Part shown: positions 1 to 64,000 of the stretch, one piece after another
How the letters are laid out: each line of letters opens with the position of its first letter
Position numbering within the stretch: position 1 is the first letter of the stretch
Origin: an uncultured Chitinophaga sp.
GTDB lineage: Bacteria > Bacteroidota > Bacteroidia > Chitinophagales > Chitinophagaceae
Length of the DNA: 64,000 nt
NCBI GenBank assembly: GCA_964652845.1
Contig: CAZZDQ010000005.1
Location: forward strand, 22,959 to 86,958
Reading direction: 5' to 3'
Notes under the pieces: generated by a model
What the model was told of the DNA's origin: nothing
The model's database searches: none
The model's input: only the letters and a program-made list of their open reading frames with translations
Made by a program: the position numbers and the translations under genes

Positions 1-2
1 TA

Positions 3-164
3 TCCTATATCCAGCTTGTAAATGGCGGGTTTGTTAATACCGTTATCCCGAAACAGAGTATCCTCTACCAGGAAATAAACGGAGATATGGAGACCCATAT
101 ACCCGCTGCTTCTGACAGGCAGAAAGTTTATGACTGGATAAGGACGGGAGCTCAAAATAATTAA
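3..164 (+). CDS. 3' end of a hypothetical protein (5'-truncated by the window edge)
   Basis: Open frame from base 3 to TAA at 162-164, ending ...KVYDWIRTGAQNN. This resembles the W-I-x-x-G-A-x-N-N C-terminus of small Bacteroidota exported/cytochrome-like proteins found next to DUF5777 genes (recalled, not verified). Confidence 0.55.
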   Translation, partial: SYIQLVNGGFVNTVIPKQSILYQEINGDMETHIPAASDRQKVYDWIRTGAQNN

Positions 165-185
165 TGACCCCAAAACCTAAATAAT

Positions 186-1175
186 ATGAAACGAATTATA
201 AATAAAATGAACCGCCTGCTGGTCTTACCTCTTTTCCTTGGAGCAGGCCTCATGGTAACATGCGTCTGCGGGTATGCCCAGGACAGCACACAGGTGCGGG
301 AGACTTCTAAGTCGGTCAAACCCAAACCGGTTAAGAATACTTTCCAGAGTATCTGGATCATCGACAACCAGACAGTGATGGTACCATTTAAAAAGACACT
401 TGAAATGGATATCATGCACCGCTTTGGTGTAATTGATAAAGGGTACAGGGATTTCTGGGGATTTTTTGCCCCTTCCGATATCCGTCTCGGGATCAATTAT
501 TCCCCGATCAATAATTTGAATGTGGGGATAGGGATTACGAAAAACAACATGTTACTGGATGGCAGTGCGAAATATGCCATCATCAAACAGACAAAAGGAA
601 AGTACCCGGTAAGTGCTACCTATTACGGGGATATGGCCATTACGACAAAAGAATGGGGCAATGCCGTTATTTATGACGGGAGTGAAATCAAACATAATAC
701 GGACAGGTTTTACTTCTTTCATCAGTTGATCATCGCCCGTAAGGTCACTAATAAATTGTCTGTTCAGGTCGGGCCAAGTCTCTCCCATCAGAACGCGGTG
801 TCCGGATATTATACCAAAAATGACAGTACAGGCACAGAAATATACCAATCCATGAAGCATGATCATTTTGCCATCGCTTTTTCCGCCCGGTATAAGATCA
901 CGGATGTGACGTCGGTGATGATCAACTACGATCAGCCGATCACAAAACACCCCAGCAACAATCCCAACCCCAACCTTTCCTTTGGCGTGGAGTTTAACAC
1001 CAGCAGCCACTCATTCCAGATATTTATGGGGAATTATTATAATCTGAATCCATCACAGAATAACCTGTTCAACCATAATAATCCCTTTACATATTCTGAC
1101 AATGTGACCAAGAATAAGGTGAAGGGTGGACAATTCCTGATCGGATTCAACATCACCAGGCTTTGGAACTATTAA
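186..1175 (+). CDS. DUF5777-family outer-membrane beta-barrel protein
   Basis: Signal peptide, HRFG...DIRLG motif, alternating beta-strand pattern, C-terminal GFNITRLW. Confidence 0.75.
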   Translation: MKRIINKMNRLLVLPLFLGAGLMVTCVCGYAQDSTQVRETSKSVKPKPVKNTFQSIWIIDNQTVMVPFKKTLEMDIMHRFGVIDKGYRDFWGFFAPSDIRLGINYSPINNLNVGIGITKNNMLLDGSAKYAIIKQTKGKYPVSATYYGDMAITTKEWGNAVIYDGSEIKHNTDRFYFFHQLIIARKVTNKLSVQVGPSLSHQNAVSGYYTKNDSTGTEIYQSMKHDHFAIAFSARYKITDVTSVMINYDQPITKHPSNNPNPNLSFGVEFNTSSHSFQIFMGNYYNLNPSQNNLFNHNNPFTYSDNVTKNKVKGGQFLIGFNITRLWNY

Positions 1176-1225
1176 AATCGTCCATTCACTTTCTATAAGT
1201 GATGTTAATCAGCAGAACCAAGAAG

Positions 1226-1258
1226 AACCCTGTAGTGAATCCCCATGCAGGGTTTCTT
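1226..1258 (+). terminator. Possible intrinsic terminator
   Basis: 9-bp stem aaccctgta/tgcagggtt followed by ttctt, downstream of the DUF5777 stop. Confidence 0.4.
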
Positions 1259-1307
1259 AATTTTACACGCCATCGGCTGTCTTGTTGCTGCGGATGAAAG
1301 GACATAC

Positions 1308-1829
1308 ATGAAAAAATACATTTCCCCTGCTTTGATATTTCTTTTGCCCATCCTTATCCTGGGAGGTTGTAAGGGGCATGCACCGTTACCCCGAAAAAAT
1401 AATATAAGCGGTCCCGGCGGGGATACCACGCTAACGCAATACATAAAACCACCGTCAGGATTTTCTGACACGCTTGTTATCGCAACAACGGCAGCCGTTT
1501 TTTTTAAACCGGATTCATTGCAGCTTGAAAAGATCCGTGCCATCAGGAAAAAAAATGAATATGAGACAGAAGTCCATAATTGTTATTTCCTGATGCGAAA
1601 TGCCCGGATGGTGCTCAGGCAGTACTGGCCCCGGGTTAATATGATTGATGCCACCAGGGTAAGGTACCTGTTATTCGTCAAACAGGACAACTCACAGGTT
1701 TGTATCGACCTCGACCAGAAAGGGGATTCCTGCGGGATCTTTCTATTTGATAAGAAAAAGCAACCCGTATTTACCGACATGATGAATATTGATACGGATC
1801 TTGGTTTCTATTTCGGAAAGAAAGAATAA
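1308..1829 (+). CDS. Hypothetical lipoprotein
   Basis: Start chosen at MKKYISPALIF (ATG 1308); lipobox ILGGC. Confidence 0.75.
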   Translation: MKKYISPALIFLLPILILGGCKGHAPLPRKNNISGPGGDTTLTQYIKPPSGFSDTLVIATTAAVFFKPDSLQLEKIRAIRKKNEYETEVHNCYFLMRNARMVLRQYWPRVNMIDATRVRYLLFVKQDNSQVCIDLDQKGDSCGIFLFDKKKQPVFTDMMNIDTDLGFYFGKKE

Positions 1830-1870
1830 AGACCGGCTCCTTTATTGATAGTGAATGGGAATTTATGCTA

Positions 1871-1886
1871 TATGATCAAAATCATA
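1871..1886. promoter_or_regulatory. CRP/FNR-like palindrome TATGAT-CAAA-ATCATA
   Basis: Perfect 6-4-6 dyad about 100 bp upstream of the cytochrome c gene; resembles FNR TTGAT-N4-ATCAA; repeated at 2528. Confidence 0.55.
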
Positions 1887-1984
1887 GAATCGGCTTACAA
1901 CCATCAAGGTGAAAAAAACATCTCTATATTACTTTGCCAGTGACTGATTCTTAAGAGCGTTCTTTTAATCAATAAAAAATCAAT

Positions 1985-2401
1985 ATGAAAAAAAATCTGA
2001 TCACTTCGATTCTGATCCTGGCCGCCGGCATTTTCCTGGCAGGCATCACCAGCGGGTTCACTCCCTATCAGAAGAAACCCTGGCTCGTACCCGATGCAGC
2101 CAAAAACAAGAAAAATTCCATAGCATCCAATGCTGAATCTATCAATGCAGGCAAGACCCTCTGGAGCACACATTGTAAATCATGCCATGGTGCCAAGGGC
2201 ATGGGCGATGGACCCAAGGCTTCCCAGTTAAAAACTGAGCCCGGTGATTTTTCCAAGGCCGATGTGCAGGCGGAAACCGACGGTTCCTGGTTCTATAAGA
2301 TATCTGAAGGCAGGGATGATATGCCAAAGTTCAAACAAAAGATACCGGATGATGATGACCGCTGGAACCTGGTCAATTTTATGAGAACATTGAAACATTA
2401 A
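1985..2401 (+). CDS. Class I monoheme c-type cytochrome
   Basis: Signal peptide, CKSCH heme-binding motif, distal Met in DDMPKF. Confidence 0.9.
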   Translation: MKKNLITSILILAAGIFLAGITSGFTPYQKKPWLVPDAAKNKKNSIASNAESINAGKTLWSTHCKSCHGAKGMGDGPKASQLKTEPGDFSKADVQAETDGSWFYKISEGRDDMPKFKQKIPDDDDRWNLVNFMRTLKH

Positions 2402-2459
2402 AATGATATTCTTATAATATACCCGGAGAACCAGCCTATAATTTGCCGGTTACTTTATT

Positions 2460-2496
2460 AAGGTTGCCAATCTTTAAAAGGTTGGCAACCTTTTTT
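2460..2496 (+). terminator. Intrinsic terminator
   Basis: 11-bp perfect stem aaggttgccaa/ttggcaacctt followed by a T run. Confidence 0.75.
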
Positions 2497-2527
2497 CATT
2501 CTATGGATCAGCAACCCTTTTTCACGA

Positions 2528-2541
2528 ATGATTAAAATCAT
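2528..2541. promoter_or_regulatory. CRP/FNR-like palindrome ATGAT-TAAA-ATCAT
   Basis: Second copy of the dyad, about 70 bp upstream of the FeS/NrfD operon. Confidence 0.55.
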
Positions 2542-2609
2542 ATTGCCGGGTGACCGAAATAACAAAACCACGGTATGTTCCCGACTACTTTTAGTTTTCA
2601 AATCAAGCT

Positions 2610-2867
2610 ATGCAACAGAACAATCCAACCACTCCCCGTAAAAAATTTCTCTGGTGGGGAGCTGCAGCATTAGGATCATTCGCCATTCTGAAATTCAGTT
2701 TCAGACGGAAGAAAGAAAAAAAGGAAATGGTGAAAATGCTGACACAGGACGGCCGGCTGGTGGAAATCGACAGATCCCTCCTGGCAGCAGGAAGCAAAAA
2801 GATCACGAATGAAGAACTGCAGCAATGGGTCAATAAAAAATCTTCACAATCCAAAAACCAATTCTGA
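2610..2867 (+). CDS. Small membrane-anchored protein resembling the N-terminus of the downstream FeS subunit
   Basis: PRKKFL plus a hydrophobic stretch, then VKMLTQDGRLVEID; stop overlaps the next ATG (TGATG). Confidence 0.8.
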   Translation: MQQNNPTTPRKKFLWWGAAALGSFAILKFSFRRKKEKKEMVKMLTQDGRLVEIDRSLLAAGSKKITNEELQQWVNKKSSQSKNQF

Positions 2868-3829
2868 TGAGCTGTCATTGCAACGGAGAATGTCCGAAAA
2901 ATTCAAGAAGGGAGTTCCTGCTGACCGGCTTGCTGGCCACAGCGACAGCCGCCGTAGGTTGCGGTGATCATGATAACCCTTTCGAGCCGCAGGATAAAGT
3001 GGCACTGACGGGTGAAAAGGTAAAACTTCTGTCGGTAAATGGGGAAGTGATCGAGGTGGACAAAGCTTTTCTTAAACCTGTGCCGGATGCAGTCAAGCTT
3101 TCCAACAGCCAGGAAAGAAAAGGAATGCCCGGTAAAAAATTTGTCATGGTCATCGACCTGAGCCGCTGCAAGAATCTGAAAAAATGCCAGGCTGCCTGCA
3201 ATCATATGCACCATATTCACCCGGGGCAAAACTGGATAAAAGTTTATGGTATGCACGATGCTGATCACACTGCTCCTTACTGGCAGCCCACCACCTGTAT
3301 GCATTGTGATGAGCCGCCCTGTGTGAAAGTATGCCCTGTTGATGCCACGTTCAAACGCCAGGACGGGATCGTGCTGATCGACAGCAACCGCTGTATCGGT
3401 TGCCGTTTCTGTATGGCCGCCTGCCCCTATTCAACCCGTGTATTCAATTGGGAAAAACCTGACCTGCCAAAGGAAATTGCTGATCAGCCTTATTCCTGCG
3501 AAACAAGTACACCCCAGAAAAAAGGAACCGTTGGCAAATGCGATTTCTGCCCGGATATGGTCAGAAAAGGAGAACTGCCGCACTGCGTCTCTGCCTGCCC
3601 CAACGGCGTGTTCCTGTTCGGGGATATGAATGAGGATTCTGTGACGAATGGAGCTGAGACCTATCGTTTCAGCGACCTGATCAGGGATAAATCGGGATAC
3701 CGGCTGATGGAAGACCTGGGCACAAAGCCCAGTGTGTATTACCTGCCGCCGGTAAGCAGGAATTTCCCTTACGAATCCGGGCTGGAGAACCAGCAGGAAT
3801 CAGATAAAAAGGAAAATCAATATAAATAA
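2867..3829 (+). CDS. 4Fe-4S dicluster electron-transfer subunit (NrfC/DmsB/PsrB family), Tat lipoprotein
   Basis: SRREFL twin-arginine motif, AVGC lipobox, motifs CMHCDEPPCVKVCP, CIGCRFCMAACP and CDFC...CVSACP. Confidence 0.92.
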   Translation: MSCHCNGECPKNSRREFLLTGLLATATAAVGCGDHDNPFEPQDKVALTGEKVKLLSVNGEVIEVDKAFLKPVPDAVKLSNSQERKGMPGKKFVMVIDLSRCKNLKKCQAACNHMHHIHPGQNWIKVYGMHDADHTAPYWQPTTCMHCDEPPCVKVCPVDATFKRQDGIVLIDSNRCIGCRFCMAACPYSTRVFNWEKPDLPKEIADQPYSCETSTPQKKGTVGKCDFCPDMVRKGELPHCVSACPNGVFLFGDMNEDSVTNGAETYRFSDLIRDKSGYRLMEDLGTKPSVYYLPPVSRNFPYESGLENQQESDKKENQYK

Positions 3830-3835
3830 GTAACC

Positions 3836-5161
3836 GTGGAAAATGTAACCATCCCCCTGACCGGCAATGAACAGATCACCCGTGATCTGCTGCCTCAAAA
3901 ATTCGGCATGCGCGGCAAGATATGGACAGCTACCCTGGTACTGATCTGCCTGGTGGGTGTCTTTGCATATTATAAACAATTAAGAAGGGGACTGGCGGTC
4001 ACCCATATGCGGGATTATGTATCGTGGGGCATTTATATTTCCAACTTTGTGTTCTTTGTAGCCATCAGCCTCGTGGGCTCGCTGATCACCGCCATTTTCA
4101 GGCTGGGCAATGTGCAATGGCGTACACCACTGACCCGTATTGCCGAGATCATCGCAGTATCCGCAATTATTTTTGCTTCCATTATCATTATCGTGGATAT
4201 GGGACGCCCGGAAAGACTGGTAAACCTGGTTTCACATGGCCGCCTGCAATCACCCATTACCTGGGATGTCATCGTGATCGGCACTTATTTCTTTATCAGC
4301 CTCCTGTTGTTATATATCCCCCTGCTTCCTGACCTGAAAATTCTGAATGACAATAGGGACAAATACCCAAAATGGCAATATAAAATTTACCGTTTCCTGG
4401 GTTCTTTCTGGAAAAACAAAAAGGAACAGGCCAGGATCAGTCACCGGTCCATCATTGTACTCAGCATCATGATCATTCCCGTGGCTTTTTCCATTCACAC
4501 GGTCACTTCCTGGTTGTTTGCCACTACCTACCGGCCGGGGTGGGACAGCACCAATTTCGGCGCCTATTTTGTTTCGGGTGCTTTCCTGGTGGGTGCCGGC
4601 GGGGTTGTGGTGGCCATGTATGTTTTCAGGAAATATTATCATCTTGAAAAGTACATTACCCAAAAACATTTTGACCACATGGGTAAGGCCGTGGTATTGC
4701 TGGCTTTTCTTTATCTCTATTTTAATATCAATGAATACCTGGTCCCGGCCTTTAAAATGAAAAAACCCGAGCAGGCACACCTCCATAATCTGTTTGCAGG
4801 TGAATTTGCTCCCCTTTTCTGGTTTGCCATCCTGGTGGGAATGATCATTCCCATCATCATCATGATCAACAAAAAAGGCAGAAAGCCGTTTCCTATGTTC
4901 ATTGCCGGTATCATGGTGGTTGTCGGGGCCTGGTTCAAAAGATACCTGATCGTAACGCCAACCCTGCTGCACCCGTTTCTCCCCATGCAGGATGTACCGG
5001 ACAGCTTCAAACACTATTTCCCGAGCTGGGAAGAATGGGCCATTGCCATGGGCTCCCTGGCAGGCGCCCTGCTGATCATCACCATATTTGTGAGATTGTT
5101 TCCCATTATTCCAATTGAAGAAACCATAACTGAACAACATGAAAAAACTGTATTACAATAA
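3836..5161 (+). CDS. NrfD/PsrC-family polytopic membrane subunit
   Basis: WGIYISNFVFF, DMGRPER and SPITWD motifs; many TM helices; GTG start. Confidence 0.92.
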   Translation: MENVTIPLTGNEQITRDLLPQKFGMRGKIWTATLVLICLVGVFAYYKQLRRGLAVTHMRDYVSWGIYISNFVFFVAISLVGSLITAIFRLGNVQWRTPLTRIAEIIAVSAIIFASIIIIVDMGRPERLVNLVSHGRLQSPITWDVIVIGTYFFISLLLLYIPLLPDLKILNDNRDKYPKWQYKIYRFLGSFWKNKKEQARISHRSIIVLSIMIIPVAFSIHTVTSWLFATTYRPGWDSTNFGAYFVSGAFLVGAGGVVVAMYVFRKYYHLEKYITQKHFDHMGKAVVLLAFLYLYFNINEYLVPAFKMKKPEQAHLHNLFAGEFAPLFWFAILVGMIIPIIIMINKKGRKPFPMFIAGIMVVVGAWFKRYLIVTPTLLHPFLPMQDVPDSFKHYFPSWEEWAIAMGSLAGALLIITIFVRLFPIIPIEETITEQHEKTVLQ

Positions 5162-6020
5162 AACTTTTTTTCTGCTGGGTGTCTTGCTATTGTTTGCACC
5201 CCCGGCCATTTTTGCCCAGAAAGACTCTGTTCCGGCTACGCCGGTATTGAAATTGCATTATTTCAATTATAATAATAACCAGCAGTATGTATTGCTGGAA
5301 AGCAAACTGAAGAGAGGAAAAATATTCACACCGAATGGAAATATAGCGTATGAGATCTATCTGGACACAGGCAGGACAGAGAACCTGGTAAGTAAAGTAA
5401 AAACGGATGAGGCAGGGATGGCCAAAGCATTTCTTCCGCCCGTTTTAAAATCCATATGGGATGCCAAAGCGCAGCATACGTTCATACTGAAACAGGGGGA
5501 TGAAGAACTGATCACGGATTATATGATCAGCAAATCGAAGATTGATATAGATACTTCATCCTCCGAGGGGGTAAGGAATATCACTGTTACGGTGAAAAAA
5601 ATGGATAACAACAACTGGGTCCCCGCAAAAGATGTGGAAATGAAGGTCGGTTACAAACGGCTGGGCAGTATTCTTTCTGCGGGGGAAAATGATACTTATA
5701 CCACCGATTCGACAGGTAGTGTGACCGTAGAAGTGAAAAAGGATAGTCTGCCCGGGGATGAAAAGGGAAATATCATCCTTGCTGCCCGTGCCGATGACAA
5801 TGAACTGCTGGGGAATCTTGTGGCTGAAAGAATCGTTCCCTGGGGAAGGATCACAAAAATGGATAAGGCCTTCTTTGATAAAAGAACACTCTGGACCACC
5901 CGCAACAGGACACCTGCCTGGCTATTATTACTGGCTTATTCTATAGTGTTAGCTGTTTGGGGCACACTGATCTATCTTATCATTCAACTGGTACGGATCA
6001 AAAAAATGGGCTCATCATAA
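5139..6020 (+). CDS. Hypothetical exported protein with a C-terminal TM anchor
   Basis: Signal peptide, beta-rich body, hydrophobic C-terminal helix; overlaps the NrfD-like stop, so it is co-transcribed. Confidence 0.75.
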   Translation: MKKLYYNKTFFLLGVLLLFAPPAIFAQKDSVPATPVLKLHYFNYNNNQQYVLLESKLKRGKIFTPNGNIAYEIYLDTGRTENLVSKVKTDEAGMAKAFLPPVLKSIWDAKAQHTFILKQGDEELITDYMISKSKIDIDTSSSEGVRNITVTVKKMDNNNWVPAKDVEMKVGYKRLGSILSAGENDTYTTDSTGSVTVEVKKDSLPGDEKGNIILAARADDNELLGNLVAERIVPWGRITKMDKAFFDKRTLWTTRNRTPAWLLLLAYSIVLAVWGTLIYLIIQLVRIKKMGSS

Positions 6021-6138
6021 CAAACCATTTCATTTAATCAACAGCCGTTGTTTTTCTTTTTCTCCTGAAAATGAATAAAGGAGAATGTCCTGTTCGATCA
6101 TTGGCAATTGAACCCGTATTTATTCCTATTTTTATCGA

Positions 6139-7368
6139 ATGGCTAATGACAGGAAACCCGCGGTGGGATTTATTTTTGTTACGGTATTGATTGATGTAAT
6201 GGGCTTTGGGCTGATCATACCGGTGATGCCGAAACTGATCTCGCAGCTCAATCATATTGATGTCAACCTGGCCAGCCCGAAAGGGGGGTTACTGACCTCG
6301 GTGTATGCCGTGATGCAATTTTTATTTGCCCCTGTAATGGGTAACCTGAGCGACCGGTACGGCAGGCGTCCGGTCTTATTGCTTTCCCTTTTGGCTTTTG
6401 GCCTGGATTATCTCATTCTGAGCTGGGCGCCCAGCTATGACTGGTTATTTGTCGGAAGGGTGATCGCCGGCATTACGGGTGCTACATTCACAACCGCATC
6501 TGCTTATATAGCCGATATCAGCACACCGGAGACCAGGGCAAAGAATTTCGGGGTGGTAGGCGCCGCATTCGGATTGGGTTTCGTCATTGGCCCGGTATTG
6601 GGGGGACTCATCGCCCGCTTTGGCCTGCGGGCACCTTTCATTTCTGCCGCCATACTTTGTTTTCTTAATTTTTTATACGGGTATTTTATATTACCTGAAT
6701 CGTTGCCCCTGACCAGGAGAAGGAAATTCGAACTGATGAAGGCAAATCCTTTCGGTTCCTTTAAATTATTACAACGTTTTCCCGTGGTAGGCCGCCTGGC
6801 CATCAGTTATTTCCTGATCTACCTGGCTTTCCAGGCGGTTCAGGGCAACTGGAATTTCTTCACAGCCTACCGGTTCAAATGGGATGAAAGCATGATCGGC
6901 ATTTCGCTTGGCCTGGTAGGCGTACTGGTGGCGTTGGTTCAAACCGTGGTACTAAAAAAAGCGCATGCCACTTATGGCAACGAAAAAAGTTTATACGCGG
7001 GCTTCACTTTTTATACCCTGGGATTATTCTTATTTGCTTTTGCATGGCAAAGCTGGATGATGTTCGCTTTCCTGGTTCCCTATTGCCTCGGAGGACTGGC
7101 CGGCCCATCCCTCCAGGGTGTATTGGCCAAACATGTGCCGCCCAATGAACAGGGAGCACTTCAGGGGGCCCTCACAGCGCTGATGAGTTTATCCACCATC
7201 ATTGGGCCGTTGCTCATGACCAATGCATTCAAGTATTTTACAACCAGCAAGGCACCCTTTCAGTTTCCAGGGGTATCCTTTTTCATTGGTGGGCTAATGA
7301 TGCTGGGGGCTGGCATTAATGCTTACCTGCTGTTGACAAAAGAAAAAAAAATATCCGTTGCAGCCTGA
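6139..7368 (+). CDS. TCR/Tet-family MFS transporter
   Basis: GNLSDRYGRRPVLL motif A; about 12 TM helices. Confidence 0.9.
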   Translation: MANDRKPAVGFIFVTVLIDVMGFGLIIPVMPKLISQLNHIDVNLASPKGGLLTSVYAVMQFLFAPVMGNLSDRYGRRPVLLLSLLAFGLDYLILSWAPSYDWLFVGRVIAGITGATFTTASAYIADISTPETRAKNFGVVGAAFGLGFVIGPVLGGLIARFGLRAPFISAAILCFLNFLYGYFILPESLPLTRRRKFELMKANPFGSFKLLQRFPVVGRLAISYFLIYLAFQAVQGNWNFFTAYRFKWDESMIGISLGLVGVLVALVQTVVLKKAHATYGNEKSLYAGFTFYTLGLFLFAFAWQSWMMFAFLVPYCLGGLAGPSLQGVLAKHVPPNEQGALQGALTALMSLSTIIGPLLMTNAFKYFTTSKAPFQFPGVSFFIGGLMMLGAGINAYLLLTKEKKISVAA

Positions 7369-7380
7369 GACATTTATTTT

Positions 7381-8508
7381 ATGCCTGTCAAAAAAACAGA
7401 TATTGAAAATTTTTTATTATTGGCGAAGACCTGCCCAGTGATCGATGTGCGCAGTCCCGCTGAATACAAACATGCGCATATTCCAGGGGCGATGAATATT
7501 CCTCTCTTTGACGACGAGGAAAGAAAGATCGTAGGTACCCTTTACAAACAACGCAGCCGGGAAGAAGCTATTAAAAAAGGATTGGAATTCTTCGGACCGA
7601 AAATGAGGAAGATCGTGGAGGAGGCTGAAGTAATTTGCAATAGGCAATATGCAATCAGCATGGAGCGAAAAGACCAAGAGGGAAAAAATTTGCCAATTGC
7701 CAATTGCCTGTTGATCTACTGCTGGAGAGGAGGCATGCGGAGCGCCGCGATTGCCTGGTTGCTGGGTCTCTATGGATTTACCGTATTGACCCTGACCGGC
7801 GGGTACAAATCGTTTCGCCGGTTCGCGCTGCAAATTTTCAGCCAGCCCGTCCATTTGCAAATCCTGGGAGGATACACCGGCTCTGGTAAAACCGAATTGC
7901 TGAAAGCATTGCAGCAAAGAGGGGAACATATCATTGACCTGGAAGATTTGGCTAAACACAAAGGTTCTGCATTCGGAAATATCGGGATGCCTGCCCAGCC
8001 TGGCCAGGAAATGTTTGAGAATTTACTGGCAGTTGAATTACACAAAATAATCACGAATTTCCGATCCCGCATCGCGGATCCCGAATCCCGAATATGGCTC
8101 GAAGACGAAAGCCAGCGTATCGGGCTGGTGAATATTCCCAATGATTGGTGGGCAACCATGCGTCGTTCTCCTGTCTGTTTCCTTGATATCCCTTTTGAAG
8201 AAAGACTGAAAAATATCGTGCATGAATACGGGTCGCTGGATAGAAAAGGCCTGGTGGATGCGATCGGAAGAATAAAAGATAAATTGGGGGGACAGCACGC
8301 CAAAGAAGCAACCAACCTGCTGGAAGAGGGAAATACGATAGAAAGTTTCCGCATCCTGCTGAAATATTACGATAAATTATACGCAAAGTCCCTGTACAAT
8401 CGGGCTAATGCAAATTCGTTATTACATATTGTGCACTGTAAAGGTGTCACTGTTGAAAATGCCATTATCCTTTCTGAATTTTCCTTGCAACAGCCTTTGC
8501 CGGTATAG
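7381..8508 (+). CDS. mnmH: tRNA 2-selenouridine synthase
   Basis: Rhodanese domain (IDVRSPAEY...HIPGA, YCWRGGMRS) plus P-loop GYTGSGKT and HKGSAFG, typical of SelU/MnmH. Confidence 0.93.
   Translation: MPVKKTDIENFLLLAKTCPVIDVRSPAEYKHAHIPGAMNIPLFDDEERKIVGTLYKQRSREEAIKKGLEFFGPKMRKIVEEAEVICNRQYAISMERKDQEGKNLPIANCLLIYCWRGGMRSAAIAWLLGLYGFTVLTLTGGYKSFRRFALQIFSQPVHLQILGGYTGSGKTELLKALQQRGEHIIDLEDLAKHKGSAFGNIGMPAQPGQEMFENLLAVELHKIITNFRSRIADPESRIWLEDESQRIGLVNIPNDWWATMRRSPVCFLDIPFEERLKNIVHEYGSLDRKGLVDAIGRIKDKLGGQHAKEATNLLEEGNTIESFRILLKYYDKLYAKSLYNRANANSLLHIVHCKGVTVENAIILSEFSLQQPLPV
7637..7710. repeat. Inverted heptamer arrays inside the selU coding sequence
   Basis: gcaatag-gcaatat-gcaatca ... ttgccaa-ttgccaa-ttgcctg. 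Confidence 0.7.
8051..8092 (+). repeat. Six degenerate tandem heptamers inside selU
   Basis: tcacgaa tttccga tcccgca tcgcgga tcccgaa tcccgaa (42 nt, in frame). Confidence 0.75.
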
Positions 8509-10078
8509 ACTGGCCCTTCTCCTTATTGTATTTCCTTTCACCTTAACAGCGCAATCCCTGACGGGATTGTGGAGCGGCATTTCCAGCAATGACAGCACCA
8601 CCATCCGAAAGAACCAGTCCTTCGAAATTGCCCTGACAGAATCCAACGGATCTGTTTGGGGATATTCACTCAGCGAGTTCATAGTGAACGACACCCTGTA
8701 TTACATTGTCAAAAAAGTAAAGGGCGTGATCACCGGTGATTCCTGCGAAGTGACGGACGAAGAGATCATCACCAATAATTTCCAGGGCAAACTGGATAAG
8801 GGCGTGAAGGTCACCAGCACTTTCAGAAGGAACCGTTACGACAGCACCTGGCACCTCGATGGGAAATGGAAGACCAATTCCACTAAGAAATATTTTGCGC
8901 TCACCGGCAAAGTAGGCCTGCAGACCAATGAGGACTTAGCGGCATCCAAATTGTTCGCCCACCTGGAAGAAATGAAGCTGACTGAAACGATCGCTTTTTA
9001 TCAGGAAAGAAAGAATGAGCCCTTCTTTGTAAAGATCGCCAAACCGGAAAAGATCAGGTCAGAATATAATGACGGACAAGTAGCAGCGAATGATAAAATA
9101 TACCTGGGTGTAGATGCCAATCCCTCAGCGAAAACGATCGAAACAATAAACCTGGCCAGCGCCGATACACTTTATGAATTACCCGTAAGGGAAAGACCGG
9201 TCATGGCCCTTACAAATGAGAAGGAGAAAAAGATCGGGAAGTCGGATGTTTCCATTGCACCTAAAGAAGGATACAAAAACCTGTCTGAACCCGATAAAGA
9301 CCTTTTCATCCCCGACGCACAAGCCGAAGGGCCAACCCCGAATAAAACGGCAACCATAAATTCATCAGGGAATAAAAATATTACAAACAATGTGACTGTG
9401 AAGCCTCAATCGGTGAATAAATCCCTGACTACACCGGATAAAAATTTGGTTACAACAACCCCGAACAAAAATTCAACAACAGTAAGCCAACCCGTTATCA
9501 ACAAACCTGCTCAAAATTCAGTGGCCGCCACTACGGTGAATAAGCAACAGGTGACCACCAATAAACCACAGCAGCAGAATCAAAATAATCCAGCAGCCAA
9601 CAATAAGCCCCTTACTACGGCTCCGGTCAGTGTTCAAACCAATAATGCTATAAAAACCTTTTCTTCAACCCAACCTTTCATCAACAAACCCAACCCGGAG
9701 GAAATCGCCAAAAAGTCTGCCGTGATAGAGGGGAGGAAATCTGAATTCAGGCAGATCGTTAATTACCAGTCCGACAGCCTGGTGCTGGCACTCTATGATA
9801 ATGGGGAGATCGACGGCGATACGGTAAGCGTGTTCCTGAACGGGCAAGTGATCATCGACAAGCAGATGCTTACGGCTGTGGCCATCAAAAAAACGATCTA
9901 TATCACACCAGAGATGGATGAATTCCGGATCGTGATGTATGCGGAAAACCTTGGGAAATATCCACCAAATACGGGATTACTGGTGGTTCATGACGGGGAA
10001 GACGTATATAACCTGCAGTTCAGCTCCGATTTCGATAAAAGCGCCGGGATTATTTTCAGAAGGAAGGGAAAAGACTGA
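8459..10078 (+). CDS. Hypothetical exported protein with an N/T/Q/P-rich linker
   Basis: Long ORF, signal-like N-terminus, low-complexity NKP-rich middle, C-terminal domain with YDNGEIDGD. The start is uncertain. Confidence 0.75.
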   Translation: MPLSFLNFPCNSLCRYRLALLLIVFPFTLTAQSLTGLWSGISSNDSTTIRKNQSFEIALTESNGSVWGYSLSEFIVNDTLYYIVKKVKGVITGDSCEVTDEEIITNNFQGKLDKGVKVTSTFRRNRYDSTWHLDGKWKTNSTKKYFALTGKVGLQTNEDLAASKLFAHLEEMKLTETIAFYQERKNEPFFVKIAKPEKIRSEYNDGQVAANDKIYLGVDANPSAKTIETINLASADTLYELPVRERPVMALTNEKEKKIGKSDVSIAPKEGYKNLSEPDKDLFIPDAQAEGPTPNKTATINSSGNKNITNNVTVKPQSVNKSLTTPDKNLVTTTPNKNSTTVSQPVINKPAQNSVAATTVNKQQVTTNKPQQQNQNNPAANNKPLTTAPVSVQTNNAIKTFSSTQPFINKPNPEEIAKKSAVIEGRKSEFRQIVNYQSDSLVLALYDNGEIDGDTVSVFLNGQVIIDKQMLTAVAIKKTIYITPEMDEFRIVMYAENLGKYPPNTGLLVVHDGEDVYNLQFSSDFDKSAGIIFRRKGKD

Positions 10079-10096
10079 TACTTTAATTTGGTTTAA

Positions 10097-10259
10097 CCTC
10101 CTTTGTGTTCTTAGTGAAATATTCTTTGTGGCCTTTGTGGTTAAAATTTTTACCACAGATATCACAGATTAGTTCACAGATACCACAGTAGTAATTTGAA
10201 ATTTAATGTTAGCAAGACCATGATATTCGGAACAAAGGTTAACCACAAAATTCACAAAG
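10097..10259. repeat. REP-like intergenic inverted repeat enclosing cacagat tandem units
   Basis: ctttgtggcctttgtggttaa (10124-10144) pairs with ttaaccacaaaattcacaaag (10239-10259); cacagat occurs 3 times between them. Confidence 0.7.
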
Positions 10260-10272
10260 AGGTTCTAAGAAT

Positions 10273-11898
10273 CTATTTCGTTATTTCTGCTAAGATCATT
10301 TTTCCGCATTGCGCCTTCCGGGTTGCAGGGTTTAAAAACTTTAGGTTCAGGCGGGTGATCTCATAATCCCAGGCTTCGAACCGCTGACCCAATTTATAGC
10401 CCTTAGCTACAATTTGATTTTCATCCCTTGCATCAAAAAGCAACCAGCATGGCTTACCACCTGTTAGCGCATTGTCATTGAATTGTTTTCGAATGGAAGC
10501 AATATAAAAAAAGAAAGAAGAACTCTGCATATCTTGCCAGGCATAGACATTGGAGACATCTGTTTTTTTGCGGGCAGCAAATGCCAGTTCATTGCCTCCC
10601 TGGTATTGCAAAAGTTGCGGGTAGAAATTCGTGTTCAGCAGGAAAAATGCAAGTACCATAACGGCCACCGAAACCGCCACAGATCGCTGGAGGCGGGAAT
10701 AATATTCGCTTTTGAAGAAATAAAATAAAAGAGCCAGCAGGAAAACAGCTATGATGATCCTGAGGAAATTTGAAAGTGGGAAGACCCAGGCATTGGCAAA
10801 GGCCAGCACTGCTAATGACCCTGCCACAACAATAGACTGGAGCACAAAGAAAATTTTTTCCCACTGCTTATTCATTCTTTTCTCTGCAATAAAGGAAGCG
10901 CAAAACAGGGATGAAAAGGGCAGGATCGCATCCAGGTAATGGGGCAGTTTATAACCCGAAAGGGAAAAAAGGATAAGTAAAACAATAAAAGTACCGACAC
11001 TTAGCCATTCCTCCTTTCTCCTTACAACATTTTTAAGCCGGAGGAACAAAGCTGGAATGGCGATCAAACTCCATGGTGCAAAGACCCAGAGAAAGCTATG
11101 CAGGAAGAAAAAATAATTGTGACTGGAACGGGCAGATACCTGACCCATGAACCTTTCTGTATTCTGATTCAATAAGATGAAGCGAACTCCCTTCATTCCG
11201 AATTGCTGATAAAAGCAATACAGCACGGGAGCAGTAAGTATGGCAAAAACAAAGATGAGCAATAACCATTTCGGGTTCTGTATAATTTTGAAATCTTTTT
11301 TATAAAGGATGTAAAACAAAATGGCAATGACCGGGATCAGCACCCCAATCTGTCCCTTGGTGCTGAATCCAAGAGCAAGCCCGAGGGCGGCACCGGGTAC
11401 AAATGTTAATTTTTTTGTTTGAACAAAGGCAACCAGTTGCCAGGTCGAAAATACCACGCAGGCTGTCAGCACCGCTTCCATGCGCACATCACTGGCAGAG
11501 AGCAGGAATCCAAAAGAAGAAGCCATCACCAGGGCGGCTGATCTCCCGGTTTCATTATTATAAAGGGTTTTTCCAAGCCGGTAAACTGAATAGACCGCTC
11601 CTGCAGAGAAAAGCAAGGATGGGAATTTATAGGCAAAAGTGGTTACTCCGAATAATTTATAGCTTATTGCACAAAGCCAGAAAAAGAAATGAGGTTTGTC
11701 CAGGTAAGGGCCATTGGTATCGATGAGCGAAACATAATCCCCCGTGAGATACATATGCAGGGCGATATTGGCATGGTGTGCCGCATCATTATCCATCAGG
11801 GGCACAAATAGACCCGTGCATGCAACTGCGGCAAGAAGGGTGAAGAGGAACTTGTAAGTGTTGGTTGAAAGCAAGCTGGTTCGGGTTGATAACAACAA
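10273..11898 (-). CDS. ArnT/PMT-like glycosyltransferase (GT-C fold, GT39/83-like)
   Basis: YLDKPHFFFW, TKGQIG and KLPHY motifs; polytopic membrane protein. Confidence 0.85.
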   Translation of the reverse strand: MLLSTRTSLLSTNTYKFLFTLLAAVACTGLFVPLMDNDAAHHANIALHMYLTGDYVSLIDTNGPYLDKPHFFFWLCAISYKLFGVTTFAYKFPSLLFSAGAVYSVYRLGKTLYNNETGRSAALVMASSFGFLLSASDVRMEAVLTACVVFSTWQLVAFVQTKKLTFVPGAALGLALGFSTKGQIGVLIPVIAILFYILYKKDFKIIQNPKWLLLIFVFAILTAPVLYCFYQQFGMKGVRFILLNQNTERFMGQVSARSSHNYFFFLHSFLWVFAPWSLIAIPALFLRLKNVVRRKEEWLSVGTFIVLLILFSLSGYKLPHYLDAILPFSSLFCASFIAEKRMNKQWEKIFFVLQSIVVAGSLAVLAFANAWVFPLSNFLRIIIAVFLLALLFYFFKSEYYSRLQRSVAVSVAVMVLAFFLLNTNFYPQLLQYQGGNELAFAARKKTDVSNVYAWQDMQSSSFFFYIASIRKQFNDNALTGGKPCWLLFDARDENQIVAKGYKLGQRFEAWDYEITRLNLKFLNPATRKAQCGKMILAEITK

Positions 11899-11951
11899 AG
11901 CTAATCATTCGCCGACGAGTCCCGGTAGGAGACGCTGCGGACAAACGTTAC

Positions 11952-14252
11952 TTACATCCCGTACTCACTCAAAAATTTTATCCGCATGAGCTTTAACTGC
12001 TCCCAGTTGAAGTTATATTCGGCCAGTTCTTCCTGGGCTACCTGCAGGGAAGATGTTTGGCAGCCCTTGAAATAATCAATGATCTCGTCCTGGTCTTCCT
12101 CATCCAGCAACTCATCAATGGCGTAATTGAGGTTGAGCCTTGTACCGCTGGCGGCAATGGTCTCCATTTCCTCCAGCATCTCATCCATGGTCCAACCTTT
12201 ATTTTTTGCTATGGTTTCTAAAGAAACTTTTTTATCTGTATTCTGGATGATATATACCTTATTACCGCTCTTGTTCACCACGCTCTTCATCACAAAATCA
12301 TCAGGACGCTCAATATTATTATCCTCCACATATTGTTTGATCAGGTCCACAAAAGGCTTGCCGTATTTCATTGCCTTGCCCTTGCTGATACCCTGGCACT
12401 TTTCCAACCCCTCGAGCGTAATGGGATAGAAGGTAGCCATATCCTGCAATGAATTTTCCAGGAAGATCACGAAAGGCGGCAACCCTCTTTTCTTAGCTTC
12501 CTTATGCCGCAATTCTTTCAGCATCTCAAATAATTTTTCATCAGCGGCTCCCGATGTTGCTTCTGCGCCCTCATCATCATCCGCATTGGCATCGTCATAG
12601 GTATGATTCAATACGATCTTAAAGGATTTGGGTTTCTTCGCAAATGCTTCGCCCTGCTTGGTGATCTTGAGCACACCATATTCTTCGATGTCTTTTGACA
12701 ACAAACCATTCAGCAGCATCTGGCGGATCAGGGAATTCCAGAAATGCGGCTCCTGGTCATTGCCGGCTGCAAATGAATCCAGCCCCTCATGGCGGAACAT
12801 CTGGATCTGCGGGGTTACCTTTCCGGTGATGATCTGTACCACGTATTCAGCAGCAAATCGCTCGTCCAGTTCCCGGATGGTCTTCAAAACGATCATCACC
12901 TGCTCTTTCGCTTCCGTTTTTTCTTTGGGATGGCGACAGTTATCACATTCCCCGCAATTATCCTTGCTGTACTCCTCCCCGAAATAACTCAATAACACTT
13001 TTCTCCGGCAGACACCACTCTCGGAAAAAGCCACCATCTCGTTGATGAGCTGCGTAGTGATCTCCCTTTCAGTAAGCGGCTTATCCCGCATCAGGTGCTC
13101 CAGTTTGCTGACATCCTTGTGCGAATAATACAGGATACATTTTCCTTCCAGTCCGTCCCTGCCGGCACGTCCCGTCTCCTGGTAAAAATTCTCAATGGAT
13201 TTGGGCATATTGAAATGGATCACAAACCGGATATCCGGCTTATCAATGCCCATACCGAATGCAATGGTGGCACAGATCACCTGCACGTCCTCATTCAGGA
13301 AAGCGTCCTGCCTTTCATGGCGCAACTTGCTGTCGAGCCCCGCATGATAGGCCACGGCCTTGATACCGTTGGCCATTAAAATATCAGCCAGTTCTTCCGT
13401 GGTTTTCCGGTTCAGGGTATAAATGATGCCGCTTTTATACCCCATGGATTTGATGAAACGAACCATGTTCTCATGGGTCTGTGCTTTTTTGATCTTGGGC
13501 AGCACTTCATAATAGAGATTCGGGCGGTTGAAGGAAGAAATGAAGATATTGGGGTTCTTCAGGTCCAGGTTCTTGATGATATCGCTTTGCACTTTTGGAG
13601 TGGCGGTAGCGGTAAGGGCAATAACAGGAATATGGGGATCGATCTGCGTCATCATTTCACGCAGCCGCCTGTATTCGGGCCTGAAATCATGTCCCCATTC
13701 TGAAATGCAATGCGCTTCATCCACGGCGAAGAAGGAGATCTTCAGGTCAGAGAAGAAATCCAGGTTATCCTGCTTGGTGAGGGTTTCCGGTGCCACGTAG
13801 AGCATTTTTGTGTGGCCGGAGAGCAGGTCGTCATGCACTTCCCTAATCTCTTTTTTATTTAAAGTTGAATTGAGGAAATGCGCCACTTCGTCCTTGCTGC
13901 TGTAACTTCTTATCAGGTCCACCTGGTTTTTCATCAGCGCGATGAGGGGTGATACAATGATGGCCACTCCTTCACTGACAAGGGCAGGTAACTGGTAGCA
14001 AAGGCTTTTGCCTCCGCCCGTAGGCATGATCACGAAAGTGTCATGACCGGCCAGTAAGGATTCAATTGCTTTTTCCTGTGTGCCCTTGAATTTCTGAAAC
14101 CCGAAATTTTCAAATAAAGCTTTATGCAGGTCGGTTTTCAGGTGCCCGTTACCGGTCTTGCCTGTCACCGGTTTTGCCGGTTTCTCCTTAACTCCCTTGC
14201 CGTTTGCAGAAACTGTTCTCTTAGCAGAAGTTTTTTTTACAGATGTTCCCAT
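11952..14252 (-). CDS. recQ: ATP-dependent DNA helicase RecQ
   Basis: MPTGGGKS, VDEAHCISEWGHDFRP, QETGRAGRDG, zinc-binding cysteines, RQC and HRDC regions. Confidence 0.97.
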   Translation of the reverse strand: MGTSVKKTSAKRTVSANGKGVKEKPAKPVTGKTGNGHLKTDLHKALFENFGFQKFKGTQEKAIESLLAGHDTFVIMPTGGGKSLCYQLPALVSEGVAIIVSPLIALMKNQVDLIRSYSSKDEVAHFLNSTLNKKEIREVHDDLLSGHTKMLYVAPETLTKQDNLDFFSDLKISFFAVDEAHCISEWGHDFRPEYRRLREMMTQIDPHIPVIALTATATPKVQSDIIKNLDLKNPNIFISSFNRPNLYYEVLPKIKKAQTHENMVRFIKSMGYKSGIIYTLNRKTTEELADILMANGIKAVAYHAGLDSKLRHERQDAFLNEDVQVICATIAFGMGIDKPDIRFVIHFNMPKSIENFYQETGRAGRDGLEGKCILYYSHKDVSKLEHLMRDKPLTEREITTQLINEMVAFSESGVCRRKVLLSYFGEEYSKDNCGECDNCRHPKEKTEAKEQVMIVLKTIRELDERFAAEYVVQIITGKVTPQIQMFRHEGLDSFAAGNDQEPHFWNSLIRQMLLNGLLSKDIEEYGVLKITKQGEAFAKKPKSFKIVLNHTYDDANADDDEGAEATSGAADEKLFEMLKELRHKEAKKRGLPPFVIFLENSLQDMATFYPITLEGLEKCQGISKGKAMKYGKPFVDLIKQYVEDNNIERPDDFVMKSVVNKSGNKVYIIQNTDKKVSLETIAKNKGWTMDEMLEEMETIAASGTRLNLNYAIDELLDEEDQDEIIDYFKGCQTSSLQVAQEELAEYNFNWEQLKLMRIKFLSEYGM

Positions 14253-14543
14253 ATCACATGACGCGTCCGCTGCGCTTAAAATGACTAATTGCGATCATTT
14301 AAGATAACCTTTTTTCAGATAAAAAACCCAAATACCACAATTTTTTTTAGCGGCAATGGGAAAAGATAACCGGAAACTAAAGGATCTCAGTGGCTGTTTC
14401 GGATCTCAGCCATCGGGGCAGGCGATCATGAGAAAAAAACAGGCAAAATTAGCAAGGGGCACATTTTTTTCAATACATGATTTGTTAATATTTGCAGTGC
14501 TGATACGGATCAGGCGGGAATGATTTGTTCATGATAAAAACTC

Positions 14544-14551
14544 TACATTTG
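14544..14551 (+). promoter_or_regulatory. Bacteroidota -7 promoter box (TACATTTG)
   Basis: Matches TAnnTTTG upstream of the ATG at 14579. Confidence 0.55.
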
Positions 14552-14578
14552 CCTCCGCTCCAAGGATTAAAAGAATAC

Positions 14579-15541
14579 ATGACCCCTTCCATTAAACAGG
14601 TCGCATTAAGAACACTGCAACTGGAAGCCAGTTCCGTTTCAGGGCTATCGGAATTCATCGACGAAGATTTTGAAAAAGTCGTGCAGGTACTTGCCCGTTG
14701 TAAGGGCAGGATCATCATCAGCGGTATCGGGAAAAGCGCCATCGTTGCGCAGAAAATTGTGGCCACATTCAATTCCACCGGCACACCATCTGTATTCATG
14801 CATGCGGCCGATGCCATTCATGGCGACCTGGGCATGGTTCAACAGGAGGATATCATCCTCATTATCAGCAAAAGCGGGAGCAGCCCGGAAATAAAAGCCT
14901 TAGTGCCCCTGGTGAAAAATTCCGGCAATACGATCATCGGCATGATCGGGGAAAAAGATTCTTTTCTCGGCAGGCAATCGGATCTCATCATTCATACCAT
15001 TGTTAAAAAAGAAGCCTGCCCGTATAACCTTGCCCCCACCAGCAGTACCACTGCGCAAATGGTAATGGGTGATGCATTGGCTATTTGCCTGATGGAATTG
15101 AAAGGATTTGACAGCAATGATTTCGCAAAATTCCACCCGGGCGGAATGCTGGGAAAAAAACTTTACTTGCGGGTGAGTGATCTCTACACCCATAATGAGA
15201 AACCTTCCGTTCGGCCTTCGCAATCATTGAAAGAAGTGATCATGGAAATGACCGCGAAAAGACTGGGTGCCACGGCCGTCACCGACGCAGAGAATAATTT
15301 ACTGGGCATCATTACCGATGGTGACCTGCGCCGGATGCTGGAGAAAAATATTTCTATTGACCGGATCAGCGCCGCCGAGATTATGACCAAAAAACCGAAG
15401 ACCATTGCTTCCGATGAAATGGCCGTAACGGCGCTGGAAGTATTAAAACAAAATGAGATCACGCAACTGGTGGTAGCCGACAAGAATACATACCTGGGCA
15501 TGCTGCATTTGCATGACCTGGTCAGGGAGGGATTATTATAG
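14579..15541 (+). CDS. kdsD: KpsF/GutQ arabinose-5-phosphate isomerase (SIS plus CBS domains)
   Basis: SGIGKS, HGDLG, SKSG and FHPGG motifs; CBS pair. Start moved to 14579, downstream of the promoter box. Confidence 0.92.
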   Translation: MTPSIKQVALRTLQLEASSVSGLSEFIDEDFEKVVQVLARCKGRIIISGIGKSAIVAQKIVATFNSTGTPSVFMHAADAIHGDLGMVQQEDIILIISKSGSSPEIKALVPLVKNSGNTIIGMIGEKDSFLGRQSDLIIHTIVKKEACPYNLAPTSSTTAQMVMGDALAICLMELKGFDSNDFAKFHPGGMLGKKLYLRVSDLYTHNEKPSVRPSQSLKEVIMEMTAKRLGATAVTDAENNLLGIITDGDLRRMLEKNISIDRISAAEIMTKKPKTIASDEMAVTALEVLKQNEITQLVVADKNTYLGMLHLHDLVREGLL

Positions 15542-15590
15542 CCGGCACCTATGGCTGAAACAAAGCCTGCCGGCATATCAATTGGACAGT

Positions 15591-16673
15591 ATGAACAAAC
15601 ATCATTATGTGGCGATCATGGCAGGCGGCATCGGCAGCCGGTTCTGGCCGATGAGCCGGAATAATTTCCCCAAACAATTCCTGGACATACTGGGCACAGG
15701 GAAAACCCTGATCCAGGAAACCTTTTCCCGGTATCAAAAATTCATCCAGAAAGAGAACATCTATGTGATCACGGCGGAAGAATATGTGCCGATCCTGCAA
15801 CAACAATTGCCGCACCTCCTCCCGGAGAATATCCTCGCAGAGCCCTCCCGGAAAAATACGGCCCCTTGTATCACGTATGCCGCTTTTAAGATCCATCAAA
15901 AAGATCCCAAGGCAGTGATGATCGCCACCCCGGCGGACAATCTTATTTTACAGACGAGTGAATTCATCACCACCCTCAAAAAAGCGCTTTCATTTGTGGA
16001 ACATATCAATGCCCTCGTCACCATTGGCGTTAAACCCGCTTATCCCAATACAGGGTATGGGTACATACAATATGAAAGCGCTGAAGCCGCGCCGGAGATC
16101 TATAAAGTGAAGACCTTCACTGAAAAACCCAATACAGAACTCGCCAAAGCGTTTATCGCCAGCGGGGATTTTTTATGGAATGCCGGCATTTTTACCTGGA
16201 AGGTCAAAAATCTTTTGACCGCTTTGGAAAAACATATGCCCGAGCTCTACGAACTCTTTGCTGCAGAACAGGCCCAGTTCAATACAGAGAATGAATACCG
16301 TGCCATTGAGAGTATCTACCCTCAGTGCACAAATATTTCGATCGATATCGGTATCATGGAAAAAGCGGAGAATGTCTATGTGATCCCCGCATCCTTTGGC
16401 TGGAGCGATCTCGGGACCTGGAACAGCGCCTGGGAAAATATGGATAAGGATTATTTCGGAAATGCTGTTTCCGGCAAGCAGGTGATCGTGGTGGATGACC
16501 ATAATTGCATGGTGCATGTACCGGACAACAAATTGGTACTGCTGCAGGGTCTGCAGGATTATATCATTGTGGACACAAAGGATGTATTACTTGTTTGCAA
16601 AAAGGAAAACGAGCAAAAAATAAAAGATTACGTGGCTGAAATAAAAAGAAGCAAGGGAGATAAATTTCTTTGA
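15591..16673 (+). CDS. manC: Mannose-1-phosphate guanylyltransferase
   Basis: IMAGGIGSRFWP, EPSRKNTAP, FTEKP, WNAG and WSDLGTW motifs. Confidence 0.93.
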   Translation: MNKHHYVAIMAGGIGSRFWPMSRNNFPKQFLDILGTGKTLIQETFSRYQKFIQKENIYVITAEEYVPILQQQLPHLLPENILAEPSRKNTAPCITYAAFKIHQKDPKAVMIATPADNLILQTSEFITTLKKALSFVEHINALVTIGVKPAYPNTGYGYIQYESAEAAPEIYKVKTFTEKPNTELAKAFIASGDFLWNAGIFTWKVKNLLTALEKHMPELYELFAAEQAQFNTENEYRAIESIYPQCTNISIDIGIMEKAENVYVIPASFGWSDLGTWNSAWENMDKDYFGNAVSGKQVIVVDDHNCMVHVPDNKLVLLQGLQDYIIVDTKDVLLVCKKENEQKIKDYVAEIKRSKGDKFL

Positions 16674-16681
16674 ACCCGCCT

Positions 16682-17401
16682 ATGTACCCGCTTCAACATA
16701 TCATGTTTCTGGATATTGAAACGGTTCCCCAATACCCCGATCATAAAGACCTGCCCGAAGCCTGGCGAAAACTCTGGGAGGTAAAAGCCGGGTCTTTGAT
16801 GCGCTATCATGAAGGGGAAACGATTGAAAGTTTATACCCACGGGCGGGCATCTATGCCGAGTTTGGAAAGATCATTTGCATCAGTTGCGGCAAGTTCCAG
16901 GGGAATGCCAAACCATTGAAACTATCGGTCAAAAGTTTTTACAACGATGATGAGAAGATCTTATTGAAAGAGTTTGCGGAAATGCTCGTCAAATGGTCCG
17001 CAGCTTCCCACGACCAGAAATTCCTCTGCGCCCATAACGGCAAGGAATTTGACTTTCCCTATCTGTGCCGCCGGCTGATCATCAATGGTATTCCCATTCC
17101 GCCGATATTGAACACTTCAGGCAAAAAACCCTGGGAAGTGAATCACCTGGACACGATGGAGCTCTGGAAATTTGGCGATTTCAAGAATTATACTTCCCTG
17201 AACCTGCTGGCGCAGACCCTGGGCATACAAACACCCAAGGATGATATTGACGGAAGCATGGTATGGCAGGTATACTGGCAGGAAAAGAATATGCAGCGCA
17301 TCGTCACGTATTGCCAGAAAGACGTGGTGACGGTTGGGCAAATATTTTTAAAGATGAATGGCTTGCCCCCGGTCGCTGAAAACGATATTGAAATTAAATG
17401 A
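16682..17401 (+). CDS. Stand-alone PolB-like 3'-5' exonuclease
   Basis: LDIET, HNGKEFDFPYL and YCQKDV exonuclease motifs. Confidence 0.85.
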   Translation: MYPLQHIMFLDIETVPQYPDHKDLPEAWRKLWEVKAGSLMRYHEGETIESLYPRAGIYAEFGKIICISCGKFQGNAKPLKLSVKSFYNDDEKILLKEFAEMLVKWSAASHDQKFLCAHNGKEFDFPYLCRRLIINGIPIPPILNTSGKKPWEVNHLDTMELWKFGDFKNYTSLNLLAQTLGIQTPKDDIDGSMVWQVYWQEKNMQRIVTYCQKDVVTVGQIFLKMNGLPPVAENDIEIK

Positions 17402-17402
17402 T

Positions 17403-17798
17403 ATGAGCAGGAAAAATTTTTCGTCAGGAGCCAAGTGGGAAAATATTGTTGGCTACAGCAGGGCAGTGAGGATCGGCGATACGGTGGAAGTCACCGGCAC
17501 GGTGGCAGTGGATGAGAACAATGCAGTGGTGGGTGCCGGGGATGCCTATGCACAGACAAAATATATCATTCAGAAGATCGAAAAGGTATTGCAGCAGGCG
17601 GGCGCTTCCCTGGCTGACGTGGTGAGGACAAGAATATTTGTGACAGATATTTCCCGGTGGGAAGAATATGGCAGGGCGCATGGCGAATTCTTTGAAAAGA
17701 TCAGGCCCTGCACAACGATGGTGGAAGTAAGCAAATTGATCGCACCGGAGTATCTGGTAGAGATAGAAGCAACGGCGATCATTATTGCTCATTCATGA
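17403..17798 (+). CDS. RidA/YjgF-family protein
   Basis: VGYSRAVR, VVRTRIFVTD and VEIEATA motifs. Confidence 0.9.
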   Translation: MSRKNFSSGAKWENIVGYSRAVRIGDTVEVTGTVAVDENNAVVGAGDAYAQTKYIIQKIEKVLQQAGASLADVVRTRIFVTDISRWEEYGRAHGEFFEKIRPCTTMVEVSKLIAPEYLVEIEATAIIIAHS

Positions 17799-17800
17799 GT

Positions 17801-17839
17801 CTTTGCGATACTTCACGTCATCGCGCCCTTGCGGTTAAA
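17801..17839. repeat. REP-like half element
   Basis: ctttgcg...cccttgcggttaaa resembles arms of the elements at 10.1 kb and 24.2 kb. Confidence 0.4.
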
Positions 17840-17848
17840 TTAATTAAT

Positions 17849-18448
17849 ATGAGATCTCGTTCAATTTTAATATTTGCTTTGGCGCTTCTCTGCCGCAACG
17901 CGCAAGCCCAAAAATCCAATTCCAAGCTTATCACCGAAACCTCCTGGAGCGGTATAACCAAATCTACGAACTATAGCGGGCTGATAAAGATATTCGGAAC
18001 AAGCAATATAAAAGATGAAAGGATCTGCGGCGCTGAATGTGTGGATTCAGTGGATGTCACTATGGTTTTTCCCGGTTCGGCAAAAGAGATCATTGTTTAC
18101 TGGGCCGATAGTTTGTATCATAAAAGGATCGGTTTTTTGGTGAGCGATAATGAAAAATCCCCTTACCAGACAGTGAAAGGAGTAAGGATCGGCAGCACAT
18201 TGAGCCAGTTGCTGAAACTCAACGGTAAAAAGATCTCTTTCGGCGGCTTTGGCTGGGATTATGGGGGCGGGATCATGTCATTCAACAGGGGCAGCCTGGA
18301 CAAATCAAAATTTGTTTATTTGCTTGATTATACCGGCCAGGAACCGGAGGATGCCCTTGAAGGGGAAAGATCCCTGGATACCAATATGCCGGTGGTCAAA
18401 AAACATCTTTCTCAGATCAAAGTGGTGCAGATCACACTTGTATTTTAA
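17849..18448 (+). CDS. Hypothetical exported protein
   Basis: Signal peptide from MRSRSILIF; its stop abuts the selD start. Confidence 0.75.
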   Translation: MRSRSILIFALALLCRNAQAQKSNSKLITETSWSGITKSTNYSGLIKIFGTSNIKDERICGAECVDSVDVTMVFPGSAKEIIVYWADSLYHKRIGFLVSDNEKSPYQTVKGVRIGSTLSQLLKLNGKKISFGGFGWDYGGGIMSFNRGSLDKSKFVYLLDYTGQEPEDALEGERSLDTNMPVVKKHLSQIKVVQITLVF

Positions 18449-19513
18449 ATGATGGTAATGGAAGAACAGTCGGTCAGACTCACTCAATTCTCGCATGGCG
18501 CCGGATGCGGCTGCAAGATCGCACCTGCTGTGCTGGATGAGATCCTGAAAAGCAGTATTGCTATTCCCGATAAGAAACTGCTCGTGGGAAACAGCAGCAG
18601 GGATGATGCAGCTGTGTACGAACTGGAAAATGACATGGCGCTTATCTCCACCACCGATTTTTTTATGCCTGTCGTGGATGATGCTTATGATTTCGGCCGT
18701 ATCGCTGCCGCCAATGCGATCAGCGATGTATATGCCATGGGCGGGAAACCAATAATGGCTGTGGCCATACTCGGATGGCCTATTGAAAAAATCCCTGTTC
18801 AGCTCGCCAAACAGGTGATCGAAGGCGGGAGAAAAATTTGTACCGAAGCGGGTATTCCGCTGGCAGGCGGGCATAGCATCGATTCTCCGGAACCGATCTT
18901 CGGGCTTTCGGTAAATGGCATTGTCACGACCGGGAATTTAAAGCGAAATAATACTGCCCGGGAAGGCAACCAACTATTCCTGACCAAACCCATCGGGGTC
19001 GGAATTCTATCTACTGCACAAAAAAGAGGGTTGCTGAAAGAAGAGCATTTACCACTCATGATCGAGCAAATGACGACCCTGAATAAGATCGGGGAAAAGC
19101 TTGGGAAAATAAAGGGAGTGACTGCAATGACGGATATCACCGGTTTCGGATTGCTGGGACATTTGATCGAAATGGCTGAAGGAAGCGGCCTGAGCGCTGA
19201 AATTTATTATGATAAAATACCTGTTGCCGCTGGCGTAAAGGATTACATTGCGCAAAAGATTTTTCCGGATGCAACTACAAGGAATTGGAATGGCTACGGG
19301 CAAAGGGTAAAATTTGAAAAAAATGTACCTGTGATGGAAGCATTTACGTTATTGCCGGATCCTCAAACCAACGGTGGATTACTGATCAGTGTAGATAAAC
19401 ATTCAGTTAATGAAATAAGGGAATTGTTTGTAAATAGTGGTCTTGAAAATATTTCTGAACCGATCGGCACAATGCGCAATAAAGAAGATAAAACGGTTTT
19501 TGTTTTACCTTGA
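18449..19513 (+). CDS. selD: Selenide, water dikinase (Cys form)
   Basis: HGAGCGCKI, TTDFF, GGHSI, TDITGFGLLGH and DPQTNGGLL motifs. Confidence 0.96.
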   Translation: MMVMEEQSVRLTQFSHGAGCGCKIAPAVLDEILKSSIAIPDKKLLVGNSSRDDAAVYELENDMALISTTDFFMPVVDDAYDFGRIAAANAISDVYAMGGKPIMAVAILGWPIEKIPVQLAKQVIEGGRKICTEAGIPLAGGHSIDSPEPIFGLSVNGIVTTGNLKRNNTAREGNQLFLTKPIGVGILSTAQKRGLLKEEHLPLMIEQMTTLNKIGEKLGKIKGVTAMTDITGFGLLGHLIEMAEGSGLSAEIYYDKIPVAAGVKDYIAQKIFPDATTRNWNGYGQRVKFEKNVPVMEAFTLLPDPQTNGGLLISVDKHSVNEIRELFVNSGLENISEPIGTMRNKEDKTVFVLP

Positions 19514-19879
19514 TACATACTTCTCCAGCAGGATCGTTCTTATATCCCCATCACAGGCACCGCTTTTTATAGTTTTTACCACATATTTATAAACATTGCC
19601 AACAGCTATACTGTCTTTCAGCAATTGTTCCTTTGAAACATTCTGATTGGTCATGCGTAAGTAACTGATCGTATCCTTTCCCTTGCCGGAAGGGTCATCA
19701 ATTTCAAACCAGGGATTATAATTGCTGCTGTCAGGCGCCACTTCCAGTTTCACCAATTTAGAAGGGAAATCTTTTTCATCATAGACACAGGGCCCGCCAT
19801 CGGGTTTGCTTGTACTGCTTTTGCAGGCCTGAAGGGTTGCCAAAGCAATGAAAACGGAGGAGAGAATGGCCCGGTTCAT
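19505..19879 (-). CDS. Hypothetical lipoprotein
   Basis: Lipobox LQAC after a hydrophobic N-terminus. Confidence 0.7.
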   Translation of the reverse strand: MNRAILSSVFIALATLQACKSSTSKPDGGPCVYDEKDFPSKLVKLEVAPDSSNYNPWFEIDDPSGKGKDTISYLRMTNQNVSKEQLLKDSIAVGNVYKYVVKTIKSGACDGDIRTILLEKYVSR

Positions 19880-20113
19880 TTATTTTAATAATGCATCTAT
19901 TTTATCCGTGAGTTTACGGTCCTTATCTGTAACAATATTCCCGGCTGAATGGGTATTCAGCCAGATCTCCACTGAGTTCCACACATTCGTCCAACGTGGA
20001 TGATGATCCATTTTTTCCGCTTCGATCGCCACGCGGGTCATGAAGGCAAAAGCTTCGCTGAAATCTTTAAACACGAATTTTTTGTACAGTGTGTTATCCT
20101 TTTCTTCCCACAT
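19880..20113 (-). CDS. phhB: Pterin-4-alpha-carbinolamine dehydratase
   Basis: F-K-D-F and HHP motifs, WLNTH. Confidence 0.9.
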
Positions 20114-20126
20114 GTTAATAATAATT

Positions 20127-20576
20127 TTAAAATATCAGGTGCTGCTTGTTCCTGATCTTGTCATTGGTCAGTTCCGTCACCATCTGAACCTGGGAGATGC
20201 TTTTAATGATTTGTACGGTCTCATTCAGCAATTCATTGCAAACGGCCTCGCCCTTCAGCAACCATAAAAAATCCATATGTTTCAGTTCGGGCAGGAGGTA
20301 TTCCCCGTCAAATTGATTATTATAGACATAATGCGATAATAAGCGGGCCGGTTCGCAATATTCATAAACGGAAAAAAAATAACGGCGCTTCTTTTTGATC
20401 AGTTGGATCTCGTAATCACTGTTCAGCCTGAAATTCAACCCAAGAATATTGTTGAAATGCCAGCAGAGCTGGTAGTCCTTCAAAGGGGCCATGATACCGA
20501 GCAGGCGGGTGTCGTCAAAAAAATAGTCCGTCATCTGTTGCGTGTCCAGGACCAGTTTTGTATTCCGCTCTGCCAT
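20127..20576 (-). CDS. IPExxxVDY-family protein
   Basis: [10 protein letters not shown] motif variant of this Bacteroidota family; size is typical. Confidence 0.8.
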
Positions 20577-20656
20577 ACTGTGAAATTAAGAAATAGTTAC
20601 CATGGCAAACCAGGCTTAAGTCTGGGGTTGGCATCTACTATATCCGTATTCCCTTC

Positions 20657-21889
20657 TTAAAACTCCACTGGTGCAGTCATTATTTCATCACCCCGTTTGA
20701 ATTTAACAGTTGTTTTATCCCCTTTTTTGAATTTACCAAGGGTCTGCATGTATTGCTCCATGGAATTAGTGGGGTAATCGCCCAGTTGGAGAATGATATC
20801 ACCTGCCTTCAGGCCTGCTTTTTGAGCCGGTCTGCCATCGCTTACTCCATCAGCCCGCACGCCGGTACCGGCAAAAGTATAATCCGGCATGATTCCCATC
20901 GTAACGCTGAAACGGGCCGAAGTGGTGGTCTGCGTTTCCCGGGTCTTGGTGAAAGCCAGTTTTGGTTTTGCATCCAGCATACTGATCACTTGTAAAATAT
21001 TTTCCACCACTTCATATTCACCGGTGTAATTGATTTTATCTGCATCATCCGAGGGTTTATGATAGTCCGCATGCAGCCCGGTGAAATAAAATAAGACAGG
21101 GATATCCTTCCTGTAAAATGAAGTATGATCGCTGGGACCCGTGCCGCTGCTGTCGAACTTATAAATGAAGGGACTTCCCTTTACAACCGGTGAGCCAGGA
21201 TCAGAAAAAATTCCGCTCCAGGCAGGCGAGGTACCATAACCACCGATGGTCAGTACTTTCGTACTGTCATTCAGCCTGCCCACCATATCCATATTGATCA
21301 TATAATCCGCCGCAGATAAATTGATGGTGGGATGTTCCGTAAAATATTTTGAGCCGAATAAACCCAGCTCTTCCCCGGAAAAAGCAATGAACAAATAGTT
21401 ATTGTTTTTTGCATTTGAATATTTCAAAAGCTTTGCCAGTTCCATCAATGCTGCTGTTCCGCTGGCATTATCATCAGCACCATTATGTATCTCAGGGATT
21501 TTTGAGGTGCTTCTTGAATTACTGTCTTCCCCATACCCCAGGTGATCATAATGCGCGCCAAGGATCACTGTTGCCGGGGCATGATTGTCAAGATAACCGA
21601 TCACATTATGACCGATCCTTTTCTCATTTTTCACCGGGAAGGATTGAAAATAACCGCTGTCTCCTTTCGGTGATAAGCCCGCCGCTTTGAAATGGTCGGC
21701 TATAAATATCATAGCCAGTTTTTCTCCGTTAGTGGCCGTTCGCCGGCCCTCCAGTTTGTCATCCGCCAGGTAGTAGATCGAATTCTTGATATCATTCGTA
21801 ACATTTGTTTCAGATTGAGCCATTTTTTTACCCGCCGTACAGGCTGCGAGGCATACAAAGGGCATCATTAACTTCAAAATCCTCATCAT
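20657..21889 (-). CDS. M28 metallopeptidase with C-terminal PDZ domain (lipoprotein)
   Basis: GAHYDH, GADDNASG, SGEELG, NMDM and SDH motifs; PDZ-like tail; lipobox LAAC. Confidence 0.9.
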   Translation of the reverse strand: MMRILKLMMPFVCLAACTAGKKMAQSETNVTNDIKNSIYYLADDKLEGRRTATNGEKLAMIFIADHFKAAGLSPKGDSGYFQSFPVKNEKRIGHNVIGYLDNHAPATVILGAHYDHLGYGEDSNSRSTSKIPEIHNGADDNASGTAALMELAKLLKYSNAKNNNYLFIAFSGEELGLFGSKYFTEHPTINLSAADYMINMDMVGRLNDSTKVLTIGGYGTSPAWSGIFSDPGSPVVKGSPFIYKFDSSGTGPSDHTSFYRKDIPVLFYFTGLHADYHKPSDDADKINYTGEYEVVENILQVISMLDAKPKLAFTKTRETQTTTSARFSVTMGIMPDYTFAGTGVRADGVSDGRPAQKAGLKAGDIILQLGDYPTNSMEQYMQTLGKFKKGDKTTVKFKRGDEIMTAPVEF

Positions 21890-22043
21890 AGAAAGTTTTT
21901 AACCCGCAAAGGTTCATTTTATTTCCTAAGAAGCATTACCGTCATTCATATTTTATAAAATATTTTCTTATTTCGCAGGCCTAAAATCCGCATTTCGTAA
22001 GTCTGCCGCTGATGCGAATTTTAGTTTTGAGGGTTATCATTGA

Positions 22044-24161
22044 ATGGGAGAAAAACAAATTCATATAGCCATTGCGGGAAATCCCAACAGCGGGAAAAGC
22101 TCCCTGTTCAACTGCCTGACCGGACTGCACCAGAAAGTGGGCAATTTCCCGGGCGTGACGGTGGACAAAAAAACCGGCTATACCCTTTTACCCGATAAAC
22201 AAAAAGCCCTGGTCATTGACTTGCCGGGTTCTTACAGTTTATACCCTCGCCGTAATGATGAATGGGTCGGTTATAAGGTCTTGCTGAATCCCGGCGAAGA
22301 ACTCAGTCCTGATATCATTGTCGTGGTGGCTGATGCAAGCAACCTGAAAAGAAACCTGCTTTTCTGCACCCAGATCATGGACCTGAAAAAACCGGTGATC
22401 ATTGCGCTGACCATGATGGACCTGGCAAAAAGAAAGGGGATCCGGATCAATGTGCCCGAACTGGAAAGACAACTCGGCGTACCTGTAATACCTGTCAATC
22501 CCCGGCACGATAAAGGCATACCCGAATTAAAGAAGATGATCGTTTCGGTGCTGGGAAAACATCTGACAGCGGAAAATGATTTTATTGACAGCAGTTCTTT
22601 GGCCCTGGCCCCTGTTGCCGAGATCCGGGAGCAAATCCCTTCCCTCAGCAACTATTCAGCCATTCATTACCTGATCAATCATGAAAATTTCTCCCTGGAT
22701 CATCACCTCCAGGAATCGATTGAGACGATTGAACGAAAAAATAATTTTAACCATACCAAAACACAGGCAGAAGAGATATTGCAACGGTACAACCGCATCA
22801 AACAAGTGATGCATTTAACGGTGACCGAACCGGATCCCGAACAAAAAAAGCTATTCACCGACCGCCTGGATGATGTTTTACTGCACCGTTTCTGGGGCTA
22901 TATCATCATGTTGTGCGTTTTGTTCCTCCTTTTCCAGAGCATTTTCTGGCTGGCTCAATACCCGATGGACGCCATTGATTTCGGGTTTGCAAAATTATCT
23001 CAATCACTTGCCAATATATTACCGGATAACCGCTGGACCGATCTCCTGCTCAACGGGATCATTGCCGGGCTGAACGGGATACTTGTGTTTGTGCCCCAGA
23101 TCATGATCCTTTTCGGGCTTATTACGCTGCTGGAAGACAGCGGTTATATGGCCCGGATCAGTTTTTTGACGGATAAGCTCATGCGCAAAGTGGGCCTGAA
23201 CGGAAAGAGCGTTATGCCCATGATCAGCGGGTTCGCCTGCGCTGTGCCCGCCATCATGAGCGCCCGCGGCATTGAGAACAGGAAAGAAAGATTGCTGACA
23301 ATTTTGATCACACCGCTCATGAGTTGCTCGGCCCGTCTGCCGGTCTATACGATCCTAATCGGCCTCGTGGTGCCGCACCGGTTTCTTTTCGGATTCCTGG
23401 GACTGCAAGGCCTGGTAATGATGTGCCTCTACCTGCTGGGTCTTATATTCGGACTGATCGTAGCCTTTGTGGCGCAGGCATTCATAAAGATCAAAGAAAA
23501 AAGTTTTTTTATCCTGGAGTTGCCGCTTTATCGCCCGCCACGCTGGAGAAACCTGCCGGCCGTCATGATCAGTAAGGCCAGGATCTTCGTTACCCAGGCG
23601 GGCAAGGTCATCATGATCATCAGTTTGATCATCTGGTCACTTTCTTCCTTCGGTCCGGGTCGTACCATGAAAAAACTGGATACAGAATATGCCCTGAGAG
23701 TAAAACAGAAAGGCGCGGATGAAAATTCTTTATCAAAGGAATTAAAAGCAAAAAAACTACAGGCTTCCTATGCCGGCTTGCTGGGCAGGAACATCGAACC
23801 AGCTATCAAACCCCTTGGTTACGACTGGAAGATCGGCATAGCACTGATCTCCTCCTTTGCTGCAAGGGAGGTCTTTGTGGGTACCATGGCCACATTGTAC
23901 AGTGTGGGAGGTGACAACAAGAGCAGCCTTGAACTGAAACAAAAAATGAAAGCTGCAGTAAAAGAAGACGGCACACCTGTTTTCACGCTCGCAACGGCCC
24001 TGTCACTGATGATATTTTATGTATTTGCCATGCAATGCATGAGTACGCTGGCTGTAGTGAGAAGGGAGACCGGCAGCTGGAAATGGCCGATTATCCAGGT
24101 CATTTATATGACGGGGCTGGCTTATTTGATGAGTTGGCTAGTATATCATTTGTTTAAATGA
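22044..24161 (+). CDS. feoB: Ferrous iron transporter B
   Basis: GNPNSGKS, VGNFPGVT and DLPG G-domain motifs; SCSARLP in the membrane domain. Confidence 0.96.
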   Translation: MGEKQIHIAIAGNPNSGKSSLFNCLTGLHQKVGNFPGVTVDKKTGYTLLPDKQKALVIDLPGSYSLYPRRNDEWVGYKVLLNPGEELSPDIIVVVADASNLKRNLLFCTQIMDLKKPVIIALTMMDLAKRKGIRINVPELERQLGVPVIPVNPRHDKGIPELKKMIVSVLGKHLTAENDFIDSSSLALAPVAEIREQIPSLSNYSAIHYLINHENFSLDHHLQESIETIERKNNFNHTKTQAEEILQRYNRIKQVMHLTVTEPDPEQKKLFTDRLDDVLLHRFWGYIIMLCVLFLLFQSIFWLAQYPMDAIDFGFAKLSQSLANILPDNRWTDLLLNGIIAGLNGILVFVPQIMILFGLITLLEDSGYMARISFLTDKLMRKVGLNGKSVMPMISGFACAVPAIMSARGIENRKERLLTILITPLMSCSARLPVYTILIGLVVPHRFLFGFLGLQGLVMMCLYLLGLIFGLIVAFVAQAFIKIKEKSFFILELPLYRPPRWRNLPAVMISKARIFVTQAGKVIMIISLIIWSLSSFGPGRTMKKLDTEYALRVKQKGADENSLSKELKAKKLQASYAGLLGRNIEPAIKPLGYDWKIGIALISSFAAREVFVGTMATLYSVGGDNKSSLELKQKMKAAVKEDGTPVFTLATALSLMIFYVFAMQCMSTLAVVRRETGSWKWPIIQVIYMTGLAYLMSWLVYHLFK

Positions 24162-24178
24162 AATTGTCTTACTTAATA

Positions 24179-24279
24179 TTTCAGACAAAGACTGCAAAGT
24201 TGCGCAGCGTCGCAAAGACACACGATAACAGCGCTTATGGTTTTCTTTGCGGGCATTTTCTTTGTGCCATTGCGTGAAA
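24179..24279. repeat. REP-like intergenic palindrome
   Basis: tttca-(r)caaag units on the left mirrored by ctttgc/ctttgt/cattgcgtgaaa on the right, between convergent genes. Confidence 0.65.
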
Positions 24280-24282
24280 TCA

Positions 24283-25158
24283 TTAAAACCCCGGCTCAAA
24301 ATAATTCCATAACATAGAAGATATTTTCCTTGCCATCACCCAGGCTTCATTATCATGCACCCAGCGAGTATCTTTATTGTTCTTCGTAAAGATGCAAAAG
24401 ATATAGGGATGATGCGGGGCATTCACCAGCATCACTTCGCTGCGGCTAGCATCCACGCAGCCATTCTTACTGAACACTTCAATGGTAGGCGGCACCCGGG
24501 AAATACCTTCATCCTCATCCCAGAAATTTCTGCCCAGGCAGCGCATCATGCGATCGCAAAGCGAATCGGAAAATAATTGATGGCGATAAATTTTCTCCAT
24601 CAGCATTGCCGCTTCTGCCGGCGTGGTCTGACCCCAGCCACATCGAGCCCGGTTCATTTCCCTGCCCGGGGTCCTTGAATTCACACGGGTATCTTTCAAC
24701 CCGATGCTGTCCATGATGGCATTGATCCGCGTGCCCTTGCCGGCCATGCTCTGTAACCAGAGACTGGCTGTATTATCGCTGGTGGTCAGCATCAGCATGA
24801 TGAGCTTTTTCAGCGTGATCTTCTCATTGCTCTTAAAAGAACCGAGAATATCCTCTCCTTCATAGAGCAGGGAATCCTTATACGTATAGGCAGAATCATA
24901 ATTCAGTTCTCCCCTTCTCATTTTATCAATGATGCCCGTGAAGATCTGGAGTTTGACGATGCTCGCCGTAGGAAAAACGGTATCTGCATTCACAGCGGCA
25001 ACAGCGCCTGTATTGATGTTTTTTACGAAGAGACCGATATCGCCATTATAACCTGCTACAACTTCCCGGAGTTTTGATTGTAATTTCCTGTCCGTCTTTT
25101 GTGCACAGAGGTTTGCCGAGAGGGCCAATAAAAAAAGGAGCGGGTATATTTTTTTCAT
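24283..25158 (-). CDS. Class A beta-lactamase-like serine hydrolase
   Basis: SIVK (SxxK), SDN and KNG motifs; signal peptide. Confidence 0.8.
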   Translation of the reverse strand: MKKIYPLLFLLALSANLCAQKTDRKLQSKLREVVAGYNGDIGLFVKNINTGAVAAVNADTVFPTASIVKLQIFTGIIDKMRRGELNYDSAYTYKDSLLYEGEDILGSFKSNEKITLKKLIMLMLTTSDNTASLWLQSMAGKGTRINAIMDSIGLKDTRVNSRTPGREMNRARCGWGQTTPAEAAMLMEKIYRHQLFSDSLCDRMMRCLGRNFWDEDEGISRVPPTIEVFSKNGCVDASRSEVMLVNAPHHPYIFCIFTKNNKDTRWVHDNEAWVMARKISSMLWNYFEPGF

Positions 25159-25161
25159 GGT

Positions 25162-26487
25162 TCATTTATTCATGTAGTCCAATACGAGCTGGCAAAAGGC
25201 CTTAATGCCGGTTTTCATCCCGCTTTCATCAATATAGAACCCCGCTGTGTGATGAGGCGGCGCTTTGGCGGGATCATTTCCCTTTGGCATCCCGCCGATA
25301 TTGAAGAAAAAAGCGGGTGCCTTTCTACCGTAATAGGAAAAATCCTCCGCCCCCGTCTGCCATTCCGTTTCGGAGACATTATCCGTTCCGGCAGCTAACT
25401 GCAGGGAGGGAATTGTTTTTGCGACAAGCCCGGGATCATTATAGGTCACCAGTGTCTTGGTGTCGATAGTCACTTCTGCCATGGCGCCCGAAGCTTCGGC
25501 AATTTTGATGGCTGTATTCCTGATCCTTTCGTGCACATCTTTTTGGATCGTATTATCCAGTGTCCGGATCGTACCGTCCATCACACATTCTTCGGGGATG
25601 ATATTGCTTCTTACGCCTGCATTGATTTTTCCTACGGTGATGACCACGGGTGATTTGGTAAGGTCAGACTGCCGGCTGACAATATTCTGTAACCCTTCAA
25701 TGATCTGTGCCGAAATCTGGATAGGATCGATTCCCCGCCAGGGTTGTGAACCATGGCTACCCTTTCCTTTTACCACAATATGAAACCAATCGGATGAGGC
25801 CATGAAAGCACCCGGTTTATAATGGATCTTACCCACTTCCAGGTTCGATTCGATATGCAGGCCGAAAATCACATCCACTTTGGGGTCCTCCATTGCACCC
25901 TCCTTGATCATCAGCGGCGCACCGCCTTCTTCCCCTTCGGGAGGGCCCTCCTCTGAGGGCTGGAAGATGAATTTGACCGAGCCTTTCAGTTTATCTTTCA
26001 TACCTGATAATATCTGTGCCACACTCATCAGGATGGCAACATGTGTATCGTGACCGCAGGCATGCATCACGCCTACTTCCTGGCCGTTATAAGTTGACTT
26101 TTGTTTGGAGGCAAAGGGCAGATCAACTGTTTCTGTGAGAGGAAGCGCATCCATATCGGCCCTTAGAGCGATGCATGGCCCCGGATTTTTTCCCCGAAGC
26201 AGGCCCACCACTCCGGTCTTCCCCACTTTTTCCTTCACTTCTATACCCAGGCTCCTCAAATGATCCGCGATAAGCTTTGCTGTTTTGACTTCACGGTTGC
26301 CCAGTTCAGGATTCTGGTGAATGGTGCGGCGCCACTGGATGCATTGCGGCTCGATCTTATCAGCGGCGGCCGAAATGATTTCTTTCCATTGAAGGGAACT
26401 GTTTTGCGAAACAGAGACAAACGGGATCAACAAACAGAACAGATAAATTCGGGCGCGCATAAAGATTTTTGTTTCAATATACGTCAA
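25162..26487 (-). CDS. M20D amidohydrolase (N-acyl-amino-acid amidohydrolase-like)
   Basis: HQNPEL, RADMDAL, MHACGHD, FQPSEE and AEDF motifs. Confidence 0.9.
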   Translation of the reverse strand: MTYIETKIFMRARIYLFCLLIPFVSVSQNSSLQWKEIISAAADKIEPQCIQWRRTIHQNPELGNREVKTAKLIADHLRSLGIEVKEKVGKTGVVGLLRGKNPGPCIALRADMDALPLTETVDLPFASKQKSTYNGQEVGVMHACGHDTHVAILMSVAQILSGMKDKLKGSVKFIFQPSEEGPPEGEEGGAPLMIKEGAMEDPKVDVIFGLHIESNLEVGKIHYKPGAFMASSDWFHIVVKGKGSHGSQPWRGIDPIQISAQIIEGLQNIVSRQSDLTKSPVVITVGKINAGVRSNIIPEECVMDGTIRTLDNTIQKDVHERIRNTAIKIAEASGAMAEVTIDTKTLVTYNDPGLVAKTIPSLQLAAGTDNVSETEWQTGAEDFSYYGRKAPAFFFNIGGMPKGNDPAKAPPHHTAGFYIDESGMKTGIKAFCQLVLDYMNK

Positions 26488-26544
26488 ATAGATAATTTGA
26501 GGGGATCGTTTACGCCATAGGGGAATTTAATTATATTTATCCCG

Positions 26545-27789
26545 ATGTTATTGCGCCATATACCCTTCCTGCGGAATGTATTTTTATTCAGCCTGACCGC
26601 TTTCGGCGGGCCGCAGGCACACCTGGCACTGATGATGCGGCGTTTTGTGAAGAAAACGCCCTATATATCCGAGCAGGAGCTGATGGAATACAATGCATTT
26701 TGCCAACTGCTTCCCGGAGCTTCATCCACGCAAACCATTACGCTGATCGGTTATAAGAGAGGTGGAGTTCCCCTGGCCGTCCTCACCCTGATCATCTGGA
26801 TCCTGCCTGCCTCTATTTTAATGGGCGCATTTTCCTTTCTCCTTCATTATTTCGATAAAAATGCCCTGGATACCGATATTTTTATTTTCATTGCCCCGAT
26901 GGCCGCCGGTTTTCTGGTGAATGCCACGGCCGTGATATTCAATCATGCCATCAATAACACCATCACCTGGATCATTATGCTGGGCAGCGCGGGGGCTACT
27001 TATTTTTTATTCAATGATCCCTGGATATTCCCGGTGCTGATCATATTAGGCGGGGTCGCCACCAATTTCAGCAAGAAAAGGATCCCCCAGACGGAAGAAA
27101 AGCCCAGGAAGATCAAGTGGTGGAATTTCTGGCTCTTTGGGATCATTTTCATTGTGGCAGCCTTTGTTAGCGAGGAAGCAAAGAATCACAACTGGCCCAA
27201 TCGTCGCTCCATCAACCTGTTTGAAAATACTTACCGCATGGGCAGCCTCGTTTTCGGAGGCGGCCACGTACTCATGCCCATGATGTATGAGCAGTTCAGT
27301 ATCCGCCCGGATGTGGCCAAGGATACCAATGTGGTTCAGATCGACAAGGAGGATATGTATACGGGGATGGGTATGGTGCGAGCCGTGCCCGGGCCACTGT
27401 TTTCTATCGCTTCATTTGCCGGGGGCATGGCCATGGAAGATATGGGCAGCCAGATGCAATTGATCGGCTGTTTGATCGGCATGGTTGCCATTTTTTTGCC
27501 CAGCGCCCTCCTGGTGCTTTTCTTCTTTCCCATCTGGAACAACCTTAAGAAATATGCGGGCATCTACCGCTCTATCGAAGGTATTAATGCAGTGGTGGTG
27601 GGTATCATGATCGCCTCCACTTTCTATATCATGAAGGATATTTCCATCACAGAATTCAAATCCATCAGCATCGCCAATATCAGCGTGATCGTAGGCACCT
27701 TCCTGTTACTGCACTTCACCAGGATCCCCACACCGGTCATCGTCTTTTTGTGTTTGCTCCTGGGGTATTTTGCGCAATACATTACCTGA
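26545..27789 (+). CDS. chrA: Chromate efflux transporter (CHR family)
   Basis: AFGGP, QLLPG, FGGG and PGPL motifs in two repeated halves. Confidence 0.9.
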
Positions 27790-27957
27790 TAAATAACCCA
27801 ACCCGGGGGATCATGTTTTTGTTGAAGGATCGGGAAGAAGTAATATTCTTCTCTTTCCGGTATTCTTCAGGGAATTTACCGTTAAAATTCATGCAAACAG
27901 GGCTGTTTCCTTGTGCAAAGCTCCCGATACGGGCATCTACCCTATCAAATTTATTTT

Positions 27958-29148
27958 ATGAATTGGAAAATCATACCCCTGGCAGCTTTGGCCCTCGCTG
28001 CCATCTCCGGTTTTTCGACGGGAGATAACAGCAACACCACCCAGGCATTTTCAAAACCATCATACTTCATTCACAAACCCCGCCCTGAGACCAAAAAGAT
28101 CCAGGTGGCCATTTTGCTGGATGTAAGCAATAGTATGGACGGCCTCATCAGCCAGGCCAAATCCCAGTTATGGAATATGGTCACCACACTGGGCCGGGCC
28201 AAATGCACGGATGAAACCAGTCCCCAGGTACAGGTGGCACTTTATGAATACGGCCGCAGTACCAATGAGGTGATCAAGGGGTATGTGAAACAACTGAGTC
28301 CATTCACGCAGGACCTGGACAGCGTTTCAAAGATATTATTCGGCCTTACGACCAATGGCGGGGATGAATATTGCGGGCAGGTCATCTATACTTCCCTCAA
28401 TGAACTGCAATGGGACAATTCAACCGATGAATACAAAGTGATCTTCATTGCCGGCAACGAGGATTTCCTGCAAGGAAATTTATTATATACCACGGCTTGT
28501 ACCAAAGCAAAGGAAAAAGGAGTGATCGTGAACACGATCTACTGCGGCGACAGGATGCAGGGTATCAAAGAACACTGGAATCTCCTTGGCGAATGCGGGA
28601 ACGGCAGTTTTACCAATATCAACCAGGATGAAAAAGAGATCGAAATACCCACTCCCTACGACAGCACCCTCATCGTGCTCAACAGCAAACTGAACAATAC
28701 CTATATCAGTTATGGCTATTCCGGGAAATACAAAGCGCAATTGCAGGAAGAGATGGATAAAACTAATTTTTCAGCCAGCAGCGGGGCGGGCCTCCAGCGG
28801 GTAAACGCCAAGGCCATGAGTAATACCTATAACAATGCTTCCTGGGACCTGGTAGATGCACTTAAAGCAGATAATGGTTATTTGAATAAAGTTGACAGAA
28901 AAACATTGCCGGACAGTTTACAGCATAAAACCACCAAAGAATTGGATGAGTTCGTAAAACAGAAAACGGCAGAAAGAAATTCAATTCAGCAACAGATCTT
29001 GTCCGCCAATGCTGGTCGCAACAAATATATTGCCGAAGAGAAAGCAAAAAATGCGGCTAATAATGGTGCTCAAACCCTTGAATCGGCCGTTGAAAACACG
29101 ATACGCGAGCAAGTAAAGCGATTTGCTATGCAGATACCGAAAAACTGA
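27958..29148 (+). CDS. Exported VWA-domain protein
   Basis: MIDAS motif LLDVSNSM, VIFIAGNE, signal peptide. Confidence 0.85.
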   Translation: MNWKIIPLAALALAAISGFSTGDNSNTTQAFSKPSYFIHKPRPETKKIQVAILLDVSNSMDGLISQAKSQLWNMVTTLGRAKCTDETSPQVQVALYEYGRSTNEVIKGYVKQLSPFTQDLDSVSKILFGLTTNGGDEYCGQVIYTSLNELQWDNSTDEYKVIFIAGNEDFLQGNLLYTTACTKAKEKGVIVNTIYCGDRMQGIKEHWNLLGECGNGSFTNINQDEKEIEIPTPYDSTLIVLNSKLNNTYISYGYSGKYKAQLQEEMDKTNFSASSGAGLQRVNAKAMSNTYNNASWDLVDALKADNGYLNKVDRKTLPDSLQHKTTKELDEFVKQKTAERNSIQQQILSANAGRNKYIAEEKAKNAANNGAQTLESAVENTIREQVKRFAMQIPKN

Positions 29149-29157
29149 TCCTGCTGC

Positions 29158-29574
29158 TTACATGCCCGGACGACTGATCGGTTTGCCGGCCAGCCATTGT
29201 TTCCAGGGATTCCAGTAATGATCATACCATCCCTTGGCAAGATGCCCGGCATGTTTTTCAGGCACATTGGCATGTGTAATATACAGGGTTGTATTCTTCC
29301 CCTTCTGTGAAAAGGACAAAACAAAAACAGAATCTCCATCCTTAGCCGTCCAGTTGGAACCCCGCCATGTCTGTACGATAAGTTTATTTTTTATGCTCTG
29401 AAGCATATTACCGGTGATATAACCGCCAAATGCCTTCATAGCGCTTCCCGGCTTTTCATTAATGGTGACCGGCATATTGCTGATCATTCCATGCAGGGTT
29501 GCATCCATATAAAGCGAATAAAGTTTTTTAGCCGTGGTGTTTTTGAAAGTGATGGTTTGGTTGAGGGTTGCCAT
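29158..29574 (-). CDS. SRPBCC/Aha1-like protein
   Basis: IVQTWR and GWYDHYWNP pattern. Confidence 0.8.
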   Translation of the reverse strand: MATLNQTITFKNTTAKKLYSLYMDATLHGMISNMPVTINEKPGSAMKAFGGYITGNMLQSIKNKLIVQTWRGSNWTAKDGDSVFVLSFSQKGKNTTLYITHANVPEKHAGHLAKGWYDHYWNPWKQWLAGKPISRPGM

Positions 29575-29660
29575 GGTCTTTGTTTTAACTAGTACAAATA
29601 TACATATACTCCAATCCGGGCTTCGGATCTATCGTTTAACCTGTATCTTCAGGATCATTC

Positions 29661-30431
29661 ATGCCGCATATTCATCTTTCATGGCCGGGCTACCAGGCCT
29701 TCCTCTTATCATGGATAGCGCTGGCAATATGTGTTTTTTTTATATTGCTGAAGATAAAAGCCCCCTACGGAAGGTATGCTTCTTCTGAATGGGGACCACA
29801 GCTTCCCAATCATATAGGATGGCTGCTGATGGAATTAACCGCGCTGGTTGTACTCTGGATCATACTATGGCCTTTTAGAAATAAGATTAGCGCACCAGCC
29901 TGGATCATGATAGGATTATTTACGATTCATTACTTCAACCGAAGCCTTGTTTTCCCCTTTCGCATCCGGACCAGGGGAAAGAAAATGCCCTGGCTGATCA
30001 CGGGATCAGCGATCCTGTTCAACTCCATCAATGGTTTTTCACTCGGTTATTATTTTACACGGTTTGCGTGTTATACCGATCGATGGTTAACGGATCCAAG
30101 GTTCATGTTGGGTGTGATCTTATTTCTTGCCGGGATGTATATCAATTGGAAAGCAGACAACATGCTGATGCGCCTGAGATATCCGGGAGAAACAGGGTAT
30201 AAAATACCAGGGGGGTGGTTATTCAACAGGATCAGTTGTCCCAATCTTTTCGGAGAATTAATCGAATGGGCCGGCTTTGCTTTTCTTGGCTGGGACCTTC
30301 CCTTCCTCGCATTTTTTATCTGGACAGCTGCGAACCTGGTACCGAGAGCACTTTCACACCACCGCTGGTACCAGGAACATTTTCCTGATTATCCTGCCGG
30401 GCGTCGGGCAATCATTCCCTTTCTCCTATAA
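29661..30431 (+). CDS. Steroid 5-alpha-reductase-like membrane oxidoreductase
   Basis: APYGRY, HYFNR, GYKIPGGWLF, SCPNLFGELIEW, NLVPRALSHHRWY and RRAIIPF, all matching the 5-alpha-reductase C-terminal family. Confidence 0.88.
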   Translation: MPHIHLSWPGYQAFLLSWIALAICVFFILLKIKAPYGRYASSEWGPQLPNHIGWLLMELTALVVLWIILWPFRNKISAPAWIMIGLFTIHYFNRSLVFPFRIRTRGKKMPWLITGSAILFNSINGFSLGYYFTRFACYTDRWLTDPRFMLGVILFLAGMYINWKADNMLMRLRYPGETGYKIPGGWLFNRISCPNLFGELIEWAGFAFLGWDLPFLAFFIWTAANLVPRALSHHRWYQEHFPDYPAGRRAIIPFLL

Positions 30432-30503
30432 GCGGGATCAATATTTTTTTACCTGAAAATGCACTTGCAATGTGGGATGCTTTCAGCAATGTAAGACGAG
30501 ATA

Positions 30504-31094
30504 CTAATTGATCTTTGATTGTACCTTTTTATAATAACGGCCTTTTTCAATTTCATCCAACACTTTATCGGGTACCAGGTAACGGGCTGATTTACCCGTT
30601 TGAATAAGCTCCCTGATCTGGGTGGCAGAAATGGAGATCAGCGGAGCCTGCAAGGCATGTATATTCTTTGGAAGATCAGTTTCAACGGGAAATCCGGAGC
30701 GCAGGTAAATATAGAGTTCATATTCTTTTAAAATGATCTCTGCGTTTTTCCATTGATGAATATTCAGGTAACCATCACTTCCCATGATAATACAAAACCG
30801 GTGCTGGGGATATTTTTCTTTCAGAAAACTAAGGGTATGGATCGTGTAAGAAGGTTGTGGTAAATCAAATTCGATATCAGATGCTTTCATACGGGTATCT
30901 TCTTCCACGGCAAGGCGAACAAGATGCAACCGGTGATACTCATTCAGTAAATTGTCTTTTTTTTTGAAGGGATTCTGCGGAGATACAATAAACCAAATTT
31001 TCTCAATACTGGTTTCATTGAGAATGTGGTTTGCAATGATCAGGTGCCCGGTGTGAATGGGATTAAAAGATCCAAAATAAAGTCCAATATACAT
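30504..31094 (-). CDS. nadD: Nicotinate-nucleotide adenylyltransferase
   Basis: GSFNPIHTGH and ISAT motifs. Confidence 0.95.
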   Translation of the reverse strand: MYIGLYFGSFNPIHTGHLIIANHILNETSIEKIWFIVSPQNPFKKKDNLLNEYHRLHLVRLAVEEDTRMKASDIEFDLPQPSYTIHTLSFLKEKYPQHRFCIIMGSDGYLNIHQWKNAEIILKEYELYIYLRSGFPVETDLPKNIHALQAPLISISATQIRELIQTGKSARYLVPDKVLDEIEKGRYYKKVQSKIN

Positions 31095-31109
31095 TTAAAA
31101 CATTGATAA

Positions 31110-31340
31110 TCAAATAGTTAATTCAACAAGTATCTGCTCAGCTTCATTCAGGCGGAGGCTTAAATTATAGCCAGCAATGATAACGGAGATCGGATCGCCA
31201 AGCGGGGCTACCTGTTCCACCACAATTTTTTCTCCCGGGACACATCCCATTTCCATTAATTTCAAAAACAGGCTGCTCTCCGTAAATTCTTTTATAACCG
31301 CCTCTTGCCCAGGCTTCAGTTCAGACAATCTTTTTTTCAT
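31110..31340 (-). CDS. feoA: FeoA-family protein
   Basis: LMEMGCVPG, PLGDP and LSLR motifs. Confidence 0.92.
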   Translation of the reverse strand: MKKRLSELKPGQEAVIKEFTESSLFLKLMEMGCVPGEKIVVEQVAPLGDPISVIIAGYNLSLRLNEAEQILVELTI

Positions 31341-31404
31341 TCATAAAAGATGATTTGCAAAATTATGATCAGCCAAATCTAATTCTTTGCGAATTTTGGC
31401 ATTT

Positions 31405-31836
31405 ATGCCCGGAGAATCAAAGATTAAATTCTTTTACCCATATAGAGACTTTTCATTGGTCAACCGCCGGCTTCTTAAGAATTTCCTGGCCTCCCTGATA
31501 AAAAAGGAGGGAAAGAGATTTAATTCCCTGCATTATGTTTTTTGTGATGATGCGTATTTGGTAAAACTCAACAAGCATTGGTTTAAGCATGATACCTATA
31601 CGGACATAATCACATTCAATCTTGGTACACCCTCCCTGATCAAGGGAGAGATTTACATCAGCGTGGAAAGAGTAAGAGAGAATGCCCAAATTTATAAAAC
31701 CAGCATATCCGGAGAGCTTAAACGCGTTATGATTCATGGCGCCCTTCATTTATGTGGCTATAAGGATAAAAAACCTTCAGAAAAACTAAAAATGAGAAAT
31801 TTGGAAGATAAATACTTAAAGGAATATATTTCTTAA
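31405..31836 (+). CDS. ybeY: rRNA maturation RNase YbeY
   Basis: TDIITF, GEIYIS and HGALHLCGYKD motifs; ATG at 31405 preferred over the upstream TTG. Confidence 0.93.
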   Translation: MPGESKIKFFYPYRDFSLVNRRLLKNFLASLIKKEGKRFNSLHYVFCDDAYLVKLNKHWFKHDTYTDIITFNLGTPSLIKGEIYISVERVRENAQIYKTSISGELKRVMIHGALHLCGYKDKKPSEKLKMRNLEDKYLKEYIS

Positions 31837-31844
31837 CTATTGAT

Positions 31845-31860
31845 TGTTCCACGTGAAAAA
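31845..31860. other. parS-like centromere site TGTTCCACGTGAAAAA
   Basis: 15/16 match to the consensus TGTTNCACGTGAAACA, in the ybeY-mnmG intergenic region. Confidence 0.7.
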
Positions 31861-31902
31861 AAAGCATAGATAATATCTAAAAAATCAGTTTTTTAATCTA
31901 AG

Positions 31903-31910
31903 TATATTTG
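31903..31910 (+). promoter_or_regulatory. -7 promoter box TATATTTG of mnmG
   Basis: TAnnTTTG ending 6 nt before the ATG at 31917. Confidence 0.65.
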
Positions 31911-31916
31911 CACCCA

Positions 31917-33779
31917 ATGTTTCCTGAATATGACATAATTGTAGTTGGCGCTGGTCATGCCGGCTGTGAAGCTGCAGCCGCGGCTGCAAATCTTGGATCC
32001 AGTACACTATTGATTACCATGAATTTACAAACAATTGCCCAAATGAGTTGTAATCCGGCCATGGGCGGAATTGCCAAGGGCCAGATTGTTCGGGAAATTG
32101 ACGCAATGGGTGGGTATTCAGGAATTGTCACAGATCTTTCAATGATTCAGTTCAGGATGCTGAATAAAAGCAAGGGACCTGCCATGTGGAGTCCCAGGGC
32201 TCAGAGCGACCGCATGCTATTTCACTTGAAATGGAGGGAGAAGTTAGAAAATACAAGTAATCTCGATTTTTACCAGGACACAGTTAAGTCATTGATTGTA
32301 AAAGGTAAAACCTGTGTTGGCGTAATTACAAATATGGGGAATGAGATTCGCGCAAAAGCAGTTGTGCTTACTAACGGAACATTTTTGAATGGAATCATTC
32401 ATATTGGCGAAAAAAATTTTGGAGGCGGAAGAATGGCTGAAAAATCCGCCACGGGAATTACTGAGCAGTTAGTGGAAATGGGTTTTGAGAGTGACAGGCT
32501 GAAAACAGGGACTCCGCCCCGGGTGGACGGCCGAAGCCTGGATTATAATAAAATGGAAGAACAACCCGGCGATGAAGAGATCACCGGGTTTTCATTCCTG
32601 GATATACCCAAACCTTCCAGCCAAAGATCCTGCTGGATCACCTATACAAATGAAACAACGCACGAGATCTTAAAGACCGGATTTGACAAAAGTCCAATGT
32701 TTACAGGAAGGATAGAAGGAGTGGGTCCCCGATATTGTCCGAGCATCGAAGACAAGATAAACCGGTTCGCGGAAAGAAAAAGACATCAGTTGTTCATTGA
32801 ACCGGAGGGCTGGAATACAGTGGAAGTATATGTAAACGGGTTTTCAACTTCACTACCAGAGTCAGTGCAATACGAAGCTCTTCGTACAATACCGGGATTT
32901 GAAAAAGCAAGGTTCTTCCGGCCGGGTTATGCCATCGAATATGATTATTTCCCGCCCACCCAATTGCATTATACCCTCGAAACAAAGGTCATTGATCATT
33001 TATTCTTTGCCGGGCAGATCAACGGCACCACAGGTTATGAAGAAGCAGCCTGCCAGGGTCTGATGGCCGGCATCAATGCCCACCAAAAGATCAGGAGAAA
33101 AGAACCGGTAATACTGAAACGAAATGAAGCGTATATCGGGGTCCTCATTGACGACCTGATCAGCAAAGGAACACAGGAACCTTATCGCATGTTCACATCA
33201 AGGGCTGAATTCAGGACCTTGTTACGCCAGGACAATGCCGACCTCCGTCTTACTGAAAAAAGCTGGCAACTGGGACTGGCTTCTGCAGAAAGAATGCAAA
33301 AAGTAAAGGCAAAGAAAAATGATGTTGAAAAGATAAAATCCCTCTTGAATGAAATGATATTAGAGCCCGGACAGATCAATGAATGGCTGCAGTCCATTGG
33401 TTCGTCCGCCATCACTGAAAAACAAAGGGCGGAAAAAATCCTTTTGCGGCCGGGGATTGAACTGGAGGATATCATAATGGCTACTGGTAACCTGAAAAAA
33501 GAACTGGGGTCTTATCCTGCCGAATCCCTCGAACAGGCAGGTATCCAGGTCAAATATGACGTATACATTGAAAGAGAAAAAGAATTGGCAGTCCGTATGC
33601 TGCAACTGGAAGAACTTGAAATACCGGAATCATTCAATTATTCAAAGATCCTTTCACTGGGAAATGAAGCAAGGGAAAAATTAATGAGGATCAAACCACG
33701 TACCCTGGGGCAAGCCAGTCGTATCTCCGGGATCAATCCAAGTGATGTACAGATATTGATGGTGTATATGGGAAGGTGA
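31917..33779 (+). CDS. mnmG: tRNA uridine-5-carboxymethylaminomethyl(34) synthesis enzyme
   Basis: GAGHAGCEAA, SCNPAMGG, RLKTGTPPR, GPRYCPSIEDK and GQINGTTGYEEA motifs. Confidence 0.98.
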   Translation: MFPEYDIIVVGAGHAGCEAAAAAANLGSSTLLITMNLQTIAQMSCNPAMGGIAKGQIVREIDAMGGYSGIVTDLSMIQFRMLNKSKGPAMWSPRAQSDRMLFHLKWREKLENTSNLDFYQDTVKSLIVKGKTCVGVITNMGNEIRAKAVVLTNGTFLNGIIHIGEKNFGGGRMAEKSATGITEQLVEMGFESDRLKTGTPPRVDGRSLDYNKMEEQPGDEEITGFSFLDIPKPSSQRSCWITYTNETTHEILKTGFDKSPMFTGRIEGVGPRYCPSIEDKINRFAERKRHQLFIEPEGWNTVEVYVNGFSTSLPESVQYEALRTIPGFEKARFFRPGYAIEYDYFPPTQLHYTLETKVIDHLFFAGQINGTTGYEEAACQGLMAGINAHQKIRRKEPVILKRNEAYIGVLIDDLISKGTQEPYRMFTSRAEFRTLLRQDNADLRLTEKSWQLGLASAERMQKVKAKKNDVEKIKSLLNEMILEPGQINEWLQSIGSSAITEKQRAEKILLRPGIELEDIIMATGNLKKELGSYPAESLEQAGIQVKYDVYIEREKELAVRMLQLEELEIPESFNYSKILSLGNEAREKLMRIKPRTLGQASRISGINPSDVQILMVYMGR

Positions 33780-34673
33780 TCAGGCGACTTCTTTCTCTTC
33801 TCCCTCGGGAAAATCATCCTGCTCCCGCTCTATCCTGCGGGTAATATCATTCAAGGAAGCCAGACGTTCCACGGTATAGGGAATGGTGTCCAGCCCCGTG
33901 ACGAAACGCTGAATATAACTGTAGATACCGATGATACTCCCCGCTTCCAGCATATTGCCCGCCGTGACCTTGTTGGTGACAAGCAGGGAGATCCCGATCA
34001 CTGCCATGACCATGATCTCCAGCACACCGAAATTCCATGCCTGCTGGTCGCTGATACGGATCTGCCATTTGCGAAGACTGCTGTAATGATTGTGGATCTT
34101 GTGGATATTGCCCCCGGCAATGACCTCCACCTGGTTTTCCAGCTCGTCATTCTTTTGTTTATTCAGGTGTTTCATCTGTTTGCCATAGAAATAACTGGCC
34201 GCGCCAACAGGGACAAGGATGGCCAGGCAGACGAGCACCACGGCGTTATCATAAAAGAATAACAATATCAGGGATCCAAGGATATTATAGGCTGCTTCGA
34301 TCACATAAATGACATCGTGTTCAAGGAAATCCACGAACTCACGGGCAAGGGTTGAATGGGCGCTGAGTTTTGAAACGTCCCGCTGACGCCGCCTGCGGCT
34401 GATGAATTGGGCAACAAGGGAAGTATAGATCGCAGTATAGGTACGGGTATCAAATCTTTGACGGATGATGCCCACCACGATATACCCGAAATGAACAGCG
34501 GTCAACAGGATCAGTCCGTCATAACTGCCCCTTATCAGGTCGTTTACCGCGATCCCGAAAAAGAAGGGCCTTAAAAGGTTGCCCAGCATTTCCAGTCCAA
34601 ACAAAATATAAGTGAATACCAGCTTCCACCGGTATTCCTTCATCAGTCTGCGTAATATTCCAAAGCGGGACAT
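33780..34673 (-). CDS. Stand-alone ABC-transporter six-TM domain protein (no ATPase)
   Basis: Hydrophobic helices with an ABC-exporter-like pattern (AREFVDFLE); no Walker motifs. Confidence 0.7.
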   Translation of the reverse strand: MSRFGILRRLMKEYRWKLVFTYILFGLEMLGNLLRPFFFGIAVNDLIRGSYDGLILLTAVHFGYIVVGIIRQRFDTRTYTAIYTSLVAQFISRRRRQRDVSKLSAHSTLAREFVDFLEHDVIYVIEAAYNILGSLILLFFYDNAVVLVCLAILVPVGAASYFYGKQMKHLNKQKNDELENQVEVIAGGNIHKIHNHYSSLRKWQIRISDQQAWNFGVLEIMVMAVIGISLLVTNKVTAGNMLEAGSIIGIYSYIQRFVTGLDTIPYTVERLASLNDITRRIEREQDDFPEGEEKEVA

Positions 34674-34838
34674 GGCTATTCCTTTTCAGGGTAATAAAAT
34701 TCGTCGATGATCAAGAATTTAAGGGTAAATTTTTGACCCGGTCACTATAAGTAAGTTTAAGATTCCGGGTCCGGCATTAAGCCAAAATTATCGAAAAAGA
34801 ATTTTGCGTTGAGGGAATTAACAATTAAAATTTTATTA

Positions 34839-36266
34839 TTATTTCTTCAATGATAACTCAGTGTTTGTTAGACTATTGTGTTTAATCCCCTGAATATTAC
34901 CGCGGCAATTTTTACTACCGCAATTACATTGAAAAGCTTCCATATTTTCATCTAAAAACGAGGAATAATCAAGTGTTAATTCTTCTTCTTTTTTGATGTT
35001 CCTGGCTGCCATTGTGTTCAGTCCGTCAAAAACGGTATTGGGGTCGCAACTATGGTTTTGAGGCGCCCATTCCGAAGGGTCCTCATCCCATAAGGCGTAC
35101 ACTTCTTCGCTCAACGGATAAGCATAACGCCGGAAATGATTTTTCTCGTTCTCATCCCAATGTTTTTCAACAAAGCGCCTTGTAATGATCCGTTGGGCCT
35201 TGCCTTCCCCGGTGAATATGACCTCCCCCTTCCTGATCTCACGGGTGGCATAGATCCCAAAGCCTGCGATCGAATTGCCTTTCATCCGGAAAGGCCTGAA
35301 CTTCCGCTTGTGCCGGGCGATGCCTTCGGCAATAATATGTTTCAGGAAACCTGCCTGACCCGCACCGTCGAATTTCAATACATAATCTGCGGAGCCTTCA
35401 TAGCCGCCCGTATAAAAAACAGAACATGTGAAATTAACCTCCAGGAAATAGATCTCATTCCGCTCGTTTACCCTGAAATCCATGCGGGCATATCCCACCC
35501 CGCTGAAACCCTTGAAAATTTTTTCTGCGGCCGACCGCAGCGCTTTATCCAATACCGCATCCTCGCATGGGAAATTGCAATCGGGGTGCAGTTCCGAGGT
35601 TTTGAGTGAGTAGGTCTTGAAAGACTTGCCCGTGGGGAAACGGTATTCTACCGGCAAATAGACCGTGCACTCGTTTTCCATTTCGTTCGCAGCAACCAGC
35701 ACTGTGAACTCACGTCCTTCGATGAATTCTTCGATCAGGAGATTTTTGAATTCAGGAAGGATCGCACGGCATTTATCGGAAAGCTGTTGTTCATTATAAA
35801 CAAGGGAATGCTCATCAACGCCGAGGCTATCGCCGGCCTTGGCGGGTTTTACAAACAGGGGATATTGAAGATGCTTCACCGCTGAAGTAAGATCATGCAG
35901 ATCATGAATAAGCACATATCCCGGGGTTTTCACCCCTTCGCAAAACGCCATGTATTTCATCAGCTCTTTGGGAGGATCATATAGTTTGACTGTAGGCCCG
36001 GTGTGGGGCAGGTTGAGCAGGTCAAAACTATAGATCACATCAATGGAGGGGACCTCCCATTCGAGGTAACCCTCGCAAAGGTTTACGAAAATATCAAACC
36101 CCTGTCCGCCTAACTCTTTCAGTTGTTTATAGGTAGTGAGTTTGTTCAGGAAAACATGGTGTACTTCATCCTGCGGCAAAAGCGGTGACAGGTTACGGGG
36201 CGGATCATAATTCTTGTAATCGACACCGGTGGTGGAATAATCGGGTTGTAACACACACACTTTCAT
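34839..36266 (-). CDS. Ddl-like ATP-grasp ligase fused to a C-terminal SET/post-SET methyltransferase
   Basis: ATP-grasp: YPLFVKP, IEEFIEGREFTV, ARMDFR, FLEVN. SET: GFGIYA, NHSCDPN, ELTLDY. Post-SET: CNCGSKNC. Confidence 0.9.
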   Translation of the reverse strand: MKVCVLQPDYSTTGVDYKNYDPPRNLSPLLPQDEVHHVFLNKLTTYKQLKELGGQGFDIFVNLCEGYLEWEVPSIDVIYSFDLLNLPHTGPTVKLYDPPKELMKYMAFCEGVKTPGYVLIHDLHDLTSAVKHLQYPLFVKPAKAGDSLGVDEHSLVYNEQQLSDKCRAILPEFKNLLIEEFIEGREFTVLVAANEMENECTVYLPVEYRFPTGKSFKTYSLKTSELHPDCNFPCEDAVLDKALRSAAEKIFKGFSGVGYARMDFRVNERNEIYFLEVNFTCSVFYTGGYEGSADYVLKFDGAGQAGFLKHIIAEGIARHKRKFRPFRMKGNSIAGFGIYATREIRKGEVIFTGEGKAQRIITRRFVEKHWDENEKNHFRRYAYPLSEEVYALWDEDPSEWAPQNHSCDPNTVFDGLNTMAARNIKKEEELTLDYSSFLDENMEAFQCNCGSKNCRGNIQGIKHNSLTNTELSLKK

Positions 36267-36317
36267 AACAGGGAAGCGGGGAAATAACGCATGGTTGATT
36301 TGGATAAAAGGCCGTGT

Positions 36318-37457
36318 TTACACGGCAATGGCGACAGCTTTTTTGCGATACATGCTGTTTGCCCCGACAGCATATCTTTTGATGGCATCCTTTAAAATAT
36401 CTTCCATTGCGGATATAAAGCTGATGTCCGAAAACTTAAGAATAGCTCCGATAGAAGTATAATCCGCGTCCTCACTCAGACCGCATTGCGCATTTACTTC
36501 CAGCACATACAGGGTGTCGGTTGCATCATCCTGCCGGATATCAATTCTTGTATAACCATACCCGCTGCAGGCCGCATAAGCTTCCAGGCTGATTTTTTTT
36601 AATTGGGCCGCCAGCTTTTTTTCTACCGGCTGATAGGAATAGAAATATTCATTGTCAGGCATGGCGCTTTCCTGGTCATAGAATTCCCATAACCTGCCAA
36701 AGGATAAAAATCTTTCTTCCTCGGGCAGGGATTTGTGAAATACCCTTTCGGCAGGTTCATACACGTAACAATTTTTCAGATCAGCGGTCCCCGTGATGAA
36801 CGTGGTGAACTCACGACCTTTAATGAATTGTTCCACGAATAAGCCGTCGCCCATCAGGTTCCAGCTGCGAAATCCTTTACAGATCTCCGTTATCCGTTCT
36901 TTTAATTCGGCGGAATTGTGGATCACATTATTGACCGCAATACCCATACTGCCGCCCGAAACAGCAGGTTTGATGATCAGCGGGGGTGGGATCTGGTTGC
37001 AAATATTGCGCAGCAGGATGGGGTTATTCTTGATGACTGCCCAGCGGGGTGTACTGATCCCATATTTATCAAATACCCTTTTCATCGGGATCTTGGAAGT
37101 GGTCAGTTCAAAGAAATGCGTGTTGGAGCCCGTATAAATGAGATCATATTTTTCCAGCTCCCGGATGACGGAAATGCCCGGAGCCCCATTGATCTCGTCG
37201 CCGTCGCACAAATTCAATACAAGCGGCCGGAGACCATTGGAAGAGGCAGCGATCTGTTTGATGACCATTTTATGATTGCCCATGTTTAGGGGTTGCCATT
37301 TCCATTGTACACCCAGTGCAGCGAACACGCGTGTATATTCTGCTATACTTTGTGTAAAGTCGTAATACTCCCGCAGTTTCGGGTCATCGGTTTCCAGCTC
37401 CGGGGCCAGCACCCAGATAAAATAGTTTTTCAACTGGTATGACAGTTTACCGGCCAT
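36318..37457 (-). CDS. Ddl-like ATP-grasp ligase
   Basis: PLIIKPAVSGGSMG, VEQFIKGREFT, TRIDIR and VLEVN motifs. Confidence 0.88.
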   Translation of the reverse strand: MAGKLSYQLKNYFIWVLAPELETDDPKLREYYDFTQSIAEYTRVFAALGVQWKWQPLNMGNHKMVIKQIAASSNGLRPLVLNLCDGDEINGAPGISVIRELEKYDLIYTGSNTHFFELTTSKIPMKRVFDKYGISTPRWAVIKNNPILLRNICNQIPPPLIIKPAVSGGSMGIAVNNVIHNSAELKERITEICKGFRSWNLMGDGLFVEQFIKGREFTTFITGTADLKNCYVYEPAERVFHKSLPEEERFLSFGRLWEFYDQESAMPDNEYFYSYQPVEKKLAAQLKKISLEAYAACSGYGYTRIDIRQDDATDTLYVLEVNAQCGLSEDADYTSIGAILKFSDISFISAMEDILKDAIKRYAVGANSMYRKKAVAIAV

Positions 37458-37462
37458 GGGGA

Positions 37463-37972
37463 TCAGGCAACTTTTCTTTTGGCTGCACGGCGGGCCAGCA
37501 TTCCGGCAATGAAATCAGTGAAACGGTATTTTTCCACTGCTTCACGGGACAGGTAAGCGGCTCCTCTTATTTCGCCCAGGCAACAAGGCTTGTCGCAAAA
37601 ACACCGGAAGGAGCGGTCCATTTTCCATTCGGAGGAAGGATAGAAGAAAGTGAATTCATCACCGGCCTGTACAGGTTTTAATGCGATCAGTTTCATGGTG
37701 GTCGTATCAAAAAACACATTGGGATCGCAGCTGTGATTGATGTATTGCAAAAACTCAGGGTCCAGCGTGATATGTTTTTTGGGGCCGACCTGGATCGTCA
37801 GGTAAGTGGGCTCCGCTGCAATGGAAGAAGCCGAAAAATCCGAAACGATATCCCCCGCATTCCATGAACGAAGGGCAAATAGGGCCTGCTGATTGTTGTT
37901 GAGATTTTTTCGTACTTCAGCGATAATATGGTGGCTGATCGTACGATAAGGAGGAAGGGTTCCTGTATCCAT
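37463..37972 (-). CDS. SET-domain protein
   Basis: INHSCDPN, DEFTFFYP and post-SET CFCDKPCC motifs. Confidence 0.88.
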   Translation of the reverse strand: MDTGTLPPYRTISHHIIAEVRKNLNNNQQALFALRSWNAGDIVSDFSASSIAAEPTYLTIQVGPKKHITLDPEFLQYINHSCDPNVFFDTTTMKLIALKPVQAGDEFTFFYPSSEWKMDRSFRCFCDKPCCLGEIRGAAYLSREAVEKYRFTDFIAGMLARRAAKRKVA

Positions 37973-38346
37973 AAATGGTGTAGTAAGTAATTAAATGTAA
38001 GATAGAGATAAACTTTAAATGAAACAAGTTTAATGAATTAAATATTATTATTTCTTAACGATCATCATACAGGATCGTTCTATTCAAGTGCTATGGACCA
38101 TTCGTATAATGATGATATCCTATGATCACTTCAATACAGCATAAATGATCAGCGCCATAAAGAATGATAAGATCATTTCAGCGGGAATGATCCGCCGGAA
38201 AAAAACAATTCTTCATCATGGGGCAGACCCTTGGTATACGCTTAGTCCTATTGGATTATACGGACAGGGGGTTGTACAATATTTTTCCTGTCATTTGTAT
38301 CCGTCATAATGGAGAAGTAACTAATTTTAATATCAGAAACAGTACA

Positions 38347-40239
38347 ATGTACAGGATATCCGTTTTAACCTCGTTCATGATCTCATGCCTTGCAATTACC
38401 GGGTGCCGGAAAGCATCTTCATCTGGTAGTTCCGGAGGGACAGTCAAGAAAGATGTGCCGGGAGGTATGCAGGACGGGGTCAATTTCCTCAACGGGGGAA
38501 GATCGGTACTTTTTGATTTCTATGCGCCGAAAAAAAATTCCGTTTCGGTCATTGGTGAATTCACCAACTGGCAACCTGTTATGATGACGAATTCAACTGA
38601 CGGGAACCGGTGGTGGGTGCAGGTGGACAGCCTTGACCCCACAAAGGAATATGCCTATCAATACCTCGTTGACGGTTCGCTGCGAATAGCCGATCCCTAT
38701 ACGGAAAAAATACTGGACCCCAACAATGATCAGTATATACCAGCGAGCACCTACCCCAACCTGAAAGCCTACCCCTCAGGCGGTTCAGGTATTGTCAGCA
38801 CATTTTATTACAGCCAGCCCTCTTATTCCTGGCAGAATAATAATTTTCAGCGGCCCGAAGCTAAAAACCTTATTATTTATGAATTGCTGGTACGAGATTT
38901 TGTAGCCACCCATGATTATAAGACAATAAAGGATACGCTCAATTATTTTACAAGACTGGGCGTTAATGCCATTGAGCTGATGCCTTTCAGTGAATTCGAA
39001 GGCAATGATTCATGGGGTTATAACCCCGATTTCTATTTTGCACCGGATAAATATTATGGTACCAAGAATGATCTGAAGGCCCTGATCGATGCCTGTCATG
39101 GCAAAGGCATCGCCGTGATACAGGATATCGTGCTCAACCATTCCTTTGGCTCTTCCCCCATGGTGCAGTTATACTGGAACGGTTCAGCTCCTTCGGGCGA
39201 TAATCCATGGTACAATACCGTTCCCACACATCCTTATAATGTGGGATACCAGTTCAATCATGAAAACGCAGCCACCAAATACTTTGTCAAGAATGTGCTG
39301 AAATGGTGGATGACTGAATATCATATTGACGGGTTCCGGTTCGACCTGGCCAAAGGCTTTACCCAATTCAATTCAGGCACGGATGTGAATCTTTGGAGCC
39401 AATACGACGCCAGCCGTGTGGCCATCTGGAAGGATTATTACAATTATATACGGTCCATTGATCCAAGCCTGTATGTTATTCTTGAGTTTTTCGGCAGCAA
39501 CCAGGAAGAAGGAGAACTGACCACCCTTGGCATGTTGACCTGGAAAAACCTCGCCACGCCCGGCGAGCAGGCAACGATGGGCTATAATGACGCCGGTGGC
39601 TCTTGGGATATTTCAGGCCTGTTTTATGACCGCTATGGCTTCACCAACCCTTACGCGGCCATTGCTTATTTTGAAAGCCATGATGAGGAAAGACTGCAGT
39701 TCAAGAACGAAATGTATGGTAACAGCAGCGGAGGTTATAATATTAAATTGCTGCCCACCGGTTTAAAACGCGATGAAATGGGTGCTGCCTTCATGTTCTC
39801 CTCCCCGGGACCTAAAATGATCTGGGAGTTCGGGGAAATGGGCTATGACATCAGCATCAATGGTTTTGGGGGTCGTCTGAATCCAAAACCACCCCATTGG
39901 GAATACCTCAATGATCCAAACAGGGCCAGCCTGTTCAATATCTATTCAAAAATGATCCGGATGAAAATAAAAAACAATGTTTTCACTACTACCGGATACA
40001 GTTATGACCTCGGCCAGGCGGTCAAGATCATCCATTTGAACGGAACGGGCGGTATCTATGTCATTATAGTGGGAAATTTCGATGTGGTGCAGAATAATGC
40101 CGTGGTAAATTTTCCGCTCACCGGCAACTGGACCGATAATATCAACGGGGCGATACTCAATGTAAACACACAGAATTTCCCGATGACACTCCAGCCGGGA
40201 GAATACCATGTGTTCAGCAATCAGCCCCTGCAACAATAG
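38347..40239 (+). CDS. GH13 alpha-amylase-family lipoprotein with N-terminal CBM48-like domain
   Basis: Lipobox ITGC, IYELLVRDF, WGYNP, DIVLNH, GFRFDLAKG, ILEF and SHDEER motifs. Confidence 0.9.
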   Translation: MYRISVLTSFMISCLAITGCRKASSSGSSGGTVKKDVPGGMQDGVNFLNGGRSVLFDFYAPKKNSVSVIGEFTNWQPVMMTNSTDGNRWWVQVDSLDPTKEYAYQYLVDGSLRIADPYTEKILDPNNDQYIPASTYPNLKAYPSGGSGIVSTFYYSQPSYSWQNNNFQRPEAKNLIIYELLVRDFVATHDYKTIKDTLNYFTRLGVNAIELMPFSEFEGNDSWGYNPDFYFAPDKYYGTKNDLKALIDACHGKGIAVIQDIVLNHSFGSSPMVQLYWNGSAPSGDNPWYNTVPTHPYNVGYQFNHENAATKYFVKNVLKWWMTEYHIDGFRFDLAKGFTQFNSGTDVNLWSQYDASRVAIWKDYYNYIRSIDPSLYVILEFFGSNQEEGELTTLGMLTWKNLATPGEQATMGYNDAGGSWDISGLFYDRYGFTNPYAAIAYFESHDEERLQFKNEMYGNSSGGYNIKLLPTGLKRDEMGAAFMFSSPGPKMIWEFGEMGYDISINGFGGRLNPKPPHWEYLNDPNRASLFNIYSKMIRMKIKNNVFTTTGYSYDLGQAVKIIHLNGTGGIYVIIVGNFDVVQNNAVVNFPLTGNWTDNINGAILNVNTQNFPMTLQPGEYHVFSNQPLQQ

Positions 40240-40419
40240 CCACACTCATTCAATTTGTTGCACATTGCACAATTTCACGCCCGGTTTTATGTTTCAAAAA
40301 CAGCTGTTAACCGGCGTTAAGAATTTTTTTTTACAAAGATAAAATTGCGGTAACTTTCAAAATCTTACAGTAACATTGTACGTTTAAACATTGATTCCTT
40401 CACTCTTTAAAGACTGCTT

Positions 40420-43374
40420 ATGTTTTTCAAAAGAATAATCAGGGCCGCGGGTATGGCGGCCATGCTGCTGGCAGCTCAAGTTTCATTTGCACAGAACCGT
40501 GTTATTACCGGTAAAGTGAGCGACTCAAAGGATGGTTCACCTGTTGCAGGGGCTACTGTTTCCGGGAAAGGAACCAGGATCGCCGCGCAGACCATTTCAG
40601 ACGGAACATTTCGAATATCCATTCCTTCTACGGTTGTTACGCTGACCATTTCATCTGTCGGCTATGCCCCACAGGATGTGTCCGTTACAGGTATAACTTC
40701 TCTCGAAGTTTCACTTGTTCTGACCAATACAATACTGGGTGAAGTGGTGGTAACGGGCTATGGTACCGTGAAAAGAAAAGATCTTACGGGATCCATTGCG
40801 ACTGTGAGCTCCAAGGATTTTGTAAAAGGACCGCTCACTTCTCCCGAACAATTGATTAATGGAAAAGTTGCCGGCGTACAAATTACAACGGGTGGCGGCG
40901 CCCCGGGCAGCGGTAGCAGGATCCGTGTAAGGGGGACCTCTTCTTTATCAGCAAGCAATAATCCGCTCATCATCATCGATGGTGTACCGGTGGATCAGGA
41001 AAGCGGCATTTCAGGAGCTGCCAATCCGCTGGCGCTCATCAATCCGAATGATATCGAATCCATCAATATTCTAAAAGATGCATCTGCAACGGCCATTTAC
41101 GGGAACAGGGCCACGAACGGTGTCATCATTATCACAACAAAAAAGGGGAAATCCGGCAAATTGAAAATAAATTTCAATACACAGAACTCCATAGCCACAG
41201 TTGGGAAAAAAGTGGATATGATGAACGCAAGTGAATTCACTTCACTGATCAAGGCCAAAGGGACGAATGCCCAGATTGCCCTGCTGGGTACCTCGAATAC
41301 CAACTGGCAGGATCTCATTTATCATAGTGCTTTTACAACAGATAATAATATTGGTGTAACCGGAGGCCTGGGTAATTTCCCCTACCGGGCTTCTGTGGGT
41401 TATCATAACGAGGACGGGACGCTGAAGACCGGGAACCTGCAGCGGATCAGCACAGCAGTAAACATTAACCCAAGGCTGTTAAAGAATATGCTGAAGATCG
41501 ATTTCAATTTTAAAGGCTCTTTTACAAACACCCGTTTCGCGAACGAGGGCGCAATCGGAAGCGCTGCGTTTTTCGATCCTACCCAACCGGTTTACCGGTC
41601 CGATAACCGATTTGGCGGTTACTGGGAATGGCTGGATAATAATCAGCCCAATGGACTGGCACCCAAGAACCCTCTTGGCATGCTCAACCTGAGACAAGAT
41701 AAGAGCAATGTGCACCGTTATGTTTCTAACCTGCAGGTTGATTATACCCTTCCCTTCTTTAAGGATATGCATATTAATATAAATGTGGGTGGAGATTATT
41801 CCTCAAGTACGGGGACAGTTTATATCCCCGACTCTGCAGCCATGACTTATATAAGGGGCGGGGTGAACAACCAGTATGACCAGAAAAAAAAGAACAAACT
41901 GTTTGAGGCCCTGGTGAATTACGGCAAGGATATCAAGAAAATAAAAAGCAGGCTCGATCTTTTTGCCGGATACGGATACCAGGATTTCATCAGGCAAAGC
42001 ACGAATTTCCCGGATAACAGGGCCAACGGAACGCAATTCGCTCCTCCAGCGCCCAATCCATTCTATACGCAAAATACACTGGTATCGTTCTTTGGAAGGC
42101 TGGATTATAATTATATGGGACGTTATATCCTCCGGGCGAATATTCGCTACGACGGTTCTTCCCGTTTCAGCAAAGAAAACCGTTGGGGAACCTTCCCTTC
42201 AGTTGCTTTTGCGTGGAGAATCACCGATGAACCCTTTTACAAACGCCGGCCCAGTAAAATTCTCTCAGATCTGAAATTCAGGATCGGGTACGGAGAAACC
42301 GGTCAACAGGAGATCGGCAGCGACTATGCCTACCTGCCCATCTATACGTTGGGTACACCAACGGCGCAATACCAGTTTGGAAGCCAGTTTTATCCCGTTT
42401 ACCGGCCCAATGGCTATGACGCCAATATCAAATGGGAAACAACCAATACTTTCAATATCGGGTTTGATTACGGATTCTGGGGGAACAGGATAACGGGTAA
42501 CATAGATTACTACAAGAAAAACACGAAAGATCTTTTGAACAGAATTCCTGCTCCGGCAGGCACCAACTTCACCAATATCATTCTGACCAATGTGGGGAAT
42601 ATGGAAAACCAGGGCGTTGAAATAGCAATGAACGCAAACCTGGTCAAGAAGAAGAACGTTACCTGGGATCTGGGCGCCAACTTTACCTATAATACGAATA
42701 AGATCACCAAACTCACCAAGGTCAACGATCCCACTTACCAGGGCGTGCTGGTGGGCGGTATCTCAGGCGGAGTAGGCAATACCATCCAGATCAATTCTGT
42801 GGGCTACCGGCCCAACTCATTTTATGTACTGCAGCAGGTATATACTGCACAAAATAAACCTATTGAAGGATTATATGTTGACAGGAACGGAGACGGGATC
42901 ATCAATAACAATGATTATTACCGTTACAAATCCCCTGAGCCAGATTATATGATCGGGGGAACGACTTCTGTTGGTTATAAGAACTGGACCTTCTCAACTG
43001 TTGTGCGGGTACTGACCGGTAATTATATGTATAATAATGTGTTTGCAAGCAATGGTGTCTTCAGTACGAGTTCAGTGAAATACCTGGGCAATGTGCACCG
43101 GAATTACCTGCAAACAGGTTTCTCCACTTACCAGTATTTCTCAGATTATTACATAGAGAATGCGACATTCCTGAGAATGGATAACCTCACGCTTTCCTAT
43201 GATTTCGGAAAGATTATGAGCGGGAAAGCCAACCTCAGAGGCACCCTAAACGTTCAGAATGTATTCGTGCTGACCAAATACAGGGGGTTGGATCCCGAAA
43301 TTGCCGGGGGGATAGATAATAATTTCTATCCTCGTCCCCGGATCTATTCACTCGGGCTCAATCTTGATCTGTAA
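40420..43374 (+). CDS. susC: SusC-family TonB-dependent transporter
   Basis: VVVTGYG, DLTGSI, ILKDASATAIYGNRATNGVIIITTK; C-terminal barrel end. Confidence 0.96.
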   Translation: MFFKRIIRAAGMAAMLLAAQVSFAQNRVITGKVSDSKDGSPVAGATVSGKGTRIAAQTISDGTFRISIPSTVVTLTISSVGYAPQDVSVTGITSLEVSLVLTNTILGEVVVTGYGTVKRKDLTGSIATVSSKDFVKGPLTSPEQLINGKVAGVQITTGGGAPGSGSRIRVRGTSSLSASNNPLIIIDGVPVDQESGISGAANPLALINPNDIESINILKDASATAIYGNRATNGVIIITTKKGKSGKLKINFNTQNSIATVGKKVDMMNASEFTSLIKAKGTNAQIALLGTSNTNWQDLIYHSAFTTDNNIGVTGGLGNFPYRASVGYHNEDGTLKTGNLQRISTAVNINPRLLKNMLKIDFNFKGSFTNTRFANEGAIGSAAFFDPTQPVYRSDNRFGGYWEWLDNNQPNGLAPKNPLGMLNLRQDKSNVHRYVSNLQVDYTLPFFKDMHININVGGDYSSSTGTVYIPDSAAMTYIRGGVNNQYDQKKKNKLFEALVNYGKDIKKIKSRLDLFAGYGYQDFIRQSTNFPDNRANGTQFAPPAPNPFYTQNTLVSFFGRLDYNYMGRYILRANIRYDGSSRFSKENRWGTFPSVAFAWRITDEPFYKRRPSKILSDLKFRIGYGETGQQEIGSDYAYLPIYTLGTPTAQYQFGSQFYPVYRPNGYDANIKWETTNTFNIGFDYGFWGNRITGNIDYYKKNTKDLLNRIPAPAGTNFTNIILTNVGNMENQGVEIAMNANLVKKKNVTWDLGANFTYNTNKITKLTKVNDPTYQGVLVGGISGGVGNTIQINSVGYRPNSFYVLQQVYTAQNKPIEGLYVDRNGDGIINNNDYYRYKSPEPDYMIGGTTSVGYKNWTFSTVVRVLTGNYMYNNVFASNGVFSTSSVKYLGNVHRNYLQTGFSTYQYFSDYYIENATFLRMDNLTLSYDFGKIMSGKANLRGTLNVQNVFVLTKYRGLDPEIAGGIDNNFYPRPRIYSLGLNLDL

Positions 43375-43411
43375 AAAAACCGTATTTAAAGTATTGATAA
43401 AATAAATCATC

Positions 43412-44998
43412 ATGAAAAAACATTTTTTAAAAGCGTTCTTGTTCGGGGCAGTCATCACCTTACTGGCATCCTGTACCAAGGACCTGAACAGATCGCCGAA
43501 ATATGATGTTACATCCGTAAATGTCTATAAGGATATAACAGGCTATAAGGAAGTGCTGGCAAAGATCTATGCGGGATTGTCCACTACCGGGAATTCGGGT
43601 CCTGATGGGAACGGCGATATCCAGGGTATCGATGAGGGTTTTTCCAGTTACCTGCGCCAGTACTGGCAGACCCAGGAATTACCCACAGACGAAGCCGTGA
43701 TCGGCTGGAATGATGCCACGATCAAGGATTTTCATAATATGGTGTGGAGCTCCAGTGATGTATTTATCAGGGCGATTTACTATCGCATTTATTTTCAGAT
43801 CACCCTCTGCAATGAGTTCATCCGGGAAAGCACACCTTCCAAGCTAAGTTCAAGAAATATAACCGGCGCTGATGCAACAGAGATCGGCTATTTCAGGGCA
43901 GAAGCCCGGTATCTGCGTGCTTTGAGTTATTACCATGCGCTCGACCTGTTCGGCAATGTGCCCTTTGTCACTGAAAACGATCCCATCGGTTCATTTTTGC
44001 CCAGCCAGATCACAAGACCTAACCTGTTCAATTATATCGAATCCGAACTGAAAGCCATTGAAACCCTGTTAAAACCGGCCAAGAGCAATGAATACGGAAG
44101 GGTGGATGCTTCTTCCGACTGGGCCTTGCTTGCAAAACTTTACCTGAATGCTGAAGTGTACACCGGAACAGCCCGTTATTCAGATGCCGTCAGTTATTGC
44201 AATAAAGTCATCGCTGTAGCCGGCTATTCACTTGTCAATCCCTATCGTTATTTATTCCTGGCTGATAATAATGCCACTTCCACCAGCGAGATCATTTTCC
44301 CGGTAACATTTGACGGAAACAAAACAAGGACCTGGGGCGGGACTACCTACCTTGTACACGCCCCGGTTGGCGGTTCCATGAGCCCTTCCGCACAGGGTGT
44401 CGATTTCGGCTGGGGAGGACTTCGCTGCACTAAACAATTTGTACAGAAATTCCCCGATCCGAGCGGCGCTACTGACACAAGGGCAAATTTCTATACCAGC
44501 GGGCAAAACCTTGATATCAACGATGTATCCTCATTTACGGATGGCTGGGCGATCATCAAATTCAGGAATGTCACTTCCACCGGGGCACCGGGTTCCAACC
44601 CTACCTGGGTGGATACCGATTACCCTATGTTCCGTTTGGCAGAAATATACCTGACCTATGCTGAATGTGCCACCCGGGGTGCAGGAGATGTGAACACGGC
44701 TGTTACGTATATCAACCTGCTTCGTCAAAGAGCTTACGGGAATGCATCCGGCAATATCACACTCGCTCAACTCACGCCCCAGTTTGTACTGGATGAAAGG
44801 GCAAGGGAACTGTATTGGGAAGCTACAAGGCGTACAGACCTGATCCGCTACGGGCAGTTCACTACCAGTTCATATTTATGGGCATGGAAGGGTGGTGTTT
44901 CGGGCGGGCAGGCAGTAGGAAGTTACCGGAATTTATACCCGATCCCATCTTCGGATGTTACGGCTAATCCAAACCTTCAACAAAATCCCGGATATTAA
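43412..44998 (+). CDS. susD: SusD/RagB-family lipoprotein
   Basis: Lipobox LASC, AEARYLRA, FRLAEIYL, ERARELYWE and QNPGY motifs. Confidence 0.96.
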   Translation: MKKHFLKAFLFGAVITLLASCTKDLNRSPKYDVTSVNVYKDITGYKEVLAKIYAGLSTTGNSGPDGNGDIQGIDEGFSSYLRQYWQTQELPTDEAVIGWNDATIKDFHNMVWSSSDVFIRAIYYRIYFQITLCNEFIRESTPSKLSSRNITGADATEIGYFRAEARYLRALSYYHALDLFGNVPFVTENDPIGSFLPSQITRPNLFNYIESELKAIETLLKPAKSNEYGRVDASSDWALLAKLYLNAEVYTGTARYSDAVSYCNKVIAVAGYSLVNPYRYLFLADNNATSTSEIIFPVTFDGNKTRTWGGTTYLVHAPVGGSMSPSAQGVDFGWGGLRCTKQFVQKFPDPSGATDTRANFYTSGQNLDINDVSSFTDGWAIIKFRNVTSTGAPGSNPTWVDTDYPMFRLAEIYLTYAECATRGAGDVNTAVTYINLLRQRAYGNASGNITLAQLTPQFVLDERARELYWEATRRTDLIRYGQFTTSSYLWAWKGGVSGGQAVGSYRNLYPIPSSDVTANPNLQQNPGY

Positions 44999-45042
44999 CC
45001 CTCCAAAAAATTATTCATAAACAAGAAATAAAACTTATCAAA

Positions 45043-46128
45043 ATGAAAGCAATAGTAAAAAGTTCCCTGATGCTATTGATTGCTTCGGCTACCCTGTTAT
45101 CTTCCTGTACAAAGAATGATAACAAGGCATACCTGAATCCCGGAGCGGCACCCATGCTGAATACGACCATGACCACGCTTGTATTGGTACAAGCCAATGC
45201 AGCCAATACAGCCGGTTCATTTACATGGACCGCAGCGGATTTTGGTTACAAAGCTGCTGTAACATACAGTTTACAGTTCTGTAAGGCAGGCACCAACTTC
45301 GCCACTTCCTCCACTACCGAATTGAATGTGGGAAGTGTCCTTTCAAAAACCTTCACGGTCAGTGAATTCAATGCAAAGATGCTGGATATCATGCCTTATG
45401 GTGTGGCCACGCAGATCAATGCAAGATTAAAAGCCGATGTGGGATCAGGCGTAACGCCTATTTATTCAAATGTTATCACAAATATTACGGTGACCGCTTA
45501 CCGGGATATCATCAATTACAGCTTCCCGAATGCTTTGTGGATCGCCGGCAATTACCAGGGATGGGATCCGGGATCTGCTCCCAAGATCGTGGATAAATTT
45601 GCCAGCGGCACAACCGGCTCAAATTATGAAGGGTATATTAATATCTCTGACGGTTCCCCGCATCCATTCAAAATGGTAAAAGGAAATAACTGGGGTGCCG
45701 GTGACTTTGGCGCTGGTCTTGCTGTGTGGACATTACAAAGCCCAAGCGGCACGAACCTTACCATATCCGGTACGCCGGCAGGCGTTTACCTGGTCAAGGC
45801 AAATACCGCCAACCTTACATGGTCTGCCACCCTGATCACTACCTGGGGCATTATCGGCAGCGCAACCGCCAATGGTTGGGGTTCCAGCACACCCATGACA
45901 TTCGTTCCCGCTTCGGGTACCTGGACCATTACCGTGAACCTGACTGCAGGGGAAATGAAATTCAGGGCCAACGATGACTGGGGAATAAATTTTGGAGATA
46001 ATGCACCAGCAGACAATAAGCCTGATTACAATGGATCAAATATTGTTATCGCTGCGGATGGAAATTATACCATTACCCTGGATATCGGTACAGCAGGGAA
46101 TTACGCGTATACTATCCGGAAAAATTGA
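45043..46128 (+). CDS. SusE/SusF-like surface glycan-binding lipoprotein
   Basis: Lipobox LSSC, W-T-A-A-D-F-G, GWDP, and KFRANDDW...G repeats. Confidence 0.85.
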   Translation: MKAIVKSSLMLLIASATLLSSCTKNDNKAYLNPGAAPMLNTTMTTLVLVQANAANTAGSFTWTAADFGYKAAVTYSLQFCKAGTNFATSSTTELNVGSVLSKTFTVSEFNAKMLDIMPYGVATQINARLKADVGSGVTPIYSNVITNITVTAYRDIINYSFPNALWIAGNYQGWDPGSAPKIVDKFASGTTGSNYEGYINISDGSPHPFKMVKGNNWGAGDFGAGLAVWTLQSPSGTNLTISGTPAGVYLVKANTANLTWSATLITTWGIIGSATANGWGSSTPMTFVPASGTWTITVNLTAGEMKFRANDDWGINFGDNAPADNKPDYNGSNIVIAADGNYTITLDIGTAGNYAYTIRKN

Positions 46129-46147
46129 TTCCCGTGTAATATTTTAC

Positions 46148-46180
46148 AGCGGCTGTTCTGAAAAGAAAGCCGCTTTTTTT
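46148..46180 (+). terminator. Intrinsic terminator after susE
   Basis: Stem agcggct/agccgct (plus inner ttct/agaa) followed by a T run. Confidence 0.7.
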
Positions 46181-46199
46181 GTAATATTATTCCTTAGCG

Positions 46200-47237
46200 A
46201 TGTTCGGGCAACTTAAAAAAATCATTCCCTGTTTATTCATGGCTGTCATCGGCTGCAGCAAGTCCGGCTCTTATAATAATTCGGGCGGTGGTGGCGGAAA
46301 CCCGCTGAGCCCATCATTTGTAAAGGGCGCCGATGTAAGCTGGTTGACTGAAATGGAAAGTGCCGGGATAAAATTTTACAATAGTGCAGGTACGGAAACC
46401 GAATGCATGACCCTGATGAAATCCCTCGGGATGAACACGGTTCGTTTCCGGGTATGGGTGAATCCCACGCCCTCCTGGAATAATGCCGCAGATGTGGTGG
46501 TCAAAGCTGTGAGGGCAAAGAACCTGGGGCTGCGTGTGATGATCGATTTCCATTACAGCGATACCTGGGCTGATCCTGGACACCAGACAAAGCCGGCTGC
46601 ATGGACCACACAGGATTTTGCAACTTTAAAAACTTCCTTGGCTACACATACCTCCGATATGTTGAACCAGCTTAAAACGGCCGGCGTGACACCTGAATGG
46701 GTACAGGTCGGCAATGAAACCAATGACGGTATGTTATGGCCTGACGGGAAAGCTTCGGTCAATATGGCCAATTTTGCCCAATTGGTTAATGCTGGTTATG
46801 ATGCAGTGAAAAATGTTTTTCCGGCAACGAAGGTGATCGTGCATATTTCAAATGGGTTTGATAATAATTTGTTCAGATGGGTATTTGACGGCCTTACGGC
46901 AAATGCTGCCAAATTTGATGTGATCGGGATGTCATTGTATCCGCCCGTGGCCAGCTGGTCTTCCTATAACACACAATGCCTGGCCAATATGAATGATATG
47001 GTGAGTCGTTATAATAAAGAGGTGATGATGGTGGAAGTGGGTATGCCCTGGACCAATGCAGCGGAATGCAAGGCATTCTTAAGTGACCTGATCACGAAAA
47101 CAAATTCGGTGGCAAATAGCAAGGGGCTGGGGGTGATATACTGGGAGCCGGAAGCTTATAATAACTGGAAAGGATATTCCCTGGGTACCTTTGATAATAG
47201 CGGGAAACCTACCATTGCCCTGGATGCTTTTCAATAA
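46200..47237 (+). CDS. GH53 endo-1,4-beta-galactanase (lipoprotein)
   Basis: GADVSW, RFRVWVNP, DFHYSDTWADPG, QVGNE, MVEVG and YWEP motifs. Confidence 0.93.
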   Translation: MFGQLKKIIPCLFMAVIGCSKSGSYNNSGGGGGNPLSPSFVKGADVSWLTEMESAGIKFYNSAGTETECMTLMKSLGMNTVRFRVWVNPTPSWNNAADVVVKAVRAKNLGLRVMIDFHYSDTWADPGHQTKPAAWTTQDFATLKTSLATHTSDMLNQLKTAGVTPEWVQVGNETNDGMLWPDGKASVNMANFAQLVNAGYDAVKNVFPATKVIVHISNGFDNNLFRWVFDGLTANAAKFDVIGMSLYPPVASWSSYNTQCLANMNDMVSRYNKEVMMVEVGMPWTNAAECKAFLSDLITKTNSVANSKGLGVIYWEPEAYNNWKGYSLGTFDNSGKPTIALDAFQ

Positions 47238-47297
47238 ATGGCCTTGTACAACTCCTTATTTGCCCCGGTTGGGAGAATTAAACCAGCCCCGAAAATT

Positions 47298-47305
47298 TAT
47301 ATTTG
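47298..47305 (+). promoter_or_regulatory. -7 promoter box TATATTTG
   Basis: TAnnTTTG 20 nt upstream of the ATG at 47326. Confidence 0.5.
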
Positions 47306-47325
47306 TCCTAATCAATCATTGCGGT

Positions 47326-50300
47326 ATGCGAACATATTCCCTCCTTTATATAATACTGTGTTTATTCCTGTTCTGCAATTTATCCCTCTGCGCACAAAAA
47401 AGAACAAACCTTGATGAGAACTGGAAATTTCATTTTGGCCATGCTGCCAACCCTGATAAGGATTTTAATTACAGCCTGGCAACCATTTTCGCGAAAAGCG
47501 GTGGAGCTGCCCGGACGGCTATCGACCCGCGTTTCAATGACAGTACCTGGAGAACGGTGAGCCTGCCGCACGACTGGGCTGTCGAATTACCCTTCGTTGA
47601 ACATCCCGGCTTTGAAGTTGAATCGCATGGATACAAACCGGTGGGCGGATATTTTCCGGAAACAAGCATTGGATGGTACCGGAAAAAATTCAGGGTGGAT
47701 CCCGCCGACAGCGGTCAGCGTTTTCAGTTGCAGTTTGACGGGATCTTCCGCAATGCGATGATATGGGTGAATGGTTTTTTTGCCGGCAATAATATGAGTG
47801 GATATATCGGAGCTTCCTATGATGTTACCGATTTTATCAGCTTCAGCAGGGATAATGTGATCGTGGTAAGGGTGGATGCCACGCAGTATGAAGGCTGGTT
47901 CTATGAAGGGGCGGGCATCTACAGGCATGTGTGGTTAAATCAATACAATAATATACATATTCCTGACGGAGGTTTGTTTGTATACGCAGAGGTTTCAGGG
48001 AATGCCGCTACGCTCAATATTGAAACGACCGTTGAGAATCAAAACAACGATATTGTCAACACTTCGGTCTATTCATACATCACTGCAAGGAACGGGCAAA
48101 TCATTGCACAATCAAAAGAACAACCACTTACACTGGCACCGGATGGCAGGCTATCGGTCAACCAGAAATTGCAGGTTCTCAGCCCGCATTTCTGGAACCT
48201 GGATGATCCTTATTTATACAGGGTTGTTTCGGTTGTAAAAACAGGCAACAAGGTTGTATTTACAAAAAAGGAAAGATTCGGTATCCGAAGTTTTCGCTTT
48301 GATGCCAACGATGGTTTTTTTCTCAATGGGAAATACATGAAGATACAGGGCACCTGCAATCACCAGGACCATGCAGGCCTGGGAAGCGCCTTGCCCGATT
48401 ATATTCAATACTACCGGGTCCGCCTGCTGAAGAATATGGGTGTGAACGCCTGTCGTACCAGTCACAATCCACCTGCACCGGAATTCCTCGAAGCCTGTGA
48501 CAGCCTCGGGATGTTGGTATTAGACGAACAACGGCTGCTCAACAGCAGTCCGGAATACATGAATCAATTTGAAAGGATGATCCTGCGTGACAGGAACCAT
48601 CCTTCCATATTTATGTGGAGTATCGGTAATGAAGAAGGCTGGATACATACAAATTCCTTCGGCAAGCGCATAGCACAGACATTTATTGCAAAACAAAAAG
48701 AACTGGACCCTTCCCGGACCTGCACCTATGCCGCTGATGTGGCCAATGTCTTTAACGGGGTGAATGAAGTGATCCCCGTGCGCAGTTTCAATTATCGCCA
48801 GTTCGGTGTGGCAGATTACCACCGGGACCATCCTGCACAACCGCTGATGGGCACAGAAATGGGCAGCACGGTAACGACCCGCGGGCAATATGCAAAGGAT
48901 TCCGTTCGCGGTTACCTGCCCGATCATGATATCACCGCACCCTGGTGGGCCAGTACGGCGGAGACCTGGTGGAAACTGGCTGCAGAAAATAAATACTGGA
49001 TGGGTGGATTTGTATGGACAGGCTTTGACTATCGCGGGGAGCCTACTCCCTTTCACTGGCCCAATATCAATTCTCATTTCGGGATCATGGATATGTGCGG
49101 GTTCCCCAAGAACAATTATTACTATTATCAAAGTTGGTGGACGAATGAGGATGTGCTGAATATCTCTCCGCACTGGAATTGGCCTGTCAATTGGGGAGAA
49201 GCCCCACCCATTATTGATGTTTGGGTGAACAGTAATGCAGACAGTGTTCAGTTATTATTGAACAATAAAAGTTTGGGCACGAAAATAATGCCAGGGAACG
49301 GGCATTTGCAATGGGATGTAAAATATGCACCCGGTAAATTAGAAGCAATTGGGTATAAAAGCAGGAAATCACTTCATGCACAGGTTGAGACCACCGGTGC
49401 TCCCGCTGAAATTGTTTTAACGCCCTATAAAACTACCATGCTTGCCGACGGAAAGGATGTAACGGTGATGAATATGAGCATCATTGACCGCGAAGGGAGG
49501 GAAGTGCCTGATGCAAATAATATGATCCGCTTCACCATTAGCGGGCCGGGAAGGATCATCGGGGTGGGTAATGGTGATCCGAGCAGTCATGAGCCGGATA
49601 AATGTATGGACGGCGCCTGGCAGCGCAGTGCTTTCAACGGGAAATGCCAGGTGATCGTACAGTCAGAAAATAAGCCGGGCATCATTAAATTCCAGGCTAC
49701 CTCACCCGGGCTATGGAGCGGGGGCACAGATATTATCACTGTTTCACCGGGCAGCGCAGCAAGCGTGACCATAGATAAAAAATACCAGTTATCGGGCGAA
49801 GCGGCCAAACCGCATGAGGCAACAAAGATGATCGGGGCCGATATCTCATTCCTACCTCAGCTTGAGGACCGTGGTATGAAATTCAGCGATACCGGAACGG
49901 AAACGGATGCGATCAGGATCATGAAGGCACATGGTTTTAATTATGTCCGTTTGCGCATCTTTAATGATCCGGCCCGTGATAGCGGCTATGCACCGGGCAA
50001 AGGATTCTGCGACCTGGCGCATACAAAGCAAATGGCAAAACGGGTAAAGGATGCGGGGATGAAACTCCTGCTGGATTTCCATTACAGCGATTACTGGGCT
50101 GACCCGGGAAAACAATTCAAGCCTGCCGCCTGGCGCAACCTGGATTTTGAACAACTCAAACAGGCGCTCTATGATTATACAAAGAATGTCATCTCAGCAC
50201 TAAAACAACAAGGTACGGCGCCGGACATGGTGCAGATCGGGAATGAGATCAATCACGGAATGGTATGGCCGGAGGGCAGCATCGCTCATATTGATAGTCT

Positions 50301-50736
50301 TGCACAATTGGTGAACGCGGGCATTGCCGCCGTAAAATCAGTAGAACCTTCCACCGTCATAATGCTGCATATTGCCCTGGGCGGACAAAACGATGAATCC
50401 GTTTTCTTTATTGACAATATGCTGGCCCGGAGTGTACCTTTTGATGTAATCGGCCTTTCTTACTATCCCAAATGGCACGGCACGCTGGATGACCTGCGGA
50501 ATAATATGCGTGATCTGGTAAGACGTTATGACAAGGACATCATCGTGGTGGAATATTCGGCGAAGAAAGAAGAAGTGAACAAGCTGAATTTTGAATTGCC
50601 CGATGGGAAAGGAAAGGGCACCTGTATCTGGGAGCCATTAAGCACATGGGAAAAATTCTTTGATAATGACGGGAAGAGCAACCAGTACCTGAAAATGTAT
50701 GACGGGATCAGCAAACAATATTTGGATAACCGGTAA
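47326..50736 (+). CDS. GH2 beta-galactosidase fused to a C-terminal GH53 galactanase domain
   Basis: GH2: GAGIYRHV, NHQDH, RTSHNP, WSIGNEE, GTEMGS, GFDYRGEP. GH53: GADIS, DFHYSDYWADPG, QIGNE, VVEYS. Confidence 0.92.
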   Translation: MRTYSLLYIILCLFLFCNLSLCAQKRTNLDENWKFHFGHAANPDKDFNYSLATIFAKSGGAARTAIDPRFNDSTWRTVSLPHDWAVELPFVEHPGFEVESHGYKPVGGYFPETSIGWYRKKFRVDPADSGQRFQLQFDGIFRNAMIWVNGFFAGNNMSGYIGASYDVTDFISFSRDNVIVVRVDATQYEGWFYEGAGIYRHVWLNQYNNIHIPDGGLFVYAEVSGNAATLNIETTVENQNNDIVNTSVYSYITARNGQIIAQSKEQPLTLAPDGRLSVNQKLQVLSPHFWNLDDPYLYRVVSVVKTGNKVVFTKKERFGIRSFRFDANDGFFLNGKYMKIQGTCNHQDHAGLGSALPDYIQYYRVRLLKNMGVNACRTSHNPPAPEFLEACDSLGMLVLDEQRLLNSSPEYMNQFERMILRDRNHPSIFMWSIGNEEGWIHTNSFGKRIAQTFIAKQKELDPSRTCTYAADVANVFNGVNEVIPVRSFNYRQFGVADYHRDHPAQPLMGTEMGSTVTTRGQYAKDSVRGYLPDHDITAPWWASTAETWWKLAAENKYWMGGFVWTGFDYRGEPTPFHWPNINSHFGIMDMCGFPKNNYYYYQSWWTNEDVLNISPHWNWPVNWGEAPPIIDVWVNSNADSVQLLLNNKSLGTKIMPGNGHLQWDVKYAPGKLEAIGYKSRKSLHAQVETTGAPAEIVLTPYKTTMLADGKDVTVMNMSIIDREGREVPDANNMIRFTISGPGRIIGVGNGDPSSHEPDKCMDGAWQRSAFNGKCQVIVQSENKPGIIKFQATSPGLWSGGTDIITVSPGSAASVTIDKKYQLSGEAAKPHEATKMIGADISFLPQLEDRGMKFSDTGTETDAIRIMKAHGFNYVRLRIFNDPARDSGYAPGKGFCDLAHTKQMAKRVKDAGMKLLLDFHYSDYWADPGKQFKPAAWRNLDFEQLKQALYDYTKNVISALKQQGTAPDMVQIGNEINHGMVWPEGSIAHIDSLAQLVNAGIAAVKSVEPSTVIMLHIALGGQNDESVFFIDNMLARSVPFDVIGLSYYPKWHGTLDDLRNNMRDLVRRYDKDIIVVEYSAKKEEVNKLNFELPDGKGKGTCIWEPLSTWEKFFDNDGKSNQYLKMYDGISKQYLDNR

Positions 50737-50785
50737 AGCATACCAGTTTTTCTGCAGCGAGTAAATCCTTATCCGGGAATAAGTC

Positions 50786-51937
50786 ATGACGGGAAAAAAT
50801 GTTAAAGAGATTTTTCAGCAGAAGTTTTCTTCCGCGCCCCTTCTTGTCCGTTCTCCCGGCAGGGTGAACATTATCGGGGAGCACACCGATTATAATGAAG
50901 GGTTTGTGTTGCCTGCAGCAATTGACAAAGCGGTGTATGTGGCTGCCGGCAAAAGAGATGATGATGAGATCCGTCTTCATTCGGTAAATTTTAGGGAAGA
51001 TCATCATGTTTTGCTGCAAGCGATACGGCCTACCCGGAACTGGGCAACCTACATTCTTGGCATAGTAAGCCAATTACAACGACATGGATATAATATTCAC
51101 GGGTTTAACCTTGCGATTGACGGGGATATTCCCATTGGAGCCGGGCTATCATCCTCGGCTGCGGTTGAATGTGCAGTGATCCATGCCCTGGATAAATTAT
51201 TTGAACTCGGCATTGATCCCATGGACAAGGTAAGGATGGGACAAAAGGCCGAGCATGAATATGCAGGGGTTTTATGCGGTATCATGGACCAATTCACCTG
51301 CATGTTCGGGAAAAAAGAGCAGGTCATTAAACTGGATTGCCGCTCCTTGCACTACGAATATCATCCGTTGCAGCTCAATCAATACAGCCTGGTATTATTC
51401 AATACGAATGTAAAACACTCCCTTGCTTCGGGCGAATACAATACACGGCGCCGGCAATGTGAACAGGGGGTTGCGCTTTTAAAGAAACATCATCCGCCGG
51501 TGAAAAGCCTGCGAGACGCAACGATTGAAATGCTGGATAAATATGTTTTACCCCGGGATAAACTGGTCTACCGGCGATGCAAATACATAATGGAGGAAAA
51601 CCAGCGGCTCCTGGCTGCCTGGTATGACCTGCAGCATGGGGATATCCCTGCTCTCGGAGAAAAAATGTTTGCCACGCATGAAGGATTGCGTCATGATTAT
51701 GAAGTCAGCTGCCCCGAACTGGATTACCTGGTGGATGCCCTGAAGAATGACCCTGCCGTAGCGGGTGCACGGATGATGGGCGGAGGTTTTGGCGGCTGCA
51801 CGATAAATATCATTGAAAAGAACAGGGTGGGGGAAATCATTGAAAGGGTCAGCGCTGCGTATAAAAAAGAAATGCAGCTGGAACTGACACCTTATGAGGT
51901 TAATATCTCGGATGGTACATCCTTAATAAATGTATGA
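50786..51937 (+). CDS. galK: Galactokinase
   Basis: PGRVNIIGEHTDYN, GAGLSSSAA, CGIMDQ and GARMMGGGFGG motifs. Confidence 0.96.
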   Translation: MTGKNVKEIFQQKFSSAPLLVRSPGRVNIIGEHTDYNEGFVLPAAIDKAVYVAAGKRDDDEIRLHSVNFREDHHVLLQAIRPTRNWATYILGIVSQLQRHGYNIHGFNLAIDGDIPIGAGLSSSAAVECAVIHALDKLFELGIDPMDKVRMGQKAEHEYAGVLCGIMDQFTCMFGKKEQVIKLDCRSLHYEYHPLQLNQYSLVLFNTNVKHSLASGEYNTRRRQCEQGVALLKKHHPPVKSLRDATIEMLDKYVLPRDKLVYRRCKYIMEENQRLLAAWYDLQHGDIPALGEKMFATHEGLRHDYEVSCPELDYLVDALKNDPAVAGARMMGGGFGGCTINIIEKNRVGEIIERVSAAYKKEMQLELTPYEVNISDGTSLINV

Positions 51938-51997
51938 TGTCCGATTACTGTTCTTTTGGTAATATTGTCCTGCGAAGGATACCCTAAATCAGAAATT

Positions 51998-53668
51998 ATG
52001 CATAGCCGGTTATTGCCCGGGGATTTTATTGTCTTCATCATTTATTTTTTCGTGGTGGCCAGTTATGGCTACTGGATCTACCGCAAAAGAAAAAGTCGTG
52101 AGCACGATTCCAAGGCCTTCTTCCTTGCTGAAGGCTCGCTGACCTGGTGGGCCATCGGCGCTTCCCTGATCGCATCCAATATTTCTGCCGAACAATTTAT
52201 CGGCATGAGTGGCAACGGTTATTTTGTGGGGATCGCAGTAGCGGCTTATGAATGGATCGCAGCTGTGGCCCTGATCATCATTGCCATCTGGTTCATGCCG
52301 GTTTATTTGAAGAATAAGATCTATACCATGCCGCAGTTCCTGAAAACCCGGTATAATGAAACGGTATCGGTCATCATGGCTGTATTCTGGCTCTTTCTTT
52401 ATGTTTTTGTCAACCTCACTTCCATATTGTATTTGGGGTCGGTTGCCATCAGCGGCCTGGTGGGCGCGCAGTATATTCATCTTATCATGATCGCACTGGC
52501 GGCATTTGCCATTGTCATCACATTGGGAGGCATGAAAGTGATCGGCTATACAGATGTGATCCAGGTACTCGTGCTGATCATTGGCGGAATTGTCACCGTT
52601 GTCATAGCGCTGGATAAGGTTAGTGGCGGACACGGACCACTGAATGGATTGACGACGGTTATGAAAGAAGCCCCCGATCATTTCCATATGATACTTGCCA
52701 AGCCCGATTCCTCATCCCCCCAGGATTATATCAATAAATACCTGATCCTTCCCGGCATACTCATGTATGCCGCGGGACAATGGATCGCCAACCTGAATTA
52801 CTGGGGATGTAACCAGTATATCACACAGCGCGCACTGGGAGCCAATTTGCCAACCGCGAGAAAAGGACTCGTATTCGCTGCTTTTCTTAAACTGTTGATG
52901 CCGGTGATCGTGATGTTACCGGGTATCGCGGCATTTGTATTACAAAAACACGGTACCATACCCGCTCTCGCAACCCAGGATGGGGCGTATTCATCTGTAC
53001 TTGGATTCTTGCCGGCAGGAATAAGAGGGCTGTCTGTCGCTGCGCTCACCGCTGCGATCGTAGCATCATTAGCCGGAAAGGCCAACAGTATTTCGACCAT
53101 CTTTACCCTTGATATCTATAAAAAATACATCAACAAAGGGGCGGAAGAGAAAAAGATGGTTATCACGGGCAGGGTAGCCGTGCTTTGTGCAATGATCCTT
53201 GCCATCCTCTTTACCTGGAATGACCTGCTGGGGATCGGCGGCGCTGGCGGATTTACATTCATCCAGAAATATACCGGTTTCATCAGCCCGGGGGTATTTG
53301 CCATGTTCTTGCTGGGCCTGTTTTGGAAACGCACCACCGGCACGGCTGCCATTGCAGGACTCCTTACAGGGTTTGTATTATGCGTTTTCTTCAATGAATT
53401 TGCGCCGCAGGTATTCGGGAATGATACTTTCTTTTACACAGCCTACCCGAACGGTAAAGGTGGTTATGAGATTCCCTTCCTGATCGCTATGGGATTATCA
53501 TTCATGTTTGCGGTGATTGTAATGGTGATCCTTAGCCTGGCGGGGCCCAGGATAAACCCCAAAGCATTTGCCCTGGATAAAGAAATGTTCAGGATCAAAC
53601 CTTCCCTGCTGGTCCAGATCGTTATCGTATTGTTGATACTGACGGCTCTCTATGTGAAGTTCTGGTAA
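51998..53668 (+). CDS. Sodium:solute (galactose-type) symporter
   Basis: ASNISAEQFIGMSG, YWGCNQYITQRALG and ASLAGKANS motifs. Confidence 0.93.
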   Translation: MHSRLLPGDFIVFIIYFFVVASYGYWIYRKRKSREHDSKAFFLAEGSLTWWAIGASLIASNISAEQFIGMSGNGYFVGIAVAAYEWIAAVALIIIAIWFMPVYLKNKIYTMPQFLKTRYNETVSVIMAVFWLFLYVFVNLTSILYLGSVAISGLVGAQYIHLIMIALAAFAIVITLGGMKVIGYTDVIQVLVLIIGGIVTVVIALDKVSGGHGPLNGLTTVMKEAPDHFHMILAKPDSSSPQDYINKYLILPGILMYAAGQWIANLNYWGCNQYITQRALGANLPTARKGLVFAAFLKLLMPVIVMLPGIAAFVLQKHGTIPALATQDGAYSSVLGFLPAGIRGLSVAALTAAIVASLAGKANSISTIFTLDIYKKYINKGAEEKKMVITGRVAVLCAMILAILFTWNDLLGIGGAGGFTFIQKYTGFISPGVFAMFLLGLFWKRTTGTAAIAGLLTGFVLCVFFNEFAPQVFGNDTFFYTAYPNGKGGYEIPFLIAMGLSFMFAVIVMVILSLAGPRINPKAFALDKEMFRIKPSLLVQIVIVLLILTALYVKFW

Positions 53669-53682
53669 GAATCCTAACAAAT

Positions 53683-53719
53683 TAAAAGCCCTTATAAATT
53701 CTTTTTATAAGGGCTTTTA
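53683..53719. terminator. Bidirectional terminator
   Basis: Perfect stem aaaagcccttataaa/tttataagggctttt between the symporter and the convergent tRNA-like gene. Confidence 0.85.
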
Positions 53720-53734
53720 TCATTCAGGAAGTTG

Positions 53735-53919
53735 CTGTAGGGGGAGGAGTCGAACCTCCACGGAGCAGTTAGCCAAAAAGCAAAGATCAGTGGTCAACCC
53801 TGGTCGGCATTGACTCCCGATCGGAATCGGGATAACGTCGGCTCTACTTTTCGTTTATCCTGTGCTCTCCACCCCCGAGACAAGGGGGCATGTCTGCCAA
53901 AAAGTTTCATCACCCCACA
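53735..53919 (-). tRNA. Expanded tRNA-Asp(GUC)-like RNA with a 112-nt variable region
   Basis: Acceptor TGTGGGG/CCCTACA with G73; D-stem ATG/CAT; anticodon stem CCCCC/GGGGG with loop TTGTCTC; T-arm GGAGG-TTCGACT-CCTCC; no encoded CCA. Confidence 0.8.
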
Positions 53920-54060
53920 GTATTGATCGGATCAGCGTATCAGCGATCCTTAAAAGAACTTACAGCGTTACGATGGAATAAAATTAAGAGTTCTGACAAT
54001 ATTATTAGTCATTATTCAAATTAAATTTATAAAATATATTTATTGTTTAAAATATATCAT

Positions 54061-54068
54061 TATATTTG
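54061..54068 (+). promoter_or_regulatory. -7 promoter box TATATTTG of asnC
   Basis: TAnnTTTG in the AT-rich region upstream of 54095. Confidence 0.55.
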
Positions 54069-54094
54069 AATATTATTTAAAAACCATACTATAA

Positions 54095-54559
54095 ATGGCA
54101 TATGATTTAAATATTGACAAACTGGACCTGCAGATCATTCATCATATGATGGAGAATGCCGGGATCTCTTATGCAGAGTTGGGAAAGAAACTATTTGTTT
54201 CTGCCGGAACCATTCACGTACGGATAAAAAAACTGGAGCAGGCGGGCATTGTAAAAGGGACCAAATTAAAAGTGGATGTAAAAAAGCTGGGGCATGATGT
54301 GGTGGCCTTTATCGGCATCTACCTGAAAGAAAGCTCCCTCTATGACAGTGTAGCGAAAGAACTTCAAAAATTGCCTGAGATCGTCCGGTTGAATTATACC
54401 ACCGGCAATTACAGCATGTTCGCGGAGACAGTATGCCGGGATATTTCTGCCTTGAAAAATGTGCTGCACGACCAATTGCAGAAGATCAAAGGCATTGAGC
54501 GCACCGAGACCTTTATTTCCCTGGAAGAGAACTTCAACCGGAATGTGAAGGTCCTATAG
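54095..54559 (+). CDS. asnC: Lrp/AsnC-family transcriptional regulator
   Basis: N-terminal HTH (ISYAELGKKL...VSAGTIHVRIKKL), YTTGNYS, TETFIS. Confidence 0.92.
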   Translation: MAYDLNIDKLDLQIIHHMMENAGISYAELGKKLFVSAGTIHVRIKKLEQAGIVKGTKLKVDVKKLGHDVVAFIGIYLKESSLYDSVAKELQKLPEIVRLNYTTGNYSMFAETVCRDISALKNVLHDQLQKIKGIERTETFISLEENFNRNVKVL

Positions 54560-55639
54560 TTTACCTCTTACAGTCAGGGCATCCCTTAACCCGTTGCCGA
54601 GTAAATTGAATGCGAGGACAAGCAGCATGATGGCAAACCCGGGGGCCAGGGCCAGCATGGGATTCTGGGTGATGATGAAATTATAATTTTCACGGATCAT
54701 CAGCCCCCAGCTGGGAGTAGGAGGCTGCACACCAATACCCAGGAAACTAAGGCCCGCTTCAATGATTATGGCCGAGGCAAAATTGGAAGCCGCAATCACA
54801 ACCACCGGTCCCAGGATATTCGGAATGATATGACGGGTGATTACCCGCAGGGAAGAATAACCCAGTAAACGGGCCGCTTCTGCATATTCCTTTTCTTTTT
54901 CCACGAGTACCTGCCCTCTCACAAGCCGGGCCACATTCACCCACATTGTCAAACCAATTGCGATAAAGACCTGCCAAAACCCTTTTCCCAGGGCCAGCGT
55001 AATGGCAAAGACCAGCAATACAGTGGGGATACTCCAGATGATATTGATGAACCACATGATGATATGATCTGTATTTCCACCGAAATAACCGGCCAGGGAA
55101 CCCAGTACCAGGCCAATGGTCAAAGAGATCACTACCGCTACTAGGCCCACGCCTAAACTGACACGGGTACCCAGGATCAGCCGGCTCAGGATATCCCGGC
55201 CGAATTTGTCTGTGCCCAGCAGGAATTTTTTTGTCACCAGGGGCCGGGGAGACAACTGATGAAATGCATAAGCCCTCCTTTCGGACACTCCCTCATCAAT
55301 GAATTTTTGTACGATCATACTGTCAGGACTGCGGACAACGCTTACGACGGGGATAAAATCATATTCATCTTCCCTTCCCTGCAGGAGCCTTTTGACAAAA
55401 GTTGGGGAGATGACCGGCCTGTCTTTTTTCACGAGCAGGAACATTTGCTCCGAGCCGGGCTTTCGGCCCCCGATCTCCACGATCTGCCGGTTGACATCCG
55501 GAGACGGATCAGGAGCAATGATATAAGCGAAGAGGGCAATGATGATGGATAGCATGATCACAATAATGCCAAATATTCCTCCTTTATTTTTCTTCAAACG
55601 GCGCCAGGTTGCTTTACGGTAAGATCTCCTTTCGCTCAT
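54554..55639 (-). CDS. Peptide ABC transporter permease (DppC/OppC-like)
   Basis: LGTDKFGRDILSRL, EAARLLG and EAGLSFLGIG motifs. Confidence 0.92.
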   Translation of the reverse strand: MSERRSYRKATWRRLKKNKGGIFGIIVIMLSIIIALFAYIIAPDPSPDVNRQIVEIGGRKPGSEQMFLLVKKDRPVISPTFVKRLLQGREDEYDFIPVVSVVRSPDSMIVQKFIDEGVSERRAYAFHQLSPRPLVTKKFLLGTDKFGRDILSRLILGTRVSLGVGLVAVVISLTIGLVLGSLAGYFGGNTDHIIMWFINIIWSIPTVLLVFAITLALGKGFWQVFIAIGLTMWVNVARLVRGQVLVEKEKEYAEAARLLGYSSLRVITRHIIPNILGPVVVIAASNFASAIIIEAGLSFLGIGVQPPTPSWGLMIRENYNFIITQNPMLALAPGFAIMLLVLAFNLLGNGLRDALTVRGKL

Positions 55640-55696
55640 GCAGGAAAGTTAACGGGAAATAAAATCTTCCCTTTAAAAATTTTGACTGCATAAAAT

Positions 55697-55704
55697 TATC
55701 TTTG
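55697..55704 (+). promoter_or_regulatory. -7 promoter box TATCTTTG of suhB
   Basis: TAnnTTTG ending 3 nt before the ATG at 55708. Confidence 0.55.
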
Positions 55705-55707
55705 CCC

Positions 55708-56487
55708 ATGCTACAAAATGTGCTGACCGATGCTGTGAAAGCAGGTGCTGCTGAAATACTTCGTTTTTTCAACCAGGAATTTACCATCAGCAGGAAAGAA
55801 GGGGTGAATAACCTTGTCACCGAAGCCGACCATGCATCCGAAAAAGCGATCATCAGTGTGATCAAGAAAAAGTACCCTGATCACCGGATCCTTGGAGAGG
55901 AGTCCGGAGAAACCAATACCGGCTCAACCTATAAATGGATCATTGACCCCATTGATGGCACGATCAATTTTGCCCACGGCATTCCCCTCAACTGTGTTTC
56001 CCTTGCGGTGGAAAAAGAAGGGGAAATCATCATGGCGGCTGTATTCAACCCTCATCTCCATGAATTATTCTTTGCAGAAAAAGGTAAGGGTGCAACCCTT
56101 AACGGGCAACCGATACAGGTCAGTTCCCAGTCAGAAACTATCCACGCCTGCCTGGTAACAGGATTTCCCTACAGCTACATCAATATGCCCAACGGTCCGC
56201 TGGAGATCTTTGAAAGATTTATCCGAAAAGGAGTACCGGTAAGAAGACTGGGATCCGCGGCCATTGACCTCTGCTGGGTGGCCTGCGGACGCTTTGACGG
56301 ATTTTATGAGCATAAACTGGAAGCCTGGGACAGTGCGGCGGGATACCTTATCGTGGAAGAAGCCGGCGGTAAGGTGACGGATTTCGAAGGGAAAAAATTT
56401 TCACCCTACCAGCATCGCGTATTGGCCACGAATGGTAAAATACATGATGAAATGCTGGATCTGATCAATAATCGTAAACAATTGTAA
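55708..56487 (+). CDS. suhB: Inositol monophosphatase family protein
   Basis: VTEAD, ILGEE, WIIDPIDGT and WDSAAG motifs. Confidence 0.93.
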   Translation: MLQNVLTDAVKAGAAEILRFFNQEFTISRKEGVNNLVTEADHASEKAIISVIKKKYPDHRILGEESGETNTGSTYKWIIDPIDGTINFAHGIPLNCVSLAVEKEGEIIMAAVFNPHLHELFFAEKGKGATLNGQPIQVSSQSETIHACLVTGFPYSYINMPNGPLEIFERFIRKGVPVRRLGSAAIDLCWVACGRFDGFYEHKLEAWDSAAGYLIVEEAGGKVTDFEGKKFSPYQHRVLATNGKIHDEMLDLINNRKQL

Positions 56488-56521
56488 CTAATTTACAATT
56501 GGGAATTATGATTTACGATTT
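56488..56521. repeat. Heptamer array, left flank of the four-helix-bundle gene
   Basis: tacaatt gggaatt atgattt acgattt. Confidence 0.7.
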
Positions 56522-56527
56522 GGTAGT

Positions 56528-56819
56528 ATGAATAAACATGAATTACAGAGACCAATTAAATCGTTCTGCTTCTTCTGCGGCGGCCAATTATAGTGCCTCG
56601 CTAAGAGCCAAATCAACTGCAGACTTTATAAATAAATTTAAAATAGTTGAGGAAGAATTAGATGAATCACTTTTATTCTTTGATTTGACAAAAGCAGCAA
56701 ATCCGGCATGCGGGCGTGAAATAGATGAATTGGCAAAACAAGGAAACGAACTGCTTTCAATAATCGTCAGTTCATTGAAAACGCTCAGAGTCAAACAAGC
56801 ACTAAATCGTAAATCTTAA
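56528..56819 (+). pseudogene. Four-helix-bundle (23S rRNA IVS-like) protein with internal deletion and frameshift
   Basis: MNKHELQR at 56528 is out of frame with QLNRSASSAAANY...RAKSTADFINKFKIVEEELDES...NELLSI. The intervening helix expected in this family is missing. Confidence 0.7.
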
Positions 56820-56838
56820 ATTGTAATTCGTAAATCAA
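56804..56838. repeat. Heptamer array, right flank (inverted relative to the left flank)
   Basis: aaatcgt aaatctt aaattgt aattcgt aaatcaa. Confidence 0.8.
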
Positions 56839-56839
56839 A

Positions 56840-57871
56840 ATGAGTTCTCGTACTGAAATATCGTCTCTTGGGGAATTTGGATTAATAGGACATTTGACCA
56901 AAAACATAGAATTGCAGAACGCATCAAGCATTGTGGGAGTGGGCGATGATGCGGCAGTGATCGATCATTTCGGGAAACAAACCGTCGTGACCACCGACCT
57001 GCTGATCGAAGGCATCCATTTTGACCTGGCCTATACACCGCTGAAACATCTTGGTTATAAAAGCGTAGTGCTCAACCTGAGCGATATCTATGCCATGAAT
57101 GCGATACCCACGCAGATTACCGTGGCCATCGGTATCAGTAACCGGTTCAGCGTGGAAGCGCTGGATGAATTCTATGAAGGCATTTATGCTGCATGCCGGG
57201 CCTATGGCGTTGACCTCGTGGGAGGCGATACCAATTCCTCTCAGAAAGGATTTATCATTGCGATCACGGCCGTGGGAGAAATTACGCCGGATAAATTCGT
57301 AAAAAGAAACGGTGCCAAAAAAAATGACCTTATCTGCGTCAGCGGCAACCTGGGAGCGGCGTATCTTGGACTGTTATTCCTGGAAAGGGAAAAAAAGATC
57401 TTTTTGGAAAGCCCCAACGTTCAACCGGACCTGGAAAATGAATCCTATGTGATCGGGCGGTTGTTAAAACCTGAAGCGAGAAAGGATATTGTGGAATTCT
57501 TTGCTGCACATCAGTTATTACCCACAGCCATGATCGATATCAGCGACGGGCTGAGCAGTGATCTCCTGCATATCTGCACACAAAGCGGGGCGGGTTGTGT
57601 GATCTATGAGGACAGGATCCCCATTGCGGAAGAAACCAGGAACGCAGCCTTCAAATTCAAAATGGATCCCACGGCATGTGCATTGAGCGGGGGGGAAGAT
57701 TACGAGTTATTATTTACCGTTTCGCAAAAGGATGCAGAGAAAATCAGCGCCAACAGCGATATCAGTATGATCGGTTATATCGCGGCGCCTGAAGCAGGAA
57801 CAAAAATTATTACAAAAGGCGGAAATACATATGATATCACGGCCCAGGGATGGCAACATCTCAGGCCGTAA
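56840..57871 (+). CDS. thiL: Thiamine-phosphate kinase
   Basis: GEFGLI, GDDAAV, NLSDI, GGDT, MIDISDGL and GGEDYEL motifs. Confidence 0.95.
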   Translation: MSSRTEISSLGEFGLIGHLTKNIELQNASSIVGVGDDAAVIDHFGKQTVVTTDLLIEGIHFDLAYTPLKHLGYKSVVLNLSDIYAMNAIPTQITVAIGISNRFSVEALDEFYEGIYAACRAYGVDLVGGDTNSSQKGFIIAITAVGEITPDKFVKRNGAKKNDLICVSGNLGAAYLGLLFLEREKKIFLESPNVQPDLENESYVIGRLLKPEARKDIVEFFAAHQLLPTAMIDISDGLSSDLLHICTQSGAGCVIYEDRIPIAEETRNAAFKFKMDPTACALSGGEDYELLFTVSQKDAEKISANSDISMIGYIAAPEAGTKIITKGGNTYDITAQGWQHLRP

Positions 57872-57886
57872 CGGGTCGTCCAACCT

Positions 57887-59419
57887 ATGAAACCAAACGA
57901 AAACAACATGAACGGCAGATTTTTGCGGGCTATTGTGCCAGCCCTGCTTGTATCGGCCTGCACGGTTCATCAGAAAGCCATTTCACCCGAAAAAAGATAT
58001 ACACTGTCGCAGCTGCAAAAGGATTATACCATTTACCGGCAGATCCTGCAGCAATATCATCCAGGCTTGTACTGGTACACTTCAAGGGACAGCATGGATC
58101 ATTATTTCAATGAAGGTTTTTCCCGCCTTAAGGATTCCATGACGGAAGAAGGCTTCCGCACGGTATTGAGCTATGTTACCGCCAAGATCAATTGCGGCCA
58201 TACAACCGTGAGACCTTCAGGGGGAATGATCAAATATGCTGATACTGCAAAACTGGGCAAATTATTCCCGCTCAGCGTGAAAGTGTGGGATGAAGCCATG
58301 GTGGTAACGGTGAATCTTGACAGGAAGGATAGCCAGTTGAAAAGAGGTACGGTCATCAATGCTATCGGTCACCGCCCGGCAGAAGAGATCACTGATTCAT
58401 TGTTTCAGTATATATCCTCGGACGGGTATGACCGGACGCATAAATACCAGGCACTGAGCAATCGCGGGAATTTCGGCGCCCTCTATTCCTCCGTATTCGG
58501 AAAAGCAGACAGTTTACCTGTTGATTATTTCAATAATGACGGACAGCTTAACACCACGATGTTGCATGCCTATGATCCGGATGCGGATACCGCGGACAGG
58601 AATTTTGCCCGCTCGCTCTATGCTTTTGCGCATATGACGAAAAAGGAAAGAAGACAAAGAGCAATGAGTTCGGTGCGCCTGCTGAAGATCGACAGCGTGA
58701 ACCATACCGCCATGATGGACCTCTCCAGCTTTGCCAACGGGTATAAGCTGAACCCATTCTTCAGAAAATCATTTAAAGTGCTTCACCGTTTGCATATCGG
58801 TCACCTGATCATTGACGTGCGCAATAACGGAGGCGGCAATGTGGCCAAATCGACGTTATTGAGCCGCTATCTTGCGGACCACCCCTTCAAGGTCTGCGAT
58901 TCCTTATATGCAGTAAAAAAATGCAGGGAATACAGACGGTATGTGAAAAATCATTTCTGGAACAATCTTTTCATCAGTTTTCTTTGCCATAAAAGAAAAG
59001 ACGGTCACTACCATTTTGCTTATTTTGAAAAACATTATTTCTCTCCAAAGAAAAAAGATCATTACAACGGAAAGGTTTACCTGCTCACCGGCGGCAATTC
59101 CTTTTCTGCAACGGTATTATTCGTCAGCTCACTGGTGAAGCAGCAAAATGTGACAATTATTGGCGAGGAGACGGGTGGCACCGCATACGGGAATTCAGCC
59201 TGGCTGATACCGGATGTAACCCTTCCGGAGACCGGCGTTCGATTCCGTCTTCCCCTGTTCAGGCTGGTGGCCGGCAACAATATTCCCAAGAATGGCAGGG
59301 GCGTGGAACCCGATGTGGAAGCAAAGCCTACGGTGGAAGCGGTAAAAAGGGGGGAAGACTTTAAACTGGACAAGGCAATGGAATTGATCCAAAAGGATAA
59401 AATGAAAAATCAAAACTAA
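57887..59419 (+). CDS. S41-family peptidase (lipoprotein)
   Basis: Lipobox VSAC, IIDVRNNGGG, SFSAT, IGEETGG and GVEPD motifs. Confidence 0.88.
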   Translation: MKPNENNMNGRFLRAIVPALLVSACTVHQKAISPEKRYTLSQLQKDYTIYRQILQQYHPGLYWYTSRDSMDHYFNEGFSRLKDSMTEEGFRTVLSYVTAKINCGHTTVRPSGGMIKYADTAKLGKLFPLSVKVWDEAMVVTVNLDRKDSQLKRGTVINAIGHRPAEEITDSLFQYISSDGYDRTHKYQALSNRGNFGALYSSVFGKADSLPVDYFNNDGQLNTTMLHAYDPDADTADRNFARSLYAFAHMTKKERRQRAMSSVRLLKIDSVNHTAMMDLSSFANGYKLNPFFRKSFKVLHRLHIGHLIIDVRNNGGGNVAKSTLLSRYLADHPFKVCDSLYAVKKCREYRRYVKNHFWNNLFISFLCHKRKDGHYHFAYFEKHYFSPKKKDHYNGKVYLLTGGNSFSATVLFVSSLVKQQNVTIIGEETGGTAYGNSAWLIPDVTLPETGVRFRLPLFRLVAGNNIPKNGRGVEPDVEAKPTVEAVKRGEDFKLDKAMELIQKDKMKNQN

Positions 59420-59480
59420 ATTCGTATATGCGGAAAATTAAGCCGGGCATTCCCGCAGGGCTATCCTAAATTATGACAGG

Positions 59481-60044
59481 TTGAATGAACACGAGCTGAT
59501 ACAACAACTTCGCCACGGCGATGAAGCGGCCTTTAAATGGCTGGTTGATAATTTCCAGGACAAGGTCTATAACACCGCCCTGGGTTTGGTGCAAAATGAA
59601 AAAGATGCAGAAGACGTAGCGCAGGAGGTATTTATACAGGTATTCCGCTCCATTAAGAATTTCAAGGAGGAATCAAAATTGTCAACCTGGCTTTACCGCA
59701 TCGCAGTAGGCAAGGCCCTGGACCTGATCAGGAGTAAAAAGAGCAAAAAAAGGTTTGGGCTCATGCACCGCCTGACCGGGGAAGAGAATGAACCTGTCCG
59801 GGATATCCCCGATTTTCATCACCCGGGCATAGTACTGGAAAAAAAGGAAAATGCTGCAAGACTGTTCAAAGCCATCAGGCAATTGCCCGAAAACCAGAAA
59901 ACAGCCTTTGTTTTGCATAAACTGGAAAACCTGAGTTATGAGGAAATCAGCAGGGTATTGCATACATCCCTGCCTGCTGTAGAATCACTGATGCACAGGG
60001 CCAAAATAAACCTTCAAAAAATCATTAAAAAGCAGCCGGATTGA
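59481..60044 (+). CDS. ECF RNA polymerase sigma factor
   Basis: DAEDVAQEVFI, STWLYRIA, LSYEEIS and VESLMHRAK motifs; TTG start. Confidence 0.93.
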   Translation: MNEHELIQQLRHGDEAAFKWLVDNFQDKVYNTALGLVQNEKDAEDVAQEVFIQVFRSIKNFKEESKLSTWLYRIAVGKALDLIRSKKSKKRFGLMHRLTGEENEPVRDIPDFHHPGIVLEKKENAARLFKAIRQLPENQKTAFVLHKLENLSYEEISRVLHTSLPAVESLMHRAKINLQKIIKKQPD

Positions 60045-60090
60045 CAGATCCCGAAAGTTTCATTATCATTCGGCGTCAAAAACTAGTAAT

Positions 60091-60420
60091 ATGGAAAACA
60101 GACAAGACATCAATACCGAAAAAATACTAAACAGTCTTGACGGATGCCAACCCGCCTCAGCACCCGATTTCTTTTATACAAGGCTGAAAGCAAGGATGGA
60201 AAAAGAGATCTTGCCTGCTCCCGCCCGCTCATGGGTACCCCGTCCGGTACTGATACTGGGCATGACCCTGGTGTTGGTCATGGTCAATATCGTCCTGGTG
60301 ATCCGCAAGGATACAGCATCACCCAAATCAGAGGAGAGCATCACCCAACAAAGCCTGGCTGCCGAGTATAATATCACTAATGAATCGAACACGATCTACG
60401 ATCTAAACCAGGAAAAATGA
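60091..60420 (+). CDS. Putative membrane anti-sigma factor
   Basis: Small protein with one TM helix and a PDFFYTRL motif, directly after the ECF sigma gene. Confidence 0.65.
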   Translation: MENRQDINTEKILNSLDGCQPASAPDFFYTRLKARMEKEILPAPARSWVPRPVLILGMTLVLVMVNIVLVIRKDTASPKSEESITQQSLAAEYNITNESNTIYDLNQEK

Positions 60421-60914
60421 AAACTCCCTCAAACAAAGTCATGACAATAGCGCTGGTGCTATTGTTGTTAGTCAATGTCGCCATGCTGGTATTCATGCTG
60501 AAAGGCCGTCCGCACCGTAATGGCAGGATGGACAATAACCACCAGCCTGTTTTTGAAATGATGAGTAAAGAGCTGAATATGACCGATCAGCAAAAAACAG
60601 ATTTCAAAAAAATGCGGGAAGAACATTTTGCCGCCATCAAACCCGTTTTTGATTCCATACGCACCCTGAAAAAATCACTATTCAACCTGATCAGGGCGGA
60701 TAATGTAAATGACAGCACCATCAATTATTATTCCATGCTGATCGCTGCCCAGCAGTCCATTATCGATAAAATGACCATCAGTCATTTCAGGAAGGTCAGG
60801 GCTTTATTCACTGGGGATCAGCAGAAAAAATATGATGATTTCGTGGAGAAGATGTATATGCAGCGTCATTTACCCCGCACACCGCAAAACAGGGGAAACG
60901 ACAGCAGCAAATAA
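60417..60914 (+). CDS. Spy/CpxP-like periplasmic helical protein
   Basis: ELNMTDQQK and FTGDQQKK LTxxQ-like repeats; N-terminal hydrophobic anchor. Confidence 0.75.
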   Translation: MKTPSNKVMTIALVLLLLVNVAMLVFMLKGRPHRNGRMDNNHQPVFEMMSKELNMTDQQKTDFKKMREEHFAAIKPVFDSIRTLKKSLFNLIRADNVNDSTINYYSMLIAAQQSIIDKMTISHFRKVRALFTGDQQKKYDDFVEKMYMQRHLPRTPQNRGNDSSK

Positions 60915-60938
60915 ATAAAGTTAGTACCGGCGGTAATT

Positions 60939-62741
60939 TCATTCCTGTCCCTTCATATTGTAGATCCGGTCGATGGCATCCTTATATTTCTCCATCACCA
61001 CTTTACGTTTGAGCGAGAGCTTAGGGGTGAGTTCGCCGGTGTTAACGGTCCATTCATAAGGCAGCAATTCAAATTTCTTTACCTGCTCTACGTGATTAAA
61101 GTATTTATTGAAGCTTTCGACCAGTTCCTTGTACATCTCATTTACCCGCGGATCCCTGATCAGGGCTTCATAATCGGTAAAGGCAATATTATTTTTCCTG
61201 CACCAGTCGATCAGGGCCGGGAAAGCAGGTACGATCAGGGCGCTCACAAATTTTCTTTCCGAACCGATCAGCATCACCTGTTCAATGAAAGGGGATTCTT
61301 TCAGTTTGTTTTCGATGGGCAGGGGCGCTACGTATTTGCCGCCGCTGGTCTTGAAAAGTTCTTTTTTACGGTCTGTGATCTTTAAGAATGGTTTATCGTG
61401 GAAAGAGACCAGCTCTCCGATATCACCGGTATGGTACCATCCACCGTCCGTAATGGCTTCCGCCGTCATGCCGGGCTGTTTATAGTATCCCATCATCACG
61501 TTGTCACCTTTGCAGAGAATTTCGCCGTCTTCAGCAATTTTTACTGCCACACCATCGATCAGCGGTCCTACGGTACCAAACATCCTGTCATCTTCATTAA
61601 AACGGTTAACTGCGATCACCGGGGAGGTTTCTGTCAGACCATATCCTTCCATGATCACGATCCGGGCTGCTGTAAAAATGCGGATCAGCTTTACCTGGCA
61701 GGCGGCTCCGCCTGTCACAATGGCGTTTATCTCGTTTCCCAGCCCTTCCCGCCATTTTTTAAATACGATCTTATTGGCGAGGCCCAGCTTGAACCTGTAC
61801 CAGGCACCCTGTTTTTTGTTGATCTCGAATTCTTCGGCCAGGCCATGCGCCCAGTAAAAAAGGGTTTTTTTGATACCGGTCAGCTCGCTTCCTTTTTCCA
61901 TGATACGTTCATACACTTTTTCCAGTAATCTCGGAACGGTAGTGAACATATGCGGCTTCACTTCAATAAGGTTCTGGCCGATTGAATCAAGGCTCTCTGC
62001 ATAATAAATGGAGAGACCTTTGAAGAGATAGAGGTAGGATACCATCCTTTCAAAAATATGGTTGAGCGGCAGGAAGCTTAGGCAACGGGTTCCGGGCGGA
62101 AAACAATCCATGCAGGCCATTACATTGCTCAGAATATTCTTATGTGAAAGCATCACTCCTTTGGGGGTGCCCGTGGTGCCAGACGTATAAATGAGTGTCA
62201 CCAGGTCCTCATAACCGATCTTATTGCTGATGTCGCTTAATTGCTCAGGTCTTGAGGTTTCATTTTCTGACAGTAATTCTTTCCAGTGGCGGGCATTGGC
62301 CACATGTTCAAAACTGATGATCTCTTTCAGGGACGGGACCTTATCTTTCAGGCTGCTGACCTTCAGAAATAGTTCTTCGTCATTCACAAAGACCATTTTC
62401 ACCCGGGCATCGCTCAGCACAAATTCCAGGTCGCCTAAATTGATGGTCGGATATACGGGAACGAGGATAGCTCCCACCTGTTGCACGGCCAGGTCGAGCA
62501 TGATCCATTCAGGCCTGTTCTTGGACAGGATCGCGATCTTATCCCTTCCTTCGGGCGTCATATCCCCGCAACTGATACCGCAGGCCAGCAATCCGGCACT
62601 GAGGCTATCTACGATACGTTTTACTTCCATAACGGGATAGGTCTTCCATTTGCCACCTTCTTTGCCCGCCAGCATGATATTCTCCGGGTCTTTTTCCAGG
62701 TGGAATTGCAGGCAATCGAATAATCTTTTGGGTTGATCCAT
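60939..62741 (-). CDS. Long-chain fatty-acid-CoA ligase
   Basis: YTSGTTGTPKG, EGYGLTE, HTGDIG and DRKKELFKTSGGKYVAP motifs. Confidence 0.93.
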   Translation of the reverse strand: MDQPKRLFDCLQFHLEKDPENIMLAGKEGGKWKTYPVMEVKRIVDSLSAGLLACGISCGDMTPEGRDKIAILSKNRPEWIMLDLAVQQVGAILVPVYPTINLGDLEFVLSDARVKMVFVNDEELFLKVSSLKDKVPSLKEIISFEHVANARHWKELLSENETSRPEQLSDISNKIGYEDLVTLIYTSGTTGTPKGVMLSHKNILSNVMACMDCFPPGTRCLSFLPLNHIFERMVSYLYLFKGLSIYYAESLDSIGQNLIEVKPHMFTTVPRLLEKVYERIMEKGSELTGIKKTLFYWAHGLAEEFEINKKQGAWYRFKLGLANKIVFKKWREGLGNEINAIVTGGAACQVKLIRIFTAARIVIMEGYGLTETSPVIAVNRFNEDDRMFGTVGPLIDGVAVKIAEDGEILCKGDNVMMGYYKQPGMTAEAITDGGWYHTGDIGELVSFHDKPFLKITDRKKELFKTSGGKYVAPLPIENKLKESPFIEQVMLIGSERKFVSALIVPAFPALIDWCRKNNIAFTDYEALIRDPRVNEMYKELVESFNKYFNHVEQVKKFELLPYEWTVNTGELTPKLSLKRKVVMEKYKDAIDRIYNMKGQE

Positions 62742-62846
62742 GACTTGATTAGAATAAGGGCACTTGCGGAAACAAATTACTTAAAATCGGGAAATAAAAA
62801 AATGACAGGGATTTTGGGGGATTATTTTGAAAATAACTGGAGCCTT

Positions 62847-62919
62847 ATTCGTGCATTCGTGGCGACCGCCATTCTACATCTGATTTCCAATAATATTTGG
62901 TTGCCACGAATTCACGAAT
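62847..62919. repeat. REP-like intergenic inverted repeat
   Basis: attcgtgcattcgtggcga (62847-62865) pairs with ttgccacgaattcacgaat (62901-62919). Confidence 0.75.
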
Positions 62920-63058
62920 TGTCACTGGTTCCACCAGTTTACATAATTAATGACACAGTCACCAGGCACTCAGGAATTATATTACGGCCTTGCTATGATG
63001 AAACTTGCCGGTAAGCAGAAATGTTTTTAAACCTCAGAGGCAGGTGTGATTCCAAAAA

Positions 63059-64000
63059 TCAAAGTATACGCATGGAAGAACTGAAGTCATCACTAATCAA
63101 AACCAATCCCGGTTTTTTGCCTTTTTCAAAGCTTCCGAGTTCATCATCCCATCGCAGTGCACGGGCGCCATTGAAGGTGGCCCATTGCAGGATGGCCTGA
63201 AGCGGTATTCCAGGGAGCTGCTGATGAACGGTTTCCATCTCTTTGGTAATGCTCAGTTGCCAGTTGCTGCTATAGCTGTCCGTACCCAGTACGATCCGGC
63301 AACCATGCTTCATCAGCAGTTTAACAGGCGGCATTTTATTTTCAATATAGCTGTTGGCATTCACGCATAAGCAATAGACCAGGATCAACCCCTCATTTTT
63401 TGCATATTCATTGGCCCATACAATATCTTCTTCGGGCATATAGGTGTTGTGAATAAGAAAAATAGTTTGCCCCTTATTGAAATAAGGCAATACAGAACGT
63501 ATACTGCTCTTGCCGGTAACGGGAAAGGGCGAATGATCGATCCCGAAGATCTTAAAAAGCCGCAATAAATCTCCGCCGCCGGTTTTATATAATTCATCTT
63601 CTGCAGGGTGCTCCTGGTTGTGAAGGGAAATGACCTGGTCTTTTGTGAGTTCATTTATTCTCCTGAAAGTTTGAGGACTGATACTGTAAGGAGAATGGGG
63701 AACCAAACTTGTACGTTGAATATTATTTATTGAGTGTTGTTTATTAAAACCTGAAGCTACTGTCAGGTAATGCTCTATGTTTTCCGCTGCCTTCTCATCC
63801 GTGAACCCAAGCACTTCCACAAAATTCTGCCAGCGGATCCTGCTTTTGCTTTTTACTGCTGCGGTATCAGCTGTATTACCAATATCACCCACGGCAACGA
63901 TACCGTTATCATACATTTCTTTTTCTGCAGCGATGATCTCCTGTTGTATCAGTTCCCCGGGGAAATTTCTTTTGGTAACGACCGAACAAAGAAATTCGAT
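63059..64000 (-). CDS. Metal-dependent amidohydrolase (5'-truncated by the window edge)
   Basis: Frame open to the window end; VPHSPYS, SLHNQE, LIH, LGTDS, NGARAL and GKKPGLV motifs. Confidence 0.88.
   Translation of the reverse strand: MEFLCSVVTKRNFPGELIQQEIIAAEKEMYDNGIVAVGDIGNTADTAAVKSKSRIRWQNFVEVLGFTDEKAAENIEHYLTVASGFNKQHSINNIQRTSLVPHSPYSISPQTFRRINELTKDQVISLHNQEHPAEDELYKTGGGDLLRLFKIFGIDHSPFPVTGKSSIRSVLPYFNKGQTIFLIHNTYMPEEDIVWANEYAKNEGLILVYCLCVNANSYIENKMPPVKLLMKHGCRIVLGTDSYSSNWQLSITKEMETVHQQLPGIPLQAILQWATFNGARALRWDDELGSFEKGKKPGLVLISDDFSSSMRIL
63711..63745 (-). repeat. Five degenerate heptamers inside the amidohydrolase gene
   Basis: Minus strand: aataaac aacactc aataaat aatattc aacgtac. 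Confidence 0.55.

Follow-up and report, generated by a model that had tools for sequence, protein, structure and literature searches.

Heptanucleotide-repeat segments in the selU gene of an uncultured Chitinophaga sp. and their possible relation to dispersed inverted arrays and gene-carrying cassettes

The selU gene in a 64,000-nt stretch of DNA from an uncultured Chitinophaga sp. (the whole stretch is called the window below) carries two in-frame segments built on a period of seven nucleotides. This locus raises the question of how such segments came to lie within a conserved enzyme, and whether they belong to a repeat family that moves in the genome or arose where they are. The gene product matches the NCBIfam profiles NF008750 (355.6 bits, cut-off 241) and TIGR03167 (320.6 bits, cut-off 219.75). 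Its rhodanese loop CWRGGMRS (C114-S121) and its P-loop GGYTGSGKT (G163-T171) are intact, and both are invariant or almost so across the alignments of SelU orthologues. Cys114 is the residue which we take to be catalytic, by analogy with SelU of E. coli. The selD gene is found about 10 kb downstream (Table 1), and its presence suggests that the selenouridine pathway is in use. The protein with both inserts is probably still a working enzyme. The closest named homologues belong to metagenome-assembled genomes of Chitinophagaceae, and near-identical contigs are present in rock and soil metagenomes.

Table 1. Coordinates of the features in the window that are discussed in the text.
Feature	Position	Strand	Basis
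selU/mnmH, tRNA 2-selenouridine synthase	7381-8508	+	375 aa, ORF intact
Site 1 left arm, GCAATNN x2.7 (TRF unit GCAATAG), reads CNRQYAI	7637-7655	+	TRF
Site 1 spacer/hairpin loop, non-repeated, reads SMERKDQEGKN	7656-7689	+	sequence, fold
Site 1 right arm, TTGCCAA x2.7, reads LPIANC	7690-7708	+	TRF, 100% matches
Site 2 direct heptamer array, reads NFRSRIADPESRI, directly before WLEDES	8057-8098	+	lag-7 scan
selD, selenophosphate synthetase, SelU partner	18476-19402	+	TIGR00476 424 bits (cut-off 125)
Left heptamer arm, ACGATTT type, overlaps last suhB codons	56467-56531	+	TRF
5'-truncated PF05635 four-helix-bundle ORF, cassette cargo	56538-56819	+	PF05635 match 56538-56768
Right heptamer arm, TAAATCG x4.9, inverse of left arm, ends 3 nt before thiL ATG	56803-56836	+	TRF

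The first segment, site 1, is 72 nt long overall and is translated as VICNRQYAIS...NLPIANCLLIYCWRGG. An earlier sequence-only reading had described an inverted pair here; TRF recovers both of its arms as arrays, and the translation given at that time is exact. The right arm is complementary to the left one, and the peptide which it encodes runs into the strand leading to Cys114. An inverted-repeat search returned arms of 18 nt that are 83% complementary and 35 nt apart, and the RNA fold of the site has an energy of -23.3 kcal/mol, with z -2.4 against dinucleotide shuffles and z -3.0 against plain shuffles. The left junction, CAATAG, is common to several genera, so that SelU, if considered alone, could be explained by a single ancient event with later slippage. 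A GCAAT...ATTGC pair in a short-loop orthologue (L024) was likened to the site 1 arms and was set aside as possibly due to chance.

The second segment, site 2, is a direct array with the translation ITNFRSRIADPESRIWLEDES. Its TRF core consists of ATCCCGA x4.3 at 8064-8093, that is, 4.3 good units, accompanied by two degenerate ones. The array and its translation had both been reported correctly, whereas the earlier count of six units starting at 8051 was generous, because in the first two units no more than 3-5 of 7 positions agree with the consensus. No significant hairpin was found at site 2 (RNA fold z +0.5).

To see these segments against their relatives, SelU orthologue DNA was gathered for 26 further genera of the family, for 11 congeneric species and for 3 metagenomic relatives, and the lengths of both sites were counted between fixed anchors in 41 orthologues. 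Site 1 has 29 aa here and 9-16 aa in most other genera, with a base state of 9-13 aa, and site 2 has 19 aa, compared with 9-11 aa in the shortest cases. The solved rhodanese domain 3g5j shows an 18-residue gap at site 1. SelU would have gained about 17-20 residues ahead of the strand to Cys114 and about 9-10 ahead of the WLEDES strand. The AlphaFold2 model of the protein is confident as a whole (mean pLDDT 88, pTM 0.87), and its only internal dips in pLDDT fall at residues 91-110 (67-70) and 221-240 (66-72, with values below 50 at 230-232). In the model, site 1 extends the helix 60-100 and adds a loop before the strand 109-113 and Cys114, and site 2 forms the loop joining the helix 209-225 to the strand 238-241. 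Both segments are insertions at loops of variable length, and it is in them that the model, confident elsewhere, loses its confidence. These outcomes, like those of the other checks proposed in the sequence-only reading, favoured that reading.

Within the genus these loops are hypervariable, site 1 ranging over 17-47 aa and site 2 over 10-57 aa. Loop length tracks the period-7 score among the orthologues: the fraction of lag-7 matches is 0.5-0.6 in long loops compared with about 0.25 in short ones. The heptamer inserts account for most of the length variation of SelU within this one genus. At site 1 the sequence of the arms varies among lineages, and the complementarity of the paired arms is kept. 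The pair is GCAAT/ATTGC in the window and in L057, L109 and L116, CAGTC/GACTG in L058 and L059, and AGTC/GACT in L111-L113, L115 and L118. Close relatives also differ in length, site 1 having 32 aa in L111 and 47 aa in L059. In the congener L116 only site 1 is filled and site 2 is empty, and the relative L058 has a site-2 hairpin of -87 kcal/mol (z -8.9). In a quick tree of SelU the period-7-rich inserts fall in one clade of 21 sequences. The tree is poorly resolved elsewhere, and for that reason the independent insertions at site 1 were left uncounted.

The SelU segments are not isolated cases in this genome. In the 2.88-Mb assembly, 44 regions had at least 21 of 28 lag-7 matches, and the same threshold returned 0-7 regions at lags 4-13 and 15 and 13 regions at lag 14. 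A genome simulated with a third-order Markov model contained no lag-7 region, so period-7 arrays lie far above the shuffled expectation, an outcome in favour of the sequence-only reading, which had proposed a scan of this kind. With a TRF score of at least 40, there were 43 arrays of period 7, whereas periods 6 and 8 gave 2 and 5 arrays. A looser lag-7 threshold gave 79 arrays, of which 34 lie inside long ORFs, 17 over gene ends and 28 in intergenic DNA. Since ORFs cover 92% of the DNA, the share of arrays in ORFs (43%, p = 2e-28) means that arrays are strongly depleted from genes. Units with a stop codon on both strands were present in 2 of the 34 intragenic, 11 of the 28 intergenic and 6 of the 17 gene-end arrays, and make up 9% of random genomic heptamers. 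At the level of the window itself, TRF at score 30 listed no array at 63711-63745, and an Rfam scan of the whole 64 kb matched no family.

The units themselves recur between loci. Forty-six pairs of units were identical after rotation and change of strand, where 4.2 were expected (maximum 8), and 232 pairs compared with 73 were within one mismatch. These pair counts were used because single-linkage clustering at one mismatch led to near-total chaining both in the data and in the null. Of the 79 arrays, 16 were accompanied within 200 nt by an inverted array with at least 16 of 21 matches, compared with 0-2 in reversed or complemented controls. The unit families seen are CAAGGNN, GGAATTN, AAATCGT, TTGAATA, CCCGAAT, CAACCAG and GCAATNN, and none of them equals TAACTGA or GGGAATC. 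The commonest is CAAGGNN, for which three units in a row had 21 hits in the genome and none in the control. It is present in 13 of 121 genomes of the family and 13 of 201 genomes of the phylum, at times in high copy number. The genomes in which it is plentiful (G136, G055, G014 and G193) belong to a few scattered genera of this family, apart from one that comes from a different family of the phylum.

Among the host genes, 20 of 27 belong to a known Pfam family, and most of them encode conserved enzymes. Four arrays are in PyrD, three in an E2 acyltransferase and two in CysRS; other hosts are MutL, RsmG, HisRS, an RluB-like pseudouridine synthase, an RsmB-like protein, RsmF, Fmt, TsaD, UbiD and LptE. 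In the three enzymes checked, arrays lie in internal loops whose length varies among orthologues. PyrD and CysRS were each compared with 23 orthologues from the family. Residues 133-165 of PyrD contain an insertion of about 21 aa made of inverted ACGATTT/AAATCGT arrays, and the linker of CysRS is longer by 7 aa and has inverted CGGGAT/ATCCCG arrays. A different picture was obtained at residues 42-60 of PyrD (G000:C6:68819-68872; L036/L060), where GGAATTT x5 is present with the length unchanged relative to orthologues, and where the closest relative (L061) has TTCAATA-type units in the codons for the same residues. Judged from these sequences, this array looks like the result of rewriting in place, which fits it better than insertion. 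The claim that the repeats create new peptide in conserved proteins was upheld by similar peptides in other enzymes. The DADPESRIPN sequence of CysRS belongs to the unit family of SelU site 2 (ADPESRI here, ENPESRIPN in L057), so that PESRIPN is found in CysRS and in one SelU orthologue, and ELPIAYC of RsmF resembles LPIANC of SelU (LPIA.C).

The sequence-only reading had also pointed to the same period-7 style on both sides of a four-helix-bundle gene at 56.5-56.8 kb of the window, and TRF does find an arm on each side of this PF05635 ORF (Table 1). The genome contains three PF05635 matches. The one intact gene (G000:C14:31212-31660; L122 1382-1875) has the longest array of the genome, GGAATTA x8.9, about 40 nt upstream and a short remnant of the inverse array directly past its stop codon. 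The third match (C18:23828-24055) is partial, and the TRF repeats near it are of period 8 only, without heptamer arms. Of 31 genomes of the genus, 25 contain PF05635, and the copy number in one genome can reach 16. The flanks were tested with 28 copies for which both flanks were available and with 51 shifted controls. A lag-7 array was found in a flank of 17 of the 28 copies compared with 2 of the 51 controls, and a flank-to-flank inverted match of at least 13 of 14 was found for 18 copies and for none of the controls. The arms vary from copy to copy and match inside each copy. One copy (L144) has CAGTC/GACTG arms, a family also seen in the SelU orthologues, and the arms of the window cassette belong to the unit family of the PyrD coding hairpin (ACGATTT/AAATCGT).

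The junction of suhB and thiL, where the window cassette lies, was compared across congeners (loci L154-L169). In 11 of them the two genes overlap by ATGA, which is the empty state of the locus, and the cassettes found there in other genomes are therefore inserted DNA. Cassettes with ACGATTT/AAATCGT arms are 352 nt long with a truncated gene in the genome studied here (G000) and 416 nt long with an intact gene in G090. At the same junction G089 has a 559-nt cassette with other, doubled arms, ATGTACG/CGTACAT, and G068 has a gene-less remnant of this latter type, 128 nt long. No target-site duplication was evident at the suhB-thiL cassettes. The suggestion of a selfish repeat family made in the sequence-only reading is thus supported indirectly: armed cassettes were demonstrably inserted at this junction, but some arrays, such as that at PyrD 42-60, appear to have been grown or rewritten in place.

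We give a probability of roughly 0.6 to the reading that the SelU segments are translated copies of dispersed heptanucleotide-repeat elements active in the genus, with an element, slippage and selection each having a part. The basic element would be a stem of two inverted arrays, made of 7-nt units with about five fixed and two variable positions, and inside this stem would lie a short loop or, alternatively, a small PF05635 gene for an Avd-like four-helix bundle. Single direct arrays, for example site 2, would be one-armed or decayed forms. Such elements may land randomly, with selection retaining those copies that preserve the frame, are free of stop codons and lie in tolerant surface loops. 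Replication slippage could afterwards expand, contract and homogenise the arrays, and the complementarity of the arms might be kept either because one arm serves as the template for the other or because the stem is under selection. A further step is proposed tentatively, with the odds somewhat against it: the coding hairpins in SelU, PyrD, CysRS and other hosts may be cargo-less copies of an undescribed insertion cassette, whose full form carries the Avd-like gene, a module shared with the 23S rRNA intervening sequences, and which would spread by a hairpin mechanism without a classical transposase, rewriting its own arms in 7-nt units. The SelU inserts have no ORF and are therefore at most cargo-less relatives of the PF05635 cassettes.

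Attempts to find a mover for the arrays were not successful. Two Y1 transposase genes (PF01797, IS200/IS605-type) are present in the genome (G000:C63:11889-12230 and C43:14449-14793; L120 and L121), so that a Y1/RAYT transposase was considered as a candidate and was dismissed, as neither heptamer arrays nor matching hairpins adjoin these genes. A lead towards diversity-generating retroelements (DGR) was likewise abandoned, since no reverse transcriptase (PF00078) match was obtained in the genome, whose completeness by markers is 100%. Neither a transposase nor a target-site duplication nor an excision product could be tied to the arrays, and no parent IS was identified for them.

Heptamer repeats of bacteria have been known since 1990. 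In the published cases they show an excess, are mostly intergenic, may occur as inverted pairs and have a patchy spread, and coding copies are rare or peripheral (PMC4692102, PMC4679880). Heptanucleotide LSSR/STRR include the cyanobacterial STRR, GGGAATC of Xanthomonas and GGGGA(C/T)T of Nostoc (PMC4692102), and TAACTGA repeats occur in Beggiatoaceae, cyanobacteria and five Bacteroidetes (PMC4679880); the term LSSR is used here in the sense of Mrazek 2007, as cited in both papers (PMC4692102, PMC4679880). The arrays described here share with them the tandem 7-nt units in which few positions vary, the presence of several unit families in a genome, the excess over other periods, occasional inverted pairs, a patchy phylogenetic spread and changes of length among relatives, and they also tend to lie between genes or at gene ends. 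In contrast to them, 34 of 79 arrays are inside ORFs and the unit sequences are different, and the tie to PF05635 cassettes is absent from those two papers (PMC4692102, PMC4679880). The comparison with Rickettsia palindromic elements (RPEs) made in the sequence-only reading is apt as a concept but not as membership. RPEs are palindromes of about 150 bp with a conserved family consensus (reviewed in PMC10969869), and they share with the segments studied here the position in frame within unrelated metabolic genes and the translation into an extra, fold-compatible peptide. In-frame palindromic insertions of this type are seen at SelU site 1, at PyrD 133-165 and in the CysRS insert. Unlike RPEs, which have about 100-150 bp and a conserved consensus and peptide, the elements here are 40-160 nt long and also exist in a form with cargo, and their heptamer-periodic arms vary by copy, locus and species, so that only short motifs recur. 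Coding insertions in Nostoc may reportedly be described by Elhai 2008 and Meeks 2001.

The PF05635 family has relatives in Avd and in the proteins of 23S rRNA intervening sequences (IVS) (PMC10053308), and a long inverted-repeat stem around a small PF05635 four-helix-bundle gene is common to the IVS/Avd systems and to the cassettes. However, 23S IVS lie in helix 25 or 45, whereas the cassettes examined here adjoin or separate protein genes, for example suhB and thiL. The cassettes also differ from IVS and DGR in having stems of heptamer arrays, in a genome with no reverse transcriptase, and the SelU inserts have no gene at all. REP/REPIN-RAYT systems (PMC3116915) are similar in that short hairpin repeats, often in inverted pairs, are dispersed in one genome. 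REPINs nevertheless lie outside genes, on the flanks of RAYT genes, and each family has a single conserved sequence (PMC3116915), whereas here many copies are coding and the two Y1 genes are without adjoining arrays. As in MITEs, inverted arms are present, but neither the duplication of a target site at suhB-thiL nor a parent IS came to light.

The alternative that has to be weighed most carefully is slippage by itself. LSSR heptamers would then grow in place from chance seeds, 7-nt units being favoured by polymerase slippage, with no mobile element involved; recurrent units would result from sequence-dependent slippage or composition, and inverted pairs from template switching. Both a heptamer excess and a slippage hypothesis are on record for bacteria (PMC4692102, PMC4679880), and several of our own observations point the same way: the relatives L112 and L113 are exactly 21 nt apart at site 1, which is a step of three units, site 2 has direct repeats only and no hairpin, and the PyrD 42-60 array brings no change of length while a relative carries another unit. 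On the other side, the same units are shared by many loci far over chance (46 compared with 4.2 pairs), the cargo cassettes are whole insertions at an ATGA-overlap junction, with arms that differ between cassettes and match within each, and CAAGGNN has its patchy spread over 13/121 family and 13/201 phylum genomes. Slippage alone accounts for changes in unit number, and perhaps for PyrD 42-60, but not easily for recurrent units, matched cargo arms and the insertion of whole cassettes. It is a serious rival for the intragenic arrays, and we regard it as unlikely to be the whole explanation.

A function specific to the gene is a less probable explanation, and we give it little credence. The site-1 hairpin would be a selected structure of the selU mRNA with a role in pausing, stability or regulation, or else the LPxANC peptide would be selected in the enzyme. 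The co-variation of the arms in orthologues is consistent with this, as are the hairpins of the period-7-rich site-1 inserts, 8 of 11 of which reach a z of -3 or lower, and the retention of LP[ITV]ANC in many SelU orthologues at 60-76% identity. The same architecture is, however, found in unrelated genes, in intergenic DNA and around the cassettes; site-1 lengths range over 15-47 aa inside one clade, some members of which are without the insert; and site 2 has no structure. Finally, the period could be a matter of chance in ordinary variable loops, or the arrays could be phase-variable contingency repeats. The low TRF scores of the individual SelU arrays (31-39) and the long loops without periodicity in some orthologues, for example L023 and L010, are in favour of this view. 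Against it are the genome-wide lag-7 excess, the relation of loop length to the period-7 score, the housekeeping genes as hosts, the shortness of the arrays and the lack of frame-shifting variants among the metagenome contigs compared. Either possibility is very improbable.

In this genome, heptamer repeats measurably add new peptide to essential enzymes. In a search with thin coverage of subscription journals, no published description was found of heptamer arrays inside Bacteroidota housekeeping enzymes or of heptamer-armed PF05635 cassettes. At the suhB-thiL junction the empty, filled and remnant states can be compared cleanly as they occur in nature, and with it an old question becomes testable, namely whether heptamer repeats are slippage products or mobile DNA, together with the role of the four-helix-bundle protein. 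In genome annotation, inserts of this kind account for odd low-complexity loops and breaks of alignment in conserved genes of Bacteroidota metagenome-assembled genomes.

The contigs of four rock and soil metagenome runs showed neither presence/absence nor indels of the coding hairpins, a comparison which, being made on contigs only, is weak evidence. Some metagenome contigs end at site 2. Short contigs from soil metagenomes match positions 8054-8093 alone and then continue into unrelated sequence with more heptamer units, and the sample therefore contains the array family of site 2 elsewhere as well, either at further loci or in further organisms.

Follow-up and report, generated by a model that had tools for sequence, protein, structure and literature searches.

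What would a bacterial protein act on if it carried both a ligase and a methyltransferase in a single chain? The question is raised by positions 34839-36266 (minus strand) of the window (i.e., the whole 64,000-nucleotide stretch of DNA analyzed here), which encode one 475-aa protein consisting of an ATP-grasp half joined to a SET half. A full-text literature search returned no paper describing an ATP-grasp-SET fusion, with the possible exception of the amidoligase paper of Iyer et al. (2009). PGAP gives the family of the fusion the name “SET domain-containing protein-lysine N-methyltransferase,” and many database entries of the family carry the label “protein-lysine N-methyltransferase” or “D-alanine-D-alanine ligase.” SET domains are textbook protein-lysine methyltransferases, and the characterized Ddl/Van ligases act on small molecules.

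Gene content of the cassette

The fusion is the constant core of a widespread gene cassette, represented in the window by the genes in Table 1. The ligase gene ATPgrasp1 starts 5 bp past the stand-alone SET gene, and the PF13748 gene, which is an optional member of the cassette, lies 165 bp downstream from the fusion on the same strand. In the window, the stand-alone SET gene is surrounded by the ATP-grasp ligases, the gene for the ABC membrane protein, mnmG, and a gene of the GH13 family.

Table 1. Positions in the window of the cassette genes and of the two halves of the fusion
Feature	Position	Strand	Assignment and remarks
Stand-alone compact SET methyltransferase, 169 aa	37463..37972	(-)	Pfam SET, E 8.5e-9; BurB-like subtype; first gene of the cassette
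ATPgrasp1, stand-alone Ddl-like ATP-grasp ligase, 379 aa	36318..37457	(-)	Pfam Dala_Dala_lig_C, E 7.3e-16
Fusion, Ddl-type ATP-grasp half, residues 1-322	35301..36266	(-)	Pfam Dala_Dala_lig_C; Foldseek
Fusion, SET and post-SET half, residues 323-475 plus stop codon	34839..35300	(-)	Pfam SET
ABC-exporter-type membrane domain without ATPase, 297 aa	33780..34673	(-)	PF13748 ABC_membrane_3, E 1.5e-44

Conservation of both active sites in the fusion

Both halves are recognized by Pfam: Dala_Dala_lig_C covers residues 128-278 (E 1.1e-21; 77.7 bits, cut-off 24) and SET covers residues 335-434 (E 9.1e-12; 45.8 bits, cut-off 22.4), scores far beyond chance. A sequence-only reading of this DNA had listed catalytic motifs for each half, and every one of them is present. 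The ligase half contains FVKP (138-141), EEFIEGRE (179-186), RMDFR (261-265, the R-x-D motif), and LEVN (275-278, E-x-N), and the SET half contains GFGIYA (335-340, GxG), NHSCDPN (404-410), ELTLDY (429-434), and CNCGSKNC (447-454, CxCx4C). A linker of about three residues leads from the last helix of the ligase into the SET half. The AF2 model of the protein is confident (pLDDT 89.3, pTM 0.77).

Conservation was evaluated in 41 fusion homologs from at least eight phyla and in 62 representatives with mutual identity of no more than 50%. Among the representatives, the ligase half retains K140 in 60, E179 in all 62, D263 in 60, E or D at position 276 in all 62, and N278 in 59; the loop equivalent to that of Lys215 is also kept (K222 in 56 of 62). 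In the SET half, H405 is found in 59 of 62, Y434 in 52 (with Phe in another four), and the post-SET cysteines in 56-58. In the set of 41, N404, H405, C407, C447, C449, and C454 are invariant and Y434 occurs in at least 90%. Thus, the residues expected to bind ATP and Mg, SAM, and Zn, together with the active-site Tyr, are each retained in ~84%-100% of the representatives; for the homologs, the figure is at least 90%. The earlier claim that both catalytic signatures are kept was borne out; each half appears capable of catalysis, and the two have been conserved jointly.

Two SET domains of different subtypes

The SET phylogeny places the fused and the stand-alone SET domains in separate, well-supported clades (support 99 and 95-98, respectively), as expected from the sequence-only reading, in which they had been assigned to different subtypes. 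The fused half has all of the features of a class V SET domain (Pfam score, GxG, NH(S)C, the Tyr of ELxxDY, and the post-SET Zn-binding Cys cluster). Its best PDB sequence matches are the SET domains of KMT2D and KMT2A (E 5.6e-9 to 1e-8), which match it along its entire length (residues 331-464), and its match to BurB is restricted to residues 403-463. Its SET-I insert is strongly conserved in the 41 homologs (W370, F378, Y381, A382, P384, and W400).

The stand-alone SET protein has NNNQQALF (25-32) in the place of GxG, followed by NHSCDPN (79-85), FTFFY (107-111), PSSEW (112-116), and CFCDKPCC (124-131), the last showing that a post-SET Cys cluster is present here too. The first of two motif differences noted previously, NNNQQALF, stands. 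The second, an absent ELxxDY motif, does not: FTFFY is a variant of that motif, because it lines up with ELTLDY and its Tyr (Y111) is retained. The hint that this domain is degenerate was mistaken, given that the SAM-binding NH, the active-site Tyr, and the Zn-binding Cys are invariant in 22 homologs (H67, N79, H80, C82, Y111, E115, C124, C126, and C131).

The best PDB sequence match of the stand-alone SET is BurB (9l4t, E 9.6e-12), and BurB structures are also the top Foldseek matches of its AF2 model (pLDDT 93.8; 9l4v and 9l4t, TM 0.67-0.72). BurB of Burkholderia thailandensis and its homolog MSMT of Streptomyces mobaraensis are SET L-methionine S-methyltransferases (PDB 9l4t/9l4v; PMC12542666). 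BurB methylates free methionine, and the pair demonstrates that free amino acids can be substrates of SET enzymes (PMC12542666). Among SET enzymes with a solved structure, BurB is the one that methylates a free amino acid. Shared with them are a compact size (~170 aa), T-[LIV]-Q, H-S-C, the equivalent of Tyr124 (Y111 in the HMMER alignment with BurB), and Y-x-S-[ST]-E. At 25%-33% identity, however, this likeness does not fix the substrate. In BurB, methionine is held mainly by main-chain atoms (PMC12542666), and therefore sequence cannot decide whether methionine is the substrate of the stand-alone SET.

In the route to DMSP, the partner genes encode an SMM decarboxylase, an aminotransferase, and an aldehyde dehydrogenase (PMC12542666), whereas the cassette has ATP-grasp ligases in their place. 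None of the DMSP-route genes was found beside the cassette in the window, and none recurs among the adjacent genes examined in 24 related neighborhoods. A DMSP pathway was considered unlikely, as the downstream genes of the route are absent from the cassette and many of the source genomes are from soil or freshwater. Overall, the separate clades and the different closest solved relatives (KMT2-type for the fused SET, BurB for the stand-alone SET) make it plausible that the two SET domains would have different substrates or roles, as had been proposed.

Ligases that resemble D-Ala-D-Ala ligases without their D-Ala site

Foldseek searches with the AF2 model of the fusion returned D-Ala-D-Ala, D-Lac, or D-Ser ligases as all of the top 50 matches (target-normalized TM 0.66-0.80, 325-379 alignment columns). 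The modeled ligase half shares the three-domain ATP-grasp fold of the Ddl/Van enzymes (DdlA/DdlB, VanA/VanG; PF07478; Foldseek E 5e-20, TM up to 0.80). The ATP/Mg2+ residues of Escherichia coli DdlB (Lys144, Glu180, Lys215, Arg255, Asp257, Glu270, and Asn272) are all matched in the fusion, where the equivalents, based on alignment to the genome's own Ddl, are K140, E179/E180, K222, R261, D263, E276, and N278. In contrast, the features that bind D-Ala in Ddl/Van (GGxSxExxVS with Glu15, HGxxGEDG, Tyr216, and Ser281/Leu282) are absent from both operon ligases, which instead have the family-specific motifs VLQPDYS..., NLC[ED]G, K-T (R-x-W in ATPgrasp1), and FTCSVF/GSAD. Because these residues are replaced, the substrates of the ligase half of the fusion are probably not D-Ala and D-Ala.

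The NCBIfam models give a similar picture. With TIGR01205, its best Ddl model, the fusion reaches 80.5 bits (cut-off 245.65), and ATPgrasp1 reaches 90.5 bits (cut-off 243), both far short of the threshold. ATPgrasp1 is a paralog of the ligase half of the fusion, with the motifs IIKP, VEQFIKGRE, RIDIR, LEVN, and NLCDG, and its synteny is seen in Chitinophagaceae, Saprospiraceae, Gemmatimonadota, and Acidobacteriota. A true Ddl is encoded elsewhere in the genome (contig C43, 167.7 bits on PF07478). A housekeeping Ddl role for the operon ligases was rejected on the grounds of this genuine enzyme and the replaced D-Ala-binding residues.

Distribution and alternative fusions

Related loci were searched for using an alignment of eight sequences as the query. 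Of 151 genomes sampled from the family to which the window belongs, 49 carry an intact fusion (48 of 150 genera), and in Bacteroidota it occurs in 14 of 301 genomes. It is also found in Chlorobium, Gemmatimonadota, Acidobacteriota, Cyanobacteria, Chloroflexota, Myxococcota, Actinomycetota, and streptophyte algae, and the Gemmatimonadota and Acidobacteriota versions are 53%-59% identical to that of the window. Metagenome-assembled genomes from soil or freshwater account for many of the source records. The eukaryotic carriers identified by name are Mesostigma and Closterium only; for one eukaryotic relative (P0258, 6,220 aa), the domain scan covered the sequence beyond the N-terminal 5,640 residues. 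The fused SET domains group in a single clade, which points to one origin of the fusion and its retention since. Being ancient, of single origin, and widespread in relatives and in many phyla, it is not a sporadic artifact. The patchy distribution suggests horizontal transfer, typical of accessory metabolism.

The domain types of the cassette are also joined in other ways. One protein (P0131) combines ATP-grasp-SET with a BurB-like SET sharing 43% identity with the window's stand-alone SET (E 3e-36), and no cassette partners adjoin it. In Mesostigma viride (P0138), four SET domains of the stand-alone type precede the fusion. Another protein (P0183) has an ATPgrasp1-type ligase (36% identity, E 1e-50) joined to a ligase of the fusion type, and a fourth (P0151) has the order ATP-grasp-SET-ATP-grasp. 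Such further combinations in other organisms indicate that the four domain types work together.

Membrane proteins and genomic neighborhoods

Around half of the related loci in Bacteroidota have the PF13748 gene next to the fusion, and the same arrangement is seen in Gemmatimonadota. In Chlorobium, the equivalent place is occupied by a full-length ABC exporter (TMD plus NBD, 586 aa) that is MsbA-like (TIGR02204, E 3e-108, although below the cut-off of that model). ABC-type membrane proteins stand beside the fusion in three lineages. There is no significant pairwise similarity between the PF13748 protein of the window and the Chlorobium exporter, and thus any link to export would represent two independent recruitments. 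Moreover, the link between PF13748 and the fusion is loose, as the genes are 165 bp apart and PF13748 proteins are encoded by fusion-free Bacteroidota as well. A PDB sequence search with this protein found nothing. In many lineages, the fusion occurs alone, without a transporter.

Clustering of the neighboring ORFs (minimum length 90 aa) across the 24 neighborhoods (21 outside Chitinophagaceae and three comparison loci) revealed no conserved partners beyond the four cassette genes. No precursor-peptide or carrier-protein gene is conserved in these neighborhoods or in the intergenic regions of the window, and no conserved small ORF was found in the latter. A RiPP or graspetide system was rejected, as neither the intergenic regions of the window nor the clustered ORFs of the related neighborhoods (90 aa or longer) yielded a conserved precursor-peptide gene.

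A proposed ligate-and-methylate pathway

We propose that the cassette, with the fusion as its core, is a ribosome-independent ligate-and-methylate pathway for a small amino-acid-derived metabolite, a proposal to which we give an even chance of being right. The substrate would most likely be a small molecule rather than a protein. In support of the proposal we count the conservation of both catalytic residue sets, the single origin of the fusion, the alternative fusions, the complete Ddl fold (with K222 retained) and its match to characterized Ddl/Van ligases, whose substrates are small molecules, the BurB-like partner SET, the recurring ABC-type proteins, the lack of a precursor or carrier gene, and the patchy distribution. 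To our knowledge, BurB and MSMT are so far the sole characterized exceptions among SET enzymes in acting on a free amino acid. Counted against the proposal are the fact that the fused SET is nearest to KMT2 protein-lysine methyltransferases and has a classical post-SET, the protein-lysine name given by PGAP, the frequent occurrence of the fusion without a transporter, the loose link to PF13748, and the low identity (25%-33%) behind the likeness to BurB.

Since the ATP/Mg2+ site is intact and the three-domain Ddl fold is retained, the Ddl-type half would convert a carboxylate to an acyl phosphate and couple it to an amine, yielding an amide (a dipeptide or pseudopeptide). The SET half would use SAM to methylate an amine in either the substrate or the product, possibly repeatedly, up to a quaternary ammonium. 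ATPgrasp1 may form a second amide bond, and the compact BurB-like SET may methylate a free amino acid or another site, at N or S. The product would be a methylated, probably permanently charged small amide compound, which in some lineages would be passed to an ABC-type membrane protein; in the window, the NBD-less protein encoded downstream may export it or move it across the membrane. The sequence data show intact domains, their conservation and co-occurrence, fusions of all four domain types in other combinations, and a split between the two SET clades, whereas the small-molecule substrate, the order of steps, and export are inferred. In the sequence-only reading, the fusion was taken to channel an intermediate between ligation and methylation; any such channeling is putative.

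More tentatively, and with somewhat less than even confidence, we suggest that the cassette (with the fusion as the minimal unit) makes a new class of permanently charged pseudopeptide that is poly-N-methylated or S-methylated. Such a compound might serve, for example, as an osmolyte, signal, or antimicrobial, and the pathway would be present in at least eight bacterial phyla and in streptophyte algae. The SET enzymes involved, whose classical roles are in modifying chromatin and proteins, would be small-molecule tailoring enzymes physically coupled to Ddl-type ligases. If this is correct, SET chemistry would be extended into small-molecule metabolism, a methylated metabolite, maybe common in soil and freshwater bacteria, would be indicated, and the misleading automatic annotation of many database entries of this family would be corrected. 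As one to four genes suffice, a direct test by heterologous expression is possible.

Alternative explanations

The fusion could instead modify a protein or peptide, with the ATP-grasp half adding an amino acid to a Glu or Asp side chain or to the C terminus and the SET half methylating a nearby lysine. The target would be one and the same cellular protein, modified in a RimK- or TTL-like manner, and the fusion would parallel, in bacteria, the SET-plus-TTL layout of eukaryotic TTLL12. The KMT2-like character of the fused SET, with its post-SET, is consistent with this, as is the strongly conserved SET-I insert, which fits one fixed substrate. That the fusion can stand alone in a genome is as expected with a housekeeping target, and TTLL12 shows that a SET-like and an ATP-grasp domain can be combined in a single protein (PMC3520985). 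However, the ligase is of the Ddl type, without a TTL Pfam hit (RimK is a weak match, and for ATPgrasp1 only), and the fold matches are all Ddl. The partner SET resembles an enzyme that acts on a free amino acid, ABC exporters occur in the cassette, and no target gene is conserved nearby in the 24 neighborhoods. A patchy distribution would also be odd for a role on a universal protein. We consider protein modification unlikely.

It is quite improbable, in our view, that the cassette tailors the cell envelope by modifying a peptidoglycan stem peptide or an aminolipid head group that an ABC-type protein flips or exports. Such a role would suit ligases of the Ddl family, the MsbA-like exporter of Chlorobium, and the membrane location of PF13748. 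It is difficult to reconcile with the replaced D-Ala-binding residues and the genuine Ddl on another contig, with the many fusion carriers that lack a membrane partner, and with the finding that no mur, acyltransferase, or lipid genes are conserved beside the cassette. The idea that only one half of the fusion is an active enzyme, with the other serving in binding or regulation as has been suggested for TTLL12, is very improbable: single catalytic positions are substituted in a few representatives (e.g., Y434 by F, H, or L in seven of 62), but the high retention of both active-site residue sets in the representatives and homologs is the pattern expected from purifying selection on two active sites.

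Comparison with known systems

TTLL12, a eukaryotic protein with a SET-like and a tubulin-tyrosine-ligase-like domain (PMC3520985), is the only described protein we found whose single chain unites SET-type and ATP-grasp-type domains. Its SET-like domain is N-terminal and its ATP-grasp is of the TTL type, whereas in the fusion a Ddl-type ATP-grasp precedes the SET; we found no evidence of common descent, and the fusion has no TTL Pfam hit.

The SET domains of KMT2/MLL proteins have GxG, NHSCxPN, ELxxDY, and post-SET CxCx4C in common with the fused SET. The latter differs in lacking chromatin-reader and WRAD-binding regions, in being joined to a ligase, and in being bacterial and patchily distributed.

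The ligate-and-methylate pathway that we favor shares its logic with carnosine synthase and carnosine N-methyltransferase (anserine formation) and with L-amino-acid ligases such as BacD/YwfE, TabS, and RizA: free amino acids are joined into a dipeptide by an ATP-grasp enzyme, and N-methylation or export may follow. The methyltransferase of the anserine pathway is a separate protein outside the SET family, and the ligases of these systems are members of other ATP-grasp subfamilies.

The cassette and its catalytic residues

The ATP-grasp-SET fusion lies in a run of four co-oriented genes, listed in the table, that we refer to as the cassette. Both of its Pfam matches (Dala_Dala_lig_C, E 1.1e-21; SET, E 9.1e-12) are well over the gathering scores, and the fused and stand-alone SET domains are the only two in the whole 2.88-Mb genome.

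Genes of the cassette, in order of transcription
Protein	Window position	Strand	Remarks
Stand-alone SET protein, 169 aa	37463-37972	-	Pfam SET, E 8.5e-9
ATPgrasp1, 379 aa	36318-37457	-	Pfam Dala_Dala_lig_C, E 7.3e-16; starts 5 bp past the SET gene
Fusion, 475 aa	34839-36266	-	51 bp beyond ATPgrasp1; Pfam Dala_Dala_lig_C at residues 128-278, SET at residues 335-434
Membrane protein, 297 aa	33780-34673	-	165-bp gap after the fusion; Pfam ABC_membrane_3 (PF13748), E 1.5e-44

Every motif that the sequence-only reading had named in the fusion was located by script. The search gave FVKP (residues 138-141), EEFIEGRE (179-186), RMDFR (261-265) and LEVN (275-278) in the ligase half, and GFGIYA (335-340), NHSCDPN (404-410), ELTLDY (429-434) and CNCGSKNC (447-454) in the SET half. 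The catalytic positions are mostly kept across 62 representatives spanning both halves: K140 in 60, E179 and E/D276 in all 62, D263 in 60 and N278 in 59 for the ligase, and H405 in 59, C407 in 55, Y434 in 52 (plus four with Phe) and the three post-SET cysteines in 56-58 for the SET domain. Such conservation argues that both halves are under selection as enzymes.

In the stand-alone SET protein, the NNNQQALF segment reported earlier was found at residues 25-32, together with NHSCDPN (79-85), FTFFY (107-111), PSSEW (112-116) and CFCDKPCC (124-131). The variant that had been described in place of ELxxDY is present, but it is not a replacement: FTFFY is the counterpart of ELTLDY and retains the tyrosine. 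Because of this, and because nine residues (H67, N79, H80, C82, Y111, E115, C124, C126 and C131) are invariant in 22 homologues, the protein represents a different subtype rather than a degenerate one.

The PF13748 protein contains no ATPase domain detectable with Pfam, has no adjacent ATPase gene, and has no solved relative in the PDB by sequence. By analogy with SbmA/BacA, it might function as a secondary transporter without an NBD. Many Bacteroidota encode proteins of this family (~290-300 aa), whether or not they have the fusion. Divergent from the cassette is a polysaccharide utilisation locus (38218-53668, plus strand), consisting of a GH13 lipoprotein-like gene and then a SusC-type TonB-dependent receptor (40420-43374); it is unrelated to the cassette, and the adjacency is not kept in relatives. 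There is no conserved small ORF in the intergenic regions of the window.

Two SET subtypes and one origin of the fusion

By sequence, the fused SET domain is closest to those of KMT2D/KMT2A (residues 331-464, E 5.6e-9), and its match to BurB, the SET enzyme of Burkholderia thailandensis (PDB 9l4t), is restricted to residues 403-463. The stand-alone SET is closest to BurB (E 9.6e-12), followed by histone methyltransferases at E 5e-6 or worse, and BurB is also the first match of its AF2 model (pLDDT 93.8; TM 0.67-0.72 over 152-155 columns). In a maximum-likelihood tree of 86 SET sequences, all 41 fused domains form one clade (SH-aLRT 99) and the stand-alone SETs of the cassette a separate one (95-98), with unrelated bacterial and archaeal stand-alone SETs nearer to the fused clade than the cassette proteins are. 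The tree and the nearest relatives bear out the earlier view that the two domains are of different subtypes, and the fusion arose once.

Distribution

That the fusion might be a sporadic artefact is ruled out by its occurrence: the best 120 database relatives are all full-length and all carry both Pfam domains, and an even sample of 301 genomes across the phylum yielded intact full-length copies in 14. Within the window's own family, 49 of the 151 genomes have the fusion (48 of 150 genera), the exceptions to intact copies being one with an internal stop, one split in two and one matching residues 131-460 only. One family genome carries two copies with identical scores on different contigs (G354:C2:1971827-1973254 and G354:C5:43115-44542), which may reflect recent duplication or assembly redundancy.

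A scan of species-representative genomes found full-length fusions in Chitinophagaceae and Saprospiraceae, Gemmatimonadota (54-57% identity), Acidobacteriota (53-59%) and the cyanobacteria Brasilonema and Coleofasciculus (48-53%). A clade at 35-38% identity comprises Chlorobium ferrooxidans, Caldilineales/Chloroflexota, Rhodothermales, Nannocystis, further Gemmatimonadota and Actinomycetota. Most of its members have a conserved C-terminal extension past the post-SET motif, PW....Y-G-HVS-Y[VI] (after window residue ~460 in the family alignment), which the window's clade lacks, and they are usually without a second ligase gene. HMMER, run exhaustively against 1.84 billion cluster representatives, returned 249 clusters at E <= 1e-30, among them those of the streptophyte algae Mesostigma viride and Closterium sp. 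NIES-68.

An invariant core with optional parts

In Chitinophagaceae and Saprospiraceae the order is SET - ATPgrasp1 - fusion, and roughly every second locus continues with the PF13748 gene. The cassette adjoins mnmG/ybeY/nadD at several loci, among them those of the window and of its nearest relatives. The order is ATPgrasp1 - fusion - PF13748 in Gemmatimonadota, ATPgrasp1 - fusion in Acidobacteriota, and fusion - SET with ATPgrasp1 nearby in Brasilonema. Chlorobium has SET - fusion - full-length ABC exporter (586 aa; MsbA/HlyB-like by NCBIfam, with scores under the cut-offs) - mini-SET, and in the 35-38% clade many fusions have either no cassette partner or a single SET beside them. Clustering of ORFs of at least 90 aa from 24 neighbourhoods (21 outside Chitinophagaceae and three comparison loci) gave no further recurrent partner. 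Thus, only the fusion is invariant; it forms the core, to which a second ligase, a BurB-like SET and a membrane protein may or may not be added.

The 120-aa Chlorobium mini-SET, the third SET of that cassette, was seen at two loci (L024, 5812-6174, minus strand; L066, 11704-12066, plus strand) and has the motifs GKGFLGVYA, NHHCDPS/N, EITFDY and CSCGAxxC. In the tree, its long branch attaches close to the stand-alone clade, a position that should not be relied on.

In other genomes, optional parts are joined to the core in single proteins. One example is P0131 (647 aa; locus L116, 8001-9944, on a marine metagenome scaffold whose record name begins TARA), which reads ATP-grasp - SET - BurB-like SET and whose C-terminal domain shares 43% identity with the stand-alone SET of the window (E 3e-36). 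The Mesostigma protein P0138 has four stand-alone-type SET domains ahead of a fusion-type unit, in P0183 a fusion-type ligase is combined with one of the ATPgrasp1 type (36% identity, E 1e-50), and P0151 is ATP-grasp - SET - ATP-grasp. Taken together, these fusions argue strongly, on comparative grounds, for a single process in which all four domain types act.

No other cassette genes occur near P0131 in L116; its gene is downstream of one for a cNMP-binding HEAT-repeat protein on the same strand, with a weak guanylate-cyclase-like gene and a phosphodiesterase gene further upstream on the opposite strand. A giant eukaryotic model (P0258, eukprot, 6220 aa), which may be chimeric, has a fusion-type ATP-grasp-SET unit at its C-terminal end (residues 5641-6109, E 3e-49).

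Possible function

The most likely role of the cassette, to which we give about an even chance, is in a small-molecule pathway. This reading follows from the Ddl (D-Ala-D-Ala ligase) type of the ligases, the BurB relationship of one SET, the repeated joining of ABC-type membrane proteins to the cassette, the absence of a target or precursor gene, and a distribution typical of accessory traits. In such a pathway, the ligase half would generate an acyl phosphate for coupling to an amine, and methylation of an amino group, on either the substrate or the product, would fall to the SET half. In the window's version, the second ligase would add a second amide bond and the BurB-like SET a second kind of methylation. 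The NBD-less ABC-type membrane protein might serve to transport the product. An intermediate might be channelled between the two halves, as was proposed from the sequence; in the model of the fusion, for which pTM is fair, the last ligase helix (303-322) is followed almost directly by the first SET strand (326-331).

Protein modification is the leading alternative, although an unlikely one; the fused SET does resemble a classical protein-lysine enzyme, and the fusion is often found alone. Envelope tailoring ranks lower and is quite improbable, and we give very little credence to one half being a pseudo-enzyme. 

Comparison with known enzymes

AF2 modelled the fusion with good confidence (pLDDT 89.3, pTM 0.77), and the 50 best PDB matches to this model, aligned over 325-379 columns, are without exception ligases of the D-Ala-D-Ala, D-Ala-D-Lac or D-Ala-D-Ser kind. 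A genuine Ddl is encoded on another contig of the same genome (PF07478, 167.7 bits). Aligned with it and with their relatives, both operon ligases keep the ATP/Mg2+ framework (the VKP lysine, EEF..GRE, R-x-D-x-R and LE-x-N), and the fusion retains the Lys215 equivalent as K222. However, they lack the N-terminal GGxSxExxVS, HGxxGEDG, Tyr216 and the Ser/Leu region past E-x-N, the elements with which Ddl binds its two D-alanines, and have the family-specific motifs NLC[ED]G, K-T/W or R-x-W, and GSAD instead. NCBIfam Ddl models score well under their cut-offs (80.5 vs 245.65 bits; 90.5 vs 243), and the fusion falls outside Ddl proper. The operon ligases are thus predicted to be catalytically active, to belong to the Ddl lineage of ATP-grasp amide ligases and to use a substrate pair other than that of Ddl.

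The fusion belongs to the SET methyltransferases generally. The stand-alone SET agrees with BurB in structure but not in gene context; BurB, a 172-aa enzyme, S-methylates free L-methionine and has a homologue in MSMT of Streptomyces mobaraensis (PMC12542666). Eukaryotic TTLL12 is the only described protein that we found with both a SET-type and an ATP-grasp-type domain (PMC3520985). Because no published ATP-grasp-SET fusion was found in the literature searched, which stops short of one relevant review, the fusion system is considered an uncharacterised, widespread enzyme system assembled from known catalytic domains and families.

Follow-up and report, generated by a model that had tools for sequence, protein, structure and literature searches.

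The question raised by positions 53735 to 53919 of the window (the whole 64,000-nucleotide stretch of DNA analysed here) is what to make of a sequence that folds like a tRNA with the anticodon GUC and carries a domain of 109 nt in place of a short variable loop. The first-pass annotation of this DNA took it for a functional and conserved RNA, either an expanded tRNA or a mimic of tRNA, and this reading has been borne out by relatives in about 100 genomes, by covarying stems and by very high expression. The locus is almost certainly a functional gene, whose tRNA-shaped product is stable and very abundant and belongs to a large family outside Rfam.

Boundaries and tRNA core

The RNA lies on the minus strand, as do all features below unless stated otherwise, and is 185 nt long from U1 (53919) to G73 (53735), as defined by a covariance model and by the ends of homologues. 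The model, which was built from relatives, finds the window copy at 53735-53920 (119 bits, E = 2e-30) as its sole match in the 64 kb. DNA homology extends to about 53733-53734 at one end and to 53919-53925 at the other, and RNA contigs of homologues span 53735-53905. Intact acceptor, D, anticodon and T arms had been described in the first-pass annotation, and all four were found where it had placed them. The 5′-strand of the acceptor stem, UGUGGGG (53913-53919), pairs with CCCUACA (53736-53742), with covariation at six of the seven pairs, and the 3′-strand together with the discriminator G73, which is present in 104/104 bacterial copies, occupies 53735-53742. CCA is not encoded, as had been noticed, and CAAC stands directly after G73. 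An eighth acceptor pair, suggested earlier between C53920 and G73, did not hold up: position -1 varies among the 104 copies (C 54, U 31, A 19), and the mature 5′-end lies at U1 according to RNA junction contigs.

U8 and G9 (53912-53911), invariant in the family, lead into the D arm (53890-53910), which consists of a 3-bp stem AUG/CAU and the loop AAACUUUUUGGCAGA with A14, G18-G19 and A21. This stem covaries among relatives (AUG/CAU, GUG/CAC, GCG/CGC, ACG/CGU). The U-rich D loop that had been remarked upon is present in the window copy but turned out to be lineage-specific, not a trait of the family. The anticodon-like arm (53872-53888) has the stem CCCCC/GGGGG and a 7-nt loop, UUGUCUC, in which G34, U35, C36, U37 and C38 fall on 53881, 53880, 53879, 53878 and 53877, respectively, and it is flanked by G26 (53889) paired with U44 (53871). 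In the T arm, GGAGG-UUCGACU-CCUCC (53743-53759), three of the five pairs show compensatory changes; the sequence GGUUCGAnUCC is conserved in the family, with the caveat that the T loop belonged to the search pattern. All four cloverleaf stems covary, and the nucleotides of the tertiary interactions are conserved.

The gene stands among core chromosomal genes, and no prophage genes are found among the window genes examined. Downstream, the strong terminator reported earlier is indeed present as a 16-bp hairpin followed by a U-tract (53719-53683), an intrinsic terminator located between the RNA gene and a convergent symporter gene that ends at 53668. Upstream of U1, a putative Bacteroidota -7 promoter box, TAATATTG, lies at 53997-54004, and a cTTTAATATTGc box or TAnnTTTG is found 40-100 nt upstream of U1 in relatives, which suggests that the window copy is transcribed from a promoter of its own with a 5′-leader of some 75 nt, to be removed later.

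The variable-arm domain

The domain between the anticodon-like and T arms (109 nt, 53762-53870) consists of three helices. V1 (GGAG/CUCC, 53870-53867 with 53765-53762) and V2 (CAG/CUG, 53862-53860 with 53768-53766) each have three pairs with compensatory changes, and V3 (53852-53845 with 53782-53775) has six. Between V2 and V3, the unpaired internal loop GAUAAAC (53859-53853) faces GGCUAA (53774-53769), and both sides are nearly invariant. An alternative architecture had been proposed for this region, in which a GAGCA/UGCUC helix closes the insertion and GGAUAAACG/CGUUAUCC forms an inner stem; these segments are complementary in the window copy, but the family supports the V1/V2/V3 register. 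Farther out, a conserved distal hairpin, A-GGGUUGACCAC-U, is located at 53789-53801. Its GGGUUGACCAC is unvarying in an alignment of 60 sequences, a figure to be read with the fact that these sequences were chosen by a pattern containing GGTTGACCA, and its closing pair varies complementarily among U-A, G-C, A-U and C-G as read by eye. Short paralogues are devoid of the distal hairpin.

The remainder, 53802-53844, is a lineage-specific expansion in which a direct repeat, GCCGAC (53842-53837 and 53808-53803), flanks a 7-bp hairpin with a UCCG cap (53832-53815). It is the most variable region in comparison with homologues, many substitutions and indels being concentrated at 53809-53832, and family members of 141-148 nt lack it altogether. 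Across the family, the variable region ranges from about 36 to 135 nt and keeps the three helices and the conserved internal loop. Such a domain is outside the norms of tRNA, where the variable region is 4-5 nt in class I and a single arm of at most about 24 nt in class II.

A large family outside the RNA catalogues

Relatives were found in about 100 Bacteroidota genomes (Chitinophagales, Pedobacter and Cytophagales), in more than 90 phage contigs and at 75 metagenome loci. The underlying pattern scans, which for genomes used an exact pattern, gave at least 119 viral and at least 120 genome loci; about 103 of the genome matches listed are true members, all of them from Bacteroidota, and the hosts are inhabitants of soil and freshwater. 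In an alignment of 60 relatives, 98.1% of the structure cells are paired, and compensatory changes are seen at 25 of the 37 pairs. This covariation was not equalled by any of 500 shuffled controls, and shifting the structure by 1-3 columns leaves only 44-61% paired.

The expectation that standard scanners would miss such an RNA proved correct. ARAGORN called no gene in the window and never called the RNA in 60 phage loci, and Rfam 15 gave nothing at or above its gathering threshold. A permissive Rfam search of 53650-54000 (E up to 10) returned only weak matches to His_leader, trpB and miRNA models, most of which coincide with the terminator hairpin or are close to the chance level. In the portions of the literature consulted on tRNA-like RNAs, Bacteroidetes, phage, variable arms, AsnC and pseudo-tRNA, no description of the family was found. 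Among catalogued RNAs, tmRNA and the bacterial Y RNA YrlA (PMC4201824) resemble it in being stable and abundant, in containing a tRNA-like module and in occurring in phages as well. However, the window RNA has no Rfam match to either of them. It contains neither a reading frame nor G3-U70, so that the family differs from tmRNA in lacking a reading frame or tag as well as the alanine determinant, and ARAGORN calls tmRNA elsewhere in the phage loci. Unlike YrlA, the family has ends that form a normal acceptor stem, and no TROVE/Rsr (Ro60) neighbour was seen in 103 loci.

The first-pass annotation mentions neither the U1-A72 pair, nor the AsnC neighbour, nor the phage copies, all of which are described below.

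Expression and processing

In one transcriptome, the word depth is about 2x10^5 over the RNA versus 150-650 over its flanks, and in soil RNA runs it reaches 2.5x10^6 with flanks below 10^3; in this transcriptome and two soil runs, the RNA thus stands hundreds of times above the flanking genes. For one homologue, the depth drops more than 1000-fold just past G73. No splice joints were found in the transcriptome run with a depth of about 2x10^5. The apparent skips in soil runs have other letters between their two sides and therefore represent homologues with different inserts. The RNA is one discrete molecule, unspliced and with the insert retained.

Two runs gave head-to-tail junction contigs that begin at U1, and those of a Pedobacter homologue place the 5′-end at U1 and the 3′-end at G73 plus a CC-type extension. 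A cDNA stop occurs at nucleotides 10-12. In one of these Pedobacter contigs, the C that follows G73-C74 stands where the genome has A and is hence non-templated. This suggests CCA-type completion of the 3′-end, as witnessed by one or two junction contigs; RNA ends abutted to adapter at G73 without CCA also occur, and the direct look for CCA ends was made on RNA contigs, not on reads.

A decayed tRNA gene, a phage att-site scar or an intron-interrupted tRNA-Asp would share with this locus the superficial look of an interrupted tRNA and nothing else, and the probability of such an origin is practically negligible. Decay is ruled out by covariation throughout the family, the insert included: where the earlier annotation had considered a lack of covarying homologues and of expression, many homologues and very high expression were found. 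Excision of the insert, which it had also envisaged, is ruled out by the absence of joints within a lineage and by the high level of full-length RNA with the insert. A prophage scar is contradicted by the ordinary chromosomal genes examined around the locus and by phage contigs, which hold full-length copies instead of half sites.

Few small RNAs are as abundant in this major group of soil and freshwater bacteria, and in some soil metatranscriptomes the contigs of the RNA add up to an extremely high depth. Its annotation would explain a sizeable share of the soil metatranscriptome reads left unexplained by RNA catalogues and would place it among the few housekeeping RNAs that are widely conserved.

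Identity elements for AspRS and GatCAB

The strong determinants of AspRS are G73, G34, U35, C36 and C38, the minor ones are G2-C71 and G10, and G1-C72 is strictly conserved in bacterial tRNA-Asp (PMC9976931). For the bacterial amidotransferase AdT, or GatCAB, U1-A72 promotes amidation and G1-C72 prevents it, and an extra D-loop nucleotide of tRNA-Asp, U20A, acts as an antideterminant (PMC1635274). The family carries all five strong AspRS determinants and G2-C71 but not G1-C72, and it has the first pair that GatCAB uses as a determinant, U1-A72. Indeed, G73, G34-U35-C36, C38, U37, U1-A72, G2-C71 and U3-A70 are each found in 104/104 bacterial copies, and the loop reads NNGUCUC in every one of them. 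Thus, both the Asp identity elements pointed out earlier in the window copy and the atypical U37 are common to the family. Position 10 is less constrained in the 104 bacterial copies (A 73, G 22, U 9), as is position 33 (U 85, C 17), where most phage copies have C. Of 78 viral copies scored, 74 have U1-A72 and 75 have G73.

The RNA resembles bacterial tRNA-Asp(GUC) in U8, A14, G18-G19, the GUUCGAnUC T loop, the five AspRS determinants and G2-C71, and its loop differs from the YUGUCAC of tRNA-Asp at one position only. It departs from tRNA-Asp in having U37 in place of A37, a variable U33, U1-A72 and a giant variable region. The full cloverleaf, the GUC anticodon, G73, high expression and the location of phage copies among tRNA genes would fit a genuine decoding isoacceptor with an expanded variable arm. 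This is nevertheless very improbable, given a U37 in 104/104 copies where tRNAs have a purine, C33 in 17 bacterial and most phage copies, a variable arm of 70-135 nt, and U1-A72 in place of the strict G1-C72 (PMC9976931). Moreover, the phages that carry the RNA already encode a canonical tRNA-Asp, with the loop YUGUCAC in 7/7 and G1-C72 in 6/7 of the contigs read.

The large variable region, together with G73 and G2-C71, also corresponds to the bacterial serine determinants (PMC9976931), so that SerRS might recognize the RNA as it does tRNA-Ser and tRNA-Sec, the serine being then converted on the RNA. This seems a most remote prospect: position 72 is A, not C; SerRS ignores the anticodon, which would leave the invariant GUCUC loop unexplained; and no SelA- or PSTK-like neighbour was seen in the family loci examined. 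The likeness to tRNA-Sec extends to a long variable arm, G73, a position apart from ordinary decoding and, as proposed below, conversion of the amino acid on the RNA. In contrast, tRNA-Sec reads UGA with SelB and has a single short-helix arm, and neither the Sec determinants nor an 8/5 geometry of acceptor and T stems are seen in the family, whose possible eighth pair is not conserved.

We tentatively propose, from the sequence features above, that the RNA is a non-decoding, Asp/Asn-chimeric tRNA-like cofactor for AsnC-controlled, GatCAB-dependent asparagine synthesis. Because the L-shaped tRNA core is intact and the five strong determinants G73, G34, U35, C36 and C38 are all kept, AspRS would charge the RNA with aspartate. 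U37, the frequent C33 and the variable-arm domain of 70-135 nt would hold the charged RNA out of decoding. As the first pair is U1-A72 and not the G1-C72 of tRNA-Asp, GatCAB would then amidate the RNA-bound aspartate to asparagine. A close known counterpart is the route through tRNA-Asn, non-discriminating AspRS and the GatCAB transamidosome, with which the family shares U1-A72 plus G73 and, by prediction, aspartylation followed by amidation. Unlike tRNA-Asn, the family has the anticodon GUC in place of GUU, so that a discriminating AspRS would suffice, as well as a giant variable arm, and ribosomal delivery of asparagine is not expected.

Some features weigh against these two steps. Class II AspRS approaches its tRNA from the side of the variable region, as in the complex of yeast AspRS with tRNA-Asp. 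The large variable arm could accordingly block AspRS binding. Loss of G1-C72, which helps to position the acceptor end (PMC9976931), also counts against charging. As for amidation, C-A-G separates G19 of the D loop from the 3′-strand of the D stem, seemingly one nucleotide above the minimum, which may count against GatCAB; with these three nucleotides and a stem of only 3 bp, the numbering of the loop is ambiguous.

Aspartyl-RNA may instead feed some other process off the ribosome, for instance the modification of lipids, peptides or the cell envelope, with no part for GatCAB. The conserved AspRS determinants without decoding features are in accord with this, and non-translational uses of aminoacyl-tRNA are known, for example that of the non-proteinogenic tRNA-Gly of staphylococci. 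The pseudo-tRNA of Bacillus cereus, tRNA-Other, is reportedly a further precedent for a tRNA-derived RNA outside translation. Both the staphylococcal cell-wall tRNA-Gly and tRNA-Other resemble the family in keeping synthetase recognition with little or no use in translation, whereas they are normal-sized and lineage-restricted and the family has a large domain, a span of three orders and phage copies. We regard such a use of aspartyl-RNA as improbable, since no conserved aminoacyl-transferase gene is found near the RNA in the family loci, and since it would not account for the invariance of U1-A72, for AsnC as a neighbour or for the occurrence of the RNA together with a GatCAB that would otherwise be superfluous.

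The AsnC neighbour and the distribution of GatCAB

Upstream, an AsnC orthologue of 154 aa is divergently transcribed (54095-54559, plus strand). The NCBIfam model for AsnC, NF008384, gives 170 bits compared with 62 for Lrp, and the protein shares 47% identity with AsnC of E. coli (E = 2e-46). AsnC is located upstream on the opposite strand in 72/103 genome loci and, conversely, the RNA is present, divergent from AsnC, at 75/75 informative metagenome loci that were picked by AsnC alone. The JGI product name of the neighbouring proteins is 'regulator for asnA, asnC and gidA'. In E. coli, asnC lies next to asnA and is transcribed divergently from it. In the proposed pathway, the divergent AsnC would control transcription of the RNA, which would occupy the place held by asnA beside E. 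coli asnC. None of gat, aspS and asnS was found among ten large window ORFs scanned.

The arrangement of asnA beside AsnC in Bacteroidota without the RNA was looked for and not found: the metagenome scan gave only close relatives, all of them with the RNA, and a search with E. coli AsnC returned Enterobacterales only. Five more distant AsnC-like proteins (43-55% identical) have neither asnA nor the RNA adjoining, and their neighbours are unrelated (S41 peptidase, amidohydrolase, MutS and others); AsnC orthology is therefore no proof of an asparagine regulon. Divergent from one of these distant genes, a 17.5-bit match was seen (L325, 2718-2846), too weak to count.

The distribution of the RNA can be compared with that of the enzymes of asparagine supply. 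Pedobacter, Chitinophaga, Niastella, Haliscomenobacter, Leadbetterella and Spirosoma are all devoid of AsnA and possess AsnRS, GlnRS and GatCAB (PMC4206432 Table S1), and Pedobacter has neither AsnA nor AsnB (PMC4206432). These are the six genera common to Table S1 and the family matches, GatCAB status being taken from that table at the genus level. Conversely, no match was listed in genera without GatCAB according to PMC4206432, namely Bacteroides, Barnesiella, Parabacteroides, Prevotella, Porphyromonas, Flavobacterium, Cellulophaga, Zobellia, Capnocytophaga, Sphingobacterium and Saprospira. The correspondence comes from matches listed by an exact-pattern scan and amounts to only about three independent lineages. 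Why GatCAB persists beside AsnRS and GlnRS is a question raised in PMC4206432, and its retention in these genera is a further likeness to the tRNA-Asn system; the proposed mechanism, if true, would explain it for Chitinophagales, Pedobacter and Cytophagales. The same genera, however, also have tRNA-Asn with U1-A72, so that a dedicated cofactor would not be strictly needed. If the mechanism is true, the RNA would be the first of tRNA origin to be dedicated to the synthesis of a free amino acid instead of decoding, and a natural case of recombined tRNA identity sets insulated from translation.

Phage copies

Phage copies are located among tRNA arrays and tmRNA genes, the phage tmRNA being within a few kb. 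Two of them gave no blastn match against 50,697 GenBank phage records; at this sensitivity, no cultured phage is thus known to have the RNA. Two earlier findings in phages are comparable. The stable RNAs C and D of phage T4 (species 1 and 2) lie in a tRNA gene cluster and are processed with the tRNAs. They differ from the family in being confined, as far as we are aware, to T4-like phages, with no known host counterpart. The motif DNAVirus_1850 from IMG/VR has 27 occurrences, one of which overlaps an ARAGORN tRNA-Asp call (Fremin et al., 2023; PMC10690425), and it may belong to the family's phage branch, as judged from its description; that paper ascribes to it neither a function nor a host homologue and presents no link to AsnC and no analysis of identity elements.

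The phage copies have a palindrome at a fixed position, which suggests RNA-RNA pairing. A second family is present in the same phages and consists of tRNA-Leu-like frames with hypervariable cargo.

These features bear on a further explanation, according to which the RNA is no aminoacyl carrier but a tRNA mimic or scaffold that would serve as a regulator, as a sponge or in assembly and might respond to asparagine by way of AsnC. The tRNA frame would then provide processing by RNase P and CCA addition as well as stability, and the GUCUC loop and the variable arm would bind a protein (AspRS, GatCAB or another) or an RNA. We consider this possible, if on balance unlikely. It would agree with the very high abundance of the RNA, with the invariant variable-arm modules GAUAAAC/GCUAA and GGGUUGACCAC, with the RNA-RNA pairing suggested by the phage palindrome, and with the tRNA-Leu-like frames, which show such use of a scaffold in the same phages; the giant arm on the side that faces AspRS may, on general grounds, prevent charging. 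On the other hand, a pure scaffold has no need for invariant G73, U1-A72, G2-C71, G34, U35, C36 and C38, the very positions read by AspRS and GatCAB, and the non-templated 3′-C suggests that the acceptor end is kept ready.

Under the cofactor proposal, the phage copies would presumably sustain the asparagine supply during infection. Its fullest form sees in the RNA a chimera that unites the anticodon identity of tRNA-Asp with the acceptor identity of tRNA-Asn and that, charged by AspRS and amidated by GatCAB under the control of AsnC, would yield asparagine off the ribosome in place of asnA; phages would have captured it and added a self-complementary loop, which may dimerise it, so as to raise the asparagine supply. 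This should be taken as a somewhat doubtful extension.

In one phage lineage, the RNA is located between an ORF of 170 aa and the gene for the large terminase. A role as packaging RNA was considered and rejected: the adjacency to the terminase is specific to this lineage, and other phages have the RNA in their tRNA arrays.

Structure and Gene Context of the RNA

The whole cloverleaf drawn in the first-pass annotation, running from 53919 to 53735 on the minus strand, is borne out by the sequence. The acceptor stem (UGUGGGG/CCCUACA, minus strand) is followed by U8-G9, a D arm with a 3-bp stem and A14, G18-G19, and A21 in the loop, an anticodon-like arm with a 5-bp stem and the loop UUGUCUC (G34, U35, C36, U37, and C38 at 53881-53877), an insertion of 109 nt at the usual place of the variable loop, a T arm (GGAGG-UUCGACU-CCUCC), and the discriminator G73 at 53735, after which, as had been noted, CCA is not encoded. 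The terminator recognized 3′ of the gene is a 16-bp hairpin at 53719-53683. This near-perfect palindrome (53683-53719) separates the RNA gene from a convergent symporter gene ending at 53668, and because it scores on both strands with Rfam leader models, it probably ends transcription of both genes. Standard scanners miss the RNA, as had been expected; ARAGORN calls neither a tRNA nor a tmRNA anywhere in the 64-kb window, and Rfam 15, which has no family for the RNA, gives no match to it at gathering thresholds; at E up to 10, the only matches are near-chance ones and ones lying across the terminator hairpin. Folding of the single sequence brings only a marginal gain over shuffles (z = -1.9), and the case for the RNA therefore depends on comparative data.

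The neighborhood of the RNA gene in the window is normal chromosomal DNA; none of the genes examined belongs to a prophage. Upstream and convergent to the RNA are genes for a GH2/GH53 protein (a GH2 and GH53 fusion of 1181 aa, 47191-50736), a galactokinase (50786-51937), and the sodium-solute symporter (51956-53668), which together with a SusD-family gene (43412-44998) make the region 43412-53668 look like a galactan and galactose utilization cluster. An Lrp/AsnC-family gene is divergent from the RNA, and an Opp-type permease, an inositol monophosphatase, and an S41 peptidase are also encoded in the neighborhood.

Distribution and Covariation

The RNA is a conserved, structured, and abundant molecule of tRNA shape. 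Homologs with covarying stems, which the first-pass annotation had proposed to look for, were found, and all helices are supported in 60 short members, with pairing in 98.1% of the structure cells and compensatory changes at 25 of 37 pairs. The observed values were not reached in any of 500 shuffles, and sliding the structures by 1-3 columns left only 44-61% pairing. A model built from these members has the window copy as its sole match in the window (119 bits, E = 2e-30). Near-identical words occur in soil, biofilm, sludge, and river metagenomes and in soil metatranscriptomes. A search pattern joining two conserved loops, GGTTGACCA and GGTTCGANTCC, across a gap of 25-45 retrieved at least 119 viral contigs from IMG/VR and at least 120 loci from GTDB (one genome per species), from which about 15 chance matches in other phyla were taken out. 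The true members, about 103 among the GTDB matches listed, are all from Bacteroidota: Chitinophagales (Chitinophaga, Niastella, Puia, Flavihumibacter, Lacibacter, Filimonas, Saprospiraceae, Lewinellaceae, and Haliscomenobacter), Pedobacter, and Cytophagales (Spirosoma, Larkinella, Persicitalea, Arcicella, Flectobacillus, Aquirufa, Leadbetterella, Lacihabitans, and Roseivirgaceae). No isolates of Flavobacteriales or Bacteroidales are among these matches. True members also lie in bins labeled 'uncultured Citrobacter sp.' (L168 7929-8000; L-numbers denote collected phage contigs and bacterial loci, each with its own coordinates) and 'uncultured Bacteroidaceae bacterium' (L222 3219-3366), labels that probably stem from mistaken binning or naming, not from true occurrence beyond the three orders.

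Several genomes carry tandem copies. A second paralogue of 109-121 nt, present in Pedobacter and some Chitinophagaceae, lacks the GGGUUGACCAC distal hairpin; its GUCUC loop, internal loop, and acceptor end (UGU...ACA-G) are retained. Short and long copies stand in tandem at L155 (5196-5310 and 5385-5530), and a tandem short paralogue is also found at L120, L148, L152, L164, L167, L172, L183, L207, L213, L217, L158, L200, and L215.

The variable-arm domain consists of three covarying helices, V1, V2, and V3, the latter two separated by a nearly invariant asymmetric internal loop (5′ GAUAAAC, 3′ GCUAA). In the distal hairpin, N-GGGUUGACCAC-N′, the closing pair changes with complementarity kept, as judged by eye. 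The insert pairing first drawn, GAGCA/UGCUC with GGAUAAACG/CGUUAUCC, is possible in this sequence but conflicts with the family-supported register. The window copy has an extra lineage-specific hairpin at 53832-53815 (7 bp, UCCG cap), and a GCCGAC direct repeat (53842-53837 and 53808-53803) brackets the lineage-specific expansion at 53802-53844; in relatives these repeats enclose different hairpins, which looks like the swapping of a hairpin cassette.

Expression and RNA Ends

Homologous contigs in four soil metatranscriptomes span 53735-53905 only, with a summed word depth of up to 1.2 million. Strong transcription and an unspliced insert, two points on which the functional reading had been made to hang, are both seen in a transcriptome that is a close match to a Chitinophaga locus, where depth is about 2x10^5 on the RNA vs 150-650 on the flanking genes and no splice joints occur. 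For Pedobacter, depth in two soil RNA runs reaches 2.5x10^6 on the long RNA and 3.8x10^5 on the short paralogue, and read depth drops more than 1000-fold just past G73. Head-to-tail junction contigs in two runs start exactly at U1, which places the 5′ end there, and one such contig has a non-templated C after G73-C74 where the genome has A, as expected from a CCA-adding enzyme. Promoter boxes of the Bacteroidota type are located 40-100 nt 5′ of U1, and a 5′ leader is therefore presumably removed. Taken together, the depth pattern, the U1 starts, the non-templated C, and the upstream promoter boxes indicate a tRNA-like maturation with RNase P-like cleavage at U1, the 3′-end evidence being thin. 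Adapter-joined cDNA or contig ends accumulate at nucleotides 11-12 in two lineages (window ~53906-53908; L155 5396), and the 5′ acceptor strand is nearly missing from RNA contigs though conserved in DNA; these ends may come from reverse transcriptase halting at U8 or at a modified G9 or G10, or from library bias.

Identity Elements

Determinants for both AspRS and GatCAB are invariant in the bacterial RNA, which also has features of a non-decoding molecule. U1-A72, G2-C71, U3-A70, U8-G9, and U37 are the same in 104 distinct bacterial copies, and so, in 104/104, are the aspartate identity elements singled out at first reading (G34, U35, C36, C38, and G73). The eighth acceptor pair suggested at the same time is not conserved, position -1 being C in 54, U in 31, and A in 19 of the 104. 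Unlike decoding tRNAs, the RNA lacks purine 37 and a strict U33 (U in 85/104, C in 17/104). Phage sequences scored have U1-A72 in 74/78 and G73 in 75/78. The five strong aspartate determinants are G73, G34, U35, C36, and C38, with G2-C71 as a minor one, and bacterial tRNA-Asp strictly retains G1-C72 (PMC9976931); amidation of tRNA-bound Asp by bacterial GatCAB is promoted by U1-A72 and prevented by G1-C72 (PMC1635274). Canonical phage tRNA-Asp genes have G1-C72 in 6/7 and the loop YUGUCAC in 7/7 contigs read. With the AspRS determinants and U1-A72 both kept, the RNA is a chimera: on the anticodon side it carries the identity of tRNA-Asp, and its first pair is that of a GatCAB substrate.

Linkage to AsnC and a Possible Role in Asparagine Metabolism

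Neighbor clustering of 103 bacterial loci among the matches listed gave one dominant partner, a regulator of 150-160 aa located upstream on the opposite strand in 72 of them (median distance 167 nt). It scores 170 bits with NCBIfam AsnC vs 62 with Lrp, aligns along 146 residues with E. coli AsnC at 47% identity (E = 2e-46), and has close homologs named 'regulator for asnA, asnC and gidA' by JGI; by these comparisons it is an AsnC ortholog. The RNA is strictly linked to it: when 80 metagenome loci were picked by the AsnC protein alone, all 75 with enough upstream DNA had the RNA, in divergent orientation at a distance of about 150-330 nt. The asnA and asnC genes are divergent neighbors in E. 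coli; here the RNA takes the place of asnA beside asnC. TrmB, the tRNA m7G46 methyltransferase, is encoded downstream of the RNA in 20 loci among the matches listed. As a side observation, some 20 kb separate asnC in the window from mnmG (gidA, 31908-33779); E. coli has mnmG, mioC, asnC, and asnA as direct neighbors beside oriC. AsnC orthologs beside asnA were sought in other Bacteroidota, and the distant AsnC-like proteins sampled had unrelated neighbors, which does not strengthen the argument from AsnC. A weak match at L325 2718-2846 (minus strand; 17.5 bits, E = 0.002), starting UUGUGCUGUG with GUC in a loop, is divergent from a distantly related AsnC-like gene (44% identity), about 155 nt upstream of it, and could be either a far-diverged relative or a chance match.

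AsnA, AsnB, GatCAB, AspRS, AsnRS, and GlnRS have been tabulated by genus for 547 genera (PMC4206432, Table S1; column order inferred here from known organisms). The genera common to this table and the RNA matches listed, Pedobacter, Chitinophaga, Niastella, Haliscomenobacter, Leadbetterella, and Spirosoma, all have AsnRS, GlnRS, and GatCAB and lack AsnA; Pedobacter has neither AsnA nor AsnB and thus no asparagine synthetase, and the same is true of Solitalea, which is not among the RNA matches listed (PMC4206432). The role of GatCAB in such organisms was called unclear, perhaps tRNA-dependent asparagine synthesis (PMC4206432). Other Bacteroidota genera in the table lack GatCAB (Bacteroides, Barnesiella, Parabacteroides, Prevotella, Porphyromonas, Capnocytophaga, Flavobacterium, Cellulophaga, Zobellia, Sphingobacterium, and Saprospira; PMC4206432), and none has the RNA among the matches listed. 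This co-occurrence of the RNA with GatCAB among the matches listed is suggestive, and weak as statistics, covering about three lineages in an exact-pattern scan.

It is possible, and proposed tentatively, that the RNA is an asparagine cofactor. AspRS would charge it, GatCAB would amidate the charged form, AsnC would control it in response to asparagine, and the variable arm would exclude it from the ribosome. RNAs of this kind, tRNA-derived and non-decoding, are already known; the function would be new if the mechanism is true. No description of the RNA was found in the titles, abstracts, and some text passages of the literature searched, where an uncharacterized IMG/VR motif, once overlapping a tRNA-Asp call, is possibly the lone trace.

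Phage Copies

Phage copies are located in tRNA and tmRNA clusters, and two of them, run by blastn against 50,697 GenBank phage records, gave no match to a cultured phage. On viral contigs, the RNA lies inside or beside tRNA arrays of up to 25 genes, including canonical tRNA-Asp and tRNA-Asn, and tmRNA genes are found within a few kb. Contigs that encode tmRNA as well as the RNA are numerous (L003, L030, L032, L033, L042, L046, L050, L053, L058, L061, L062, L072, L076, L077, L078, and L080); several of these contigs, L042 and L080 among them, also carry about 20 tRNAs in an array. The tmRNA tags are in many cases long, with the form ...TFEDAMAFVGADYAVAA, and the phage tRNA-Asn genes mostly have G1-C72, not U1-A72.

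The same phage contigs hold a second, unrelated family of tRNA-like frames, of the form UAGUCAGG-UGGCGGAAUUGGUAGACGC-[40-100 nt hypervariable, without anticodon arm]-ACAGGUUCGAAUCCUGU-CCUGACUA. Several copies, each with a different insert, occur per contig (L039 10173-10280, 10394-10517, and 10650-10808; L065 3315-3438, 13813-13914, 14130-14228, and 14448-14555; L094 2656-2763, 4499-4609, and 4669-4772; L038 4343-4505, 4588-4707, and 9980-10113; L015 1223-1347 and 1408-1512), and ARAGORN calls none of them. This family looks like a natural tRNA-Leu-type scaffold with variable cargo. Such frames lend plausibility to the main rival of the cofactor reading, held to be only slightly less probable, that the RNA is a tRNA mimic or scaffold that binds instead of carrying. 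Class II AspRS faces tRNA from the variable-region side, and the position of the variable arm on this AspRS-facing side also makes a mimic plausible.

A small ORF precedes the RNA by 5-25 nt in 58 phage loci, and in one phage lineage the large terminase gene is downstream of it. A perfect palindrome of 6-12 nt is found at a constant place, 2 nt past the distal hairpin (GGUUGACCAN), in 69 of the 76 distinct phage copies (for example, the copies at L003 587-743, L016 212-354, and L002 4789-4956), as against 27% of shuffled sequences; bacterial copies show no such enrichment (37% vs 30%). The palindrome takes the form of 21 different words, such as GCGCGC, AGCCGGCU, and GCUUGCAAGC; together these features suggest a self-complementary, possibly dimerizing loop in the phage branch, with self-pairing of the kissing-loop type.
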